Shown here piece after piece: positions 1 through 64,000 of a stretch of DNA of 64,000 bases. Made by a program: the position numbers and the translations under genes. The notes beneath the pieces are model-generated. The model did not search any database. It was not told the DNA's origin and worked only from the letters and a program-made list of their open reading frames with translations. Within the stretch, counting starts at the first letter, position 1, and the number at the start of each line of letters is the position of its first letter. Origin of the DNA: Mytilus edulis (lineage: Eukaryota); contig NC_092350.1 of the NCBI RefSeq assembly GCF_963676685.1, forward strand, positions 25,358,001-25,422,000. The letters run 5' to 3'.

Positions 1-975
1 CCAATGAAAAGATAATTTTCTTTACTTTTTTCTTTCTCTCTAACAGATAGATTAAATAACAGCTTTAAGTGATTGTTTAAAAAGAGACAACAGCCTACAG
101 CTACATGAGCTAGCTCCTAAACAAAAATGTGTACTAGTTCAGTGAAAAAGATATCATACTAAACTCTAAAACATATAAATGAACTAAAATTATAATAATA
201 TACAAGAATAACAAAGGACAGATGCTCCTGACTTAGGACAGACACAAAATTGTTAGGTTTAACATGTTTTCTTATTATGAATATATTTTCTTCCCTTTCT
301 TGCTTTTTAAAACAAGAGTGCACACACTGAATGTCTCGCCTTCTTTACTAATCATTGTAATTATGTCGATAATCCTATATATAAAGCTTTACTACAACTA
401 TCACATAAATTTAATTTGATCCAAGAAAATGAGGTCAACTGTTCATACATTAAAACAAAATATAAAATTCTTCAATTATAAAAGTGGAAGACTGGCAATA
501 TTAGTCTGGCATTGAAAATAAGTTAAGTATTGATTGCTGCATGTCCAGTTGGAGAGGGCATAATTTAATTGTTCCCTATAAGTAATTTAAAGTTGAAATA
601 TTATTTACAATGCATCCCTTGTAGAGATTTTAGAGAGTAGCATTCAAAATAATTTAAAGGTTTTTGATCACCTTCAGACTATCTATTTTTTTTTTATATT
701 TCTTTAAAGGGAACTAGTTACTCTTGTACAATACAAGTTTATATATAACAACTTTTAATGAATTATTTATTCTTGAATTATAAAATCTTCAACTATGTTA
801 ATTTTGCAATGCATAAGAACATGTACATGAAGAAAAGGGGTATTTGTCAAAGCAAACATATTTTTTCTTTTGAAACCAAAATAAAAAAAAAGTCATTTTG
901 CCTCTGCTAAGGGAGACAATAGCATAATTGACTTTAATAGGGTTGTCAGGAAATGAACATATATATATTTACTCA

Positions 976-1101
<126 letters not shown>

Positions 1102-1340
1102 CTACTTGATCAAAATAATGTTTGAGATGGCAGGATATTGTTTTTACAACTCCCTCAGGCAAAGTTGACCATTGACGAATTTGGCTATTCTTGTAATGTC
1201 CAGTTAGGTCATGTAGATCCTGTTAGACTTATTCAGGTGTTAATACACCCTTTGCTTTCAAATGTTTGGGTTTAAGAGTTCCAAATGAAGGTCAATTCTA
1301 GAAAAGATTAACATGCACAAAGTTTACAAAATCTTATTAA

Positions 1341-1612
1341 AACAAGAATGTGTCCAAAGTACACCAATGCCCCACTCGCACTATCATTTTCCATGTTCAA
1401 TGGACCGTGAAATTGGATAAAAAATATAATTAGGCATTAAAATTAGAAAGATAATATCATAGGGAACATGTGTACTAAGTTTCAAGTTGATTGGACTTCA
1501 ACTTCATCAAAAACTACCTTGACCAAAAACTTTAACCTGAAGCGGGACAGACGGACGAACGAACAGACCAGAAAACATAATGCCCCTCTACTATCGTAGG
1601 TGGGGCATAAAA
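1341..1612 (-). mobile_element. Short non-autonomous Helentron/HINE-like repeat (related copies near 5670-5920, 6020-6285, 1680-2075, 28580-28750)
   Basis: Recurrent aacaagaatgtgtcc...atgcccc end, (GACA/GACG)n microsatellite and ggggcataaaaa terminus; the internal body is shared with 6020-6285. Confidence 0.6.
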
Positions 1613-2663
1613 AATTTAACTGCAGGAATATATATATATGGGAACACCATGCATTTTACATATAGATATAATATCAGAGAAGACTAGATGTGTCAAAGCG
1701 ACACGAATGGCCCCATCCCTAAAAGTTGAAAAATCTGCAATTTCAATAACACATGTGGACACAAACATTATGGTAGTCATGGTAGTCTCACATATAAAAA
1801 ATCAGCTCAAAATCTGGGAGCGTATAGCTGGTATAACTGTGATTTTCAATAATTTATCAAAGTCCAAAGCCCGTAATTTCAACAAAAATTAGTGGAGCAG
1901 AACGAAACTTAAACTTGATCTGTAACTCATCATGGTTAACTCACATACTGAAAATCAGCCCAATATCTGAGGGCGTTTTAGAAAAAACTCTGTATAATGG
2001 TTTGTTGTGGAATGACAGAAATTATGGAGAAGGGTAAACCTATATGGCACCGACAACTTTGTTGCGGGGCCATAAAAATTGTTCTTGCGATTAAAACTAT
2101 GAACACATTTTTTTTACATTTCAAAATCTGTGAGTTGAACATGTTGAACTTTGCTCATCATTTACTCTATCAGTCTATGTATTCTCTTAATTTAATGCAC
2201 CATCATTGAGTTCAGTAACAGTACTTCTGTTCTTCTCCAATGAGATGCATACGATTGTAAAAAAAAAATGCTTTTATTTTTATTCATATATAATAAACTG
2301 ATTATATACTTTACCTTAGATACAATGGCCATTCTTTCTGTAAGGCAAATGTGAAGGAACAATGGGCAAAGTCTGTTATACTCTGGAAAAAAACAAATCA
2401 AAACTTGATAATTTGATACACTCAAGCTAAAATATAATGTACATGTGTACTCTCATCTGTTTAAAAAAACAAAGCACAATCTACATCAATTTTTAAGAAC
2501 TTTTAATAATTTTTTATAATTTTCATCCTCCATTTTTCTTTTTCCGTGTCTGGGTGTAAATGATAAACCAAATATGTATATTCCACAGATATAAGAAACA
2601 ATTATCAACAATTGTCTAATGCTATTGCTGGATGCCATAATGACCTTGTGTACAGTTTCTTAC

Positions 2664-2810
2664 CTTATCTGTGTTATACATTCCCATAGCAACTCCTCCT
2701 CCATCTTGGAAATCAAAAACAGTGTATTGCATTTCTTCGCCACCATAAGATGGTGTGAACTTCATCTCTAATTTCCCTGCACCTGGCACAACAAAATCTG
2801 TGGCTTTATA
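2664..2810 (-). CDS. IDH1: IDH1 coding exon 6 ([49 protein letters not shown]); later exons presumably lie left of the window
   Basis: ttttcag acceptor, gtaaga donor; [10 protein letters not shown]...[10 protein letters not shown] motif; no further exon recognised in 1-2663. Confidence 0.95.
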
Positions 2811-3941
2811 CTGAAAACAGAAAAGACATCATTATTAACTCTAAACACAAGCATGGTAGATTTATGGCTATATCTGGTGGCACTTCACAAATGCTTTACC
2901 ACAGAAAGTAAACTGCCACTACCTATCATTACATCATACATGAGGCAATATGGATATCTGTTTCTTCTTTGGTGAAATTTATTACGTGAGACCTCAGAAG
3001 TTTTTTTCTTCTTCTCATTGTCAGTGTTTCATGGTATTACATTTGTCTAGATACAAACAAAATCTGGACACCTCCAAAATCAAAGACTTAAATGATCCAC
3101 ATGTTCTTTAAAGTCAAACTTGTATTTTGGTATTGCACATGTTCATGCTTCTTAGACTGTTTATGGCATCTTCATACTAATTCCAATGATACTTTAGTCC
3201 AGGTGTATTGATATGAGGAGTTAAGCCTTTTTAACTTGATTTTAATAGTAAGTTCCTATGCTGTACTGTTACACCCTGGTCACAGGTTATGGAGAGATTG
3301 ACATGCCTTCAAACTAGTTCAACCCCATCACATTGTGTATGTGCCTCTTCAAAGTCAGGAGCCTGTAATTCAGAGGTTGTCGTTTCTTGCTGTTTATCAT
3401 ACAATATTTGTTTTTTCGTTTATTAATTGTACATAACTTGGGTCGTTAATTTTCTTGTTTGAATTTGTTTTACATTTCTTCAGGATGTTTTATCATGTTC
3501 ATAGCTGATATTGATATGGGTTTAACTCATTGTTGAAATCTTTACTGTAGACGTATTTATTGGTTAATTTCTGTGTCATTTGGTCTCTTGCGGAGAGTTG
3601 TCTCATTTGCAATCTTACCACTTCTTTTTATTTTTATATGATTAATTTATTAGTTGTTTTATTGACTTTTTACACTGTTTTTTTTTACTTTTTAATCTCA
3701 AACTCTGCTGTTACACCGCTGTACCAGCATTTGACCAGGTAAGGGAAGGTTGAGCACTCACAAACATTTTCGTTATATTCTTATATGTGCCTGTTTCAAG
3801 TCAGGAGTGATTGGTGTTTGTAGCTGTCTTCCAAATTTGTTTTCTTTTATTGCTTTGTCATAAATCTGACTTTTTGTTTAAATTGTTTCACATTGTCATA
3901 TCAGTGCCTTTAATAGCAGACAATAAAGTATGGCTTATGCT

Positions 3942-5160
3942 CATTGTAGTTTTTTGTCATGTGTGCAGTGACCGTAGGCTGCTATAATTCACTTCATTGT
4001 AGTTTTTTGTCATGAGTGCAGTGACCGTAGGCTGCTATAATTCACTTCATTGTAGTTTTTTGTCATGTGTGCAGTGACCGTAGGCTGCTATAATTCACTT
4101 CATTGTAGTTTTTTGTCATGTGTGCAGTGACCGTAGGCTGCTATAATTCACTTCATTGTAGTTTTTTGTCATGAGTGCAGTGACCTTAGGCTGCTATAAT
4201 TCACTTCATTGTAGTTTTTTGTCATGTGTGCAGTGACCGTAGGCTGCTATAATTCACTTCATTGTAGTTTTTTGTCATGTGTGCAGTGACCGTAGGCTGC
4301 TATAATTCACTTCATTGTAGTTTTTTGTCATGAGTGCAGTGACCTTAGGCTGCTATAATTCACTTCATTGTAGTTTTTTGTCATGTGTGCAGTGACCGTA
4401 GGCTGCTATAATTCACTTGATTGTAGTTTTTTGTCATGTGTGCAGTGACCGTAGGCTGCTATAATTCACTTCATTGTAGTTTTTTGTCATGTGTGCAGTG
4501 ACCTTAGGCTGCTATAATTCACTTCATTGTAGTTTTTTGTCATGTGTGCAGTGACCGTAGGCTGCTATAATTCACTTCATTGTAGTTTTTTGTCATGTGT
4601 GCAGTGACCTTAGGCTGCTATAGTTCACTTCATTGTAGTTTTTTGTCATGTGTGCAGTGACCGTAGGCTGCTATAACTCACTTCATTGTAGTTTTTTGTC
4701 ATGTGTGCAGTGACCTTAGGCTGCTATAATTCACTTCATTGTAGTTTTTTGTCATGTGTGCAGTGACCGTAGGCTGCTATAATTCACTTCATTGTAGTTT
4801 TTTGTCATGTGTGCAGTGACCGTAGGCTGCTATAATTCACTTCATTGTAGTTTTTTGTCATGTGTGCAGTGGCCGTAGGCTGCTATAATTCACTTCATTG
4901 TAGTTTTTTGTCATGTGTGCAGTGACCGTAGGTGCTATAATTCACTTCATTGTAGTTTTTTGACATGTGTGCAGTGACCGTAGGCTGCTATAATTCACTT
5001 CATTGTAGTTTTTTGTCATGTGTGCAGTGACCGTAGGCTGCTATAATTCACTTCATTGTAGTTTTTTGTCATGTGTGCAGTGACCGTAGGCTGCTATAAT
5101 TCACTTCATTGTAGTTTTTTGTCATGTGTGCAGTGACCGTAGGCTGCTATAATTCACTTC
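3942..5160. repeat. 53-bp minisatellite, about 23 near-identical copies, in IDH1 intron 5
   Basis: Unit cattgtagttttttgtcatgtgtgcagtgaccgtaggctgctataattcactt repeated head-to-tail (period 3942->3995). Confidence 0.97.
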
Positions 5161-5343
5161 AATTTGACTCTGGTTGATTGTTGTTTTATTGGCAATCAGA
5201 CATCATTTCTTTAATGTATATGTAGACATCATTATTCCTCTGAACATGCAGGAAAAGTTACCTAAATGAATCTCATATAATTTAGTTTCAAATAGCTGGT
5301 ATTTGACCTTTTTGTTGTATAAATTTGCCTTTTAAATCATTTA

Positions 5344-5580
<237 letters not shown>

Positions 5581-6351
5581 TTACAATATTTTATATATAT
5601 ATACAATTAGATTATGAGAGCAGACATGCATTATTTTCAAATCACCAGAATCAATGGAAAACGAATCAAAAATAAATGGAGAATGTGTCCCCATGGAAAC
5701 AGATGATGCCCCCGCTTGCATACACAACATTTTAAAGACTCTAACTCAAGAACCATAAAAGTGACTATACTCAAATTTGTATTTCATCTAAGTTTTGTGG
5801 TAATAAGTATTGTATAAAGGTTTCATGATGTTTGGTTGAGGCAAAGTCACGTTGGAAAATGGAAACCAATTTTGGGACATACAGACGGACAAGGGTAAAA
5901 CTTAATGTCCCCCTCTGCTAGAGTTTAGCCTAGATTTTGGTTATTCATCATGTTAATTATGCTCATTCATCAAACAGAACACACCAATACAAATATTTTT
6001 GTCTTAAATATATCTAACTAGGACTAATGTGTCCATAGAACAAGGATGCTCCACTCGCACTATAATTTCTACGTTCAGAGGACCATAAAATTGGGGTCAA
6101 AATTCTAATTTGGCATTAAAATTAGAAATATCATTGTCATAGGTAACTTGTGTACTAAGTTTCAAGTTGATTGTACTTCAACTTCATTAAAAACTACCTT
6201 AACCAAAAAATTTCAACCTTAAAGACGACAGACAGATAAACAGACACACAGACCGAAAAAGTAATGTCCATAAGTTGGGTGTAAAAATATAAAATGAAAG
6301 AGTTTGAACAAGAAATTGTCTTGTAATTGATACTCTAAATCAATGCCTTAC

Positions 6352-6438
6352 CCTCCACTCTTTTCTCATCAGGTGTAATTGTTGCACACTTGATTCCAAC
6401 ATTGTATTTCTGTATAGCATGAGCAGCATCAATAGTCA
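6352..6438 (-). CDS. IDH1: IDH1 coding exon 4 ([29 protein letters not shown])
   Basis: KCATITPDE signature; cag and gtaagg boundaries; phase 1-1. Confidence 0.96.
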
Positions 6439-7114
6439 CTGTAAACAAAACAAACATACATGTATGCCAGACATCATGTACAATGGTGTTAATTTTTACT
6501 GCAATTAAACATGTTAAATAAAAGTCACAATAAAGACAGGTACTAAAATGTGAAAATAAAAATATATATATACATGTATAAACAGTCTACAAAACTGAAT
6601 CCTGCTATCATGGCTATTAACCAAACATAAAGTATAATTTGTGGGACAAAGAAACATAAATGTACACCTAAAACAATGACTTCGAAGGAAAACAGTGTTG
6701 AGACAAACAATGATGGTTTATATCTGATATAAAACGATAATCATAAATAGCTTTTAATGTAATTGAGAAACAAACTTTCAAGTTGGTATTACAAATGTAA
6801 GCAACAAGACTTAAACAGCTTTAAATGAATAAAATACAATCCCTGCCTGAAATAACAATATATAGTGTATGTAATCACTGCAACATCAAAGACTTATCTT
6901 TCAAATCAACCACACATCATACACTTCTTCCTAAATTAAACTGAACTAGTCTTCACACATTTACATATTGAAATATTATGTACCATCTAGGTTTTTGTAA
7001 CTTAAATTTTCTGCAGAAAAAAATAGAAACATTTGTCAGATAGAACTTTGTACATGTGAATAAATGTAACATCCACTTCAGAGAAGAATGCATATATATT
7101 ACAAATGTATGTAC

Positions 7115-7221
7115 CTTGATCATCTGTTGCATCTCTGTTCTGTATACTAAGGTCATATTCATGTAGTTCAAGGTCAACAAATGGTAAGACCAATTTCTCT
7201 TTAATCAAGTCCCAGATGATG
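7115..7221 (-). CDS. IDH1: IDH1 coding exon 3 ([35 protein letters not shown])
   Basis: AG/GT boundaries with compatible phases; near-identity to known IDH1 sequence. Confidence 0.95.
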
Positions 7222-7737
7222 CTACAAATTTGAGGGAAAAAAACAATATATAGAAATAATGAAGAAGATATATAGATAATACATGCACATTTATCCAACA
7301 CAATCATAGGTTTGAACGTTGCTTTCAATTTAGACTTGAATATATAAGTACAAGTTCCAGCCCTGGCCCGGGTGGAAGTAAAGAATCAAATCTACTCTAA
7401 CATTGTTAGTTGATTTTCTAGGCACATTATAAATATTCTAAAGCCTGGTATTTCTTAATCATAAGGAATCTGCTGGACAAGGTACAATTTACAGTTGTCA
7501 CTACACATAGGCAGACATACATGGATATATGAAATCAGTTGTACATTTTAGTCTACTGGTACAGACGCACTTACAATATAACCATGATAATTGTTTCTGT
7601 GACTGCATCCCACATTAACTTGTGAGATCCGCTACGATAGAAAATTCACCTCATCAATGTTCTTATAACATGATGTGCACTGATTTTACTTTATAAATGA
7701 CGTCTATGTGTAGGATCTAATTTCTATTTACAGTAAA

Positions 7738-7786
7738 CAAGGATTTGTATAGTGACATGATTGACATGTCACTATACAAATCCTTG
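7738..7786. repeat. Perfect 22-bp-arm inverted repeat with a 5-nt loop
   Basis: caaggatttgtatagtgacatg-attga-catgtcactatacaaatccttg. Confidence 0.9.
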
Positions 7787-7950
7787 CAGTGAATAATATG
7801 TACAAAAATATAAATTTCAATGTTAAATATTTTCTTGTTTTTTTACTAAACATTTTGGTTAAAACTATATACATTGTAGAATTAATTTAATGTTTAGGTG
7901 TTTATTGAGAACAGATATTGGAATTTGTTCTTGGAAACTGCAAAGAGCAC

Positions 7951-8590
7951 TATAACGTAACGGTACCCAAATTGCACCGAGTACCCAAATTGCACCTATT
8001 TAGCAAAACTAGCAGCGAAAATCTTACAAGATTTTCTAGAGACTAAACAATTTGTTTTTTTATGAAATTATACTAAGCACATCTTTCAACATAGGTAACA
8101 CTATTTAGATATGCACAAAACGTTCACAGTATCTATCAACAGATGAAGTATTTACTGAAAAAGCAAAATGTACTGAAACGTCGCCATGCGACGTCATCAA
8201 AACCTCATCTTTTTCAAATGAGCAAATACAATATGTTACAAGTATCCATTTAAAAAAAAAATGAAGAGTAAGCATGGACTAATATCCAATTGTTCAAAAT
8301 ATATAAAGAAATTAAACAAAAGCTCTGTTATTAGACTTTTGATGATGGGAATTTAAGCATGGATGCAATTTGGGTACTCCTCATTTCAGAATCATTAATG
8401 GTTTGGAGGTCAGTTTAGACCAATTTTTCTATGATTCCATATGAATTAAAAATCAAATTGGTGTACCTATATGATAAAGAAGGATACGGCTACAAAATAA
8501 ACACAGAATGGATATTTTTGTCTTTATCATAAAAAAACATAGGTGAAAAAACTGTCAAAATAGGTGCAATTTGGGTACCGTCACGTTATA
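7951..8590. mobile_element. MITE with ~28-bp TIRs and probable TA target duplication, in IDH1 intron 2
   Basis: tataacgtaacggtacccaaattgcacc ... ggtgcaatttgggtaccgtcacgttata; the TIR core is repeated internally. Confidence 0.85.
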
Positions 8591-8925
8591 CTGGAAGAAT
8601 TTGTCCCAATTTATGACTAGAAAAATATGGAATCTAGCATCTTCCATGTGATGATTCATAGTGAACATAAGAAGTCTTAAAATTACAGCAATTTATCTAC
8701 ATTTTTTTTTGGGGGGGGGGGGGGGGACGCTACTTTAAATGATATGAAAAAACCCCAAATAATTCAATTTAAAGTGTACTTTTATTTAAAATCAAAATCA
8801 TTTTTTTCAGTATGGGCACTGGAACAAGGCCAGCACCGTTATTGAGATTTTCAAGTTAAAGCAGTGTCCTATATAATAAACCCTAACAGATTGTGTTTCG
8901 TTATGTCAGCTGATATGCAACTCAC

Positions 8926-8965
8926 CGCGTCATCTCATCTCCATTCATTTCGACCACTGGACCTC
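8926..8965 (-). CDS. IDH1: IDH1 coding exon 2 (GGPVVEMNGDEMTR)
   Basis: ttttacag acceptor, gtgagt donor; conserved VVEMxGDEMTR motif. Confidence 0.93.
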
Positions 8966-9052
8966 CTGTAAAATAAAATGCAGATATGAAGCATGTTCAT
9001 AAAAATAAATGTGCAAATTCGCTTTTATTTCATAAAAATTTAGCCATTTTAC

Positions 9053-9068
9053 CTTTAATTTTCCCCAT
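9053..9068 (-). CDS. IDH1: NADP-dependent isocitrate dehydrogenase (cytosolic), coding exon 1 (MGKIK-G)
   Basis: ATG GGG AAA ATT AAA G|gtaaaa on the minus strand; splices in frame to the next exon to give MGKIKGGPVVEMNGDEMTR, matching the IDH1 N-terminus with no mitochondrial presequence. Confidence 0.8.
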
Positions 9069-10468
9069 TTTCTGAAATGTGTAGTGTAACTGAACCGGCT
9101 TGTCAAACGTGAGCAGACAGGATGTGAACTTTGATCCTACGTGTTGGTTGACGTGATTGGCTGGTGTCGCATCCGACCTACAAAAAATAATTGAGGAGTC
9201 AATAGGGAATTTAATAAATAAATATTTTTCATTTGCTGTTAAGCAAAGATTTATATCGTGCAATTATAATGTAAAATGAATTGAATAAAAAAAGATTAAA
9301 GTTTAATTTTGAAAACTTTAGTGAAACAGAACATAAAAATGACGCCCATGCCTCGAAAGCCTTTGTGTACCCATTTCTTTATGTACACAAAGGGAAATAA
9401 CTAAAGAATAATCAACAAACACTCAAAAAAGGTAAAATTTATCTTTAGGATTTTTTATTTAATTATTGCTTTGTTCTTAACATTGATACTGTTTTATGAT
9501 CTTGATAGTTATTTTTTTTAAACGAAATTACTCATAGATGTCCAACAATGAAATTATGTGCACTGTACATACTTTCGTTTTGAAATTCTACTTTCACTTT
9601 CAGTTGAATCAAATGTGCAATAATTTACTTTTTGACTGCTCATTACTAAGGTTGCCCAATCGTTTGACAATTAATATTTAATGTAATAATGATTGTCACA
9701 GACTTTTAGTTCTAGTAATGACTGAGATATTTTCTCAATAATTTAAATATATATATCCCAAGTTGTTTCATTTTTTACTATTTTTTTCAGGTTTATGGAG
9801 TATTTTGTGTTAGTTTTATTTCTTTATTTTGAATTTGTTAGCTTTACTATATTGACAGGAGAGAAACATAATTATTCATTATTTGGGATGTCCCAATTCT
9901 TTAAAACCATACTTCTGTCTACTGGATGTACAAAATGTAAGCTCAATGGGAGATGGGATATATCACTAACTTCGTAATGTCGGTGGCATTCACTATTTTC
10001 ATATTCATGATATATATAGATGATAAAGTCGAGAAATTATTTAAGCCATTTAAAGAAAAGTACACGAAAGTGTTGCTGATTAAATATCAAGTCTCTGAAA
10101 CTAATCATGCAGGTGTCGATTGATTTTGTTTTTTTCACAGATGCAATTAAAACCATGCAGCTAGTAATGTTTTTAATTCTCCAGATATTTGTCAAAACTA
10201 TTTATCTTGCTGTGAATTAATGTAACCATGATAGCAATAGGTATATTTTTTGCAAATTATTAAAAAGTTATGTGTTTTGTTATGCAAAATATGATAAGAT
10301 AGTTGGGAAGTGGATATATCTCACCTTAACACCCTTTCCCCTGATATAATGGCACTTGAGACTTATAAAATTTTAAATAATTTGGCTCCTGTATGTTTTT
10401 AAAATTTACTCCAAATTAAACACACTAAATATTCTTTTAGATACAGTAATATTTTGGATATACCACAG

Positions 10469-11473
10469 GTAAGAACTACTTCATATGGAAAAAAAATCTT
10501 TTAGTTTTGCTGCTGCTTCTTTATGGAATAGCTTACCAGACCACTGTTAACAGCTTCTCACATTTTAAGAGTCTTGTTCAGTCCTAGAGTGGAACAGAAT
10601 GTTTTTGCTCTGCCTGTAGATAATTTGTGTTACAATATTTATGCTTTTTATGCTGCATTAACAGCTTGCATTGCAACTGAAATTTTGTTTTTTACATTTA
10701 AAATTTGAAAGATTTGAAATTTTTACTTTATAAATCATAAATTTTTTTTAAATTATTTTTAAACTGCAAATTTTAAAAAATCAAGTGCTTCATGTTTTGG
10801 TATTTTGCAAGATATATGTATATGCTATTTGCTTAGAGTTAATTTTTGGTGCTGCTTTTTATTATTTATTGCATGCTGCATGCCTTGTTTTATATGTTAT
10901 TGCATATGTTTTTTTTTATATTCGATGAAAAGCTCATTAGATTGATTGATTGATTGATTGATTGTTGGTTGCTTAACGTCCAGTGGCAAATATTTCATGC
11001 TTTATCAGGACGAGAACAAGTTCACAATAAATACAATAGGTAGGTTAGTATAATAGAGGTCATCTGGGATGATGGTCAGGGAAATTTGGACTGCCACTGG
11101 AAAATGAGGGTATTTTGGATAGGGACAGAAATTTTGCCTTGCTGTAGGTCACCTACGGACCCCTCAAAAGAGTTGTTGCAAGGGTTCTTAACGTGCAAAG
11201 AGCGTGGCACTCTCTTTACACGAGGCATCGGATTTAACGTCCCCCTTCTGACCGGACGTGACTGCGAACTTGATACACCCCGCACAGCCAAACGGACGCC
11301 CCACTTCGGCAAGCGTTGTACTGCCGGTCGGGAGAAGACCAAGTGACCATAATTCTATTCCCCAGTCACCCTTGGGGTTGAAAAAAAAAGAAGAAAAAAA
11401 AAAGCTCATTAGAGCTTGTTTGTATTGTTTGTCAATATGCCGAATCCAAATTAAAGTTTTACTTACTGACTTA
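10469..11473 (+). mobile_element. 3' remnant of a CR1/L2-group LINE, interrupted by a SINE
   Basis: Translates VRTTSYGKKSFSFAAASLWNSLPDH, a typical CR1/L2 ORF2 C-terminus; then an AT-rich UTR ending ttaaagttttacttactgactt. Confidence 0.6.
10942..11399 (-). mobile_element. SINE-like retroposon with (CAAT)n tail and a Deu/Nin-like central domain
   Basis: 14-bp target duplication aaaagctcattaga at 10928-10941 and 11400-11413; (gatt)n tail; GC-rich body with gacgttaaatccg...cacgttaagaaccc. Confidence 0.75.
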
Positions 11474-11510
11474 TAAAGATGTACTTGTAATGTATATTAT
11501 TCTTTCCAGC

Positions 11511-11678
11511 ATGGCAACATATAGTACAGATTTAGCTAACGGTTTATGGAAACTTAAGATTGATGATAAATATGCCGATTTTACAATATCCGTAAATGGC
11601 AGAGAATTCAAGTGTCATAAAGTTATCTTAGCCTCCCTGTCGGAGTACTTTGAAGTCATGTTTGATACTGGACTAGAG
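11511..11678 (+). CDS. BTB-BACK-Kelch (KLHL-like) protein, coding exon 1 (N-half of BTB)
   Basis: DFTISVNGREFKCHKVILASLSEYFEVMF BTB signature; ttccag acceptor just before the ATG; GAG|gtgagt donor in phase 0. Confidence 0.92.
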
Positions 11679-13259
11679 GTGAGTTATCTAAGAAATTTTT
11701 ACATTTGCCGTCCAGCCACTTCTTGTGTATCTATAGTTTTAAATTTTTGTCAAAGTTTTATCTACTTTGTAAAGAAATGGTCGTTTATGATTCAGTATAC
11801 CTAAATCAGGTCCGGACCTGGTATTACATTATTCTTGTAATCCCTCATACAGCGAAATCAGAAAATTTCTCCGATTCAGAACCCCAAAGGGATTATTGTT
11901 CTTGTTATATTAAATACCGGTTATTTCTGGAAGGGAATATTGTAACAAAGAGAAGTGTGACAAATTTGTTGACGTTTTTTCAGCAGCCTGCAAAATTTGG
12001 TTGATATTGCGTCAATGAGTGTTATATAATAAACAATAATATCCTGTAACCCACTCAATTAATGTTATTTTCATTCCTGTGCATGTGGTTGATGAACACG
12101 TGATAAAACACAAGATTGCAGCTGCGCAGCAGAAACTACTTATTATCTATCTAGAAGTTTGCAGATGGCAGAGTCTGCTCCTTTAGTATCTGTCTGTGTC
12201 TTTATGAATGCGTTGTGGATAGCAATACTGGCTTTAATACAACAGTAGAGAGGGTGCTGTCGATTAATTGTAGATGCAAGAGAGCAGTTTTAAAGATCTC
12301 TGCAGTATCTTTAAGGTCGTTCCACTCGATCATTGTTTTTACGAAAATGAATTTGAATATCGTGTTGTTTCGCTCGCTGAAATTTCAAAACACTTCGTAT
12401 TGTTCTTAAACTTTTTTTTCCACATTATTTATTGTCTGATAATTGTCATTTTTTGTAACAGTAATTGTTCTTTTAGGACGTGCTTTTTTTTAAAATATTC
12501 GTCTGGTTCTATAGCTGGAAACAGCCCCTCATTTAACCACTTTGTACCGATATATTTGCTTCTTGGCAAGCATGTCTGAGACGCAACCATTATCTCTGGT
12601 AGATGCAAGATAAAAAAAAAAGTATATATATATATTGTAATTTGAAAATGCGCCTTTAAAATTGTCATTAAGGAATTATAATTTGCTCGAATAATTAACT
12701 CAATAACCATCACTGAGAGTAATATTTACGCGCAGACAGTTTTGTGAATTTCTTAACAAGACTAAGTCGTTTCGATCGTTGAGGCTGCCTATTTGAACGT
12801 CACGATTCTGGATAGAAAAGTTACTGATGAAAAATACGTTTGATTCCCCTCCCCCACCCTGGTCAAAAATAAGCCCCCGGGTAAAAAAAAATCGAAATTA
12901 TTTTTATTTCTGAAAAGTCCTTGAAAGCAAAAGGATTGATAATCTACATAAATACACTTAAATTTAGCACAAACAACTGATAAGTGGCATCGACTGGACA
13001 ACTCAAACCATTCATGTGACTATGCAATGACATCCAGTTAAAAAAAATCTGTTTTGCTGGTCTGTTTACAAAGGGTAGACCCGGGGGAGGGGAAACGGAC
13101 ATTCTTTTAAATGTTGCCATTTTGTTTTAGTTCAATCTGGAACATTACATAATATTCCCAACGTCAATCACGTGCACCCCATGTCAATCTAATTGAAATG
13201 TTGATCACTGCTTTCGTTTATAATTTCCTTTCATTGATGCTCGAGTCCAAAAATATATA

Positions 13260-13940
13260 GTTTGCACTATCGGTTACTTTGATTGATAATAATCAATGGT
13301 ATGGTTTGCACTATCGGTTACTTTGGTTAATAATAATCAATGGTATGGTTTGCACTATCGGTTACTTTGATTAATAATAATCAATGGTATGGTTTGTACT
13401 ATCAGGTACTTTGATTGATTATAAAGCAGTTGTATGGTTTGTTCTATCATGTACTATGTGGGTTTTATAAATCAATGGGATGGTTTGTACTACTAGTATC
13501 AGGTATTTTGATAGTTTATAAATTAATGGTATGGTTTACACTAGCAGGTACTTTAATTGCTTAAAAGCGGTTGTATGGTTTGTTCTATCATGTACTTTGT
13601 GGGTTTATAAATCAATGGGATAGTTTGCAATATCTTAAAGGCCTAGACATTTATGTTTCAGGTTGTTCCGGTTTAGGACTGTATAAAGGAACTATCGGGG
13701 TACCCGTCTTCTAAAATATTGATGGCCAACAAAATGGGTGCTATCAGGTACTTCGTTGATAAAACAGTTATAATGTTTGTGCTTTCATGTTCTTTGTCAA
13801 GAAAAGCAATTGTGTGGTTTGTGGCATAAGGTTCTCTGTTCAAAAATCAATGGTATTCATAGGTTGCACTATCAGGTACTTTGTGTATAAATCAAAGGTT
13901 GCACTATCAGGTACTTAAATTGTTTATTGTAAATCAATAG
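13260..13940. repeat. Degenerate ~44-45-bp tandem repeat in the Kelch gene intron
   Basis: Repeated tttgcactatc(a/g)ggtactttgatt...aatcaatggtatgg; homologous to 30110-30980. Confidence 0.85.
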
Positions 13941-14018
13941 ATTGTTTTTGTTATTTGGATTTTATCTATGTAATGATCTGTCTTATGCCAAACCAAACCT
14001 TGCAATTTAATATTTCAG

Positions 14019-15569
14019 GAAACAAAAACTGGTCGGGTTTGCCTGGATGGTATGCTATTAGATGAAGACAGTTGCTCAGATTTGTTAAAGTTTATTTATA
14101 CAGGTGAACCTAAGGTGGTTAAAATGGATAATGCTGACATCCTACTCCATGTGGCCCACATGATGCAAATAAAGTCTCTCCATACGATATGTAAGCAGTT
14201 TCTAAGTAAATATGCTGAAAAGTCAAACTGTGTACATGTCTGGCAGGTTGCACAGAATCATGGCGAAACTGCAGATCTGGCCGAGATAGCACGATCGTTA
14301 ATTCTTAAACATTTTGCCGAAATTGCTAACAGTGAAACCAAACTTGATGAAATAGGTACAGTTGATACTCTTATATCTATTTTGGAATCTGATAATATCA
14401 ATGTAGTTGATAGAAGTGGTTTATTTTGTCAAGTCTCGTTTTCGTGGATAGTTGCTGATTTCGCAAATCGTATTCAATGTTTCCCAGAACTATGCGAGGC
14501 TATGATGAAAAATAGAGTGACTGCGAAAGACATATACGAAGAGGCTGTCAAGATTGAAGAATTTTCGACCAATCATGATATATTGCGACAGTTAGAAGAT
14601 TTGAGATCGCGTCCCAATTCTAATATTCAAGATGATGGTGGTTTTTCTACACCAGCAGACGATGTATTAATGGTAATTGGAGGCAGTGAGGGTGGAAACA
14701 ACTGCAGTGTCATGGGGTTTAGTTTTCCACAAAAGATTTGGTTTTCTTTAAAACCATTGCCATTAGACCCTGGTTATAATTTTGCCATGTGTTCGAGAGG
14801 CCTCGACATTTATGTGTCAGGTGGTTCCGGTCCCGGACCGTATAAAGGAACTGGCGGTAAAACGGTCTTTTTAAAATTTGATGGTCAAAAGAATGAATGG
14901 CATCAGCTTCAAAATTTACCAAAGGAAAGACAATATCACGTGATGTATGCCTTCGATAACGTCTACGTATTTGGTGGTAAGGACGACCAGGGGTGCACGA
15001 ATAGTGTTTTGAGATTCAATATTGCCACGAATACATGGATAAGCAGTAAAACTAGATTGTATGAACCTGTTAGATCAGCAGCTCACACTTGTGTAGGAAA
15101 GAAAGTATATTTATTTGGCGGGTTTCTGTCCGAAAGCACACTTTCCAATACGATTCAATGTTTTAACTGCGAATCGGAACAAAGCTACAGAGTTTCGTAT
15201 AAGTTACCAGATTTTGCACGACTTAATTCCAAAGCGGTCAACTACAAAGAGCAGATGATAGTTGTTTGTAAGGATGGAACCGTTTTGAAATGTTCCGAAA
15301 AAGACAGCACACGACCAATATCGAAGATAACTAATTTTGATAGGAAAGGATTTGGAGCGTGCTGTTTTGAGGACAAGATCTTGATTTGCGGCGGAGAGGT
15401 GTCGTTCAGTACACGAAAAGATATGATGCTGTATGATCTAAAATCCGAGATTGTTATACCAATGCAAGAAACACTACCAATTTCTGTATCCCACTTTTGT
15501 TTTACTAAGGCCATAGTGATGCGCGACCACCTCACAACTGAGTGTGGAACAACTATGGCTACATTTTAA
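14019..15569 (+). CDS. BTB-BACK-Kelch (KLHL-like) protein, coding exon 2 (rest of BTB, BACK, Kelch propeller); about 572 aa in total
   Basis: tttcag acceptor in frame with the 505-aa ORF; LLKFIYTG BTB motif; Kelch GG repeats (VIGG, IYVSGG, VYVFGG, VYLFGG, ILICGG). Confidence 0.93.
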   Translation, partial: ETKTGRVCLDGMLLDEDSCSDLLKFIYTGEPKVVKMDNADILLHVAHMMQIKSLHTICKQFLSKYAEKSNCVHVWQVAQNHGETADLAEIARSLILKHFAEIANSETKLDEIGTVDTLISILESDNINVVDRSGLFCQVSFSWIVADFANRIQCFPELCEAMMKNRVTAKDIYEEAVKIEEFSTNHDILRQLEDLRSRPNSNIQDDGGFSTPADDVLMVIGGSEGGNNCSVMGFSFPQKIWFSLKPLPLDPGYNFAMCSRGLDIYVSGGSGPGPYKGTGGKTVFLKFDGQKNEWHQLQNLPKERQYHVMYAFDNVYVFGGKDDQGCTNSVLRFNIATNTWISSKTRLYEPVRSAAHTCVGKKVYLFGGFLSESTLSNTIQCFNCESEQSYRVSYKLPDFARLNSKAVNYKEQMIVVCKDGTVLKCSEKDSTRPISKITNFDRKGFGACCFEDKILICGGEVSFSTRKDMMLYDLKSEIVIPMQETLPISVSHFCFTKAIVMRDHLTTECGTTMATF

Positions 15570-18500
15570 CAATTATATGCTAAATAATATCTGCAAATAA
15601 AAGAGACACCACCTCAGATTGAGTTGAAACAATCTGCATGTCTTTGATTCAATGTCGTTATCTGTAACAGACACATGTGTGTATTACATGTAGCTGCAAA
15701 GGCGAATACGCTGTTATATAACAGCATCTTTTCGCCAACATTTGAAAGCTTTTTCCATGTTCGATTCATATTTCTACATATGCAGTTTTTATACACAGAA
15801 TACCGTTACATGTTAAAATTTAAACGCATGAACACTTTCAATGCGCGCAAGTGGTGCACACTCGACCAAATAGTTTTGAGCAGTCTATATACATACTGTA
15901 TCTTAATTTCATACATAGTAAGGAGCAATGTTTTTGGTAATTGTGGTCCTAATGTATTGGCTTAATGTGACAGAGAATAAATTAAGGAATTCAGCTCCCT
16001 AGAAGTCGGTCTGTGTTCTTGAATTAACTTATTTTTGACCCCAACAGTAACCAGTTAAACTTGCTTTTCATTCGGTTACTAAAAGTGGTTGTGACAAAAT
16101 AAGCGGGCTGACATTTTTTTAATGTTTCCAATCTTCTTTTTTTTTAGTGAAGACGTTTAAGTTTAAGGGTGATCTCTCAAACCAATTGTTAAGTAAATCG
16201 GAGTATAAATGAATAATGAGCCCTTAACTATTATACATACCTTTTGTTGGACGTAAATTTTGAAACTTAATCAGACGTGTATATCAAAATCTTAAAAATG
16301 CTCTTTTCATTTTACTTGACTTGACTTAGAATACGCATAATCAAAACTCGTGTATTTTATCCAGATGATTGTGATGTGTTTTAAACATTTTAATCATTAG
16401 TATTGGCAATTATACCTCATTTTTACAACTGTCAAACAACTAAGAGGTTTAGCTAGCCAGCTATAAAACCAGGTTTATATGCCTGGAATATGACAGTTGT
16501 TGTCTATTCGTTTGAAGAGTTTGAGCTTTTGATTTTGCCATTTGATTAGGATCTTTTCATTTTTAATTTTCCTCGGAGTTCAGTATTTTTGCGATTTTAC
16601 TCCATATATATTTTTATTCACTTACAACATATGTCATATACAAGAAACAAAAAGATAATAATTTTTTTTTTATTTTTGGCTCAACAGTATAAATAAAACA
16701 GTGGTACAGATTACAACCATTTTACATTTACAATTCAATACATTGTTGGAACAAATCTGGTCATGACTTCTACACTAATGTATGATCATACTAAAGATAT
16801 TATGCCATACTAATGAGTATAGTTTACATTACAAATGCATATACTTTCATAGCTTGTGTAAACTGAAGGCTTGTTATAATATCTTGAAACTTGTTTCAGG
16901 GGTCTTGACAATATGTTTTTTTTTTTTCAAAACTTTTTAGGTGATTCTATGGCAATTTAAGAAAGAACATTCATACTCATTATAAAGTCATACAACTAAT
17001 TCATTTTATTGCACTTTAGATTTTTCTATCCTATTTATCTATAGTTGCCATTGTGGATATAAATCAATATATTCCATACTACACTACATTACATCTAGAT
17101 CTGTCAGGTGCTAATAACTACATACTTTGACAATTCTACATGATTTTTATATAAATAATTATTTTAACAAAATGAGTTACTTCCCTTAATAGAGAAATAG
17201 TTCTCTGTTTATCAAAGAGATTACGATACTGAACGAATTTAGCATATCATTTCCTCAGTAAAGTTGGGGAAAAAATGTAAAGAGAACTGTATGTTAAATA
17301 GATTGCAATGTATTTTCTTGATAGTTCCCTGGTCTTAATGTTAAACAAGAGTGCACACGCTGAAATGTCTCGCCTTCTATACTAATCATTGATATTATGT
17401 TGATAGTCCTAAGTATAAAGCTAAGCTTTATTACAACTATCACATAAACTTAACATTAACCAAGATAACTAAACAAAGACCAATGAACCTTCATTATCAA
17501 GGTCATTTGTTTAGGGGTTCACAACAAGGAACCAAGGATTTCGAAATTACGATGTGAACTTTTTACTTCGCGATTTTAATTTGTTTATCCAAGTTAAAAC
17601 GTAAGTTCAATCCGAGATATATATTCGGTGTGTCTTTTCGTTTAATTGACACGTTTATAATGTTTTAATAAATAATGCAGCTCACTACTGTACGATTGTA
17701 GGTTCACAGTTTGACACCTGACTAATTGATTATCACGAAAAGTTATATTGTATCAACAAATATGTTTTGATTGCATATCGATCATTGAAATTAATTAGAC
17801 AAACCGGTTTTGACAGGTAATAATTAATGTAATTAAGAGTATTGGGACTTCATAATAAGACCGGAATTCGGAATACACAGGGTCCGGTTTACAAAGGGTA
17901 TTTTAACAAAGACTTTGAATGGAAAAATATGGGACTTTCATTTTCGGCCGGAATGGACAGGAAACCGATTTATTCAGGGTCCGGTTTAATCAGGTTTGAC
18001 TGTATAATGCTAATGATCACAAAACACAGATCAAGTTTAAATTTTGGTGGCGTCACTTCAACCGTTCTACAGTAATGTCCCTTTACAAATGGAAAAAAAT
18101 GCTGACTTTTTCGTTTCCATTCTCTAAAAAAGTAAAATCACAAAAATACTGAACTCCGAAAAAAATTCAAAACGAATTTTTCTTATCAAATGGAAAAATC
18201 AAAAGCTCTAATTCATCAAACGAATGGATAACAACTGTCATATTCCTGACTTGGTACATCCATTTTCTAATGTGTGGGAAATGGTAGAATGAACCTGATT
18301 TTATAGCTAGCTAAATATCTCACTTGTATGACAATCGTATCAAATTCTATTAAATATTGACAAAGATGCGTGAACAAAACAAAAAGACAAAATAGGGGAA
18401 CAGCAGTCAACATGGTCAACATTGTGTTATTATAATCTTGTTATTACATTGGTTGCAATGATTTACGTTGATTTCCCCAAATAAAAACCGATAATTTCAC

Positions 18501-18591
18501 ATGTGAAATAAACGTCCTACAACAATAGGCGTTGTCATGGCGTCGGATCAAAACAAATTGTGAATGCTTACAAAATATGTAGTTCCTTACA

Positions 18592-21500
18592 TTTTTATAC
18601 GACCGCAAAGAATGAAAATTTTTTGGTCGTATATTGGTATCACGTTGGCGTCGTCGTCGTCGTCGTCCGAATACTTTTAGTTTTCGCACTCTAACTTTAG
18701 AAAAGGTGAATAGAAATCTATGAAATTTTAACACAAGGTTTATGACCACAAAAGGAAGGTTGGGATTGATTTTGGGAGTTGTGGTCCCAACATTTTAGGA
18801 ATTAGTGGCCAAAAAAGGCCCAAATAAGCATATTCTTGGTTTTCGCACTATAACTTTAGTTTAAGTAAATAGAAATCTATGAAATTTTGACACAAGGTTT
18901 ATTATGACCACAAAAGGAAGGTTGGGATTGATTTTGGGATTTTTAGTTCAAACAGTTTAGGAATTAGGGGCCAAAAAAGGGCCCAAATAAGCATTATTCT
19001 TGGTTTTCGCACAATAACTTTAGTATAAGTGAATAGAAATCAATGAAATTTAAACACAAGGTTTATGACCACAAAGGGAAGGTTGGGATTGATTTTGGGA
19101 GTTAAGGTCTGAACAGTTTAGGAATCAGGGCCCAAAAAGGGCCCCAAGTAAGCATTATTCTTGGTTTTCGCACCATAACTTTAGTATAAGTAAATAGAAA
19201 TCTATGAAATTTAAACACAAGGTTTATGACCACTAAAGGAAGGTGGGGTTTGATTTTGGGAGTTTTGGTCCTAACAGTTTAGGAATAAGGGGCCCAAAGG
19301 GTCCAAAATTGAACTTTGTTTGATTTCATCAAAAATTGAATAATTGGGTTTTTTTGATATGCCGAATCTAACTGTGTATGTAGATTCTTAATTTTTGGTC
19401 CCGTTTTCAAATTGGTCTACATTAAGGTCCAAAGGGTCCAAAATTAAACTTAGTTTGATTTTAACAAAAATTGAATCCTTGGGGTTCTTTGATATGCTGA
19501 ATCTAAAAATGTACTTAGATTTTGGATTATTGGCTCAGTTTTCAAGTTGGTCCAAATCGGGGTCCAAAATTAAACTTTGTTTGATTTCATCAAAAATTGA
19601 ATAATTGGGGTTCAAAGAAGCCAGATTATTTAATTTCACTTTCAGATATATTGATGATGTTCTTTCCATAAACAATCCGAACTTTTCTGATTGGGTTCCA
19701 TTAATATATCCCCCAGAACTAGAGATTAAAGAATCAACAGACACGGCTTCCTCCGCCTCATTTTTAGACTTATATCTCGAATTTGACTTACACAGTCATC
19801 TCAGTACCAGAATCTATGACAAACGAGACGATTTTAATTTTGAAATCATAAATTTCCCCCACCTTAGTAGCAATATACCAACTTCACCTGCATATGGAAT
19901 ATATATTTCCCAACTTATTCGATATTCAAGAGCTTGCAGCTCCTACTCAGACTTTGTAATACGTCATCAGTGTCTGAGTAGAAAGTTGATGAAACAGGGG
20001 TATGTCAAAGAACGTCTCGTTCTTTTTCTAAAAAAAGTTCATCGGAAGGTACCAAGACCTTGTTGATAAATATTCCGTATCAACTTCCTAAATAATACAC
20101 GATGGTCTTGATGTATAGATTCTTCGTACTGATGTTGTTTATCATCTTAACAACGTGTTTTATAGTTCTTTCATTTGTCTTTGTTCTATTATTAATATTA
20201 CTTTTACTGTTGAATGGTTTCATGTGATATCCGTTTCACGTGGCTCGGTACTTATACATCTCGTCAATGTGTTTGTATTGGCTTTCATTTTTTTTTTGTG
20301 GTTTGTTTTGTATTTGCGACTTTTTGTATTTCTTTTGTTCTTATAACGTGACTCTGTACTTTAAAAGATCCCGTCAGTATGATATTGTTCTATTATATGT
20401 CATTATGATATATTTCTATTATGAATTACAATATACGTTGAACCACAAACGTCAAAATCATTCAATCGCGTAGTGGTATTAACTATTTTTTGATTCTTAT
20501 AAATTCTATATATAACTTTTGGACTAGTTTAAATCTCGGTCTATTTCTTAAATTTATTCTTACATACTTTTGATTTTTTAACCCTGTATGCTAACATTCC
20601 CATGACAATTTTAAAATTGTTTGTACGCACATTGAACGACAAATTTATGTGACGTATAAAATTATCTGACGTCAGACACTCAATAAATGTGTTCGTAGAT
20701 AGTAGATGTTTTTGTGTTCTGTTAAATTGTTCCTTTTAAAATTGTTAAACGATGATGACTGATGTACTCATATTTTGACTATTATATTTATTGTGTCTGT
20801 TTATTTAACGCATCAATGTAAAAATATCGGAAATTGATGAGACTGTCATTAAAGTGAGAGGGTTAGCGCTATAGAACCAGGTTTAATCCACCATTTTCTA
20901 CATTTGAAAATGCCTGTACCAAGTCAGGAATATGACAGTTTTTGTCCATTCGTTTTTGATGCGTTTTGTTTTTTGATTTTGCCATGTGATTATGGACTTT
21001 ACCAATTGATCTTCCTCTAAGTTCAGTATTTTTGTGATTTTACTTTTTGATATGCCAAATCTAACTGTATGTAGATTCTTAATTTTTAGTCCCGTTTTCA
21101 AATTGGTCTACATTAAAGTCCATAGGGTCCAAAATTAAACTGAGTTTGATTTTAACAAACATTGAATTCTTGGGCTTTTTTGATATGCTGAATCTAAACA
21201 TGTACTTAGATTTTTGTCCAGAATAGTAGTTGAATCAACTTAAATCATTTTTTTTACAATATACAATGTATATTCACTTTTACTACCAACTGATAAATTA
21301 AAACAATCTTTACCATTCAGTGATAACAAGCACCTTTTGTTACATTTTAAAATTTTATGATGTCTTTAAATGAGTAGTTATTGTGTTGCAAACTCCATTA
21401 GAAATTTTAATTGAGATCAGTTTTGGAAAAAGGGAAAGGGGGATGTGAAAAAAATGGGGGGGGGGGTCAAATTTTTCTCATTTCAGATTTCATAAATATA

Positions 21501-21747
21501 AAGAAAATTTCTTCAAACATCTTTTTGAGAGGATTAATATTCAACAGCATAGTGAATTGCTCAAAGGCAAAACAAATATTTTAAGTTCATTAGACCACAT
21601 TCATTCTGTGTCCGAAACCTATGCTGTGTCAACTTTTTAATCACTTAGAGCTGAATCCAGCTTGAATGTTGTGTCCATACTTGCCCCAACCGTTCAGGGT
21701 TCAACCTCTGCGGTCGTATAAAACTGCGGCCTGCGGAGCATCTGGTT
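18592..21747 (+). mobile_element. Non-autonomous Helentron-type (HINE-like) element, copy 1, with internal ~160-bp and ~130-bp tandem units and a nested Penelope-like insertion
   Basis: 5' tttttatacgaccgca with nearby inverted ggtcgtata and (GTC)n; 3' tgcggtcgtataaa followed by a GC-rich short hairpin and ctggtt; second copy at 26133-28213. Confidence 0.85.
19614..21045 (+). mobile_element. 5'-truncated Penelope-like retroelement (RT C-terminus plus 3' region) inserted in the HINE
   Basis: FRYIDDVL...SFLDL...IYDKRDDFNF...YISQLIRYSRAC; splits the host sequence ggggttc|tttgatatgcc that is intact in copy 2; frameshift in an A-run near 20030. Confidence 0.85.
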
Positions 21748-24700
21748 ACATCTGTTGTACTTGTGCAGCCACTTCCTGTTTGCAGTTTGAAATTTGTGAC
21801 ACTCATTGCACATGGAAAATTGTTAAAGTTTTCTTGGCTTACAATGATGTAAATGTCTTGGCTGTATATAATGGTATTCAAAAACTGTTTATGTATAATT
21901 TTACTTGTAGAAGTTATTTGGTAGATATACATACAGTTACAGATATAGTGTTCTTATTTTATTCATTAGTTGTAGAACATTTTCAGTCATTAGAATTGAT
22001 ATTTTGTATGATACTTTCATGATCAATTGCAGATTTCACATGTATTTTATATTCCCCTCTTTTCCATCGAACATCTATACAACACTGTAAAACGAAATAG
22101 GCTGCATTCATTTAATCAAAATGAGGAAACAATTTGTTGTACTATTTAGGTTAAAGTTTATTAGACCATACAATTTAACTTGACCTCTTCCAAACAGTAG
22201 TCTACATACCAGACATAAAGACGTTTACACAATCCTTTGTATCTATAAACACACAAGTCAATACCCTCGGCCTATCACAAGAGTTCACTTGGTGGTAAAA
22301 AGATGATGTTATTTTGTGTCAGAAGAAAAGAGTCACAGTGGCTGAATAAAGAATTTAATCGGGAGTGTACAATGATCCAATCTAAATTGTTTACTGTCTG
22401 AAGAACAGGATAGTTTACCCTGTGGGGTAAGTTGTTTTAGATTACGTCAATATATTTTATATTTATTCTACATTTAACTATACAACAAATATTTAAATTA
22501 TCAGGAGGGTAAAAAAGAGAAACTTGTGTATTTCATATTTTTGATTTCATTTTTTTCTCTTGAAGAACTGGAATATTAACATATTTTTTAGATAATGTAA
22601 GAATGCTATAAGCTTTGTTAGTTTCATAGCTTATTATAACCAGACATGATTTGAACATTTTTATGAGTGAAATCATTTCATTTTTGCCAGTTTAAAGTTT
22701 GCATTTTGTACATTTTCTTATTGTTGTGTATTTTTGTGTAGAAAATATGGATGTAACTTAAGCATGTTAAGAAAACTGAACTTTTTTTCTAAATAAACAA
22801 AAACCAATAATCAGCTGATGATTATAGTCGGCTACTATGCACTTTTAGCTACAAAACAGAATATTTAGTATTTAGTTTGAACTTTATTTACATATTTATA
22901 TAGCATAAAATGATTTTTTTTGTAACGATAAATTTCAGCATAAACAGACCCATATTCAAAACTGATTAAGCAAACTATATTGACACAAGGCCTTCATTTG
23001 TATCAGGTACATGTATGTATAAAAGACATGCACTTAGTACTGTCAACACTTGATATATTAAAATGTAATAAGTATTTACCCTCTACTATAAGTCCAATAC
23101 AGTACTCATCTTGACTTGTTAGTAATTGTAATATGTTGGTGTTGAAGGGTGCCATTCACTTCTTTGTTCGATTGGCTGACATAAATTTTCACAAAATTGT
23201 ACTCTAATTTTGGAATGTCGAATCCGAATTGATATTTGCACAGGTAATTTCATTTTATTTTGGAATTTTTGTGAATTGGTCAGAAAGAAAAGAATTAACA
23301 CAGATTTTAGTTATGATCATTAAAGGGGTTTTCCAAATTTAGAAATCTAATTAATTTGGGAAGAACATTTTGATTTCTGAAAGCCTTCTTAGACTTCTTA
23401 TGAATCTTTATATGATAAATGCCTAAACGTTTACATTGAAGTATCACTCCAAAAATTGGCTTGATCTATGTCCTTGCTAAGGCCTGCTTTAACTTGTTTA
23501 AGTTTGTAATTACATCATTTTTTTGGAAACCACTTGAGGTAGATTAATGGTAATTGGTATGATGTTGTATTAGCATTGGCTGTTACCTCTCAGTAATGGT
23601 CGATTGACTCTGAAGCTTTTGCATAGTTCACAAGTTTGTTATGATGTCAGTTTTAGTTGAACCAAATTAGCTTTTGTAAGCTGTTGTATTAACATTGGCA
23701 TTTCTGTTTTCAAGAAAGGTTATTTAGCCCTGCAACTTCAGTCATGCTTCATTGACTTTGAATGTTTTGCTTAGTTTACATGCCAGAGTATTATCATTTT
23801 AATTTCAACATTAGCTTTATACTATTAGAAATACATTAGAAGATGTTTCAACAGTTTATAACGTTTGCTGTTATGAAGTTGTGGTCCTTCATGGAATGAA
23901 AAATCATGTTTTTGTATTTTCCATTTATGTTGTTTCTAATGACAAAGTGGAAGTCAAGTTTGATTTTGACAAGTATCAAATTAAATTTTACTTTTAAATT
24001 ATAGTACACTAACCTATAGTTGTTCATCTCTGTACTATGGTCCCTGGTAGATAGTTGTCTCATTGGCAATCATACCACATCTCATTTTATATAGAAATTT
24101 AATTTATTAGCTAAATTACCAGAGTTGTCAATTAAATCAAACAAATTATATGATTTAATGAGAGATAATTTTCCTATACAAAATTGAGAGAAAGCATTGA
24201 AAATGTATCTTTGTCTGGTTTGTTTCTGTTTGGTAGAATTTTACGAGGGGCCAATACAATGATTAATAGCTTCTATGTCAAAAATGATCCTTTTTCAAAT
24301 TACCATTTTTATTGAATTTTAGAAATATTAGCAAAGGGAAATAATTCTCATTTAGGAAAACTGTTGTGCCTGACTATAGGAAGCAAATGACATGTGCTTG
24401 GTGTATTTTGTTGGATATGATAGTTCTTGAAATTTGAAGTGCAGTGTCAATACCTACAGCCTGTTCTACTTATAAATTGTCTTCTTTGTCCAAGAGTTAT
24501 AATAGGAAACAAAGTATATATATATGATCTGGTTACATTGATTTACTTTTCTTGATAACAGAGTTATAGAAGAAAAGATATTCATTTTATCTATAGTACA
24601 ACTCGGATTGCATGTCTCATTCAATGTGCCGGTGTTGAAATATACAAGAGAAGTTGTATTAAAACTTTTATCTTTTATTCATTCAGCATGAAATTCAATA

Positions 24701-26132
24701 ATGATTCATAAAGGATGCAAGATGTTCGTGGTGTACATTTTTGTGTTTTCATTATCCCAAGCTTTTTTAGTTCTTTGCCCATACCCCCTACCCCCCCCCC
24801 CCCCCCCTTGAAATCAAATTGTGACTTAACAAGTCAACGTTTTGTTCAAATTGTGACTGTTAAAGTCGAGTTCATGAGTTCAACGAACCCCCCCCCCCCC
24901 CCCCCCCTTTTGGAAATTCCTGGCTACGGGCCTGTTTGCCTATTTATGTTTATCCTTAGCTGTTGTTTATCCATTTGTTGATTTTTTAGATATCAGTTTC
25001 CTTGTTCATTTGATGTATAATTTGTTATAATGGTGACATGAAGAAATCGGATTATCTAACATATAGATTTACTGCTTATAAAAAATGGACAAGAAGTTTT
25101 AAATGCCTCATTAGATTTAAGAAAGAAATGATAAGTGTGTTTTGCTTTTTTGTTTTTTTCTATGAAAATGAGAAGATGTGGTAGTATTTCAATTGAAACA
25201 GCCTCCACCTAATGAAGTAGAAGTTAAACAACTGTTCACTGTATCTACTTCAACAATGAGAAAAACCCATTCAGCATAGCAAGCTATGGAAGGGCCCCTA
25301 AAGGACAATTTAAAAAAAATCAATTGAGAAAACAGTCTGATTTAGATACAAAACAATAAACAAAAACTAATATGATATGCATCAACAAATGACAACCACC
25401 GAATAGCAGGCTCCTTACTAGGGACAGGAACATACAAAAAGCCAGGGTTTAACATATTTGTGGGAATGCCAACTTTCCCCCTTTTTCTGGGACAGTTGAG
25501 TTACATCACAAGATATGAAAAAAACTATAAAAATCAGTTGAAAAGATAAATACAAAGCAACTAATATGAAAATCACTTATCTAAGACTTAAATATCAATC
25601 AGTGCTCATAGAACTTCTAATGGATTTAGTGTAAAGACATTATTAACAATCAACGAAAAATATAAACTTGTGCAATATCAAAATATATGTACATGTATCA
25701 ACAGTTTGTATGATCTGGATGTACATATATGTAAAGCTATTATATTTAATTTGGTTTTAATTAATGGATAGCAAAATCAAATATTTATATAAAAAAAAAC
25801 AATAATCAAAGATAAAAATATTGAACTGGTAACCTTTATAAGTTTATATAAGGGATCAATAGTTTTCATAAATCGTGTCTATATTTATCAGCTTTGTGAA
25901 CAACATCCCTGTACAAATTAGGATGTGCTTTCCAGTTTGTAATAGTTTTCTACAGCAACAGCCATGATTTCCAAGTTAAATCTTTAACCAATTTGTATAT
26001 AGCTAAATAATCCACTTTTGGTCCATAATACTAGTTAATGTTTCTTCATAAATAAGTTCAGCTTCTTTTGATATTGATTCAGGTATTAGATGGAAAGATG
26101 TTTTATATTTATAGATACAAGTTGAAATTATC

Positions 26133-28213
26133 TTTTTATAAAACCGCAAAAATTGAAAAATTTTTGGTCGTATATTGGTATCACGTTGGCGTCGTCGTCT
26201 GCGTCGTCGTCGTCGTCGTCGTCTGCGTCGTCGTCGTCGTCGTCGTCCGAATACTTTTAGTTTTCGCACTCTAACTTTAGTAAAAGTGAATAGAAATCTA
26301 TGAAATTTTAACACAAGGTTTATGACCATAAAAGGAAGGTTGGGATTGACTTTGGGAGTTTTGGTCCCAATGTTTTAGGAATTAGGGGCCAAAAAGGGCC
26401 CAAATAAGCATTTTCTTGGGTTTCGCACTATAACTTTAGTTTAAGTAAATAAAAACCTATGAAATTTTGACACAAGTTTATGACCACAAAAGGAAGGTTA
26501 GGATTGATTTTAGGAGTTTTAGTTCAAACAGTTTAGAAAGTAGGGTCCAAAAAAGGGCCCAAATAAGCATTATTCTTGGTTTTCGCACAATAACTTTAGT
26601 ATAAGTTAATAGAAATCAATGAAATTTTGACACAAGGTGTATGACCACAAAAGGAAGGTTGGGATTGATTTTGAGAGGTGAGGTCTGAACAGTTTAGGAA
26701 TAAGGGGCCAAAAAGGGGCACAAGTAAGCATTATTCTTGGTTTTCGCACCATAACTTTAGTATAAGTAAATAGAAATCTATAAAATTTAAACACAAGGTT
26801 CATGACCACAAAAGGAAGGTTGGTTGTGATTTTGGGAGTTTTGGTCCTAACAGTTTAGGAATAAGGGGCCCAAAGAGTCCAAAATTAAACTTTGTTTGAT
26901 TTCATCAAAAATTGAATAATTGGGGTTCTTTGATATGCCGAATCTAACTGTGTTCTTAATTTTTGGTCTCGTTTTCAAATTGGTCTACATTAAGGTCCAA
27001 AAGGTCCAAAATTAAACTTAGTTTGATTTTAACAAAAATTAAATCCTTGGGGTTCTTTGATATGCTAAATCTGAAAATGTATTTAGATTTTTGATTATTG
27101 GCCCAGTTTTCAAGTTGGTCCAAATCGGGGTCAAAAATTAAACTTTGTTTGATTTCATCAAAAATTGAATAATTGGGGTTCTTTGATATGCCAAATCTAA
27201 CTGTATGTAGATTCTTAATTTTTAGTCCCGTTTTCAAATAGGTCTACATTAAAGTCCAAAGGGTCCAAAATTAAACTAAGTTTGATTTTAACAAAAATTG
27301 AAATCTTGGGCTTTTTTGATATGCTGAATCTAAACATGTACTTAGATTTTTGATTATGGGCCCAGTTTTCAAGTTGGTTCAAATCAGGATCCAGAATTAT
27401 TATATTAAGTATTGTGCAATAGCAAGAAATTTTCAATTGCACAGTATTCAGCAATAGCAAGAAATCTTCAATTGAACAGTATTGTGCAATAGCAAGAAAT
27501 TTTCAATTGCTCAGTATTGCGCAATAGCAAGAAATCTTCAATTGCACAGTATTGTGCAATAGCAAATATTTTCAATTGCACAGTATTGCGCAATAGCAAG
27601 AAATATCTAATTGCACAATATTGTGCAATTGCAAGAAATTTTCAATTGATTGGAGTTATCTTTCTTTGTCCAGAATAGTAGTTGAATCAACTTAAATCAT
27701 TTTTTTTTTACAATATACAATGTATATTCACTTTTACTACCAACTGATAAATTAAAACAATCTTTACGATTCAGTGATAACAAGCACCTTTTGTTACATT
27801 TTAAAATTTTATGATGTCTTTAAATGAGTAGTTATTGTGTTGCAAACTCCATTAGAAATTTGAATTGAGATCAGTTTTGGAAAAAGGGAAAGGGGGATGT
27901 GAAAAAAAATGGGGGGGGGGGGGTTAAATTTTTCTTATTTCAGATTTCATAAATAAAAAGAAAATTTCTTCAAACATCTTTTTGGGAGGATTAATATTCA
28001 ACAGCATAGTGAATTGCTCAAAGGCAAAACAAATATTTTAAGTTCATTAGACCACATTCATTCTGTGTCCGAAACCTATGCTGTGTCAACTATTTAATCA
28101 CAATCCAAATTTAGAGCTGAATCCAGCTTGAATGTTGTGTCCATACTTGCCCCAACCGTTCAGGGTTCAACCTCTGCGGTCGTATAAAGCTGCGCCCTGC
28201 GGATCATCTGGTT
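26133..28213 (+). mobile_element. Non-autonomous Helentron-type (HINE-like) element, copy 2
   Basis: Same termini, (GTC)n tract and internal tandem units as copy 1; also has about 7 copies of a 35-bp unit at 27408-27650. Confidence 0.85.
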
Positions 28214-28255
28214 TACTTTAATTTTAGAAAAAGCCATTTGCCAATTTATTAAATG

Positions 28256-28414
28256 GAATAACCAATAAAAGAATTCAAATATCGAAAAATATTCAACTCG
28301 TGACCGAACAACACTGATTATTAACTTATATGCGCTACGCGCATTCGTTAATAATGTGATGTTCAGTCACTCGTTGAATATTTTTCTCTTTTTGAATTCT
28401 TCGATTAGTTATTC
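28256..28414. mobile_element. Imperfect ~160-bp palindrome (hairpin-type non-autonomous element)
   Basis: Arms gaataaccaat..gaattcaaa..gaaaaatattcaac..gtgac..attattaac and their inverse, centred on gcgc-tac-gcgc. Confidence 0.7.
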
Positions 28415-29149
28415 TATAAATCACAATAAAAACAAAACAAATATTCAACAAAGACGCACAAAAAGGCATATATCAAACTTAACAATCTCATTCATTTCTT
28501 GATTATTTTGGTATTTTATTTATGTATATTGAATCCACTCATAAAGGATTTTTTTATTCTGTTCTCTAACTAACATTTGCCTCAACCATATGTTATGAAA
28601 CTTAACATACACAATACTTATTACCACCAAACTCAGATCAAGTATTAATTTGGGTAGCGTCACTTTTACCGTTCATCAGTTATTTCTTTATAACTTCATA
28701 TGATATGCAAGCAGGGGCATCATCTGTGTCCAATGAACACATTCCCCATTTTCTTTTTTCTATGAAACTTTTGTAGTCATGCATTGCCGTTTACTATAAT
28801 AACATATATAATATATTAAATTAAATTTGAGAGTTTGAATCAAGTCAATGTGAACGAATGTGGCAACTGTACTGTCCATATGTTAATAATAATATCGCAT
28901 GTTTTCATAAATATACACTTGCTGCAGAAATAATCGTACTAAAACTCTATGGATTTTTTTTGGAAAAAAAGTTTGTTTCCAGTTTTTGGAGAAAAAAATT
29001 ATTTGTTTTTGACCCTGAGGAAAAAAAATTGTTTGCTTAACCCTCAGCTGCCACTACATGTAATCCTAAAATTGAAAGAAAAAAATTGTTTGTCCGGGGA
29101 AAAAATCCATAGCCCCCCAGAAAATCAAATGGTTGCTGCCTAATGTTTA

Positions 29150-29400
29150 TTTTCAAAGTCTACATTGTTAAAGTATGAAATATTCGACAAACGAAGGATG
29201 TTCTTATCCCAGACATAGCTTAATATGCTTACCTTAGCTGTATTTGGCACAACATTTTGGAATTTTGGGTCCTCAATAAAGTTTGTACTTGTTTGGCTTT
29301 CTAAGTATTTTGATCTGTGCGTCACTGATGAGTCTTATGCAGACGAAAACGTGCATCTGGCGTATCAAATTATAAGCCTGGTACCTTTGATAACTATTAA
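29150..29400 (+). mobile_element. Single partial retrozyme-like repeat unit
   Basis: Homologous (opposite strand) to the 33523-34492 array: ttaccttagctgtatttggc...gtcctcaat...gcgtcactgatgag...cctggta. Confidence 0.75.
29319..29363 (+). ncRNA. Minimal type-I hammerhead ribozyme motif
   Basis: GCGTCA-CTGATGA-GTCT tatgc AGAC-GAAA-acgtgca-TC-TGGCGT: intact core boxes, stems I and II paired, degenerate stem III. Confidence 0.75.
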
Positions 29401-30109
29401 ATAGTATGTATATAGAGATAACAAAATGTTGAAACAAATATAGTTAATTTTCATTTACAATGTTTTATCCAGTTTTTCGTGGACATAATTAAACAATTGT
29501 TTAACCTATTATTTATTCATATAAAGGAGTGCTAGCTGCGAGATATAAATAGAATTTTTTGGTTCATTCATAAACGAAAGTAATATAGTGAAATAATTAT
29601 TCGCTTTAAGAAGCCAGTTCGGATTAATTGTGTCTAAAAGGCTAAGAAACATACTTAATGCATTATTCACTAGCAAATGAATATTTTGACCTCATTGGAT
29701 GTAGTGACCTTCAATTTAACCTCTTAGTCAAAGATGGACCACGCTTGAACTAGCCGTGTTCAGTTATTAAAAGGAAAAGAATGAATCAAAGGTAAACTAT
29801 TAAAACAGATATTTTTAAATTATGATATGAAATCAAACAGACCTAGAAAAATCCAATATCACGAGTTCGCTATCTAATTATATTTGTATTTTAATTATAT
29901 CAGGTTCTATGACAGTCGGTCTTCGGAAGTAAATGGTTTGTAAACGTATGTGTTAGTAACATATGTAGTTCCGGGATAGTTTAAAAAAGAAACTTATTTG
30001 GAAGACCCCAGTAATAACAATAACGGTACTAGTTTTGCTGCACTGGAGGCGTATTTCATCAATGAATATCCCTTCATTAATGCTGGAGTCCAAAATAGTC
30101 AAAATATAT

Positions 30110-30980
30110 ATGGTTTGCACTTTCAGGTACTTTGATTATTTATAAATCAATGTTATGCTTTGTACTATCAGGTACTTTCATTGATTATAAATCAATGGTA
30201 TGCTTTGCATTATCGAGTACTTTGATTGTTTATAAATCAATGGTATGCTTTGCATTATCGAGTACTTTGATTGTTTATAAATCAATGGTTTGGTTTGCAT
30301 TATCGAGTACTTTGATTGTTTATAAATCAATGGTTTGGTTTGCATTATCGAGTACTTTGATTGTTTATAAATCAATGGTTTGGTTTGCATTATCAAGTAC
30401 TTTGATTGTTTATAAATATCAATGCCATGGTTTCTAGTATCATGTACCTCGTGGGTTTATAAGTCAATGGTATTGTTTGTACTATCTATAATGATTCATT
30501 ATAAAGCAATTGTATGGTTTGTAATATCATGTACCTTGTGGATTTATAAGTCAATGGTATGTTTGCACTTTCAGGTACTATGATTAATTATAAAGCAGTT
30601 GTATTGTTTTAACACTTGTGTTCTATGTGGTTTACACACCAATGGTATGGCTTGAACTATCTTAACGGCCTAGACATTTTTGTTTCAGGTTGTTCCTGTT
30701 TAGGACCGTATAAGATTTGATGGCCAGCAATATGAATAGATTTGGGTGCTATCAGGTACTTTGTTGATTAAACAGTAGTACTGCTTGTGCTATCAGGATC
30801 TTTATCAAGAAATGCAATTGTGTGGTTTGTGGCATAAGGTTCTCTGTTCAAAAATCAATGGTATGCATGGGTTGCACTATCAGGTACTTTGTTTATAAAT
30901 CAATTGTATTGTAAGCACTATCAGGTACTTTGGTTGTTTATTATAAATCAATAGATTATTTGTGTTATAATAGGTACTTG
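30110..30980. repeat. 45-bp tandem repeat upstream of the duplicated Kelch exon (homogeneous in 30127-30415)
   Basis: Unit tactttgattgtttataaatcaatggt(a/t)tg(c/g)tttgcattatcgag; explains the spurious 15-aa-periodic ORFs. Confidence 0.9.
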
Positions 30981-31041
30981 GATTTTATCTATGTAATGAT
31001 CTGTCTTATGACAAACTAAACCTTGGAATTAGTTATTTCGG

Positions 31042-32601
31042 GAAACAAAAACTGGTCGGGTTTGCCTGGATGGTATGCTATTAGATGAAGACAGTTGCTC
31101 AGATTTGTTAAAGTTTATTTATACAGGTGAACCTAAGGTGGTTAAAATGGGTAATGCTGACATCCTACTCCATTTAGCCCACATGATGCAAATAAAGTCT
31201 CTCCATACGATATGTAAGCAGTTTCTAAGTAAACATGCTGACAAGTCTAACTGTGTACATGTCTGGCAGGTTGCACAGAATCATGGCGAAACTGCAGATC
31301 TGGCCGAGATAGCACGATCGTTAATTCTTAAACATTTTGCCGAAATTGCTAACAGTGAAGCCAAACTTGATGAAATAGGTACAGTTGATACTCTTATATC
31401 TATTTTGGAATCTGATAATATCAATGTTGTTGATAGAAGTAGTTTATTTTGCCAAGTCTCATTTTCGTGGATAGTTGCGGATTTCGAAAATCGTATTCAA
31501 TTTTTCTCAGAACTATGCGAGGCTATGATGATAAACAGAGTGTCGGCGAAAGACATATACGAAGAGGCTGTCAAGATTGAAGAATTTTCGACCAATCATG
31601 ATATATTGCGAATGTTAGAAGACTTGAGATCGCGTTACAACTCTAATATGCAAGGTGATGGTGTTTTTGCTACTCCAGCAGACGAGGTATTGGTGGTTAT
31701 TGGAGGCAGTGATGGTGGAAACAACTGCAGTGTAATGGGGTTTAGTTTTCCTCAAAAGATTTGGTTTTCTTTAAAGCCATTGCCATTAGACCCTGGGTTA
31801 AAATTTGCCATGTGTTCAAAAGGTCTAGACATTTATGTATCAGGTGGTTCCGGTCCAGCCCCGAATATGGGAACTGGCGGGAAAACTGTATTTTTTAAAT
31901 TTGACGGCCAGCAGAATGAATGGATTCATCTTCGACATTTACAAATGGAAAGACAGAATCATGTGATGTACGCCTTCAAAGATGTCTACGTATTTGGTGG
32001 GAAGGAGGGACAGGGATGCAGTAATAGTGTTTTGAGGTTCAATATTGCCACAAATACATGGGTAATCAGTAAAACTAGATTGTATGAACCTGTTAGATCA
32101 CCAGCTCACACTTGTGTAGGAAAGAAAGTATATTTATTTGGCGGAATTCTTTCCGAAGGCAATCCTTCCAATACAATTCAATGTTTTAACTGCGAATCAG
32201 AGTAAAGCTACAGAGTTTCGTATAAGTTACCAGATTTTGCACGACTTAATTCCAAAGCGGTCAACTACAAAGAACAGCTGATAGTTATTTGTAACGATGG
32301 AAGACATGGAACGGTATTAAAATGTTCCGAAAAAGACAGCACACGACCAGTATCTAAGATAACTAATTTTGGTAGGAAAGGATTTGGAGCGTGCTGTTTT
32401 GAGGACAAGATCTTGATTTGCGGCGGGGAGGTGTCGTTCATTGCACGAAAGGATATGATGCTGTATGATTTAAAATCTGAAATTGTTATACCAATGCAGG
32501 AAACACTACCAATATCATTATTCCAATTTCGTTACACCAAGACTGTTGTGTTGCGAGATTTTCTAACCACTGAATGTGGAACGAGTTTGGCTACTATTTA
32601 G
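31042..32601 (+). pseudogene. Duplicated BACK-Kelch exon (paralog of 14019-15569), probably pseudogenised
   Basis: Colinear with copy 1; acceptor cag->cgg; CAA->TAA at 32203-32205; frame continues intact to TAG at 32601 with a 9-nt in-frame insertion; no copy of exon 1 seen upstream. Confidence 0.8.
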
Positions 32602-33753
32602 TGAATATACTGGCTGAATTTTAACTGTAACTATAATAATGAAAAACAATTTAGTGCACAAATTGAATTATCAACAAACTGCTGCTTTCTGATATCGAAC
32701 TTTTTATGTATTATCATACACGCTAGATTATCAGTATGCCAAAACAAAAACGCCGTCTTAATATACCACCCAGTTGACAGAACAATGTTAATATGAGTAG
32801 TATATATTTTATTTCATCAATCACACAACAGCACTTGACACTCAATCTCAAATGAATCTTTTATTTCATTATACGTATTAGATGATGTTCTGTTTCAACA
32901 ATGAATTCGATATAACTGTAGAGATTTTAGTGAAGAAAAGTATTAACATGATTGATAGGAAAAACTATACTTGAAAATAAACCAAATATGTATGATGAAA
33001 ATGGTAAAGTGTTACTTTATAAAAACTTAAAACTAAGCCTGGATAGATAGTTTATTTGGCTTATCATGACTGCATAAGAAAATGCTTTACTTATCTGAGA
33101 ATTAGTGATCAATATCTAAAAATTAGAGAAGGATCACTATTAAATAACACATAGAAAGGATAGACATTGCACTTGCTGTGGGATAGAAAACACTTCCTCC
33201 GGGAAATTGTATGTGAAATCAACGAAATTCTTAGTAAAAATCTATTGAAGAATTTAGCCTTTCGATATTAAATATCCATTTATGATATAGCTTTCACTAA
33301 AACAATTATATGTTAGTGCTGATACTTAGTGTGAAAATGTTTGTCTATGACAATAAACTTTTTGAAAGGTTCTGAGACAATCCCTGTTTCCAGAAAACCT
33401 TATCGTCATAGCTTCAACACAATGCTTATACGTATATTTTTTTTGTTACTAATTTCAGTTATTTTAAAATGCACAACACCACTACTACTTAAGCTTGATA
33501 CACAGTCAGAAGATTTCAATATAATTCCTAAAGGTTTTGTCAAATACAGCTAAGGTAATCTATTCCTAAGTATTTCAAAAATGCAAAGTTTTGTAAACAG
33601 TTTATTTATTAATTTGATAATTGATGTCAACACAGAAGTGCTGACTTCTGGGCTGGCGAAACCTTCGGGGAATAAAAACTCCACCAGCAGTAGCATCGAC
33701 CTAGTGGTTGTAAATAAACTCATCATACTTACCAGGATTGAAATTTTGTATTT

Positions 33754-33797
33754 GCGCCAGATGCGCGTTTCGTCTACAAAAGATTCATCAGTGACGC
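33754..33797 (-). ncRNA. Minimal type-I hammerhead ribozyme motif
   Basis: GCGTCA-CTGATGA-aTCT tttgt AGAc-GAAA-cgcgca-TC-TGGCGC; 6-bp stem I, intact core, one mismatch each in stem II and in the near-palindromic stem III. Confidence 0.75.
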
Positions 33798-34119
33798 TCG
33801 AATAAAAATAAGTTAAAAAGGACAAATAAGGTACGAAGTTAAAGCGCATTGAGGACCAAACATTTGTAAAATATTTGCCAAATATAGCTACGGTAATCTA
33901 TTCCTGAGGTAGAAAAGCCTAAGAATTTTAAAAATTCAAAGTTTTGTAAACGGTTAATTTTATAATTATGACAGTATCAATAATAATTCATGTCAACACA
34001 AAAGTGCTGACGACTGGGATGGTGATTCCCTCGGGGAATAAAAACTCCACCAGCAGTAGAATCGACCCAGTTGTTGTAAATAAACTCATCATAAATACCA
34101 GGATTGAAATTTTGTATAT

Positions 34120-34163
34120 GCGCCATACGCGGATTTTGTCTACAAAAGACTCACCAGTGACGC
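34120..34163 (-). ncRNA. Degenerate hammerhead motif (core mutated)
   Basis: GCGTCA-CTGGTGA-GTCT tttgt AGAC-AAAA-tccgcg-TA-TGGCGC. Confidence 0.55.
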
Positions 34164-35077
34164 TCGAATAAAAAAGTAAATAGGCCAAATAAAATACAAA
34201 GTTGAAGAGCATTGAGGACCAAAAATTCTTAAATGTTTGCCAAATACAGCTAAGGTAATCTATTCCTGAGGTAGAAACGACTTAGTTTTTAAACAATTCC
34301 GAGTTTTGCAAACGGTTGATTTATAATTATGACAATATCAATGAGAATAAATGTCAACACAGAAGTGCTGACTACTGGGCTGGTGACTTCTCGGGGAATA
34401 AAAACTCCACCAGCAGTTGTATCGACCCAGTGGTTTTAAATAAACTCATCATAGATACCAGGATCGAAATTTTGTATTTGCGCCAGGCGCGTTGCAATCA
34501 GCAAGAATTGGAATAACTCGATATCAGTTGTATCACAGTGGGTTTGTTTTGACACTTAATATCCACTACATGCAGTGTCATTTCTATAACAGCTCAATAT
34601 ATTGAATTTGATGTTAAGTTCATTGATAGTCACAATTGTCTGTACTAGTTGCTATATATAATCTGACTCCGATATTAAAATTGCAAAACAGTTGCTATTT
34701 CCAATAAGTTGATAGTTATCATAAGTCACAAACTAGAAATCATCTCGTGCTATCATCCCTTACATAATGTGTCTGATAAAAGGACTTAATCGTAACATTG
34801 GGACATGTAACGGATGTGACATCCGAAGAAGGGTATGCATATATCGTTGTGCTGGGAACCTTCTGCCATTCCGACTTTTGACGATTGTATGTTTTTCAAA
34901 AATCCTAAATCAATAACAACTATACAAGAAAGACAGCTAGGAAACACAAAGAGGGCATTCAAAAGTTATTAGTCCAATAAACATGACCTAAACGTCTGAC
35001 GACAAAAAAGACAAACAACAGTCTGACATCAAAGTGTTTCACCTATAATATATGCCTTTTCTGGTTGATCTGATGTA

Positions 35078-35223
35078 CAGAGGCGGATTTAGGGGGACAG
35101 GGGGAAAATAATTGGTTGCTTATATAGGGAATCACTGATGCGTGACTGGAGCGCGCGCCCCCCCCCCCACCTTTAGGTCAGTCAGTGGGCCCCCTCTTGT
35201 GAAAATTTCTGGATCCGCCACTG
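35078..35223. mobile_element. Short GC-rich MITE family (cagNggcggat...atccgcc ends); relatives at 36063-36235 and about 63200-63340
   Basis: cagaggcggattt ... ggatccgccactg terminal inverted repeats. Confidence 0.65.
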
Positions 35224-36662
35224 ATGTATACAGATGTGCAGCTCTTCTTCGTGTTCTTATTTCAATTGATATTCGGCAATACATAAAATTTAGCTTACTT
35301 GAAAACGAAACTGAAACTAGAAAACTGCATTCTCTTTACTGACATATATCTCGGCTTGTATGGGGTATTACCCACTTCTTTCCTGAAAATTAAGTTACAG
35401 CAGAGATATGCAACTGTAAAATGTATTATTATTATATAGATTTTATTATTTTTATCATTATTTTATTACCACCATCAAGTTTCAAGTTTATTGAAGATTA
35501 TGCCTTATATCTAACGTGGATAAATTGTAATCGGTTAAATACTTTTTGTAATCTAAATATAGAACAACGTATATCAATATGCACAACGGAAATCACCTAA
35601 ATTATCCCATGTGGCATGTGTTGGAATGAATGACATTTAAAAGCATACAAAAAAGGTAAATGCCTATTGATTCCTTATTTCATTATCAGTGTCTTCTTAC
35701 TTGTCATATCTTGTAGATCTATTGCATGACACTCATTATGACTACTGTCAAACTTAAAACAATCTGTCAGGTTATTTACTGATTACTAATGTAAAGTATA
35801 CGGTACAATGCGTACATTCGAGAGACAGAAAATTCTCCATGCATCTTGCACGTACCCCACCCCCGGAAAAAGGCACATAGTTATGTTTGTTTCAATAAAT
35901 ATTATGATGATACCTCGGACTCCAAGACATAGAAATATTTCTAAACTTCGGAGATTGGAAGTAACTCAAGTGTATTATTTTCAATGGCGCCCTTCATCCT
36001 TTTCCTTCTCACCCGTTTTCCCACTGGTCAAACTATCCGACGAATGAATTGATCGATATTGACAGTGGCGGATCCAGAACTTATCATAAAGAGGGGGCGC
36101 TGGCTGACCTAAAAGGGGGTTCCTGCCTCCAGTCATACTTCACTGAGTGATTCCCTATATATAAAATAAACCAAAATTTTCAAACGAAAGGAGGGACCGT
36201 GCCCCCAGCCCCCCCCCCCCCTTGATCCGCCTATGCCGAGAAAAGAAAGGCAAGGCAAGGACTTGTTGTTTTGGGAGATTTATAAACTTAAATAAAGATA
36301 TAATTTCAATGTTATTATTTTGTTATAATTTTAGCTCAGCCTGCTCGAAAGAAGAGTAATAACATGAACGGTACATATCTAACTGCATATATATTTAGAC
36401 GAATTATATATACAGAATGTGTATCAACACCACTGTCTCATCTGTCATAGAGTTGTCTTTGGTTCAGACGTGCTTATGATATAATTATTTCTGTGACTGG
36501 ATCCTACATTAAGTTGTAAGATACTCTACGATAGTTAATTGAGCTGATCTGTAAAAATTCCATCTTGAATTTCATGCCTTATATATCATGTACTGTGTTA
36601 CGACGCTAGATAAAAACTGACGAGGAAAGGTAACACCCGGCTACCGAAAGCTTTATAATTGT

Positions 36663-36797
36663 AGAGCATAGGTGGTTGAGTGGTCTAGCGCGTCGGGCAC
36701 AGTGGTGCCATGATATCTCAGTATCATGAGTTCGAATCTCGCCAGGGAAGAACAAAAAATTTGAGTTCTTCCCTTGTTGAGATTCGAACTCATGATA
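36663..36797 (+). mobile_element. tRNA-derived SINE head with an inverted duplication of the B-box region
   Basis: A-box-like tggttgagtgg and B-box-like gagttcgaatc; tatcatgagttcgaatctc..agggaagaac is mirrored by gttcttccct..gagattcgaactcatgata. Confidence 0.55.
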
Positions 36798-39700
36798 TAT
36801 ATGTAGGACTCTAAGGTGCGATGGTCACGCTAAAGTGCGATGGACTACGCTAAAGTACGATGGTATACCACGCTAAAGTGCGATGGATCAAAAGAGTAAG
36901 ATTCGAGGAATTTAAACATCGACTTTAAAAAATAGTCTTTTTCCAATTGCTAGTATGCTAAGGTATAACATATGTGATAGGCTTTAGAATTTACCGGTAG
37001 GCTTAAGTGATTGTTTCTAAAAAAATTTCGGAGCATATTGAATATTTGGATAATTGGTGTAATTTGTATAAGCTTTAATTTAGGAAAGACAGTTCGCCAA
37101 GCTTTCTCCCTTTTCGTAGCGAGTACAATACATGTTTTATTTTCCAACAATGTACAGAACAAACTAATGTTTAAACAATTTATAATTTACGCACGAAAAC
37201 ATGTATCTCTGATTTTACCGACGTTACTTTCATTAAAATCGACAGCATTTCAACGGGGATCGCAAAGTAAACTGCCACATAAACAATAATTCAAGTTTCA
37301 ATTTATCCTTTGGCTTCAAATATAAGCAGGGTATGTATGCGTATACTATTTTGTATTAATATCGTAAAATGGTTGACGGTAAGATACAAGTCCTTCTTCT
37401 AGCACTCGAAAAAAAATAAACATTGTGACTCAGTCGACAAAAAACGGTTAAGTTAAAATCAATGACTAGTAACATGAGTAAGTCATGTACATTGGTGTTA
37501 AAGTTGTTTATCAAATATTCCTAATCTATCTTCCGGCAAGATCATTTTCGTTTAACATGTTTATTTTTTAATCATGTAATTTAGAGAAACAGATTCTTAC
37601 AAAGTTACTCGTAGGTTATCGGATTTATCCAATCTCGATAATTAAATCATAAATTTTAAAGTCCTAGCTCGCCGTGTGTGTGTTTTTGTTATGATAAATG
37701 AAAAAAATCTCTTAGGAGTAGATGTTTAAATCCCAATTTGATGGAAGAAAAACAATAATTCAAATTTGAATACTGAATTATAAATAACTATAACAACATC
37801 TGAATTATTAAATTTCGAGTTATCTTTCTTATTCCCTAAAACTATACAACTTTTATGTTGAACATAACCAGAATGAGCGGAGTGAAAAATAGTTGTATGG
37901 TATGCAAGTGTGATTGAACGTGTAATGCCCGAAGAGCTTTATGATTGGGAAGACAATTACAATGAATTTGAATTCTTTTAGTCATTAATTTGTGCCTGGA
38001 ATTCTAGAGATGGATAAATAGTATAGAACACACAGAGAACCGAAACTAAAGCGCAAAATAACGGTACGCAATTCTCCAAAGACTTCATTAAAGGGCACAT
38101 TTCACATATATTGTTGTTGATATAACCGGGCATTATCTAGATAAAAGATGATTACAAATAAATACAAAGCATTCATTACGGGAAACAAAATACACAACGG
38201 AAAAAAACAGCTAATGCGAGAACCATTTGATCCTTAATCTTACAATATCGGACATACTTAATATTGTTCCTCGAAGAAGTTGGTTTCTCATTTGTTCCTC
38301 CAGAAATCTTATAATTTCTTGTATAAAAACTGACCAAATACATTTTTGTTACCATCTAAACATTTAAAATCGTTGCGTCCTTACTTTTTTATACTTACAT
38401 TGAACATGTTCATTAATATGATTGACAACCTTGAGTTTCGCAGTAATGTGTTTCACTCGTCTTAGTTCATATAATAAAAAAGGCCAAACATTTAAAGCAT
38501 GTGCAGAAAATAAAGAGTTTCTTTGGTTATGTCATACCACATTTCAAGGTTATTTCAAAACGGAAAGTTCTTTATCAAATGGTAAAATCAAAAGCTGAAT
38601 TACACCAAACGAAGAGAAAACAACTGTCATATATTCCTGTCTTGGTACAGGCATTTTCGTATGTAGAAAATGGGGATCATACCTGGTTTTATAGCTAGCT
38701 AAACCACTCACTTGCATGGCAGTTGCAATATATTGAAAATATTGTGTGATTAAAAAACCGGACATAATATATAAACATGTCAAAAGTAGGGATACATCGG
38801 TCATCAATGTGTTATAATCTTAACAACTATAACAACGAATAACTATTTCAACAATGAATAATGTACAATCCTTTATACTTCACTTTACATATTGTCATTT
38901 TACAGCTCTTCAACTGTTTTAGTTCCTATACATCCTTGGTTTTCAAACATTCGATTTTGTAACGTGTTTTTTTATAGTTATGATCTCAATGACATAATGA
39001 CAAAGCATATCTGTGTGTGTTACATTTTAATGTTGTGTCGTCATTCTCCTCTTATATTTAATGCGTTTCCCTCGGTTTTGGTTTGTAATCCGGATTTTTT
39101 TTTCTATCGATTTATGACTTTTGAACATCGGGATATTACTGTTGCCTTTATTTATATAGGGATTTTCAGATAGATTATATCAAAATATATAATTCTTCTT
39201 TTTTTTCATTTTTTTTTTTTAGAAAAGTAGAAGTAATTGGATTAAAGCTGCGATTAGGCAAAACACACATAGTCTTGATCAAACGGTTAATGTAAGTAGA
39301 CGATGGGATATTCAACAAATATAGAATAAACATGAATACAAGTAGACCCAGCGAAACAACTACGCGACGACATATTTACCGAAACATGGTAAAAAACAGT
39401 TTTCAACAATAGATAGTTGTCTAAACAATACGTCAAGAAAAAAGCAGTCCCGAGTCTCAAAACGTTGTGAAAAATTAACATTGCAAACTCTCTGATCGGT
39501 AAATATATACAAATAACAATGAACATATAATTTATGATGATATATGACACTAGACAAACACTGAGCTATCTGCTATGTTTTACCTCTACTTTTGATTAAG
39601 ATGAATAACTGACAAAAAGATCCTGAAGTATAAAAAAAATAGTGCATTCAAATCATAAGTAGTGTTTCTGAAATTAATTTCAGAGACATTCAGATACACT

Positions 39701-39894
39701 ACAATTTCTAGTTTAATTTGTTAGAAAACAAACACCAATCTCTTTTTTATGATAAACAAAGAAATTAATAAACATTCGGATAAAAACAACTTGCATACAT
39801 AATTTCTAAGAATAGACATAACAGAGAGACACACTCAAAGTGGAAGAAATGGTTCACTACTTTTGTTATGTATTTTTTCAGAATTTATTTGGAC

Positions 39895-39955
39895 ATGGAA
39901 TCATTTCTATTGTTATTATTGGTCCTAACATCAACAATAGAATGTGGAACTGAAA
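39895..39955 (+). CDS. Ig-superfamily type-I membrane protein A, exon 1 (signal peptide MESFLLLLLVLTSTIECGTE)
   Basis: Upstream ttttttcag acceptor, hydrophobic leader, gtgagt donor in phase 1; the six exons sum to 957 nt = 318 aa plus stop. Confidence 0.8.
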
Positions 39956-40322
39956 GTGAGTTATTTGCTTAAAAACAGCATTGCGAAATTTCCCGTCATT
40001 ATTTACTATAAAGTGACACATTGCACATAAAACACCGAAGATCAAGAAATTCTGCAAGTAAAGTTTTATAATCACAATTATGGACCAAAATATACATCTA
40101 TTTTCTTCCAATAGTATCTGATAATGACTAAGAAAAATTACATAAGAGCACTTCAACTTATGAACAATACATCAATAATAAGGGCCAAGTTTTGTATACT
40201 GGTATATTGTGCAATTTCATAATTTATTATCCTATTTATATATGAATGATTCAGATATCTTCAACTAATTCTTGTTTTACTTCAACAAAAGATGAGATGC
40301 ATTGGACATTTTTCATTCACAG

Positions 40323-40631
40323 TTAGTTGGAACTTATTAACCAGACCAGTCTATTTCGGAAACGATGTTTTGATGTCATGCTATAGACCGTACTTCAAAG
40401 GAGGAATGTATTTTGCATGGACAGATAAAACGGAAAACTATATTGGCAGAGGAAATATATCTTCTAATAATATTAAATATGAAGTAAAACTAGATTATAC
40501 ACAAACAGGCATAAACTATACATTGACAATCAAATCATTTGACAGCGATGATGTCAATACCACCTACAGATGTTACATGGGTTTTGAGAGTTATTTGGCT
40601 AATTTGGTAGAAAAGAATACCACATTTTTAT
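40323..40631 (+). CDS. IgSF protein A, exon 2 (V-type Ig domain)
   Basis: GNDVLMSC...FAW...YTLTIKSFDSDDVNTTYRC; phase 1-1 AG/GT. Confidence 0.88.
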
Positions 40632-41136
40632 GTAAGTTTAACAATACGTACACATTGCAATCGTGAGATGAAAGATGTTATTCGAAAAAAATATTTAAAT
40701 TGAATAGATATTTTTTAACCAGTTTTGGTGGGATTCGTGTTGCTTAGTCTTTAGTTTTCTTTGTTTTGTCTTCTTTACTATTATTTGTCTGTTTGTCTTT
40801 TTATTTTTAGCCGTCGCGTTGTCAGTTTATTTTCAATCTATTTTCAATGAGTTTGACTGTCCCTCTGGTTTCTTTCGTCCCACTTTTAATTAAGGATATC
40901 TAAGATAAAACAAAAACAGATTTGCAAATAATACTCTAAAGCGTTATACTTTACAGTACTGTAATACCATAAGAGTCTTCCCAGTGTCATTTTATCTTAA
41001 AAAGAAACAAATATGCAACATGACTGATTACCTAATTGATCTGCGATTATTTTGATAAAACAGCAAATAAAAGACAAAATGACAACATTTACAAATAGAC
41101 AGTATATATTGAACAGTATTGCAAGTTCTTTTTCAG

Positions 41137-41249
41137 ATTTACCAAGATCTGGAGATATATCATATTTTGACAGAGCCGAAAAGCATAATATGTTACAAGT
41201 TGTGATATGGAAAGCGTATCCAAAACCTGCATGCCATATTTTTGTTAGG
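41137..41249 (+). CDS. IgSF protein A, exon 3 (first half of second extracellular domain, ...KAYPKPAC...)
   Basis: tttttcag and gtgagt boundaries, phase 1-0, open frame. Confidence 0.8.
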
Positions 41250-41816
41250 GTGAGTAAATTACTCAAACGAATTTTAACAGAGATAGGTGTAATACTTGAG
41301 CATGCCAAAGTTGATATTTGTTATTGCCAATTTACAATGTTAATGTGCAATAAATAAAAAAGTGTACTGAGTACATGAATCCTATATATATATACGTTGT
41401 TACACAAGCACTAACAACCTCTTTATGAGAACATGCATTTAATATTGAAATACTAGTAGCAATGTTTGAACAGTAAAATGTGAAAGTATTACATAAACAT
41501 GTAAAACACAATAGGTCATCTACAATAAGTGGTTTTTCGATTCTATTGTTACCAGATGTAAAATTAAACAAAAGACAACACTTGCACCATTGCAATATCT
41601 AACTGCAACTTGTCAATCAAATTAACAACGTTTAATTATATAGAGATCGGTTTCTATAATGATAAAAAGTTTTTAAAAAACCACACTATTCGACATTATG
41701 AAAATAACTTAAGCCGGGTTCATAGGATATAAAAAGAAATTTACCGACATACATTTAAACTAAATCAAATTGAATAATTACAAAGACAATCATACATAAT
41801 CTTTGTTAATTTCCAG

Positions 41817-41997
41817 AATTCAAGAATAGAAGACAGTTATAACTCCACGTACGAGAGAGTGTCTGTATTCTACAAAGTAACATTGAGTTTCTCCTACGAT
41901 ATTCTAAGCAAATACTGTGATAAAATTCTGTTGATCACCTGTGATATTGGTACGACTGCATTTAATTTTACCCATGATATCCCAATACATTGTGAAG
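41817..41997 (+). CDS. IgSF protein A, exon 4 (NSRIEDSYN...YCDKILLITCDIG...HCE)
   Basis: ttccag and gtatgt boundaries, phase 0-1, open frame; absent from the ORF track. Confidence 0.8.
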
Positions 41998-42228
41998 GTA
42001 TGTTTTCATAATTTGTTTGTTGATATTATTTTGCTATGTCATTATTTCATTTTTCAATATGATTGAACTGTTTACAAACGTGTACATAATTAGTTCACTA
42101 ATTTTTAATTTCATTGCATTTGTTGATGGGTTTGTTTTGAGGCTTCATTCGCAATGATTATTGAATTGCCCAAATTTTTTCTATGCTATTCTTTAAAATG
42201 TACAAATTTTGTAAATTTACTTTATTAG

Positions 42229-42333
42229 AAACGAAGGATCTGGCACATTCAACACATGCATTAATGTTATGTCTGATACTGGGAATCACCGTTCTACTGA
42301 CTTTGATATTGCTTTTTGCATTTAAAAGGAAGG
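42229..42333 (+). CDS. IgSF protein A, exon 5 (transmembrane helix plus KRK stop-transfer)
   Basis: ALMLCLILGITVLLTLILLFAFKRK; tttattag and gtaagt boundaries. Confidence 0.85.
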
Positions 42334-43129
42334 GTAAGTTTTTATTTTTATTTTTCTTTTATAATAGTTTCTTAAAAATCAAAGGAAAAAAATAATTGCA
42401 CACTGTGCTGCGTGTTAAAAAAAACATAACTGTACCTTTCATTTTAACTGTTTTATTGCAGGGCTTCAATTAAGCTATGCAAATAGACGAATGCAGACAA
42501 TTTCTGTTTGATAAGACATTTGTATATCTGACTATAACATGTATAACAAATCCGTTTCACGTAATCATAGCTAAACAGCCAAAAAAAGGTTTTAACAAAT
42601 TTCATGGACATAACAGTTAATGATTACTTTGTTCAGGTACCTAATAATCAGTAGTTTTTCTTAATGATGTCTAATCGAGTGTAAAAAAAAATGATAAAGC
42701 TATACCGATTTAAAATTCATAATAGAATAATATAACCATATCAACAATATTTTATTTTCACCCAACACAATCCACATGCTGGACAAAGAATGTAAAGCAG
42801 CTATTAAACCCATGATAGATTTTTTTCCCAGATTAAAAGAAAATGCCTATTCTCTAAACATCAATAAGTATTTTCACACTAATTTATACTAATAATCAAG
42901 TTTTGTTGATCAGACTCTCCCCAATCGCTACACCAATTGATAACTATAAAGCTCATGAACATCCAAATCCATTTTTATTCATTGATATATTCCAATGAGG
43001 CGAAAATCAAATGAGTAAGCATCAAAATATGTATGGACACTTCTTTTAATTTGTTAAACAATAACAACTGTTAAACCAACGCCAGACAGGTCACTTTTAT
43101 GCAGGTTTATGATAATATACTCATTACAG

Positions 43130-43317
43130 GTGTACTGTGTTGGAAAGGAGGTGAACATAACCCTGGAAATGATAAAGAATCAACTTCTAATGGAACTGTG
43201 CAGTGTGTAAATAGTGGCCTTCTAACAGTAGATGACCATAACCCTGGACATGACGAAGAATCATCTACTAATGGAAATGTGCATGCAAATAATAGCCTTC
43301 TTAACAATCCCGATTGA
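43130..43317 (+). CDS. IgSF protein A, exon 6 (cytoplasmic tail with a 27-aa internal duplication)
   Basis: attacag acceptor, phase-compatible, ends at TGA; cataaccctgga repeated 81 nt apart. Confidence 0.75.
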
Positions 43318-44984
43318 TACCAAGCATGCTCTTGATTGACGAAAAAGATGTATCCACTTATAACATTAAGTAAATGGTATATTGATATGAATGTGAATAT
43401 CATTACAAATATGATAACTCAAGACTTGGTTGTTGTGGTGTATATTTTTCTTTATGTTATTGTTTAATTTCCAATCAATATGTGATACAATAGGAAACTT
43501 GAGTTCATTGTTATTATCATTATTACTTCTTAAAGAATTGTCTTCAAAATGAAAACTCAAAATTGTTTGCATTCTAGTTTTGTGTGATGTACATTTAATT
43601 TCAACCAATTGACTTTTATTATTTAAATGAGCGGGCATTACTGTAGTATTTTATAAAGTTATTCATTATATTTTTTAATTACATTTTGTTTTGTAAATGA
43701 TGAAACTTTTCTTTTGCTCATACATGACTTTATATTGTTATTTTTATATTTCAATGTGCTGTAGTGTTTTGTAGTGTTATGGTACCAATTAAGATGTATC
43801 ATCGGGATTTTCTGTCATATATATGATTCACAAGCTAGGTGCTATTAATTATATCCAATGTATTTCTGATCGTGAAATTTATTTGTAGAGGTTTTACAAC
43901 TATTTTTTTTTCTTTCTCATACCTCTTTAGTAAATATGTACTTCAAAAAGCAACTTATACAGTATGAGGTAGAGTTTATGATCTGAACAGCCAGTTAACT
44001 GTCATGAGCATTACCATTTAATCCGATACAAACGAAAAACTCTTGTCCAAAATAAAGGCAACAGTAGTAAACCGACGTTCAAAACTCATAAATCTATGGA
44101 CAAAAAACAAAATCGGGGTAACAAACTAAAACTGAGGGAAACGCATTAAATATAAGAGGAGAACAACGACACAACATTGAAATGTAACACACACAGAAAC
44201 GGACTAAGCATTAGACAAAATCCTATGAGAATAACAAATATGTTCTCCATTTTTATTCAAATTATGTTGTAGGGAATAATGAATACATTGTTATAAATTT
44301 TCAAACATAAATAATCAATAACAAATTGTTCATTGCGTCCTATGTTGATTAACCCAATAAGGGGTAATGAGTGAATGAATTGATCTTGGCAGCAATTAAT
44401 CATTAGTTATATTTATCTTAATTTAATGTATACTTTACTAAGTTGTATTTATTTTTCATAAATGTGTATAGATGTTGTCTACACAAATTTCCCACTTTAT
44501 AAAGTTACAAGTTAAAATGGCTATAGAATTACGTAGGACAATCGTGAAGTTGTTTGTTGGGCAATTAAGAAGTTTTGAATGTTATACAATTTGACATTGT
44601 TATGAAAGTTTTTATTTGTCTGTATGATTGCGTAGTAGATAATTACAGGCAATTAATAAAAGAAACGTACCACATTTGTTTGAAATAAACATTGAAAATT
44701 GATATTTACATATTTGTTTTTTATTTCACATATATTTTTAAAATACAATTCACATCCAATATAATATTGACATGCCATAACATATAAACAGACCGCTTCT
44801 CAATTCTCCATAGGAAACATATGTTAGTAAATAACATACAAGGTACACTTGTTACACATTCCATAGCAACAAAACACAACTCATTATTTAGTTGCTACAA
44901 TTCCAACTATGAAGCAATGTTATCATACTGTATCACACCGACTTTCTCATTCTTCAGAGGTTGCTTGGGATTCTCCATTCATTC

Positions 44985-45150
44985 GATGCCACTGCTGGTG
45001 GAATTTTAATTCCCTGAGGGTATCAACGGCCCAGTAGTCAGCACTTCTGTGTTGACGAGTTATCATTGATATGTTCATAATTATAAATTAACTGTAACAA
45101 AATTGGAATTTTTAGATACTAAGGCTTTTATTCCTCGGGAATAGATTACA
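44985..45150 (+). mobile_element. Retrozyme-like repeat fragment lacking the hammerhead
   Basis: tcgatgccactgctggtgga...cccagtagtcagcacttctgtgttgac...gaatagattac matches the array unit. Confidence 0.7.
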
Positions 45151-45519
45151 TTATGCAGAACTATAACATGTAAAAAAAGAGGGAAATTGGGACTTAAACT
45201 TGAAAAACATTGAAATTAATGATGTGTTTTTAAATTTAATACAAAATGAAAGCCAGTTTCAAAATGAAATGTTTCTTGCCTTTATTTTGCATACATTTTC
45301 TAACACCAGCATTCAATGCTACAATAAAATGAAACATTCATCCATAGGCACGCACGTGCTTATGACAACAATGTAAAGACCAAACAAAACCCGAAATGCT
45401 TCATTTAATTATTTGTTTTAGAGTGATATCAGAAAATGTAATTGTAAGTAATGAAGCGTCTTGGGCTGTAAAAGCGTTGATCGTACGCGAGTATACAGAT
45501 GCAGCTAAGTAATATCTAA

Positions 45520-46152
45520 TATCTTGACTTACATATAGAAATTGACAATTACGGTCGGTTGAAAACAAAGTTTTGCAACAAAAGAGATGATTTCAGCTTC
45601 CCAATTGTGCACCTTCTATTTCTATATAACAAAGTTCGAGCAGCGCCTTCAAACGGAGTATATATCTCCCAATTGATACGATATTCCCGGGCTTGTCTTT
45701 CCTATCATGATTTCCTTGATAGAGGTTTGCTGCTCACAAGAAAGCTATTAAACCAAGAGTTCCAAATTATTAAGTTCAAATCTTCCCTTCGTAAATTTTA
45801 CGGACGCCATCACGAGTTGATTGACCGTTATGGAATAACGTTTCGCAGATGATATCGGATATGTTCCTTATGCCGTAATTACTATCCCCTACCCTTTTCA
45901 CGAATGTGACCTACCGAATCAGACTGTACCAATTTCATGAGCAACACTACGGATGCTACATGTGGAGCAGGATCTGCTTAACCTTCCGGAGCACACCCTT
46001 GTTTTATGGTGTTCGTGTTGCTTAGTCTATAGATTTCTATTGTGTGTCTTGTATACTATTATTTGTTTGGTTGTCTTTTTCTGTTTTAACCTTGGCGATG
46101 TCAGGTTTTTTTTATCTTTGAGTTTGACTGTCTGGTATCTTTCGTCCCTCTT
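45520..46152 (+). mobile_element. Second Penelope-like RT 3' fragment (degenerate)
   Basis: KRDDFSFPIV...GVYISQLIRYSRAC...LLTRKLLNQEF...RKFYGRHHELIDRY; same family type as 19614-20120. Confidence 0.8.
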
Positions 46153-47191
46153 TGGTATGCGGCTTTCTGCATGAAAAACATCTTTTGTTTGGAGTACATT
46201 TTCCTGTAATTATATATCAACTTGATGTTAGTCTATTTGAATATACTTCACCTCGACACAGTAGCCTTTCACTTTTTTTTTTTATTTGTGGTTGCCAACC
46301 TTAAACATAATTTAAACCAGAAAAGACCCAGCCAAAATAGTTGAAGATAATCTTTATGTTCAATACATAAACTGATTGTGTTTAATCTTGCAAGTAACGA
46401 CGCATTTTATGCTAAGGAAATTAAACAATCAATAATAACAGTACACCGGCTTAGACAACGACCAAGCGATATGATAGTTTCGCGCATGAAATAAATACCA
46501 TAAATACTCCTCTAATTCTTGAACAAAAATGCGTTAAGATTAAACGGTTTGGAATGCAATAAATTCGCTTTTTTATTTTTCTAAGGAAATTTCAGTTATC
46601 CGTGATTTAACATAACTTGACATATGTTTTGTTTCCATTATTCATTTTTATCAAAATGTCACAACATGTCACATGTGTCACAAATAAACAACTACGATTT
46701 AAATTAATAATCAATCACGATTTGACGTTCGGCGGACGTAAGATTTTTGATTGTCGCACGAACTTTTCAGCCTTGAATCTCCCAAACATCAATGATTTAA
46801 AAATTTCGAAAAAAAAGTCGTAATTTTCGCAAAACACATTTAAGAGGAACATTTTATTCCAAAAACTAGACATGTGTTTATACTATATATCTATCAAATC
46901 GCGCTGACTTTACAGATTTAACACTATTAAATAATCCTGGTACCTTTGATAATTTTTGGCTTATTTTGAGACGAAATATACATATTTAAGAATGTCTTAT
47001 GCATGAATAAATCATAGTAAAATGCACCAAAGCACTCCAAATTTCATAAGATTCAAGACGGACAAAAATACTAAAATATAAGTAAAAAACAACTTCTGAT
47101 AACTTGAAGGTTGTCCATGTTTGGCAATACTTTAGGTTTGCTTGTCAACATCTTTATCAGATTTGAAATTTTCGTGTATTTTGGCCTCGAA

Positions 47192-47233
47192 CATCACTGA
47201 AGAAACATTAATTGTCAAAATGCACGTCTGATG
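47192..47233 (+). ncRNA. Degenerate hammerhead motif of a second sequence family
   Basis: CATCA-CTGAAGA-aACA ttaat TGTc-aAAA-tgcacg-TC-TGATG; stem I differs in sequence but still pairs. Confidence 0.5.
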
Positions 47234-48393
47234 CATTACAGTTTGTACCGTGTATGTTATTCATGCATTAAAACATGTACCTAGTTTTAAACTGTAGTGA
47301 ACTATTCCAGAGTTGCTATCTAGGTAGGGTTAAAATGGGATATTTTATACAATTGTTCAATTGCTTACATCCGGCTTTTAGCAATATTTTAAAACTATAT
47401 GTTTTTTTTATAACAATAGGAATGTCCGTGTATGGTTCTAGGGGAAAGAGATTAAATTGAAAATGAAGGTCAGAATAAAATGAATTACAGTTTCCTGTTA
47501 GTTTTGAATTTTATCATATTTGCACTTTATTCTTGGAAAGAGGAAGTTAATATCATACCTGCGATATAGAGTAAGTGATAATGTATAATCATGTAAATTC
47601 CCCTAACTTTATAAGTTTTGACAATTTACTCTTAGTTACCCTTAAACTAGTTGCATGTGCATTAATTTACCCAGGTTGTACTTAAATAAAAAGAAATTAT
47701 TTGGTTTGTTGATGATTCTTTTTGCTTATTGAGCTCTATGAAAAGAAAAAGGTTCTGGTGTTTTGCTGATCTTTAAAGAAAATAGTTTCACAAGAATATC
47801 TATCTGATTAGTAAGAAATGTCTTTCAAACTGATGTTTTGTGTCAATTGATAAATGTCGATTTGTTATGATTTTCACGAATGAAGAATATGACAACAAAG
47901 AAAAACAAAATATGAAAACCTTAAAGAGAATTAGGTGTAAGATTTTTCGTAATTATATAAATGCATTTACTTTTTTTTTCGAATTTGAGTTGCCTCAGTC
48001 TGACACTTCTTCTACATTATCGAGGTCAGGTTTTATGTAAATAGAAAATCAAGTCAAGCAGTATGATTAACCATGCAGTCGGATGCCTTGATATGAGTTT
48101 TTCTAATTCGATTATCGGTAACCATGATTGACGACTAGTCTTTAATTCTTCAAAACCTCTAGAAATAGCAAATAGAAATTTAACATGAAGTGTTTAAAAA
48201 TCAAAAGATTGTCCCGCTGTATTGAAGACACTACATTTTATTTGTAATTTGAGAAAGAAAAAAAACGTACATGTACGTGTGGTGAGACTTTTTAAATTAT
48301 TTTCCAATTAAGCCTATAACTTTGTTCATTTGTATTCTTTAAAATGTGTTTATTGCTATTTTCTCATAGTTAAATGGATTTGTTATAATTGTC

Positions 48394-48457
48394 ATGGTGT
48401 GTCATCGTGGAACCATTCTAATAATACTGATCAACGTATTACTAGTCCGATCTGAAG
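48394..48457 (+). CDS. Multi-Ig type-I membrane protein B, exon 1 (signal peptide MVCHRGTILIILINVLLVRSE-G)
   Basis: Hydrophobic leader; G|gtaaat phase-1 donor compatible with the exon at 51360. Confidence 0.7.
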
Positions 48458-48661
48458 GTAAATTTAAAACCACGTTATTTTTACCTACTAACGGCTAATC
48501 TTCTAGAAAACTATTTAAAATAAGAAAACAATCATTTATATATTATATAGATGTTTTTATTTAAACGAGTTAGAGTTTGGCCTGGGTCGATGCTACTGAA
48601 AGTTGAGATCCCCCCCCCCCCCCCCCGAGGGTTTCACTAGCTTGGTGAGAGGTATTGACAA

Positions 48662-49643
48662 CCCTTATGAAATTTAAAATGTTGCTGCAGCATTGCCGCA
48701 GCGTTGCGGCTTTAAAGCTGCAACCTAATCAGGTTGCCAGAGGATTGTTGCCGGAGTAGTGCCGGATGATGCTGCTAGCGGCATTGTTCTGGCATCATTG
48801 CGACACTAATTCCTTTCAAAATTAATGAGCACCACAATATAGCCAGAAAATTTGATGATGTCATTTCCTGCGTTTTTAGCTATTCCCTGTACTAGTGTGT
48901 TAGAAATCCACCATGTTGCTTGTGATTATAATTGTATTGAAGAATTTGGTGTTCTAGCTGGGGTTTTTTTTGGAAGATTTGAAGACTTGTAAGTAAACTC
49001 ATATCAAGTAATTGCATGTATAGAAAAGATCAATCTTGGTGTATTTCAATAACATGGCCTCATCTGAGTTCACTGTACATGTATCGGTGAAGTTTGTGTT
49101 GGTTTTTTTTTTGCAGCAGTTTAATTGCATACTTGTAGTTTGGTAAATAACACAATATTATTTGCTAAACTTAGGGCACATTAAAAATTTTCATTATTTT
49201 TTATGCAGATACCGCTGACATTTATTTTATGTGCCTGTGCATACAAATTTATAATGCATGAATGCATGTCATATATATGCATTGACAACTTGTTTTTGCC
49301 GGCACAATACATTTTATACAAATCACGGCCTATTCGAATGTTTTGTCACTAAAATGATGTAATAATATAGCCGTATTAGCGCCGCAACAGCGCCACAATC
49401 ATAATGCCAGAAAACTAATTTGCATACGAAATACGCTATAGCCGCATCAGTGCCGCAACCTGATGCCAGAATATTGCCGCAACGGTGCCAGAATATAGCC
49501 GCAATTATGGTGCCAGAAAACTAATTTGCATACGAAATATGCTATCGCTGCATCGAAGCCGCAACAGTTTGCAGCAACAAAGACGCAGCATATCCATACT
49601 GCTGCCGCAACTATGTGCCAGAGGGCTTATATTTCCATAAGGG
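48662..49643. mobile_element. Non-autonomous DNA transposon with CCC termini and 2-bp TSD (CMC/EnSpm-like), inserted in a retrozyme-like repeat
   Basis: cccttatgaaatttaa ... ttatatttccataaggg flanked by aa/aa; GC-rich subterminal tgccgca/tgccag motifs; host repeat continues on both sides (48580-48661, 49644-49985). Confidence 0.7.
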
Positions 49644-51359
49644 AAATTATCATGACATGTTCAAATTAACGGTTTACAAAACGTAACATTTTTCAAAATG
49701 CTAAAGAATTTCTACCATAGGGATAGATTATCTTAGCTGTTGAAATTGCTTCTCTATGCTCTTCCTCTTTGTATTTTTTTTTATTCCAACGACAATGATG
49801 AGTGTTTTGTAGACATACACGTTCTACGGCTGGTATCTATGATGAGTTTGTTAACAGCTACTGACTCGATGGTACTGCTGGTGGAGGTGTATCCCGATGG
49901 TATGACGAGCACAGTAGTCATTTCTGTGTTTTTTTTTAAATACTACGGATTTTTTACATCAGGAATAGATTAACTTAGCTGTGTTGTTTTGTGTGCTGTC
50001 CTATGTTGTTTTACGGGTTAATTTGTATTCTGTTTTAAGCTTGTCGAAATATACTATTGTTTTGTTTGTTTATTTGTGACTTCCTCTGTTTTGAATGTTC
50101 TTGCGTTTATTTTTACTGTATTCCTGTCATGTAAGGGTGTAATCTTAGCCTTATAATCAAAATTGCCATAAAAGTGCGAGATTTAGCTAGCCCAAACAAC
50201 AGGTTCAACTCACCATGTTTTCTACAAATGTCCTGTACCAAGTCAGGAAAATGGCAGTTGTTATCTTATAGTTCGTTTCTGTGTATGTTGCATTGTCGTT
50301 TGGTTTTTTGTTCACTTCAGTGTTTCTGTTGTTATGTTGTTTTCCTCTTATATTTGATTTGTAGCCCTCGGTTTTAGTTTGAAAACCGGATTTTGTTTGT
50401 CTCAATCGATTTATGACTTTTGAACAGCAGTATACTACTGTAACCTTTATTTAGCTATATTTTGTAAAACCTTGCGTAATTTTTAGTCGCAATGCTCTTC
50501 ATCTTAGAACATTGTTTGCCTTTTAAATTTTGTGGTTTCGAGCATCACTGCTGAGCAATTTATAGCCGAATCTTGCGTCTACTGTACAAAAGATTTAGCC
50601 TGGTATATATGATTAGTTTATTTAGCATTCGTTAATCTAATCATATTCAATGAAAAATGTAAGTTAATTTAATTGAAGCAAATGTATGTGCAAACAATTT
50701 GCATTTTGACAAGAAAGAAGTTTTAATCATAGGAATCTACATGTGACACAACTAAGGCAGTATGAGAATACAATCAAAACAGATATTTTGATAAACTTTT
50801 ATCGTTGTTATTTTTTTAAGTGCATGTGTATATAACAAAATATAGGTAAACGTGATCGTTGTCAAGCTATGCTATAATCGAGCACAATTCTCATATTTTG
50901 TACGCAGTAAAACGTTCGTTATGTATAAAGAACGTAATTATTAGAGGCATGATAAGAACAATAAAATAATAGAGTGTGAGATGTTTTCCAAAAAATACAA
51001 GTTGAAATTAGAACATCGGTTTTTAATATATCTGATTTTTGAAAAATACTTTGTAGGAAGCTTAACACACCAACTGCTACTAACGTAAATTCTTTCATTG
51101 ATCTAGAGTATCTGAAATAAAGTGAGTTTTTTTTTTAATTTTAAATCATTCAATATATTTCAGTAGGTTTTGAAAAGGAATTGGAAAATAGGAAATTTCA
51201 ATTACGATAAAATATTTCACCACGAGAATTGCTAAATGATTATGGTTAATTGTTGTAAAAAATATTTCAAATAAACATGACAATTTGTAGGCTACATTTG
51301 ATTTTGTAAAATTTTAATAATAAATCACAGAAAAATAGTCTTTTTTAATTTACATTTAG

Positions 51360-51662
51360 GAGATCCAAGTGACATTATCTATGTCAAGGTGAACTCATCA
51401 GTCCTCTTCACATGTCCGTTATCGTCGAACATAGGTTCCATTATATGGCGTGGACCACCAGATCTAATGTTGTACGGAATAAATGAGAAAGTAAATGACA
51501 AGCTTAAAGAGGATGGTCGCATATCCATTATCAAAGACGAGGCGACAAGACAATACAATTTACATTTTGAAATGTTTTTTGAAAGCGACAAAGGTCTTTA
51601 TAAATGTGATACCATTATGGATGGGAAGACGAAAGAGCATGCATTTGTTTCTATGTTAGCTG
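51360..51662 (+). CDS. Protein B exon 2 (Ig domain 1, V-like)
   Basis: VLFTCP...IIWRG...YNLHF...DKGLYKC; phase 1-1. Confidence 0.88.
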
Positions 51663-52317
51663 GTAACGTATTATTATGATAACAAATCATTACTCAACAA
51701 AATTCAGGAACTGTTTTGTTTCATATTTTTACAAAATAATGACATTTATTTACATAATTATAACAATTATGAAATAAATGATATGCATATATATTACCCA
51801 TTTCAAATAAGCTAAAATGTTTGGTAGAACCATTTCCAAGAGATTTATATAATTTGTTCTAGTGTTTGACTGTTGTACCACTGTTCCAGATGCATGAGGT
51901 GGAGGTTTGTCGCTTACATACTTGTTTAATCCGTCCATGTTTGCTTGTGCCTAGTAAAGTACCTATAATTAAGTTGTTGTCGTTGGTTAATATTTGTCAC
52001 ATTTGTTTTTCGTTAATTGCTTTGTCATAAATCAGTCCATTGGTGTTCTTATCTAAATTATTTTGTGTGTTATCATATGAGAGTATCTTTTATTTCTAGC
52101 TGACTATACAGTATGGGTTTTGCGATGTAGATGGCCAAATTATGACGTATAGTTGTTTAAGTCCGCATCATTTGGTAGATACAAGAACAAATTGACAATC
52201 AGACTAATTATCTTTAGTGATATATAAGGTTTCTTCATTGTATGCAATGCTTTATTGTTGATAATGATTAAAATTCAAACCACATAAATACAAAAAGTAT
52301 CAAAATATTGTTTGCAG

Positions 52318-52593
52318 AAATACCATTCAGCATTATAATAGGCAGAGACAATAGTTTCGAAAGGATAATCGGATTTGAAGGTATGGCCATGGAAGTAAAT
52401 TGTACCGTAATTGGAGGTTTACCAGAACCTACTTTGTCTTTACTACATCGAGGTAGAGTGGTGAATGTAACAAATACAACAATGGTTCAGTATATATTTA
52501 TACCTTCCAAAGAGGACCATATGGGCAATATCACCTGTATAGCAGACAACGGATTCTTCAAACTTCGAACAACATTGCCACTCTTTGTAAAAG
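52318..52593 (+). CDS. Protein B exon 3 (Ig domain 2, C2-like)
   Basis: VNCTVIGGLPEPTL...PSKEDHMGNITCIADN; phase 1-1. Confidence 0.88.
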
Positions 52594-53012
52594 GTTTGTA
52601 TTACAGTTTTGTTTCTATGTAATGATATGTGTAGTTTACCTTGCACAGATTTGTTCAGTTGAAGAAGGAATAAACATTTAGAAAACTTTTCTTCCGTATT
52701 TTGAAAAGTGTAATTAACTTGCATTAGTGTCCGTCTTTATAGCACTACTTATATAATAGTTCTTGAATAACTGGTCATTATCGTGATATATGGACTGCCC
52801 ACAGGACAGTGGTATTGACTAAGATAGTGATAATGACTGAGCCGAAGGCGAGGTCATTATCGCTGTCGCAGTCAATACCACTGTCCTACGGGCTGTCCAT
52901 ATATCACGATAATGACCAGTTAATCAAGAACTATTATGTTTATTTCATTGAGAAACAATGTTTCTAAAAGAATTCATAAATTCAAAGTAACCTCAAGTGT
53001 ATGTATTTATAT

Positions 53013-54104
53013 TAGGGATGTCAAAAGATCTGAAATTTAATACTCGGATACTCGGTCAAGATACTCGAGTACTCGCGAGTACTCGGATGAATCTTAAACG
53101 TCTATTGAAAAATTGAGATTTAAGGTGGGATGCAGTGTTTTTGTTACATATAAAACTAACGTACTACAAACATTGCTCCTCTGTTTCTGTGTCAATTAAG
53201 CAATGAATTACCGACTGCCGTTTTCTACAATAACCTATCATAATAGCAATTATTGTTTGTGTACGTGTTCATGAACCAAATTACAATTAAAAAAAAATAT
53301 TGGTATATAAAGTCCGACAAAGTAGCCAATATATGTATCATCTGTTCATGAGGAGTTGGTATCTTTTATGATAGGACTTGTCCATTAATTTGGCAACAAT
53401 AATATTGGACTTCAAATTACTTTTTTGTGTTGCTCAGTCTTCCCTTTTTGCACCATCGTTTGTCTGATTTTCTTTTTTTTTTAAAGCCATGACGTTGTCA
53501 GTTTATTTTCGACTTTTTTTTTTTTTTAAATTAAACAATTATAGTTAAGTTTAAAATACAGAGTGATTAAATTAATTTAAATGTACATCTCATACCAATC
53601 ACGTTTACATAGAAGTCTTGATTAACAAACAAAGGTGAGTTTAATGGCTTGTGACGAGTTAATTATTAATCCATAAAAGTGTTGATCCGTATACAAACAC
53701 CGTTAAAAATGTCCCTAATCTGTTGCGTAGGGTTCACCGCCGGTCACTTTGATTTTGTTCTTATTTAGAAATATGATCTGGTCAACAATTTCAGACGAAA
53801 GACTGTTTGACTTTCTATTTTTTGTTACAAGTAGTGTACATGAAAACATTCCCTCGGAAGGAAAGGACGTTGCTGATACTACTTTAACAAAAAGTAGCCT
53901 CAGGATAAACATATTTATAATCTTAATTGATTTTATTTGATTACGAAGGGGATATTTCATCGGAACTAAAGTGAGTGGAAATGTGAAGAGAAAATATCTC
54001 AAAATGTATAATAGGCAAACGAGTATCCGAGTACTAAAACTGTACTCGAGTACTCGGCCTTCCGAGCGAGTACCCGAGTACTCGAGTACTCGTTGCCATC
54101 CCTA
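53013..54104 (-). mobile_element. Non-autonomous hAT transposon nested in the Crypton
   Basis: TIRs tagggatgtcaa / ttgccatcccta; perfect 8-bp TSD atttatat (53005-53012, 54105-54112); remnant SATSFPSEGMFS...LSSEIVDQIIFLNKN resembles the hAT C-terminal dimerisation domain; gagtactc subterminal repeats. Confidence 0.92.
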
Positions 54105-54326
54105 ATTTATATAGGAAAGAGTGAAGACCGGGCATAGTTTTAAATGACTATAAGTCAGTGCCATTCATTGAGTGCAATTTTCAGTATATGAAATACAAAA
54201 TAAAATTTTCTATAACTTTATAAGTAACAAAAACATATATGGTTAACAATTCAACAACAACTATAAAATGAAAACAGGAAAATGTTCAACTGGAAAAAAT
54301 CCACATAGTACATGTATAAATTTAGT

Positions 54327-55245
54327 CTTTGCCATGTCTTCATCATTAATCACAGGTTTGTGAGTTACATCACCAAGTCCACTTTTTTTTCAAGTCTATA
54401 CAAACAGCCTCAAACATAGCCTTACTACGGTTAAAATTTTCACCACTGATAATATTGATCTCCCGTCTACGTGGGGGTTCAGTGTAGTACCTGAAAAATA
54501 AATGACACATATAAATACACATACAATTCACTACATTTTGATATTTATCATGATTATAGTATATGTAAAAAGTACATGAATTAAAGCTAGTTATTCAAAC
54601 TCAGTTGCAGTGTACACCCACAAGAATCAGGGCTTTTAAAGCTGACTATGGGGTATGGGATTTGCTCATTGTTGTAAATTTTTGTGTCATTTTGTGGAGA
54701 GTTGTTTCATTGACAATCATACTACATCTTCTTGTTTATATATCTACCCAGAAAATTAAAGGAACGTGCCTGGAAAACATGTAAACAAATTGATTCGGGT
54801 TTGGAATGCATTGATATTTAAAATTATCAACACACAAAGTAACATAATTATCTATAAAAAATGCACTTGCACAAATATAAATAAAGTTCCAGACTGGCAA
54901 ACAGTAAACATTCACAATGCAACTCGAGTGTAACTACCTTTGAATGCCGGCTCGTGTTGACCTCAAGCTTTGGACAGCATACTTTTCTCCATTCTTGTTT
55001 CTTAGTGATGGGTAGAACTTTTCAAGCAGTTGATCAAGAGCATTGTCGGGAAGCAGGTCAATGGCCACGATCGTCTGATAGTTCGCCGCTGCCATGCAAT
55101 AGTCATGAAAAGTCTTGACTGCATATTTGGTGGCTGCTTTGGTGCTCTCGGCATTCTTGTTGCTGAGGAGTTTATCTCTGTCAGCTTCAGAAAGTATTGC
55201 AAAACGTTCATTATAGTTGTCTGCAGTAGCAGACGATTCTTCCAT
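54327..55245 (-). pseudogene. Crypton recombinase N-terminal region, spliced, frameshifted and truncated
   Basis: ERFAILS...STKAATKYAVKTF...LDQLLEKFY..LRNKNGEKY...SLRSTRAGIQR | YYTEPP...INIISGENFNRSKAMFEAVCIDLKK(+1 A)SGLGDVTHKPVINDEDMAK; AG|gtagtt and tttttcag|G splice sites. Confidence 0.78.
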
Positions 55246-55871
55246 TTTCCAAACTGTCAAATGTAAACAAGTCTGAATCGCGATTGCGTTTTATTTCGTT
55301 ACGTCACTCAAATAGACACACCACGCCCCACCGGTCAATATCATGTAAAAGTGATTGTTAATGACCGGTTTTCCGGTCCGTTTTGTTCTGTTAGTGACCG
55401 CTGAAATTAATTACTGAAGAATAATGAATGCCATGTGACCTCTTTTTATCCAATAAGAGAAGCTTATTTTTAACCGATATGAAATAACATGGTGTAATGT
55501 TATAGATATAAATCCGTAATGACCGATCAAAGCCAAAGTGAGACGTAATGTTTTGCCTCGAGATAAAGGATTCGGTGTGACTTTATGATAAACAAAAACA
55601 CACACAAAAAACATTATAAAAAAGATGTTCCGTTTTTTTTATATATGCCAAAGTGAGTGCATGAATTTTTTGTGATGAAGTAATACACAATGTGCATTCT
55701 TAAAATAAAATTTATTAAAGCTACATATTCTTTAAAATGCTTAGCAAAACGTTGCTTGGTACTTGGACATTGCATGACAACAGACATGTGCTACATCAAA
55801 AGTAACATCATCCTAGTATATATAAAAAAAATATATGAAATTAATAAATCAACGTTCGTCGTTTATTGCAG

Positions 55872-56129
55872 TGACACCGAAAGTCCATTTGTATGCTGAA
55901 CCATCACCAAATGTTACAGAAAACAACAACGTGACACTCCAGTGTTTAAATGACACAAGTACTCATCCTACAGATTTTGTTTGGATATTCAACAAACAAG
56001 TCATTGCTGGAGAAATTCATGACCATTTATCTTTGGTAAAAGTGCAACGACAGCAAGCTGGGCTCTATACATGTGAAGTTACAAGCAGTGCAGGAACTGT
56101 TGAAGATAGCTTATATTTAATCGTAAAAT
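55872..56129 (+). CDS. Protein B exon 4 (Ig domain 3)
   Basis: NVTLQC...FVWIFN...VQRQQAGLYTCEV; phase 1-1. Confidence 0.9.
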
Positions 56130-56373
56130 GTGAGTTTTAAACTTATCTTGAACGATAATAATTCCACTATAACAATAAAGTTAACAAAGTGAATTTAAAG
56201 AAAAAATAATGAATATGATTGTCATAAAACGTGTTACTTGTTTTAATTCAAAATACTTTTAAAAATGTACGACATTAGCATTAAAAGCTAATAATTGAAA
56301 ATCAAACAATTCGATTTTGCCCCTTTTCCTATTGAATAAATAATGTTACTTATTGGTCTCCTTTGTTTATTAG

Positions 56374-56655
56374 ATATGCCCACAGTAGCTGATAATTTCA
56401 CAAACTACAAATATGAAGCAGAGCTCGGACAACCGATCAAAATAACATTGATCATTGATAGTTTTCAAAAGCCTGATATTTCATGGACTGTGTCTGCAGG
56501 AGGAAAATTGGGATATTGGACAGTTAGTGCTAAAACAGATCATTTATATTCCGTTTCAACTACAATCCTTCCAGAAGAAGATAGTCACTTAGGAGAATAT
56601 GAAATGAGAATTAGAAATGATGTAGGCACTATCGATGTCGTCATTGAACTTGTTT
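56374..56655 (+). CDS. Protein B exon 5 (Ig domain 4, cysteine-less)
   Basis: GQPIKITLIIDSFQKPDISW...GEYEMRIRNDVG; phase 1-1. Confidence 0.85.
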
Positions 56656-57059
56656 GTAAGAATTTTATATTATAACAGACCAAATCAAAACCGATTTATT
56701 AATAATTTCAAAAGCCGTCAGAAATTGAGAACGGCATTATGCTTAATTCATCCAAGTAACCATAAGTAACCATAATTGACTATTTGATAACACATTGAGT
56801 ATACAATTCATGATGAGTTGATTAAGCATTAATGTTATTTTGAATACTTGCATTACGTTTTTACCATATATAAAAAAAAATAATTCAGTGCTAGTATGCA
56901 ATCATGAAACGTTGAGTGCTTTGTCAATTTCTATAATTTTGAGATTGTTTCATCCTTTGACGAATTGTCATAAAATTGAAATTTTACTAAGAAATTATAT
57001 AACTGTGCTCCTTGTTATGTTTTTACTTTTTTTCAAGCAATGAAATAATATATTATCAG

Positions 57060-57341
57060 CTGGAGTTGTCACTGTAGTACCATATGAAGCAGTTTGCAAT
57101 ACTTCAGAAAGTGTGGAACTGACATGTGTTAACACGGACAAACATTTACAAACAGAATGGACTGCTAAATGGATCCATCAGCTAAATAGAATTTTTATTC
57201 GATCACCCTCCTCGGAAGTGAATGGTAATATTTCTACTTTGACAATAAAGTTCTGCGATTACAAAGATACTGGGACGTACATATGCGAATGGACCTCAGA
57301 CGAGAAAGTGTACAAATCAAGCGCAAAAGTAACTGTTCATG
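57060..57341 (+). CDS. Protein B exon 6 (Ig domain 5)
   Basis: VELTC...KWIH...STLTI...DTGTYIC; phase 1-1. Confidence 0.88.
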
Positions 57342-59159
57342 GTACGGGCATGAATATTATCATATTGTATTTAAAAATTATCTTTCTAAAATACGCCGAT
57401 GTCATCGGTACATGTATATATATCACATTCTATTGTGTTTTTCGTCTTCATTTTCTTGTGTTTATCAAGAATGCTGAATTTAGTAATGTGTGTCTGGTGT
57501 CGAAAAATGCATACTGCAAGCATCTACAGAACAAATACATGGGGTGATCTGATGTCCACATATATTAGACTGACGCCGTGATCAGGATATTTTAAGTGGT
57601 AACTCTTGTTATAACAATATGTTGAACGGAACATCCTCCTTTCGATTTATAATGTGGTATGATGTAATATCAAGTGGTTTGTGATTCTTGATACATAGCT
57701 TATGTATTAATTTAATGACATTCTGAAGAAAAAAACATGCAGTCTTCGCCCTTTATTGAGATCTAATATGATTTGTAACAGACATTTCTTAATTTGGTGC
57801 ATAACTAAGTATTATTTTGAAAACTAAGGTATAAACTCATTTAGTCAAATCAGACCTTAGGTTGAACTTTTCATATCCTCTTAGATCATATAGCTCTTCA
57901 TGTCTCAAAAAAGTAAAATAACAAAAAACTCTGGAAAAGTCCATCACTGACTTTCATTTATTTACGTTCGTATGTTAACTATGAAGGTATAAAGTAATCA
58001 AAGTACTGAAGTACTGAACAGAAAAAAATCACAACTCTATACCTGAAAGTGAGGTTAATGTACAGATATGACTTTGTTCTGGGATAAGTTCGTGCGTAGA
58101 CGATAAATTGATGACGTGGAATTCATTCTCACCGTAATGACTATTATATTGTAGTGATACAAATCAGTATACTCTGGTTTATTGTTATATACTATATTAA
58201 TACTTGTATATAACAGTTACATGTATATATAATTTTCATGCATTTGTATATCATACTATTCTACTATATCAATAGTAGTGCAGTGCAAGTGCATGGTGGA
58301 CATGTCACTATACTGTAATAATTCAATTTTCTTAATAGAATTGATTTGAGTAGAAAAATCTTTAATCATCCATGCTGAGTTATCGTTCCTTAAGATTACA
58401 ACTGACGTTTTTGAGATATTCTTCCGCATGCGTGTGCATATATATTAATGATATTGCACTTGTATGTATATACATATAAAAAACATTTTAATAATATTAA
58501 TTTATCTTCTTTAAAAAGTATTTAATGCGTATTCATTGAAGAAATAAATTTATAACAAGCGATAAAGAATGTTAGTTTGCACTTGATGATATCTACGTTT
58601 TCATCATGTTTATAGATCGGTTAAAAGCCCAAAACAATTATTACGTAATAGAAATCGAGACAATAGCAATACACTGGAAGATCCTCACGGTCATCCGCTG
58701 TAAAAATTATTATTTTCATTTCTAAATGCTGAGTGTTTAGTGGGTAATCATTTGAACGCATTTTAAAAGTTTTTGGTTTGACAAGAATCGCAATCGAACA
58801 CACGGCACTATGATTGGCTTTCAATACGGAGCCTTGGCTCATACCAAACAGCAAGCTATAAAGGGCCCAAAAAACTGTCTACATAAGAGTAAACAGTGGA
58901 ACTCGAATCGAATCTATAGAAGGCAAAGTGAAATACGACGTTGAAGAGTATTCAAAATTCAAAAATTCAGAAATACTGTACCAAATCTAACATGATAAGT
59001 CATCGTTTCCTAGAAGTAGAGACTCCATAGTTTCGACTGATTTTTAACATTTAATAAAAACTATATATTTAAACGCAAAAGAAAAAGAGTTATGTTGTAA
59101 ATTCTTTAAAATTTGCCATTTTATACATGTATCTTATTAACGCGGATATTTCTTTGCAG

Positions 59160-59531
59160 GTCTTCCAGTATTTTCGTTTACTGACATAGTCGTTCTAAAC
59201 AAAACTAGTGTGAACCTTGATGTTTACTTTTATTCAAAACCTGAACCAATTCACATAAAGTGGTTATTCAACAGTAAAACAATACAGCATCCTAGTACTT
59301 TACCTCTTACCAAACAATACGTCAATCTAACTGTCTACAACAAATTAGTGCCTGTTGAAGGATTTAAAGCATCCATGTTGTTACGAACGGCATCAAATTC
59401 CTCCGGTTTTGTTTACACTTGTTCAATACGAAATCATTTCGGTATAATAGAAGCAAACTTTCAAGAAAGGGAAGTTTTAGATGCTATTCTCATTTGGGAA
59501 AATAGAACAAAAGTAGGAAATAATAACGAGG
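59160..59531 (+). CDS. Protein B exon 7 (Ig domain 6 plus stalk)
   Basis: FYSKPEPIHIKW...YTCSIRNHFG; phase 1-1. Confidence 0.85.
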
Positions 59532-60177
59532 GTTTGTATACCTTACACTTATGCCATTATTTTTTATGACAGTGTATACAGGTACTTTAGTTTTTAACAA
59601 AATAGATTTTAACAAGTTCTCTTTCCCTTTTGGTTGCAATTATTTAATATCATGTATTATGATTTTTATCATTGATATTTCATTTCCTTGTTATACTGTA
59701 TGTTCTTTTCGTATAATAATCAAAACATATTAAAATTAATATTATGGTCTTGATATTTCATTTTATGAAACTACATCATGAACGTTAAACATTATTTTCC
59801 TTATTATCTACTTTTGAAGAGGGGATACTGTAACATTACAAACCATCGCAGGACCAAGCTGACAAAAACTGTAATGCAGAGGCATCTTGATTAAAAATAA
59901 CCATTGTTAAGCTTTTTTATCTTATGAAATGAAAAGTCATGTACAACTTTCTTCTTTTACTGGGAAAACAGGTCTTGCATGTCTATAATATTAAAATTCA
60001 CCAAAACTGAGCAAAGCATAATTTGATTGTATGAATATATTTAAAAACATACTACACACAAGCTATTTGAAGCAAATTCAATTATGTAGATTTGAACATA
60101 TGCATTCTTTTCTCTGTATGCAACACCTGTACAAGAACTGCTTCATTTCGTCTAGCTGTGTATTATTGTATTTGTAG

Positions 60178-60298
60178 ATAAAAGGCGACTGGATTATGCT
60201 TATGGAACGGTTGGTGCTTTTCTTGGTCTTACGATAATTGTTGTACTTATTGTGGTATTATATCGAGCAAAACTGATGAAGAGAGTTTCACAAGATAA
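60178..60298 (+). CDS. Protein B exon 8 (transmembrane helix)
   Basis: YAYGTVGAFLGLTIIVVLIVVLYRAK; ttgtag acceptor; donor position (AA|gtacat) chosen by phase compatibility. Confidence 0.8.
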
Positions 60299-62257
60299 GT
60301 ACATAAGTATTAAACAGTGTTTCTTTCCACAGAATGAGTTTATAGTGTAGCAAGGCATAGTAGGCTTGCAATGCATATGAATAAACTGTGATATTTAACT
60401 GGACAGGTACAATATTACTACACACCAAAGAGACGCCCAAAGTATTGATTTTATCTATCATCTTTTCACCTTTAATCTAAATCTATTGCTTTCTGTACTG
60501 AGAGTAAAGGTTAAGATATCAAATACACTTGTAAAATAAATTCAATATTGATGCGTCCGGTTACAATCAGGATTAACTCGTATCCGTTGCATATAAATAA
60601 GATTAAACTAATGTCTTGGTATATTGATAAACACCAGCGACAATGCATGGCACGAAAATTCATCTCCAGATCAATTGAAAGTCTTCATAAAGCATATAAG
60701 TTGGCTATAATTCTGAAACTTTAAAAAAGAAAGCAAACAGCTTCATTATTATAAAACTTCACATTTAACACTTTTAAAAACACAAGTACAGCGTCTGGCG
60801 TATAATTAAGTCTGGTATCAATGAAGATTTTAGTTTAATTTAGACGAATACCCTATTTAGACTTAGTTTAGAAGTATATATCTAAATAAAATAGTTACAC
60901 CATTTATACAAATCTCTCCTATAATACATTTGTGCAACCAAATGTGTTGTTAAGTCGTTTTCCTATTAACAGGAGACTTAACTTTAAACTGCTAACTTTA
61001 AATTACACTAATATTGCTGATACAATTTATTTCAAAGATTTTATGATATTCACCTTCAAGCTAAAGACAAAAAATTAACAACATGCATGACCCTCATGCA
61101 TCGCAAACAACCGAAAACACGTCTAAAATCCTCAATTTGGAGATTGAATTTATTAGCATGACTTATATGAAAATGTTTTGAGTTTTTTTGGGGGGTAAAT
61201 CCTAACTGCTTTTCTACTAGCTATATGAGATTATAACAAAAGCAACATAGTCCAAAAACTCCCAATACCGTAACATTACCTGTACTTAAATACATGAAAC
61301 TGCACGATAGGTTTAATAATACAAAAAATGTACTCTAAGACGGGTCTGTGTCATCACAGCTGGCAGTGGATCACTATTTCCAACCACTATTATCCGTACC
61401 TTAGTCTGTATTTTTCTTATAAGGTTGCAAATCGTTCGAGGAATGCTAACCTTTTTATACATGTTGAGAATGTTTTATTGGACGCAGTTTTTAAAACATA
61501 CCATACCGAAAGACATCAGTTCAAACGTATGTTTTGGTATTCCAAAGTTCTGTTGTTGGGCAATCGTTTGAAAGCTAAATATAGTTTCGTGAAGAGTTTT
61601 CTGGACAAGACACATACGCGAACACATACCGGTTTTTTAAACTTACACTGTAGATCAGTACCACACTAGATTACTCTGAGTTCTCGATAGAACAATCTAT
61701 TTTGTAGCCTCAGCTTTTGGAATTTCCATCATCTTTAACATGCAATTTGTTATTACTTCCTTTGTATAACTATTATACTCAACACTGGCATTTGTCCAAA
61801 AAGTCAGATAATTTTCTACGTAAGGAAATGTATATACCAAGTCAGCGACATGACAGTTGTTTTCCATTCTTTTGTTGTGTTTGAGTAGGAATATATACAG
61901 TATATATGCTGTTCAAAGGTTTACGCTTTTGATTCTGTCAGTTGTTAACAGACTTTCCGTTTAGAATTTACCTTGGCGTTTGGTGTTTTTGTTATTTAAA
62001 TTATTAGTAAATATCAAGCTTTGTTAACTTCAGCTTAGGTTCTGCTGTCGTGTTGGTTTTGTTTTGTTTTGCTGCTATTATTTATTGCGTTTCAAGATAC
62101 AGGATACATTCAAGTGGGTCAGATGCCCCTAAGCGATTGAATAAAATGTTTCATGTGTCTCAGGTAATCTTTACAAAAGTCAGACATTTTTTTTTTTTGT
62201 AATATGCTTAATTGGCTTTAATAGTGCAAAAATCATAAAATGTTAAAGGCGAGAGTT

Positions 62258-62494
62258 AGGCAGCAACCATTTGATTCGCTGGGAGGGGGGGGGGGGGCTA
62301 TGGATTTTTTTGGAAAAAAAGTTTGTTTCGAAGTTTTTGGGGAAAATATGTAATGTTATAATTGAAAGAAAAAAATTGTTTTCGACTTGTCGCCAAAAAA
62401 AAATAATAATTGATTGTTCGCCTTCGGCGACAAAAAATTTGTCCGAAAAAAAGCCCCCCCCCCCCCCCCCCCGAAAATCAAATGGTTGCTGCCT
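62258..62494. mobile_element. Short MITE with aggcagcaaccatttgatt TIRs and G/C homopolymers (partial relative at 28945-29142)
   Basis: aggcagcaaccatttgatt ... aatcaaatggttgctgcct; TTAA-like flanks. Confidence 0.8.
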
Positions 62495-62707
62495 TAAATT
62501 TATCACTTGTCTGTATCTACATAAGTTGAAGAGCAGGTAACAAAGAAAGTTACTCAAACACAAAAAAAATAAATACAAAGTTTTGTCATCAACTTGGCGG
62601 CGCAATATCGTATTTTCAAATTGTTCGTTTTGTGCTATTGTTTTATAAGTAAGCAGTCAAATCAAAGACATTTATCTAATTATGCATTTTTTTTCTCCAC
62701 ATGTTAG

Positions 62708-62755
62708 GTATGTTCCGCCCCAAGCTTTAGCCTCGGTAGATACCACTGGGCAAAG
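62708..62755 (+). CDS. Protein B exon 9 (cytoplasmic, YVPPQALASVDTTGQ)
   Basis: 48-nt phase 2-2 exon with a pyrimidine tract, tag acceptor and gtattg donor. Confidence 0.6.
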
Positions 62756-63549
62756 GTATTGTATTGTTTTAATTCAAGTGTATAATAAAGAAATTATATC
62801 ATCTCAGATATCAGTTTTCCCTGTTATAAACTAATAAGATAACTTGTCTAAATGGGTCATGGTAAGCCATTGTAAATTACTTTATCTGAATTTTCCCCTT
62901 ATAAATGTTTAGTTATAGTTTTATATCTTAACCGCATAAAGTGTGTCATAAATTCACTATATAATTTAATATATATCAAATGAATATATACATGATAGCA
63001 CTTGTATTTAATCAGATACATAATATCCCGTATCATTGTACAATTATTTATGAAAAATGTGTGCACAGTCTTCAATCCAGTAACGTTAGAAAGGATATAG
63101 AGCAGTGGGGTTGCTGTTGGGTTAGGGTTTTTTAAGTAGCTCCTTCCATACTCAATGTTTCAATCTTTTCAAACTCTTAGTTTGCCATTTACTACTATCC
63201 AGGGGTGGATCCAGCCATTTTTAAGGGTGATAGCAACCCAGCACAAAGCGGAGTTCCAACTATAATTATGTCCCCGTTCAAATGCATTGATCGTCAAAAA
63301 CGGGGTTCTAACCCCCGGACCAAACCTGTATCCCCCACTGCTATGCTATCGGCATGCACGTTGTGTGGAATATATCCCCGAATGGCATGTTGTTTGATCT
63401 TATCGTCGGTAGTATATTGCATGTCAAACAAAGATGACTGTACAGTAGTTACATTACAAACATCAGGATACAGCTACTTGTTAAATAATAAAATGGATGG
63501 TTTATCCATGATAATAATGAATCAGATATCTTTCACTTTCATTTTTTAG

Positions 63550-63603
63550 TCAAGAAATTGTAACAGACGAAGTATTACAACAAGAAACAGACGATGAAAA
63601 CAG
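63550..63603 (+). CDS. Protein B exon 10 (cytoplasmic, QEIVTDEVLQQETDDEN); the gene may continue
   Basis: 54-nt phase 2-2 exon, ttttttag and gtaaca boundaries. Confidence 0.6.
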
Positions 63604-64000
63604 GTAACATATCAAAAGATTTTCCGAAGAAAAAAACACTGGTATAAATTGAGTCGTATGTCAAGCATCTTACTTGATGATTGAATTTTTCTTCATGGTC
63701 ATAAATAATGAATCAGAAAGGACAGGATCTGCTCTGAATTTATGTCACACTATTATAAGAAAATCCTTTTATTATTACAAAAATGTAAATAGTTTCACAA
63801 GCTTCTAGAATTTAGTATAAAAAAAATATAAAGAGAGACATTCTTACCAAAACCTAGATCATATATTAATTGTCTTATTTTTAGATTTAAAATCTATTCA
63901 TATTAAACATGTTAATACTTTCCTCATTAACCACTCATAAATATAAGAGAGCACAAATTTCTTCCTGTTATGAAAAAAAAAAACTTTTCCCGGAACGTTC

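Follow-up and report, generated by a model that had tools for sequence, protein, structure and literature searches.

Which reverse transcriptase (RT) serves as the helper of animal retrozymes, and why their RNAs are circles, are open questions in the available text of the literature cited here. Both bear on a tandem array at positions 33522-34493 (minus strand) of a 64,000-nucleotide stretch of the Mytilus edulis genome (contig NC_092350.1, forward-strand positions 25,358,001 to 25,422,000), hereafter the window. Judging from its sequence, the element is of a kind already known, and the new part would be its link to a hairpin of Naiads, a clade of Penelope-like elements (PLEs). We read the array as a mussel retrozyme of the non-LTR kind, now decayed. 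Its units join a canonical type I hammerhead to the Naiad 5′ hairpin, which likely recruits the Naiad RT and would set the point at which copying starts. No statement of such a hairpin, or of a retrozyme-Naiad pairing, was found in the accessible portions of the literature searched.

An old and damaged array of retrozyme units

The array consists of 2.7 head-to-tail units of 360, 366 and 238 nt, as placed by a profile built from whole monomers of the family at other loci (201-361 bits per unit, against at most 1.8 bits on the reversed window). TRF, run over the window, returned a period of 366 and 2.4 copies at 33624-34491; the head-to-tail units with periods of 366 and 360 nt that an earlier note on this DNA had described are borne out by both methods. 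The features of the array are as follows:

33522-34493, minus strand: whole array, retrozyme subfamily 1, decayed (TRF and monomer profile)
34126-34485, minus strand: unit 1, 360 nt, between successive cleavage sites (monomer profile)
33760-34125, minus strand: unit 2, 366 nt (monomer profile)
33522-33759, minus strand: unit 3, partial, 238 nt (monomer profile)
34480-34493, minus strand: 3′ remnant of a hammerhead at the 5′ edge of the array, with part of stem III, the cleavage site 34486/34485 and the 3′ strand of stem I (sequence)
34120-34163, minus strand: type I hammerhead, predicted inactive (core positions 6 and 12 changed, stem III altered, no Rfam match)
33754-33797, minus strand: type I hammerhead with intact core letters and broken pairs 10.1-11.1 and 15.2-16.2, predicted impaired (RF00163, 20.5 bits, E 0.052)
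34371-34440, minus strand: Naiad-type 5′ hairpin, copy 1, directly after a T-tract (model R1, 70 bits; outside the training set)
34010-34080, minus strand: Naiad-type 5′ hairpin, copy 2 (84.5 bits, in the training set; fold)
33644-33714, minus strand: Naiad-type 5′ hairpin, copy 3 (76.2 bits, in the training set)

Repeat size, GC content and hammerhead type support the suggestion of a non-LTR retrozyme like those known from mussels. Its whole units, like those of other arrays of the family (359-378 nt), fall within the 150-450 bp of retrozyme tandem repeats, and their GC content (0.36 and 0.34) lies under the retrozyme limit of 45-50%. Copies of the family are 5′-truncated tandem units without LTR pairs, and one stop-to-stop frame of 115 codons lies inside the array (33550-33897, minus strand).

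Units 1 and 2 are 85% alike and the best other copy reaches 88-89%, which suggests that the insertion is old. It is also atypical, since it ends at monomer position 265 instead of the family's usual ~47, and thus lacks the fixed 3′ end of the family, and since it starts near a cleavage site. The 5′ edge had been placed within about 10 nt of that site, and it lies 8 nt before it. An approach to the empty paralogous site through the Kelch gene duplication was dropped, the homology stopping at 32600. The window locus is an ordinary fossil copy.

Hammerhead ribozymes of the array and of the family

The units do not come with one intact hammerhead each: the array has only two whole hammerheads and a 3′ remnant, and both whole ones are damaged, in agreement with the inactivating changes that the earlier note had reported for local copies. 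Because these two flank unit 2, the locus probably cannot release a monomer any more. Over the whole window, an Rfam scan yielded no hammerhead and a strict descriptor none of the real ones, since the local copies are too damaged; scans of small regions found them. A search with hammerhead models had been proposed, and RF00163 matches both 33754-33797 and the intact family form (32.5 bits, E 2.8e-6, just below the gathering score of 34).

Across the family, the ribozyme has helices of 6, 4 and 2 bp and a palindromic tetraloop. Helix pairing reaches 94.8% over eight copies that represent three subfamilies, and four of the pairs have changed on both sides; 45 of 102 sampled copies are intact by our own criteria. 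The consensus stem III that had been deduced from the local copies, A-CGCGCG-U, is the family form, present in 67 of the 102. The folding energy of the whole hammerhead is not above that of shuffled sequences (z -0.7 to -1.0). Judged by its helices, the family hammerhead is of canonical type I and not "minimal", as the earlier note had it; the canonical metazoan form and the minimal PLE form are both defined in the available text of PMC4209133. Cleavage only as dimers is likewise unsupported, the published mussel ribozyme having shown cleavage from a cloned single repeat (PMC7229834, available text).

A fixed 3′ end in copies of the family

The 35-nt hammerhead core has 3,043 exact copies in the 1.37-Gb genome (control, 0), and the family is at least that large; the copy-number survey that had been called for thus returned thousands of copies. 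A 25-nt word from the 3′ end has 5,175 exact copies (control, 0), and element ends were analyzed at 97 of the first 100 listed sites of this word, all on one contig. Among 96 distinct occurrences, the element terminates within 12 nt in 68 and runs on into the hairpin in 28. Loci picked by their hammerhead give a similar picture, with 24 of 33 chained elements ending at monomer positions 40-59. Directly following the T-tract, 42 of the 68 terminal copies have A and 20 have G. Their 5′ ends, in contrast, are scattered: 58 cross the cleavage site upstream and 10 do not, the lengths being lower bounds because extension halts early at indels, and two pairs of rows looking like duplicated loci. Starts at most 5 nt after the cleavage site account for two of the 68, so that 5′ edges at this site, to which the earlier note had drawn attention, are not a mark of the family. 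What is fixed is the 3′ boundary, which falls at a T-tract immediately preceding the hairpin.

This end tracks the hairpin and not the hammerhead, since the distance from cleavage site to hairpin core is 69, 62 and 54 nt in subfamilies 1, 2 and 3, respectively, and each stops at the hairpin. In subfamily 2, 21 of 29 occurrences are terminal, with one reaching ~25 nt into the hairpin, and in subfamily 3 this holds for eight of 16 rows, two rows being one site. Loci L407, L408 and L148:5308-5597 probably represent a fourth hairpin-bearing subfamily with its own hammerhead variant.

The insertions have the anatomy of PLE insertions, namely 5′ truncation, partial tandems and an inverted 5′ copy; a script found two head-to-head inverted, 5′-truncated pairs among 139 chained elements (loci L023 and L228). 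No target-site duplications were apparent in 94 elements, in which the longest word shared by the flanks was 3-8 nt, as in 462 shuffled pairs, the 5′ edges being imprecise. Units are more alike inside arrays (0.92-1.0 at loci L015 and L017, 0.88-0.95 at L007) than between them (median 0.88), as expected from one template per array. At L017, units of 365 and 367 follow each other in turn, and so do sequence variants, a pattern that copying from a dimer, or duplication of a dimer, would give.

A hairpin shared with Naiad elements

Every full retrozyme unit carries a hairpin of ~70 nt, 47 nt after the hammerhead cleavage site. The first link to PLEs came when the monomer profile hit, at 17 bits, the start of an element that has a GIY-YIG domain at its N-terminus; local shuffles did not exceed 2.2 bits. 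PLEs were sampled as the best 150 GIY-YIG matches in the genome, and Naiad families A, B and C, which have the N-terminal GIY-YIG and the DKA motif, are 57-58% identical in their proteins; a search for more Naiad families gave these three and at most one other. Family A matches the published Naiad_Mgal/Mcor. In all three families the upstream pLTR is followed by a ~70-nt hairpin, which precedes the ATG; the segment matches monomer positions ~45-117 (45.6, 21-24 and 17 bits), and downstream copies end at the T-tract before the hairpin, as retrozyme copies do. The hairpin nearest to that of the retrozyme is the one of family C. Relative to the insertion end, the retrozyme carries the Naiad 5′ hairpin at an equal position, as would a non-autonomous partner. 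The ORF of an autonomous Naiad (N-terminal GIY-YIG, CxC, DKA and C-terminal RT) is absent from the array and is found elsewhere in the genome at L076/L153, L139 and L145.

Fold z-scores of the hairpin are -2.8 to -3.9 for the three Naiads and -1.3 to -1.9 for retrozyme copies, and the family A hairpin holds an additional self-contained stem. In an alignment of 12 sequences, 92.8% of cells are paired and nine of 21 pairs doubly changed, with 0-3 of 500 shuffles as high, although the structure was taken from folds of the same 12 sequences and related rows can beat shuffles without any structure. Where a pair has changed on one side, the outcome is often a G-U pair on the sense strand, as RNA pairing would lead one to expect.

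A covariance model built without family A recovers the family A hairpin at 28-31 bits, and on the loci of PLEs with a C-terminal endonuclease the hairpin model matched only inside inserted retrozymes (L080, L081). On 78 metagenome loci it gave 10 matches, six of them directly before Naiad ORF starts; three of the six are training sequences, and the Naiad ORFs outside training are those of L250, L251 and L282. In the surveyed part of the PMC8557442 supplement (15 of 22 and 15 of 18 word matches listed), the hairpin also opens the Naiad consensus sequences published for oysters, ark clam, mussels and hemichordates, and corals have a variant. The hairpin core occurs 9,858 times in the genome; in the first 30 occurrences listed, two belong to Naiad C and the rest resemble retrozyme subfamilies.

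Several further features were noted in the sampled PLEs. All sampled Naiad B copies (L137-L143, e.g. L139:4992-5198) hold a decayed retrozyme fragment (monomer ~154-361) in the 3′ UTR, which suggests that it travels with Naiad B. Naiad A has a weak twister-P1 match (L154:5895-5958; 19.8 bits, E 0.32, gathering score 67.2) at a distance of ~105-170 nt from the Naiad 3′ end, in the region that holds a hammerhead in other PLEs; the counterpart of this segment in the window lies at ~20880-20945. Canonical PLEs with intact ORFs (L069:4524-4548, L070, L071, L077, L080:3366-3393) have their own, different hammerhead-like motifs soon after the stop codon.

Other retrozyme and Naiad pieces in the window

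The dispersed pieces that the earlier note had placed at 29150-29400, 44985-45150, 48580-50620 and about 58900-59040 were recovered by the monomer profile, and a subfamily-3 hammerhead at 47191-47234 comes in addition to them. The fragment reported at 60790 stands in part: a two-part motif, picked after seeing the site, matches it and occurs in 0 of 100 shuffles, but its profile score is only 2 bits.

29165-29393, plus strand: 5′-truncated subfamily-2 copy with the typical fixed 3′ end; hammerhead at 29319-29363, core intact, stem III altered
44972-45153, plus strand: internal fragment with hairpin (43 bits), without hammerhead (44983-45153 by monomer profile)
47119-47234, plus strand: subfamily-3 fragment with the decayed hammerhead at 47191-47234
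48582-48642, plus strand: weak fragment of the hairpin region, 15 bits (monomer profile)
49648-50625, plus strand: old, decayed array into which the 3′ end of a Naiad B element (50106-50453) is inserted, with the typical fixed 3′ end at 50625; profile-placed pieces 49648-49983 and 50451-50625
58877-59036, minus strand: decayed fragment, 41 bits (monomer profile)
60791-60834, plus strand: very short 5′-truncated copy, from cleavage site to 3′ end (two-part motif)
19612-21046, plus strand: 3′ fragment of a Naiad A element (Naiad_Mgal/Mcor type) with the C-terminus of the RT and the 3′ UTR; identity to a full copy, 98%
45494-46159, plus strand: 3′ fragment of Naiad family C, 82.5% identity
44050-44241, minus strand: 3′ end of Naiad family B
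39010-39155, plus strand: further 3′ end of Naiad family B

Candidate Penelope-like drivers had also been seen here. PLEs are indeed likely drivers, but with the sampled PLEs as reference the 64-kb window holds no intact one, only 3′ fragments of three Naiad families. The long ORFs of the window, considered as drivers, were dropped, as they encode BTB-BACK-Kelch and Ig proteins. Junctions between Naiad 3′ ends and retrozymes (locus L224 and window position 50450) were rejected as template switches; the retrozyme sequence goes on upstream of the Naiad piece, so that these are nested insertions.

Elsewhere in the window, two paralogous BTB-BACK-Kelch genes (13977-15965 and 31033-32601) form a 2.3-kb duplication with 85.6% identity, each preceded by a 44-45-bp minisatellite, and a further BTB piece lies at 11382-11804. 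Exons of immunoglobulin-like domains are found at 57044-57547 and 59141-59569. Arrays of a 161-bp satellite, followed by 127-135-bp and 35-bp repeats, occur in equal order at 18680-19613 and 26260-27648, and we take these blocks to resemble a satellite-bearing mobile element. A 53-bp tandem array at 3941-5161 is very homogeneous (23 copies, 97% matches), and a ~330-bp repeat at 36439-36763 recurs, at times in tandem, in many sampled loci.

Transcription of the family

Raw reads of run X24 were sampled at ~6% (8.7 million records), with the usual stranded convention assumed. The subfamily-2 unit drew 6,265 reads, with depths of 786-2027 in the hammerhead sense against 102-942 in antisense, 509 head-to-tail joints against 57, and no pile-up of ends. 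For the subfamily-1 unit (4,671 reads), the bias is weaker with the same sign, and near parity in three bins. This shows that full units are transcribed in the sense direction, for the family and not for the window locus. Head-to-tail joints do not tell circles from multimers, because multimeric linear transcripts give them equally.

Proposed mechanism and alternatives

In the mechanism that we propose, tandem copies would be transcribed in the hammerhead sense, as seen for the family in the one RNA run, and the hammerheads would excise monomers of ~365 nt for a host ligase to circularize, as published for the M. galloprovincialis element. The Naiad RT/endonuclease would bind the hairpin, nick T-rich DNA and prime on the RNA just 5′ of the hairpin, a step suggested by the shared fixed end and by internal initiation in another Penelope-like RT. 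The RT may then run back over the resealed cleavage site and round the presumed circle until it falls off at random, which would leave a fixed 3′ end, scattered 5′ ends and occasional multimers. Since a cleaved linear monomer would give only 47 nt, and most copies are longer, the template was presumably uncut at that site, being either a ligated circle or a multimer that had not been cleaved. We infer a circle; circles are the dominant RNA form in the published mussel data (PMC7229834, available text). Because the hairpin lies behind the start point, the signal would be inherited only via a circle or a multimer, and the hammerhead and ligase step would serve the parasite as partial tandems serve Naiad. 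Two counterpoints come from the available text of PMC11167929, where the Poseidon RT worked in vitro mainly on uncleaved RNA, and where internal initiation was demonstrated for Poseidon, with a start inside the ORF, and not for Naiad.

Mussel retrozymes may, in a broader reading to which we give somewhat better than even chances, represent a minimal two-module parasite that combines the RT-loading hairpin of Naiads, found from corals to hemichordates, with the hammerhead that Naiads lack. Circularization would then be indispensable: with the RT starting ahead of its own signal, only a circle hands this signal on.

An unlikely alternative retains Naiad as the driver but has the hairpin act otherwise, as an RNA processing site that makes the 3′ end, an internal promoter or a DNA site for the endonuclease, with uncleaved linear multimers as templates and circles as a by-product. 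Such multimers also fit the fixed ends and the crossing of the cleavage site, and in the available text of PMC11167929 Poseidon insertion in vitro dispensed with hammerhead cleavage and the Penelope endonuclease recognized a DNA "tail". However, the G-U pairs produced by one-sided changes on the sense strand are those expected for RNA, no Rfam ribozyme matches the hairpin, and the cloned mussel repeat, assuming that it is of the same family, yielded monomers of full length as well as circles, which speaks against a second efficient cut at 47 nt (PMC7229834, available text). Still less probable is an origin of the family from a canonical Penelope/Neptune element with a hammerhead, which would also move it, as was proposed for the retrozymes of Xenopus; the Naiad hairpin would then be a captured passenger. 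As a counterpoint to the Naiad reading, this genome does contain canonical elements whose ORFs are intact and whose stop codon is followed, ~90 nt on, by a hammerhead-like motif, and the Xenopus retrozymes are homologous to pLTRs (10.64898/2026.07.22.740005, available text). Yet the monomer profile has no similarity to the sampled canonical elements outside inserted copies, and a passenger hairpin would neither retain its stems nor set the 3′ end of three subfamilies whose spacers differ. Spread as an ordinary satellite, by DNA-level duplication and unequal crossover, is hardly credible: although it would account for head-to-tail units and for higher-order patterns in some arrays (L017), it is already contradicted by the polar end pattern, in which thousands of dispersed copies, mostly shorter than one unit, have one end fixed and the other scattered, and the head-to-head inverted, 5′-truncated pairs (L023, L228) are as in PLEs.

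The broader reading, if true, would for the first time name a helper and a cis signal of an animal circular-RNA retroelement, and would provide a ~70-nt portable tag for Naiad-driven rolling-circle insertion. The link to Naiad lends itself to a direct in vitro test: the protein family is named and intact ORFs number in the dozens, the 70-nt RNA signal shows compensatory changes, and the start nucleotide is predicted. Across phyla, the 5′ boundary of Naiads is also marked by this hairpin, a point of relevance to pLTR formation in PLEs.

Comparison with known systems

In M. galloprovincialis, ~5,000 type I hammerheads lie in 350-390-bp repeats, and a cloned repeat cleaved at ~0.1 per minute, with abundant circles and ligation by RtcB (Cervera and de la Pena 2020, PMC7229834). 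The present family resembles that non-LTR retrozyme in its type I hammerhead, tandem repeat size, thousands of copies, related ribozyme families, low GC content and abundant RNA, and is likely identical with the published clones MN642551-MN642576, to which it was matched by size, copy number and ribozyme type. The available text of that report gives two ribozyme families, against at least three subfamilies in the M. edulis genome of the window, names PLEs as candidate helpers only, and describes neither a fixed 3′ end nor a Naiad hairpin.

With Naiad PLEs (Craig et al. 2021, PMC8557442) the retrozyme shares an equal 5′ hairpin, the T-tract end, 5′ truncation, and tandem and inverted insertions. 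Unlike them, it has no ORF and carries a canonical hammerhead, which Naiads lack. The accessible portions of that paper mention non-autonomous Chlamys, and describe neither the 5′ hairpin nor non-autonomous Naiad partners. The minimal PLE hammerheads (Cervera and de la Pena 2014, PMC4209133, available text) are similar in type I topology and in the palindromic 15.2-16.2 region, but have no helix III, a helix II of 7-8 bp and a helix I of 4-5 bp, whereas the family form has 6, 4 and 2 bp and a tetraloop.

The Poseidon RT (PAc of Anolis; Frangieh et al. 2024, PMC11167929, available text) starts internally at an AC-rich stem-loop, needs RNA 3′ of the start, nicks AT-rich DNA and does not need hammerhead cleavage. 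The retrozyme may be likened to it in its upstream hammerhead and in three features that on the retrozyme side are putative, an internal RT start near a stem-loop, a protein-binding region reaching 3′ of the start, and AT-rich targets. Poseidon PAc differs in being autonomous, in its C-terminal endonuclease, in the start inside the ORF and in having biochemical proof. The retrozymes of Xenopus, which were proposed to be non-autonomous PLE derivatives (Li, Clavereau, Pollet 2026, 10.64898/2026.07.22.740005), likewise have a terminal sequence in common with a PLE. In that case the homology is to the pLTRs of frog PLEs, and the available text covers no mollusc and Naiads only in coral, whereas in the mussel retrozyme the common piece is the 5′ start of a hammerhead-free clade, where it marks the insertion end.

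Follow-up and report, generated by a model that had tools for sequence, protein, structure and literature searches.

A defective Crypton copy in the window

The window, meaning the whole 64,000-nt stretch of Mytilus edulis DNA that was analysed, has on its minus strand a Crypton copy with a total extent of 2739 bp (52749..55487), which includes a nested hAT-like element and an internal deletion. Its limits were set by contigs of the empty site and by sharp ends common to the copies of its family. The copy lies between two immunoglobulin-domain exons of a plus-strand gene (Pfam matches at 52272-52619 and 55826-56137) and the insertion is therefore most likely within an intron. It is a defective member of a recently mobile CryptonA tyrosine-recombinase family, here termed family A, being deleted, frameshifted and interrupted by the hAT-like element; intact members are approximately 2640 bp in length (2638 bp in the sister copy L063). 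Assignment to CryptonA is considered very probable and is based on a DUF3504 match, a QRICH1 structure match and the KIAA1958/KCTD1-like names of relatives. A sequence-only reading of the window had placed an element at 52753..55490; the element is real, but its true ends are 52749, which is 4 nt past the palindrome, and 55487.

One end of the element has four terminal bases (52749..52752, ATAA on the minus strand) followed by an imperfect palindrome of 185 nt with 91-nt arms (52753..52937), which has a C-GAA-G loop at 52844-52846 on the plus strand and a tandem GA/GA mismatch 3 bp below this loop. Watson-Crick pairs are formed at 80 of the 91 arm positions and G-T pairs at a further three, with a GCC-GAA-GGC apex at 52845; the computed fold of -83.9 kcal/mol (z -20.7) was equalled by none of 200 shuffles, bearing out the palindrome, arms and apex that had been read from the letters. 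There follows a 2-nt linker (52938..52939), which with the four terminal bases accounts for a 2-nt excess when the element ends are joined, and then the inner motif X′ (52940..52948, plus strand). This is an inverted copy of the far terminus X (55479..55487, minus strand), the 9 nt that open the element when it is read in the direction of its gene, and X′ is predicted to pair with X in a folded strand. A distal inverted motif had earlier been given as 55479-55490; the inverted copy exists but is 9 nt long, and the final three bases of that interval belong to host DNA.

The recombinase gene has a first exon coding for an N-terminal helical domain (54938..55245, minus strand, ATG at 55245) with 99% identity to three sister copies, a predicted GT..AG intron of 447 nt (54491..54937, minus strand) and a remnant of exon 2 (54326..54490, minus strand), in agreement with the two-exon ORF and splice sites first proposed. 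Within the intron there is also a small repeat of very high copy number (approximately 54633-54746). The ORF had been described as cut off before its catalytic residues. The catalytic domain is indeed gone, but the frame is first shifted after approximately 140 codons by a 1-nt change in an A run near 54383-54390, where one letter fewer is present in all four sequencing runs, and an internal deletion of approximately 985 bp, formed at 5-nt microhomology (54326..54330, minus strand), then removes the catalytic domain. The nested element is non-autonomous, 1092 bp in length (53013..54104) and flanked by an 8-bp target site duplication (TSD; 53005-53012, 54105-54112), and sister copies occur without it; its match to Dimer_Tnp_hAT is weak and under the Pfam cut-off (E 0.093).

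Family A and its recombinase

Exact matches to an 18-nt and a 25-nt end motif occur 154 and 163 times respectively in the 1.37-Gb genome, with none for the reversed controls; as these counts are lower bounds, the family has at least 150 copies. A recombinase from a related family encoded in this genome shows 100% identity to a protein named as Mytilus edulis. Most are gene-less derivatives of approximately 720 bp which retain both ends, and this retention strongly implies that the hairpin and distal motif are cis-acting sites, as had been supposed. When 30 copies were picked by the far end alone, a hairpin arm was found within 1.5 kb in 23, confirming that hairpin and distal motif occur together, with no arm in that range for the other seven. 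The predicted linkage of hairpin and recombinase ORF also holds elsewhere, with hairpin sequence downstream of the ORF in nine of ten other coding loci; four of these keep nearly their whole length and all of the hairpin, five have hairpin remnants, and the tenth locus has none.

Coding copies of family A carry the recombinase ORF alone. In L063 an uninterrupted recombinase of 488 amino acids over two exons is the sole ORF in 2638 bp, while L061 and L062 each have a frameshift in this gene. Exon 2 of L063 matches both DUF3504 (31.3 bits, cut-off 29.7) and Phage_integrase (29.9 bits, cut-off 27.1) in Pfam, and the catalytic residues R, K, H, R, H and Y are all present, as they are in 84-97 of 98 aligned proteins. 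Full-length copies with a DUF3504/integrase domain, named beforehand as a check, thus exist as sister copies of approximately 2.64 kb with all catalytic residues. The N-terminal region had been called typical of Cryptons; a Pfam search of the window's own exons gave no Crypton match, exon 1 matching neither DUF3504 nor QRICH1, and it is exon 2 of the family that carries the DUF3504 match.

A structure was predicted from an alignment for a relative of family A with 42% identity over exon 2 (pLDDT 91), this model being used instead of a single-sequence prediction which had a pLDDT of only 33.7. As a model of this relative, not of the family A protein itself, it appears closest among known structures to Cre (Z 19.8, rmsd 4.1, 300 residues aligned), with integron integrase 2a3v in second place (Z 15.9, rmsd 5.4, 264 aligned). 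XerA, XerH, QRICH1 and the Tn1549 integrase are next, and protelomerases score far lower (TelA Z 8.3, TelK Z 6.3). With the protein nearer to Cre than to an integron integrase, there is no protein-level sign of specialisation for single strands.

Regarding expression, the 6% of raw RNA run X24 that was read gave no exon coverage and no splice joint, and RNA depth over the hairpin was 1-4 reads. Contigs from runs X15 and X16 are patchy or span the intron, and these may be DNA.

Insertion boundaries and target site

The empty site at the window locus was found in two of four runs, which represent two other animals. Single contigs in runs X7 (record 24) and X10 (record 10) join 52748 directly to 55488 with no duplication and no loss, upholding the earlier statement that no TSD is evident. 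In runs X1 and X3, contigs cross from the flank and cover 30 letters of the element, one letter under the bridging threshold, which is consistent with an occupied allele. The empty site in other animals indicates that the insertion is missing from some chromosomes and is probably recent. At L063, three of four runs contain a joint that leaves out exactly 2638 bases, with 3 ambiguous bases at the joint; this copy lies in a repeat, so its empty sites are paralogous. Across the family, overlap between flank and element is 0-2 nt in 30 of 33 copies and at least 3 nt in the remaining three. There is no terminal inverted repeat (TIR), long direct repeat or TSD, the 9-nt asymmetric inverted motif not being a TIR pair, and insertions are dispersed over unrelated sites with no fixed platform bearing an array.

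Host bases around the insertions of family A are strongly constrained. At +1, C is absent (0/56), T is found at +2 in 54 of 56 sites and A at +3 in 48 of 56; on the other side, A occurs at -8 in 39 of 44 sites and T at -9 in 25 of 44. From these alignments the target appears to read T-A-W, six free bases, W-T-A (TAW-N6-WTA), the element being inserted at the spacer's right edge, and it looks like a symmetric recombinase site opened at one edge. The target also varies with the element end. Families starting TT prefer T at +2 (86/91) and the four starting TTAT prefer A at -8 (52/59), while those starting TAA have A at +2 in 8 of 12 sites and T at -8 in 8 of 13, contrasts for which Fisher p is about 1e-6 and 1e-5. 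Taken over all families, 94 of 103 sites have at +2 the second base of the element itself, and in six families this second base is mirrored at -8, the left half-site not being clear in F214, F292 and F336. The spacers of the targets are not homologous to the element.

Joined ends and the recurrence of the hairpin

In gene orientation, X opens the element, X′ lies 2 nt inside the inner arm of the hairpin and 4 nt follow the outer arm. When the ends are joined in computed folding, X′ and the inner arm pair with the outer arm and X to form one long stem with two extra bases. Natural end-to-end joins of this kind are found in family A as a 757-bp head-to-tail array with four junctions and as one dimer, and there is one further junction in family F453. 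The natural head-to-tail junction folds as predicted (z -16.7). Such arrays could also come from unequal crossing-over, or from a new copy inserting at the end of one already in place. X and X′ in the array show a compensating change (one event), while 9 of 53 dispersed copies are changed in X or X′, none of them in a compensatory manner. No circle junction was seen among the joints listed from either set of reads; short-read contigs lose rare forms. Two other arrangements were considered and rejected. The hairpin apex has one orientation in 51 copies, is flipped in one and is degenerate in 12, which speaks against Flp-like flipping of the hairpin core in family A, and a reading of the joined ends as a standard duplex site whose two arms match was not borne out across families.

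Forty-eight loci from nine other groups, found with exon 1 and selected from 86 matches, were compared with family A. Most loci of each group have a terminal palindrome of 100-180 nt, which follows the gene on its 3′ side in five groups and precedes it on the 5′ side in four; it is absent at four of the 48 loci (L076, L086, L094, L095). In metagenome contigs the same type of hairpin is present at 6 of 11 loci, belonging to two families, one of which has five loci and is 40% identical to the query; no such hairpin was found at the other five (L161-L164, L166), which are mostly short contigs or have ORFs at contig ends. Of the 12 elements tested, 11 have X′ adjoining the arm, F336 being the one in which it was not found; interior chance matches are at or below 0.7 per kb. 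The joined strand has a 2-nt excess in ten of those 11 elements and a 1-nt excess in F224. No catalytic-domain match was obtained for F214 and F336. The hairpin sequences of the 12 elements align only within family A, between F453 and F472, and between F214 and F426.

Folds of single-stranded DNA gain stability from C-GNA-G loops and from tandem GA pairs. On the GAA strand of 13 hairpins there are 51 purine-purine mismatches against seven pyrimidine-pyrimidine and eight mixed, ten hairpins have GA/GA or AGA/GAG as their innermost internal loop, and the GAA strand is the more stable strand in 12. These 13 hairpins are partly related, F453 and F472 being 78% alike and others sharing stretches, and as they are not independent, p-values overstate. 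The strand bias tracks the orientation of the element and not that of the gene, whose direction differs between groups; in family A it favours the strand antisense to the mRNA.

Proposed mechanism and alternative explanations

The ends of the element are likely (probability about 0.6) read as one folded DNA strand and not as a double-stranded circle, with replication resolving the junction as in integron attC. For animal DUF3504 Cryptons in general, the odds somewhat favour recombination of a folded single-stranded site made by joining the two ends, with strand choice set by the GA mismatches, the GNA loop and the 2-nt bulge. The recombinase would cut the GAA-loop strand only (the plus strand of the window), on the 3′ side of both the TAA in X and the TAN in the host flank, and one strand exchange would join both element ends. 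Replication would then resolve the junction into an intact donor, a clean empty site and a circle. The circular strand is envisaged to fold, with X′ and the hairpin arm acting as a splint that makes the joined ends duplex and leaves two extrahelical bases beside the cut. A further one-strand exchange may then take place between this folded site and a duplex T-A-W-N6-W-T-A target, and the insertion would be completed by replication. Such a one-strand exchange followed by replication would need neither duplication nor spacer homology, and would give clean excision together with copy gain.

Tyrosine recombinase cuts are usually staggered 5′ around the spacer. The enzymes leave a 3′-phosphotyrosine and a free 5′-OH (PMC3458562), and this polarity together with the stagger would place the cut at the spacer edge on the strand that the mismatches favour. 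Among the 23 copies with an arm in range, from the 30 picked by far end, the last six bases match the consensus exactly in 14 and depart from it by one base in seven, by two in one and by three in one. They are thus within one mismatch of consensus in 21 of 23, against a chance expectation of 0.5. The reciprocal product, with the element's six bases at the far end, was found nowhere in the genome, against 163 far ends. That no host bases are carried and no reciprocal product is seen favours one exchange resolved by replication.

The published model of a double-stranded circle excised through two strand exchanges (PMC3212892, PMC13565253), under which the palindrome would be inverted protein-binding arrays or a cruciform aiding synapsis, is regarded as improbable, while being the most serious of the alternatives. 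It accords well with the symmetric target of two half-sites and a 6-bp spacer, the Cre-like fold and the exact end-to-end junctions. Two staggered exchanges across random spacers should, however, leave host bases or the reciprocal product, neither of which was found, and a duplex reading leaves the purine-purine mismatches of one strand, the GNA loops and the fixed 2-nt excess unexplained. A protelomerase-like route, with the cruciform resolved to a covalently closed hairpin and the element moved or amplified as a hairpin-capped linear or rolling-hairpin molecule, would account for a stem (approximately 50-91 bp per arm) far longer than two recombinase monomers require. It would also suit the inverted placing of X′ and the host TAN at the base of the cruciform, and locus L148, where two copies lie in an inverted rearrangement. 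This route is nonetheless judged quite unlikely, given that the protelomerases score Z 8.3 and 6.3 against 19.8 for Cre, that the apex almost always has one orientation (one flipped apex against 51), and that the multimers found are head-to-tail.

An asymmetric inverted motif, a terminal hairpin, the lack of a TSD and head-to-tail arrays are all traits of Helentrons, and the ends could accordingly be Helentron/Helitron2-like and moved in trans by an HUH enzyme, with the recombinase gene as cargo. The recombinase is, however, the only gene in the coding copies, which have no HUH gene; its catalytic residues are kept, and a mirrored second half-site 6 bp away co-varies with the element end, which makes this origin very improbable. 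Equally little weight is given to the hairpin acting as RNA, be it a transcription end signal, a self-silencing dsRNA or a small-RNA precursor, and not as a recombination site. Its position 3′ of the gene in family A and a 91-bp stem that would make dsRNA are in keeping with such a role; against this, the hairpin is 5′ of the gene in four groups, the polarity of its loop and mismatches is fixed relative to the element, the favoured strand in family A is the antisense one, gene-less copies retain the hairpin, and it is covered by 1-4 reads.

Significance and comparison with known systems

The folded-strand mechanism is, on a fairly favourable assessment, apparently undescribed, and it can be tested in family A, which has exactly mapped ends, an enzyme that is intact, insertions that are polymorphic and a consensus for the target, along with a predicted strand and cut position. 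If true, it would extend single-strand tyrosine recombination from bacteria to animals as a eukaryotic counterpart of the integron and CTX systems, and would represent a scarless, homology-free, replicative insertion by a compact integrase with loose target needs. It would likewise explain the abundant orphan hairpin repeats of invertebrate genomes, provide a structural rule for locating Crypton ends, and bear on the DNA bound by the ancestors of ZMYM2-4, QRICH1, KCTD1 and KIAA1958. Curators may already know of the palindrome itself, given that the Crypton-derived repeats Eulor5/6 carry a hairpin-like annotation. Among the openly accessible papers listed and the text passages of them that were covered, no hairpin ends or folded-strand model for Cryptons were found. 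A 2026 review states that the Crypton mechanism is not demonstrated, and assumes a double-stranded circle (PMC13565253).

The nearest functional parallels would be integron attC x attI recombination and CTX phage (PMC3458562, PMC2727003), in which an imperfect palindrome of 57-141 bp with extrahelical bases is folded from one strand, recombines with a duplex partner and is resolved by replication; for integron cassettes, one exchange resolved by replication has been demonstrated (PMC3458562). In computed folding the family A palindrome is likewise imperfect, with strands that differ and extrahelical bases near the predicted cut. Unlike the integron, the family A site is completed by joining two ends, its gene is inside the element, its targets are degenerate and its protein is nearer to Cre than to IntI.

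IS200/IS605 elements form a strand-specific circle (PMC13565253). These, along with Helitrons/Helentrons, are similar to family A in having terminal hairpins and no TSD. They differ in their HUH enzymes, which form a 5′-phosphotyrosine, and in their short hairpins, whereas family A encodes a tyrosine recombinase. In DIRS elements, an internal stretch complementary to both termini could splint circularisation. This internal complementary region (ICR) is mentioned in the accessible text of PMC13465315. In contrast to DIRS, family A has neither reverse transcriptase nor an ITR pair, and its internal complement covers 91 nt at one terminus but 9 nt at the opposite one.

Closer to family A in content are CryptonF and CryptonS, which are transposons with the recombinase only, and clean excision together with copy-number gain is described for CryptonF-1_cRei of Chlamydomonas (bioRxiv 10.1101/2022.05.23.493040). 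Their 4-6 bp terminal motif matches the target (CACCG/CAYCG), whereas family A has no flanking direct repeat, only two junction-adjacent bases match, and its recombinase belongs to the DUF3504 type. The closest likeness is to animal CryptonA (Kojima and Jurka, 2011; PMC3212892) and fungal Glomhopper (PMC13465315), which share with it a single DUF3504/tyrosine-recombinase gene whose catalytic residues are intact, the absence of TIR and TSD, and abundant non-autonomous derivatives with both ends. The accessible text of PMC3212892 reports that no terminal repeats were found in animal Cryptons and has no occurrence of "hairpin" or "palindrom", and Glomhopper boundaries are left unresolved in that of PMC13465315. 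Compared with these published elements, family A has ends which are exact and structured, and a defined target consensus.

Arrangement of Crypton copies

Two pairs of >99.9% identical Crypton copies were found, namely L061/L062, two of the coding sister copies in the family of the window element (C7:2.82 and 2.91 Mb, 87 kb apart), and L073/L074 (C4:53.55 and 53.60 Mb, 50 kb apart). As the members of each pair lie close by and have different flanks, local hopping of Crypton copies is suggested. These elements also often insert into or next to one another. At L078:2408-2586, L080:2384-2529, L088:2686-2844, L090:3068-3236, and L101:3020-3172, a Crypton copy is directly abutted by, or contains, the hairpin end of a different copy or family. 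Gene-less copies of 757 bp form a head-to-tail array with exact junctions (L151-L154, G000:C10:30252883-30255177), which could be a rolling-circle product or the outcome of unequal crossing-over. The outer units are truncated at both ends of this array.

Unusual hairpins

In the copy at L132, the loop is reversed and the apex has become perfectly palindromic. Locus L148 has two copies in an inverted rearrangement. In family F472, an 87-bp tandem repeat (L073-L075, approximately 5050-5740, oriented) adjoins the hairpin and has partial similarity to its arm. Group F336 (L111, L112, L115) is a hairpin family without an abutting X', the inverted far-end copy, and with no detectable catalytic domain; it is possibly chimeric.

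The window element and its surroundings

The insertion host is a multi-exon immunoglobulin-domain gene (51302-57547, + strand) with five Ig-like exons by Pfam, the matches being mostly below cut-off. Nested in the element is a non-autonomous hAT-like element of high copy number (53013-54104); it has an 8-bp TSD and carries TACTCG repeats in subterminal positions. A relative of this hAT-like element is also present in L076, within the locus of a different Crypton family. The recombinase intron contains a small, very high-copy repeat (54633-54746), with a summed contig depth in sequencing run X11 of approximately 1e6 versus approximately 90 for the recombinase exons; this repeat is fixed in the element's Crypton family. 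Besides the Crypton hairpin, the sole other long palindrome in the window is a perfect one at 7738-7786 (22-bp arms, 5-nt loop).

Probable Crypton recombinases among animal proteins

Among the proteins matched in the search with a related family's recombinase (P0001-P0117), many from bivalves, sea urchins and cnidarians bear the annotation KIAA1958-like or KCTD1_15. These proteins are probably Crypton recombinases, given that most of the aligned sequences retain the catalytic residues.
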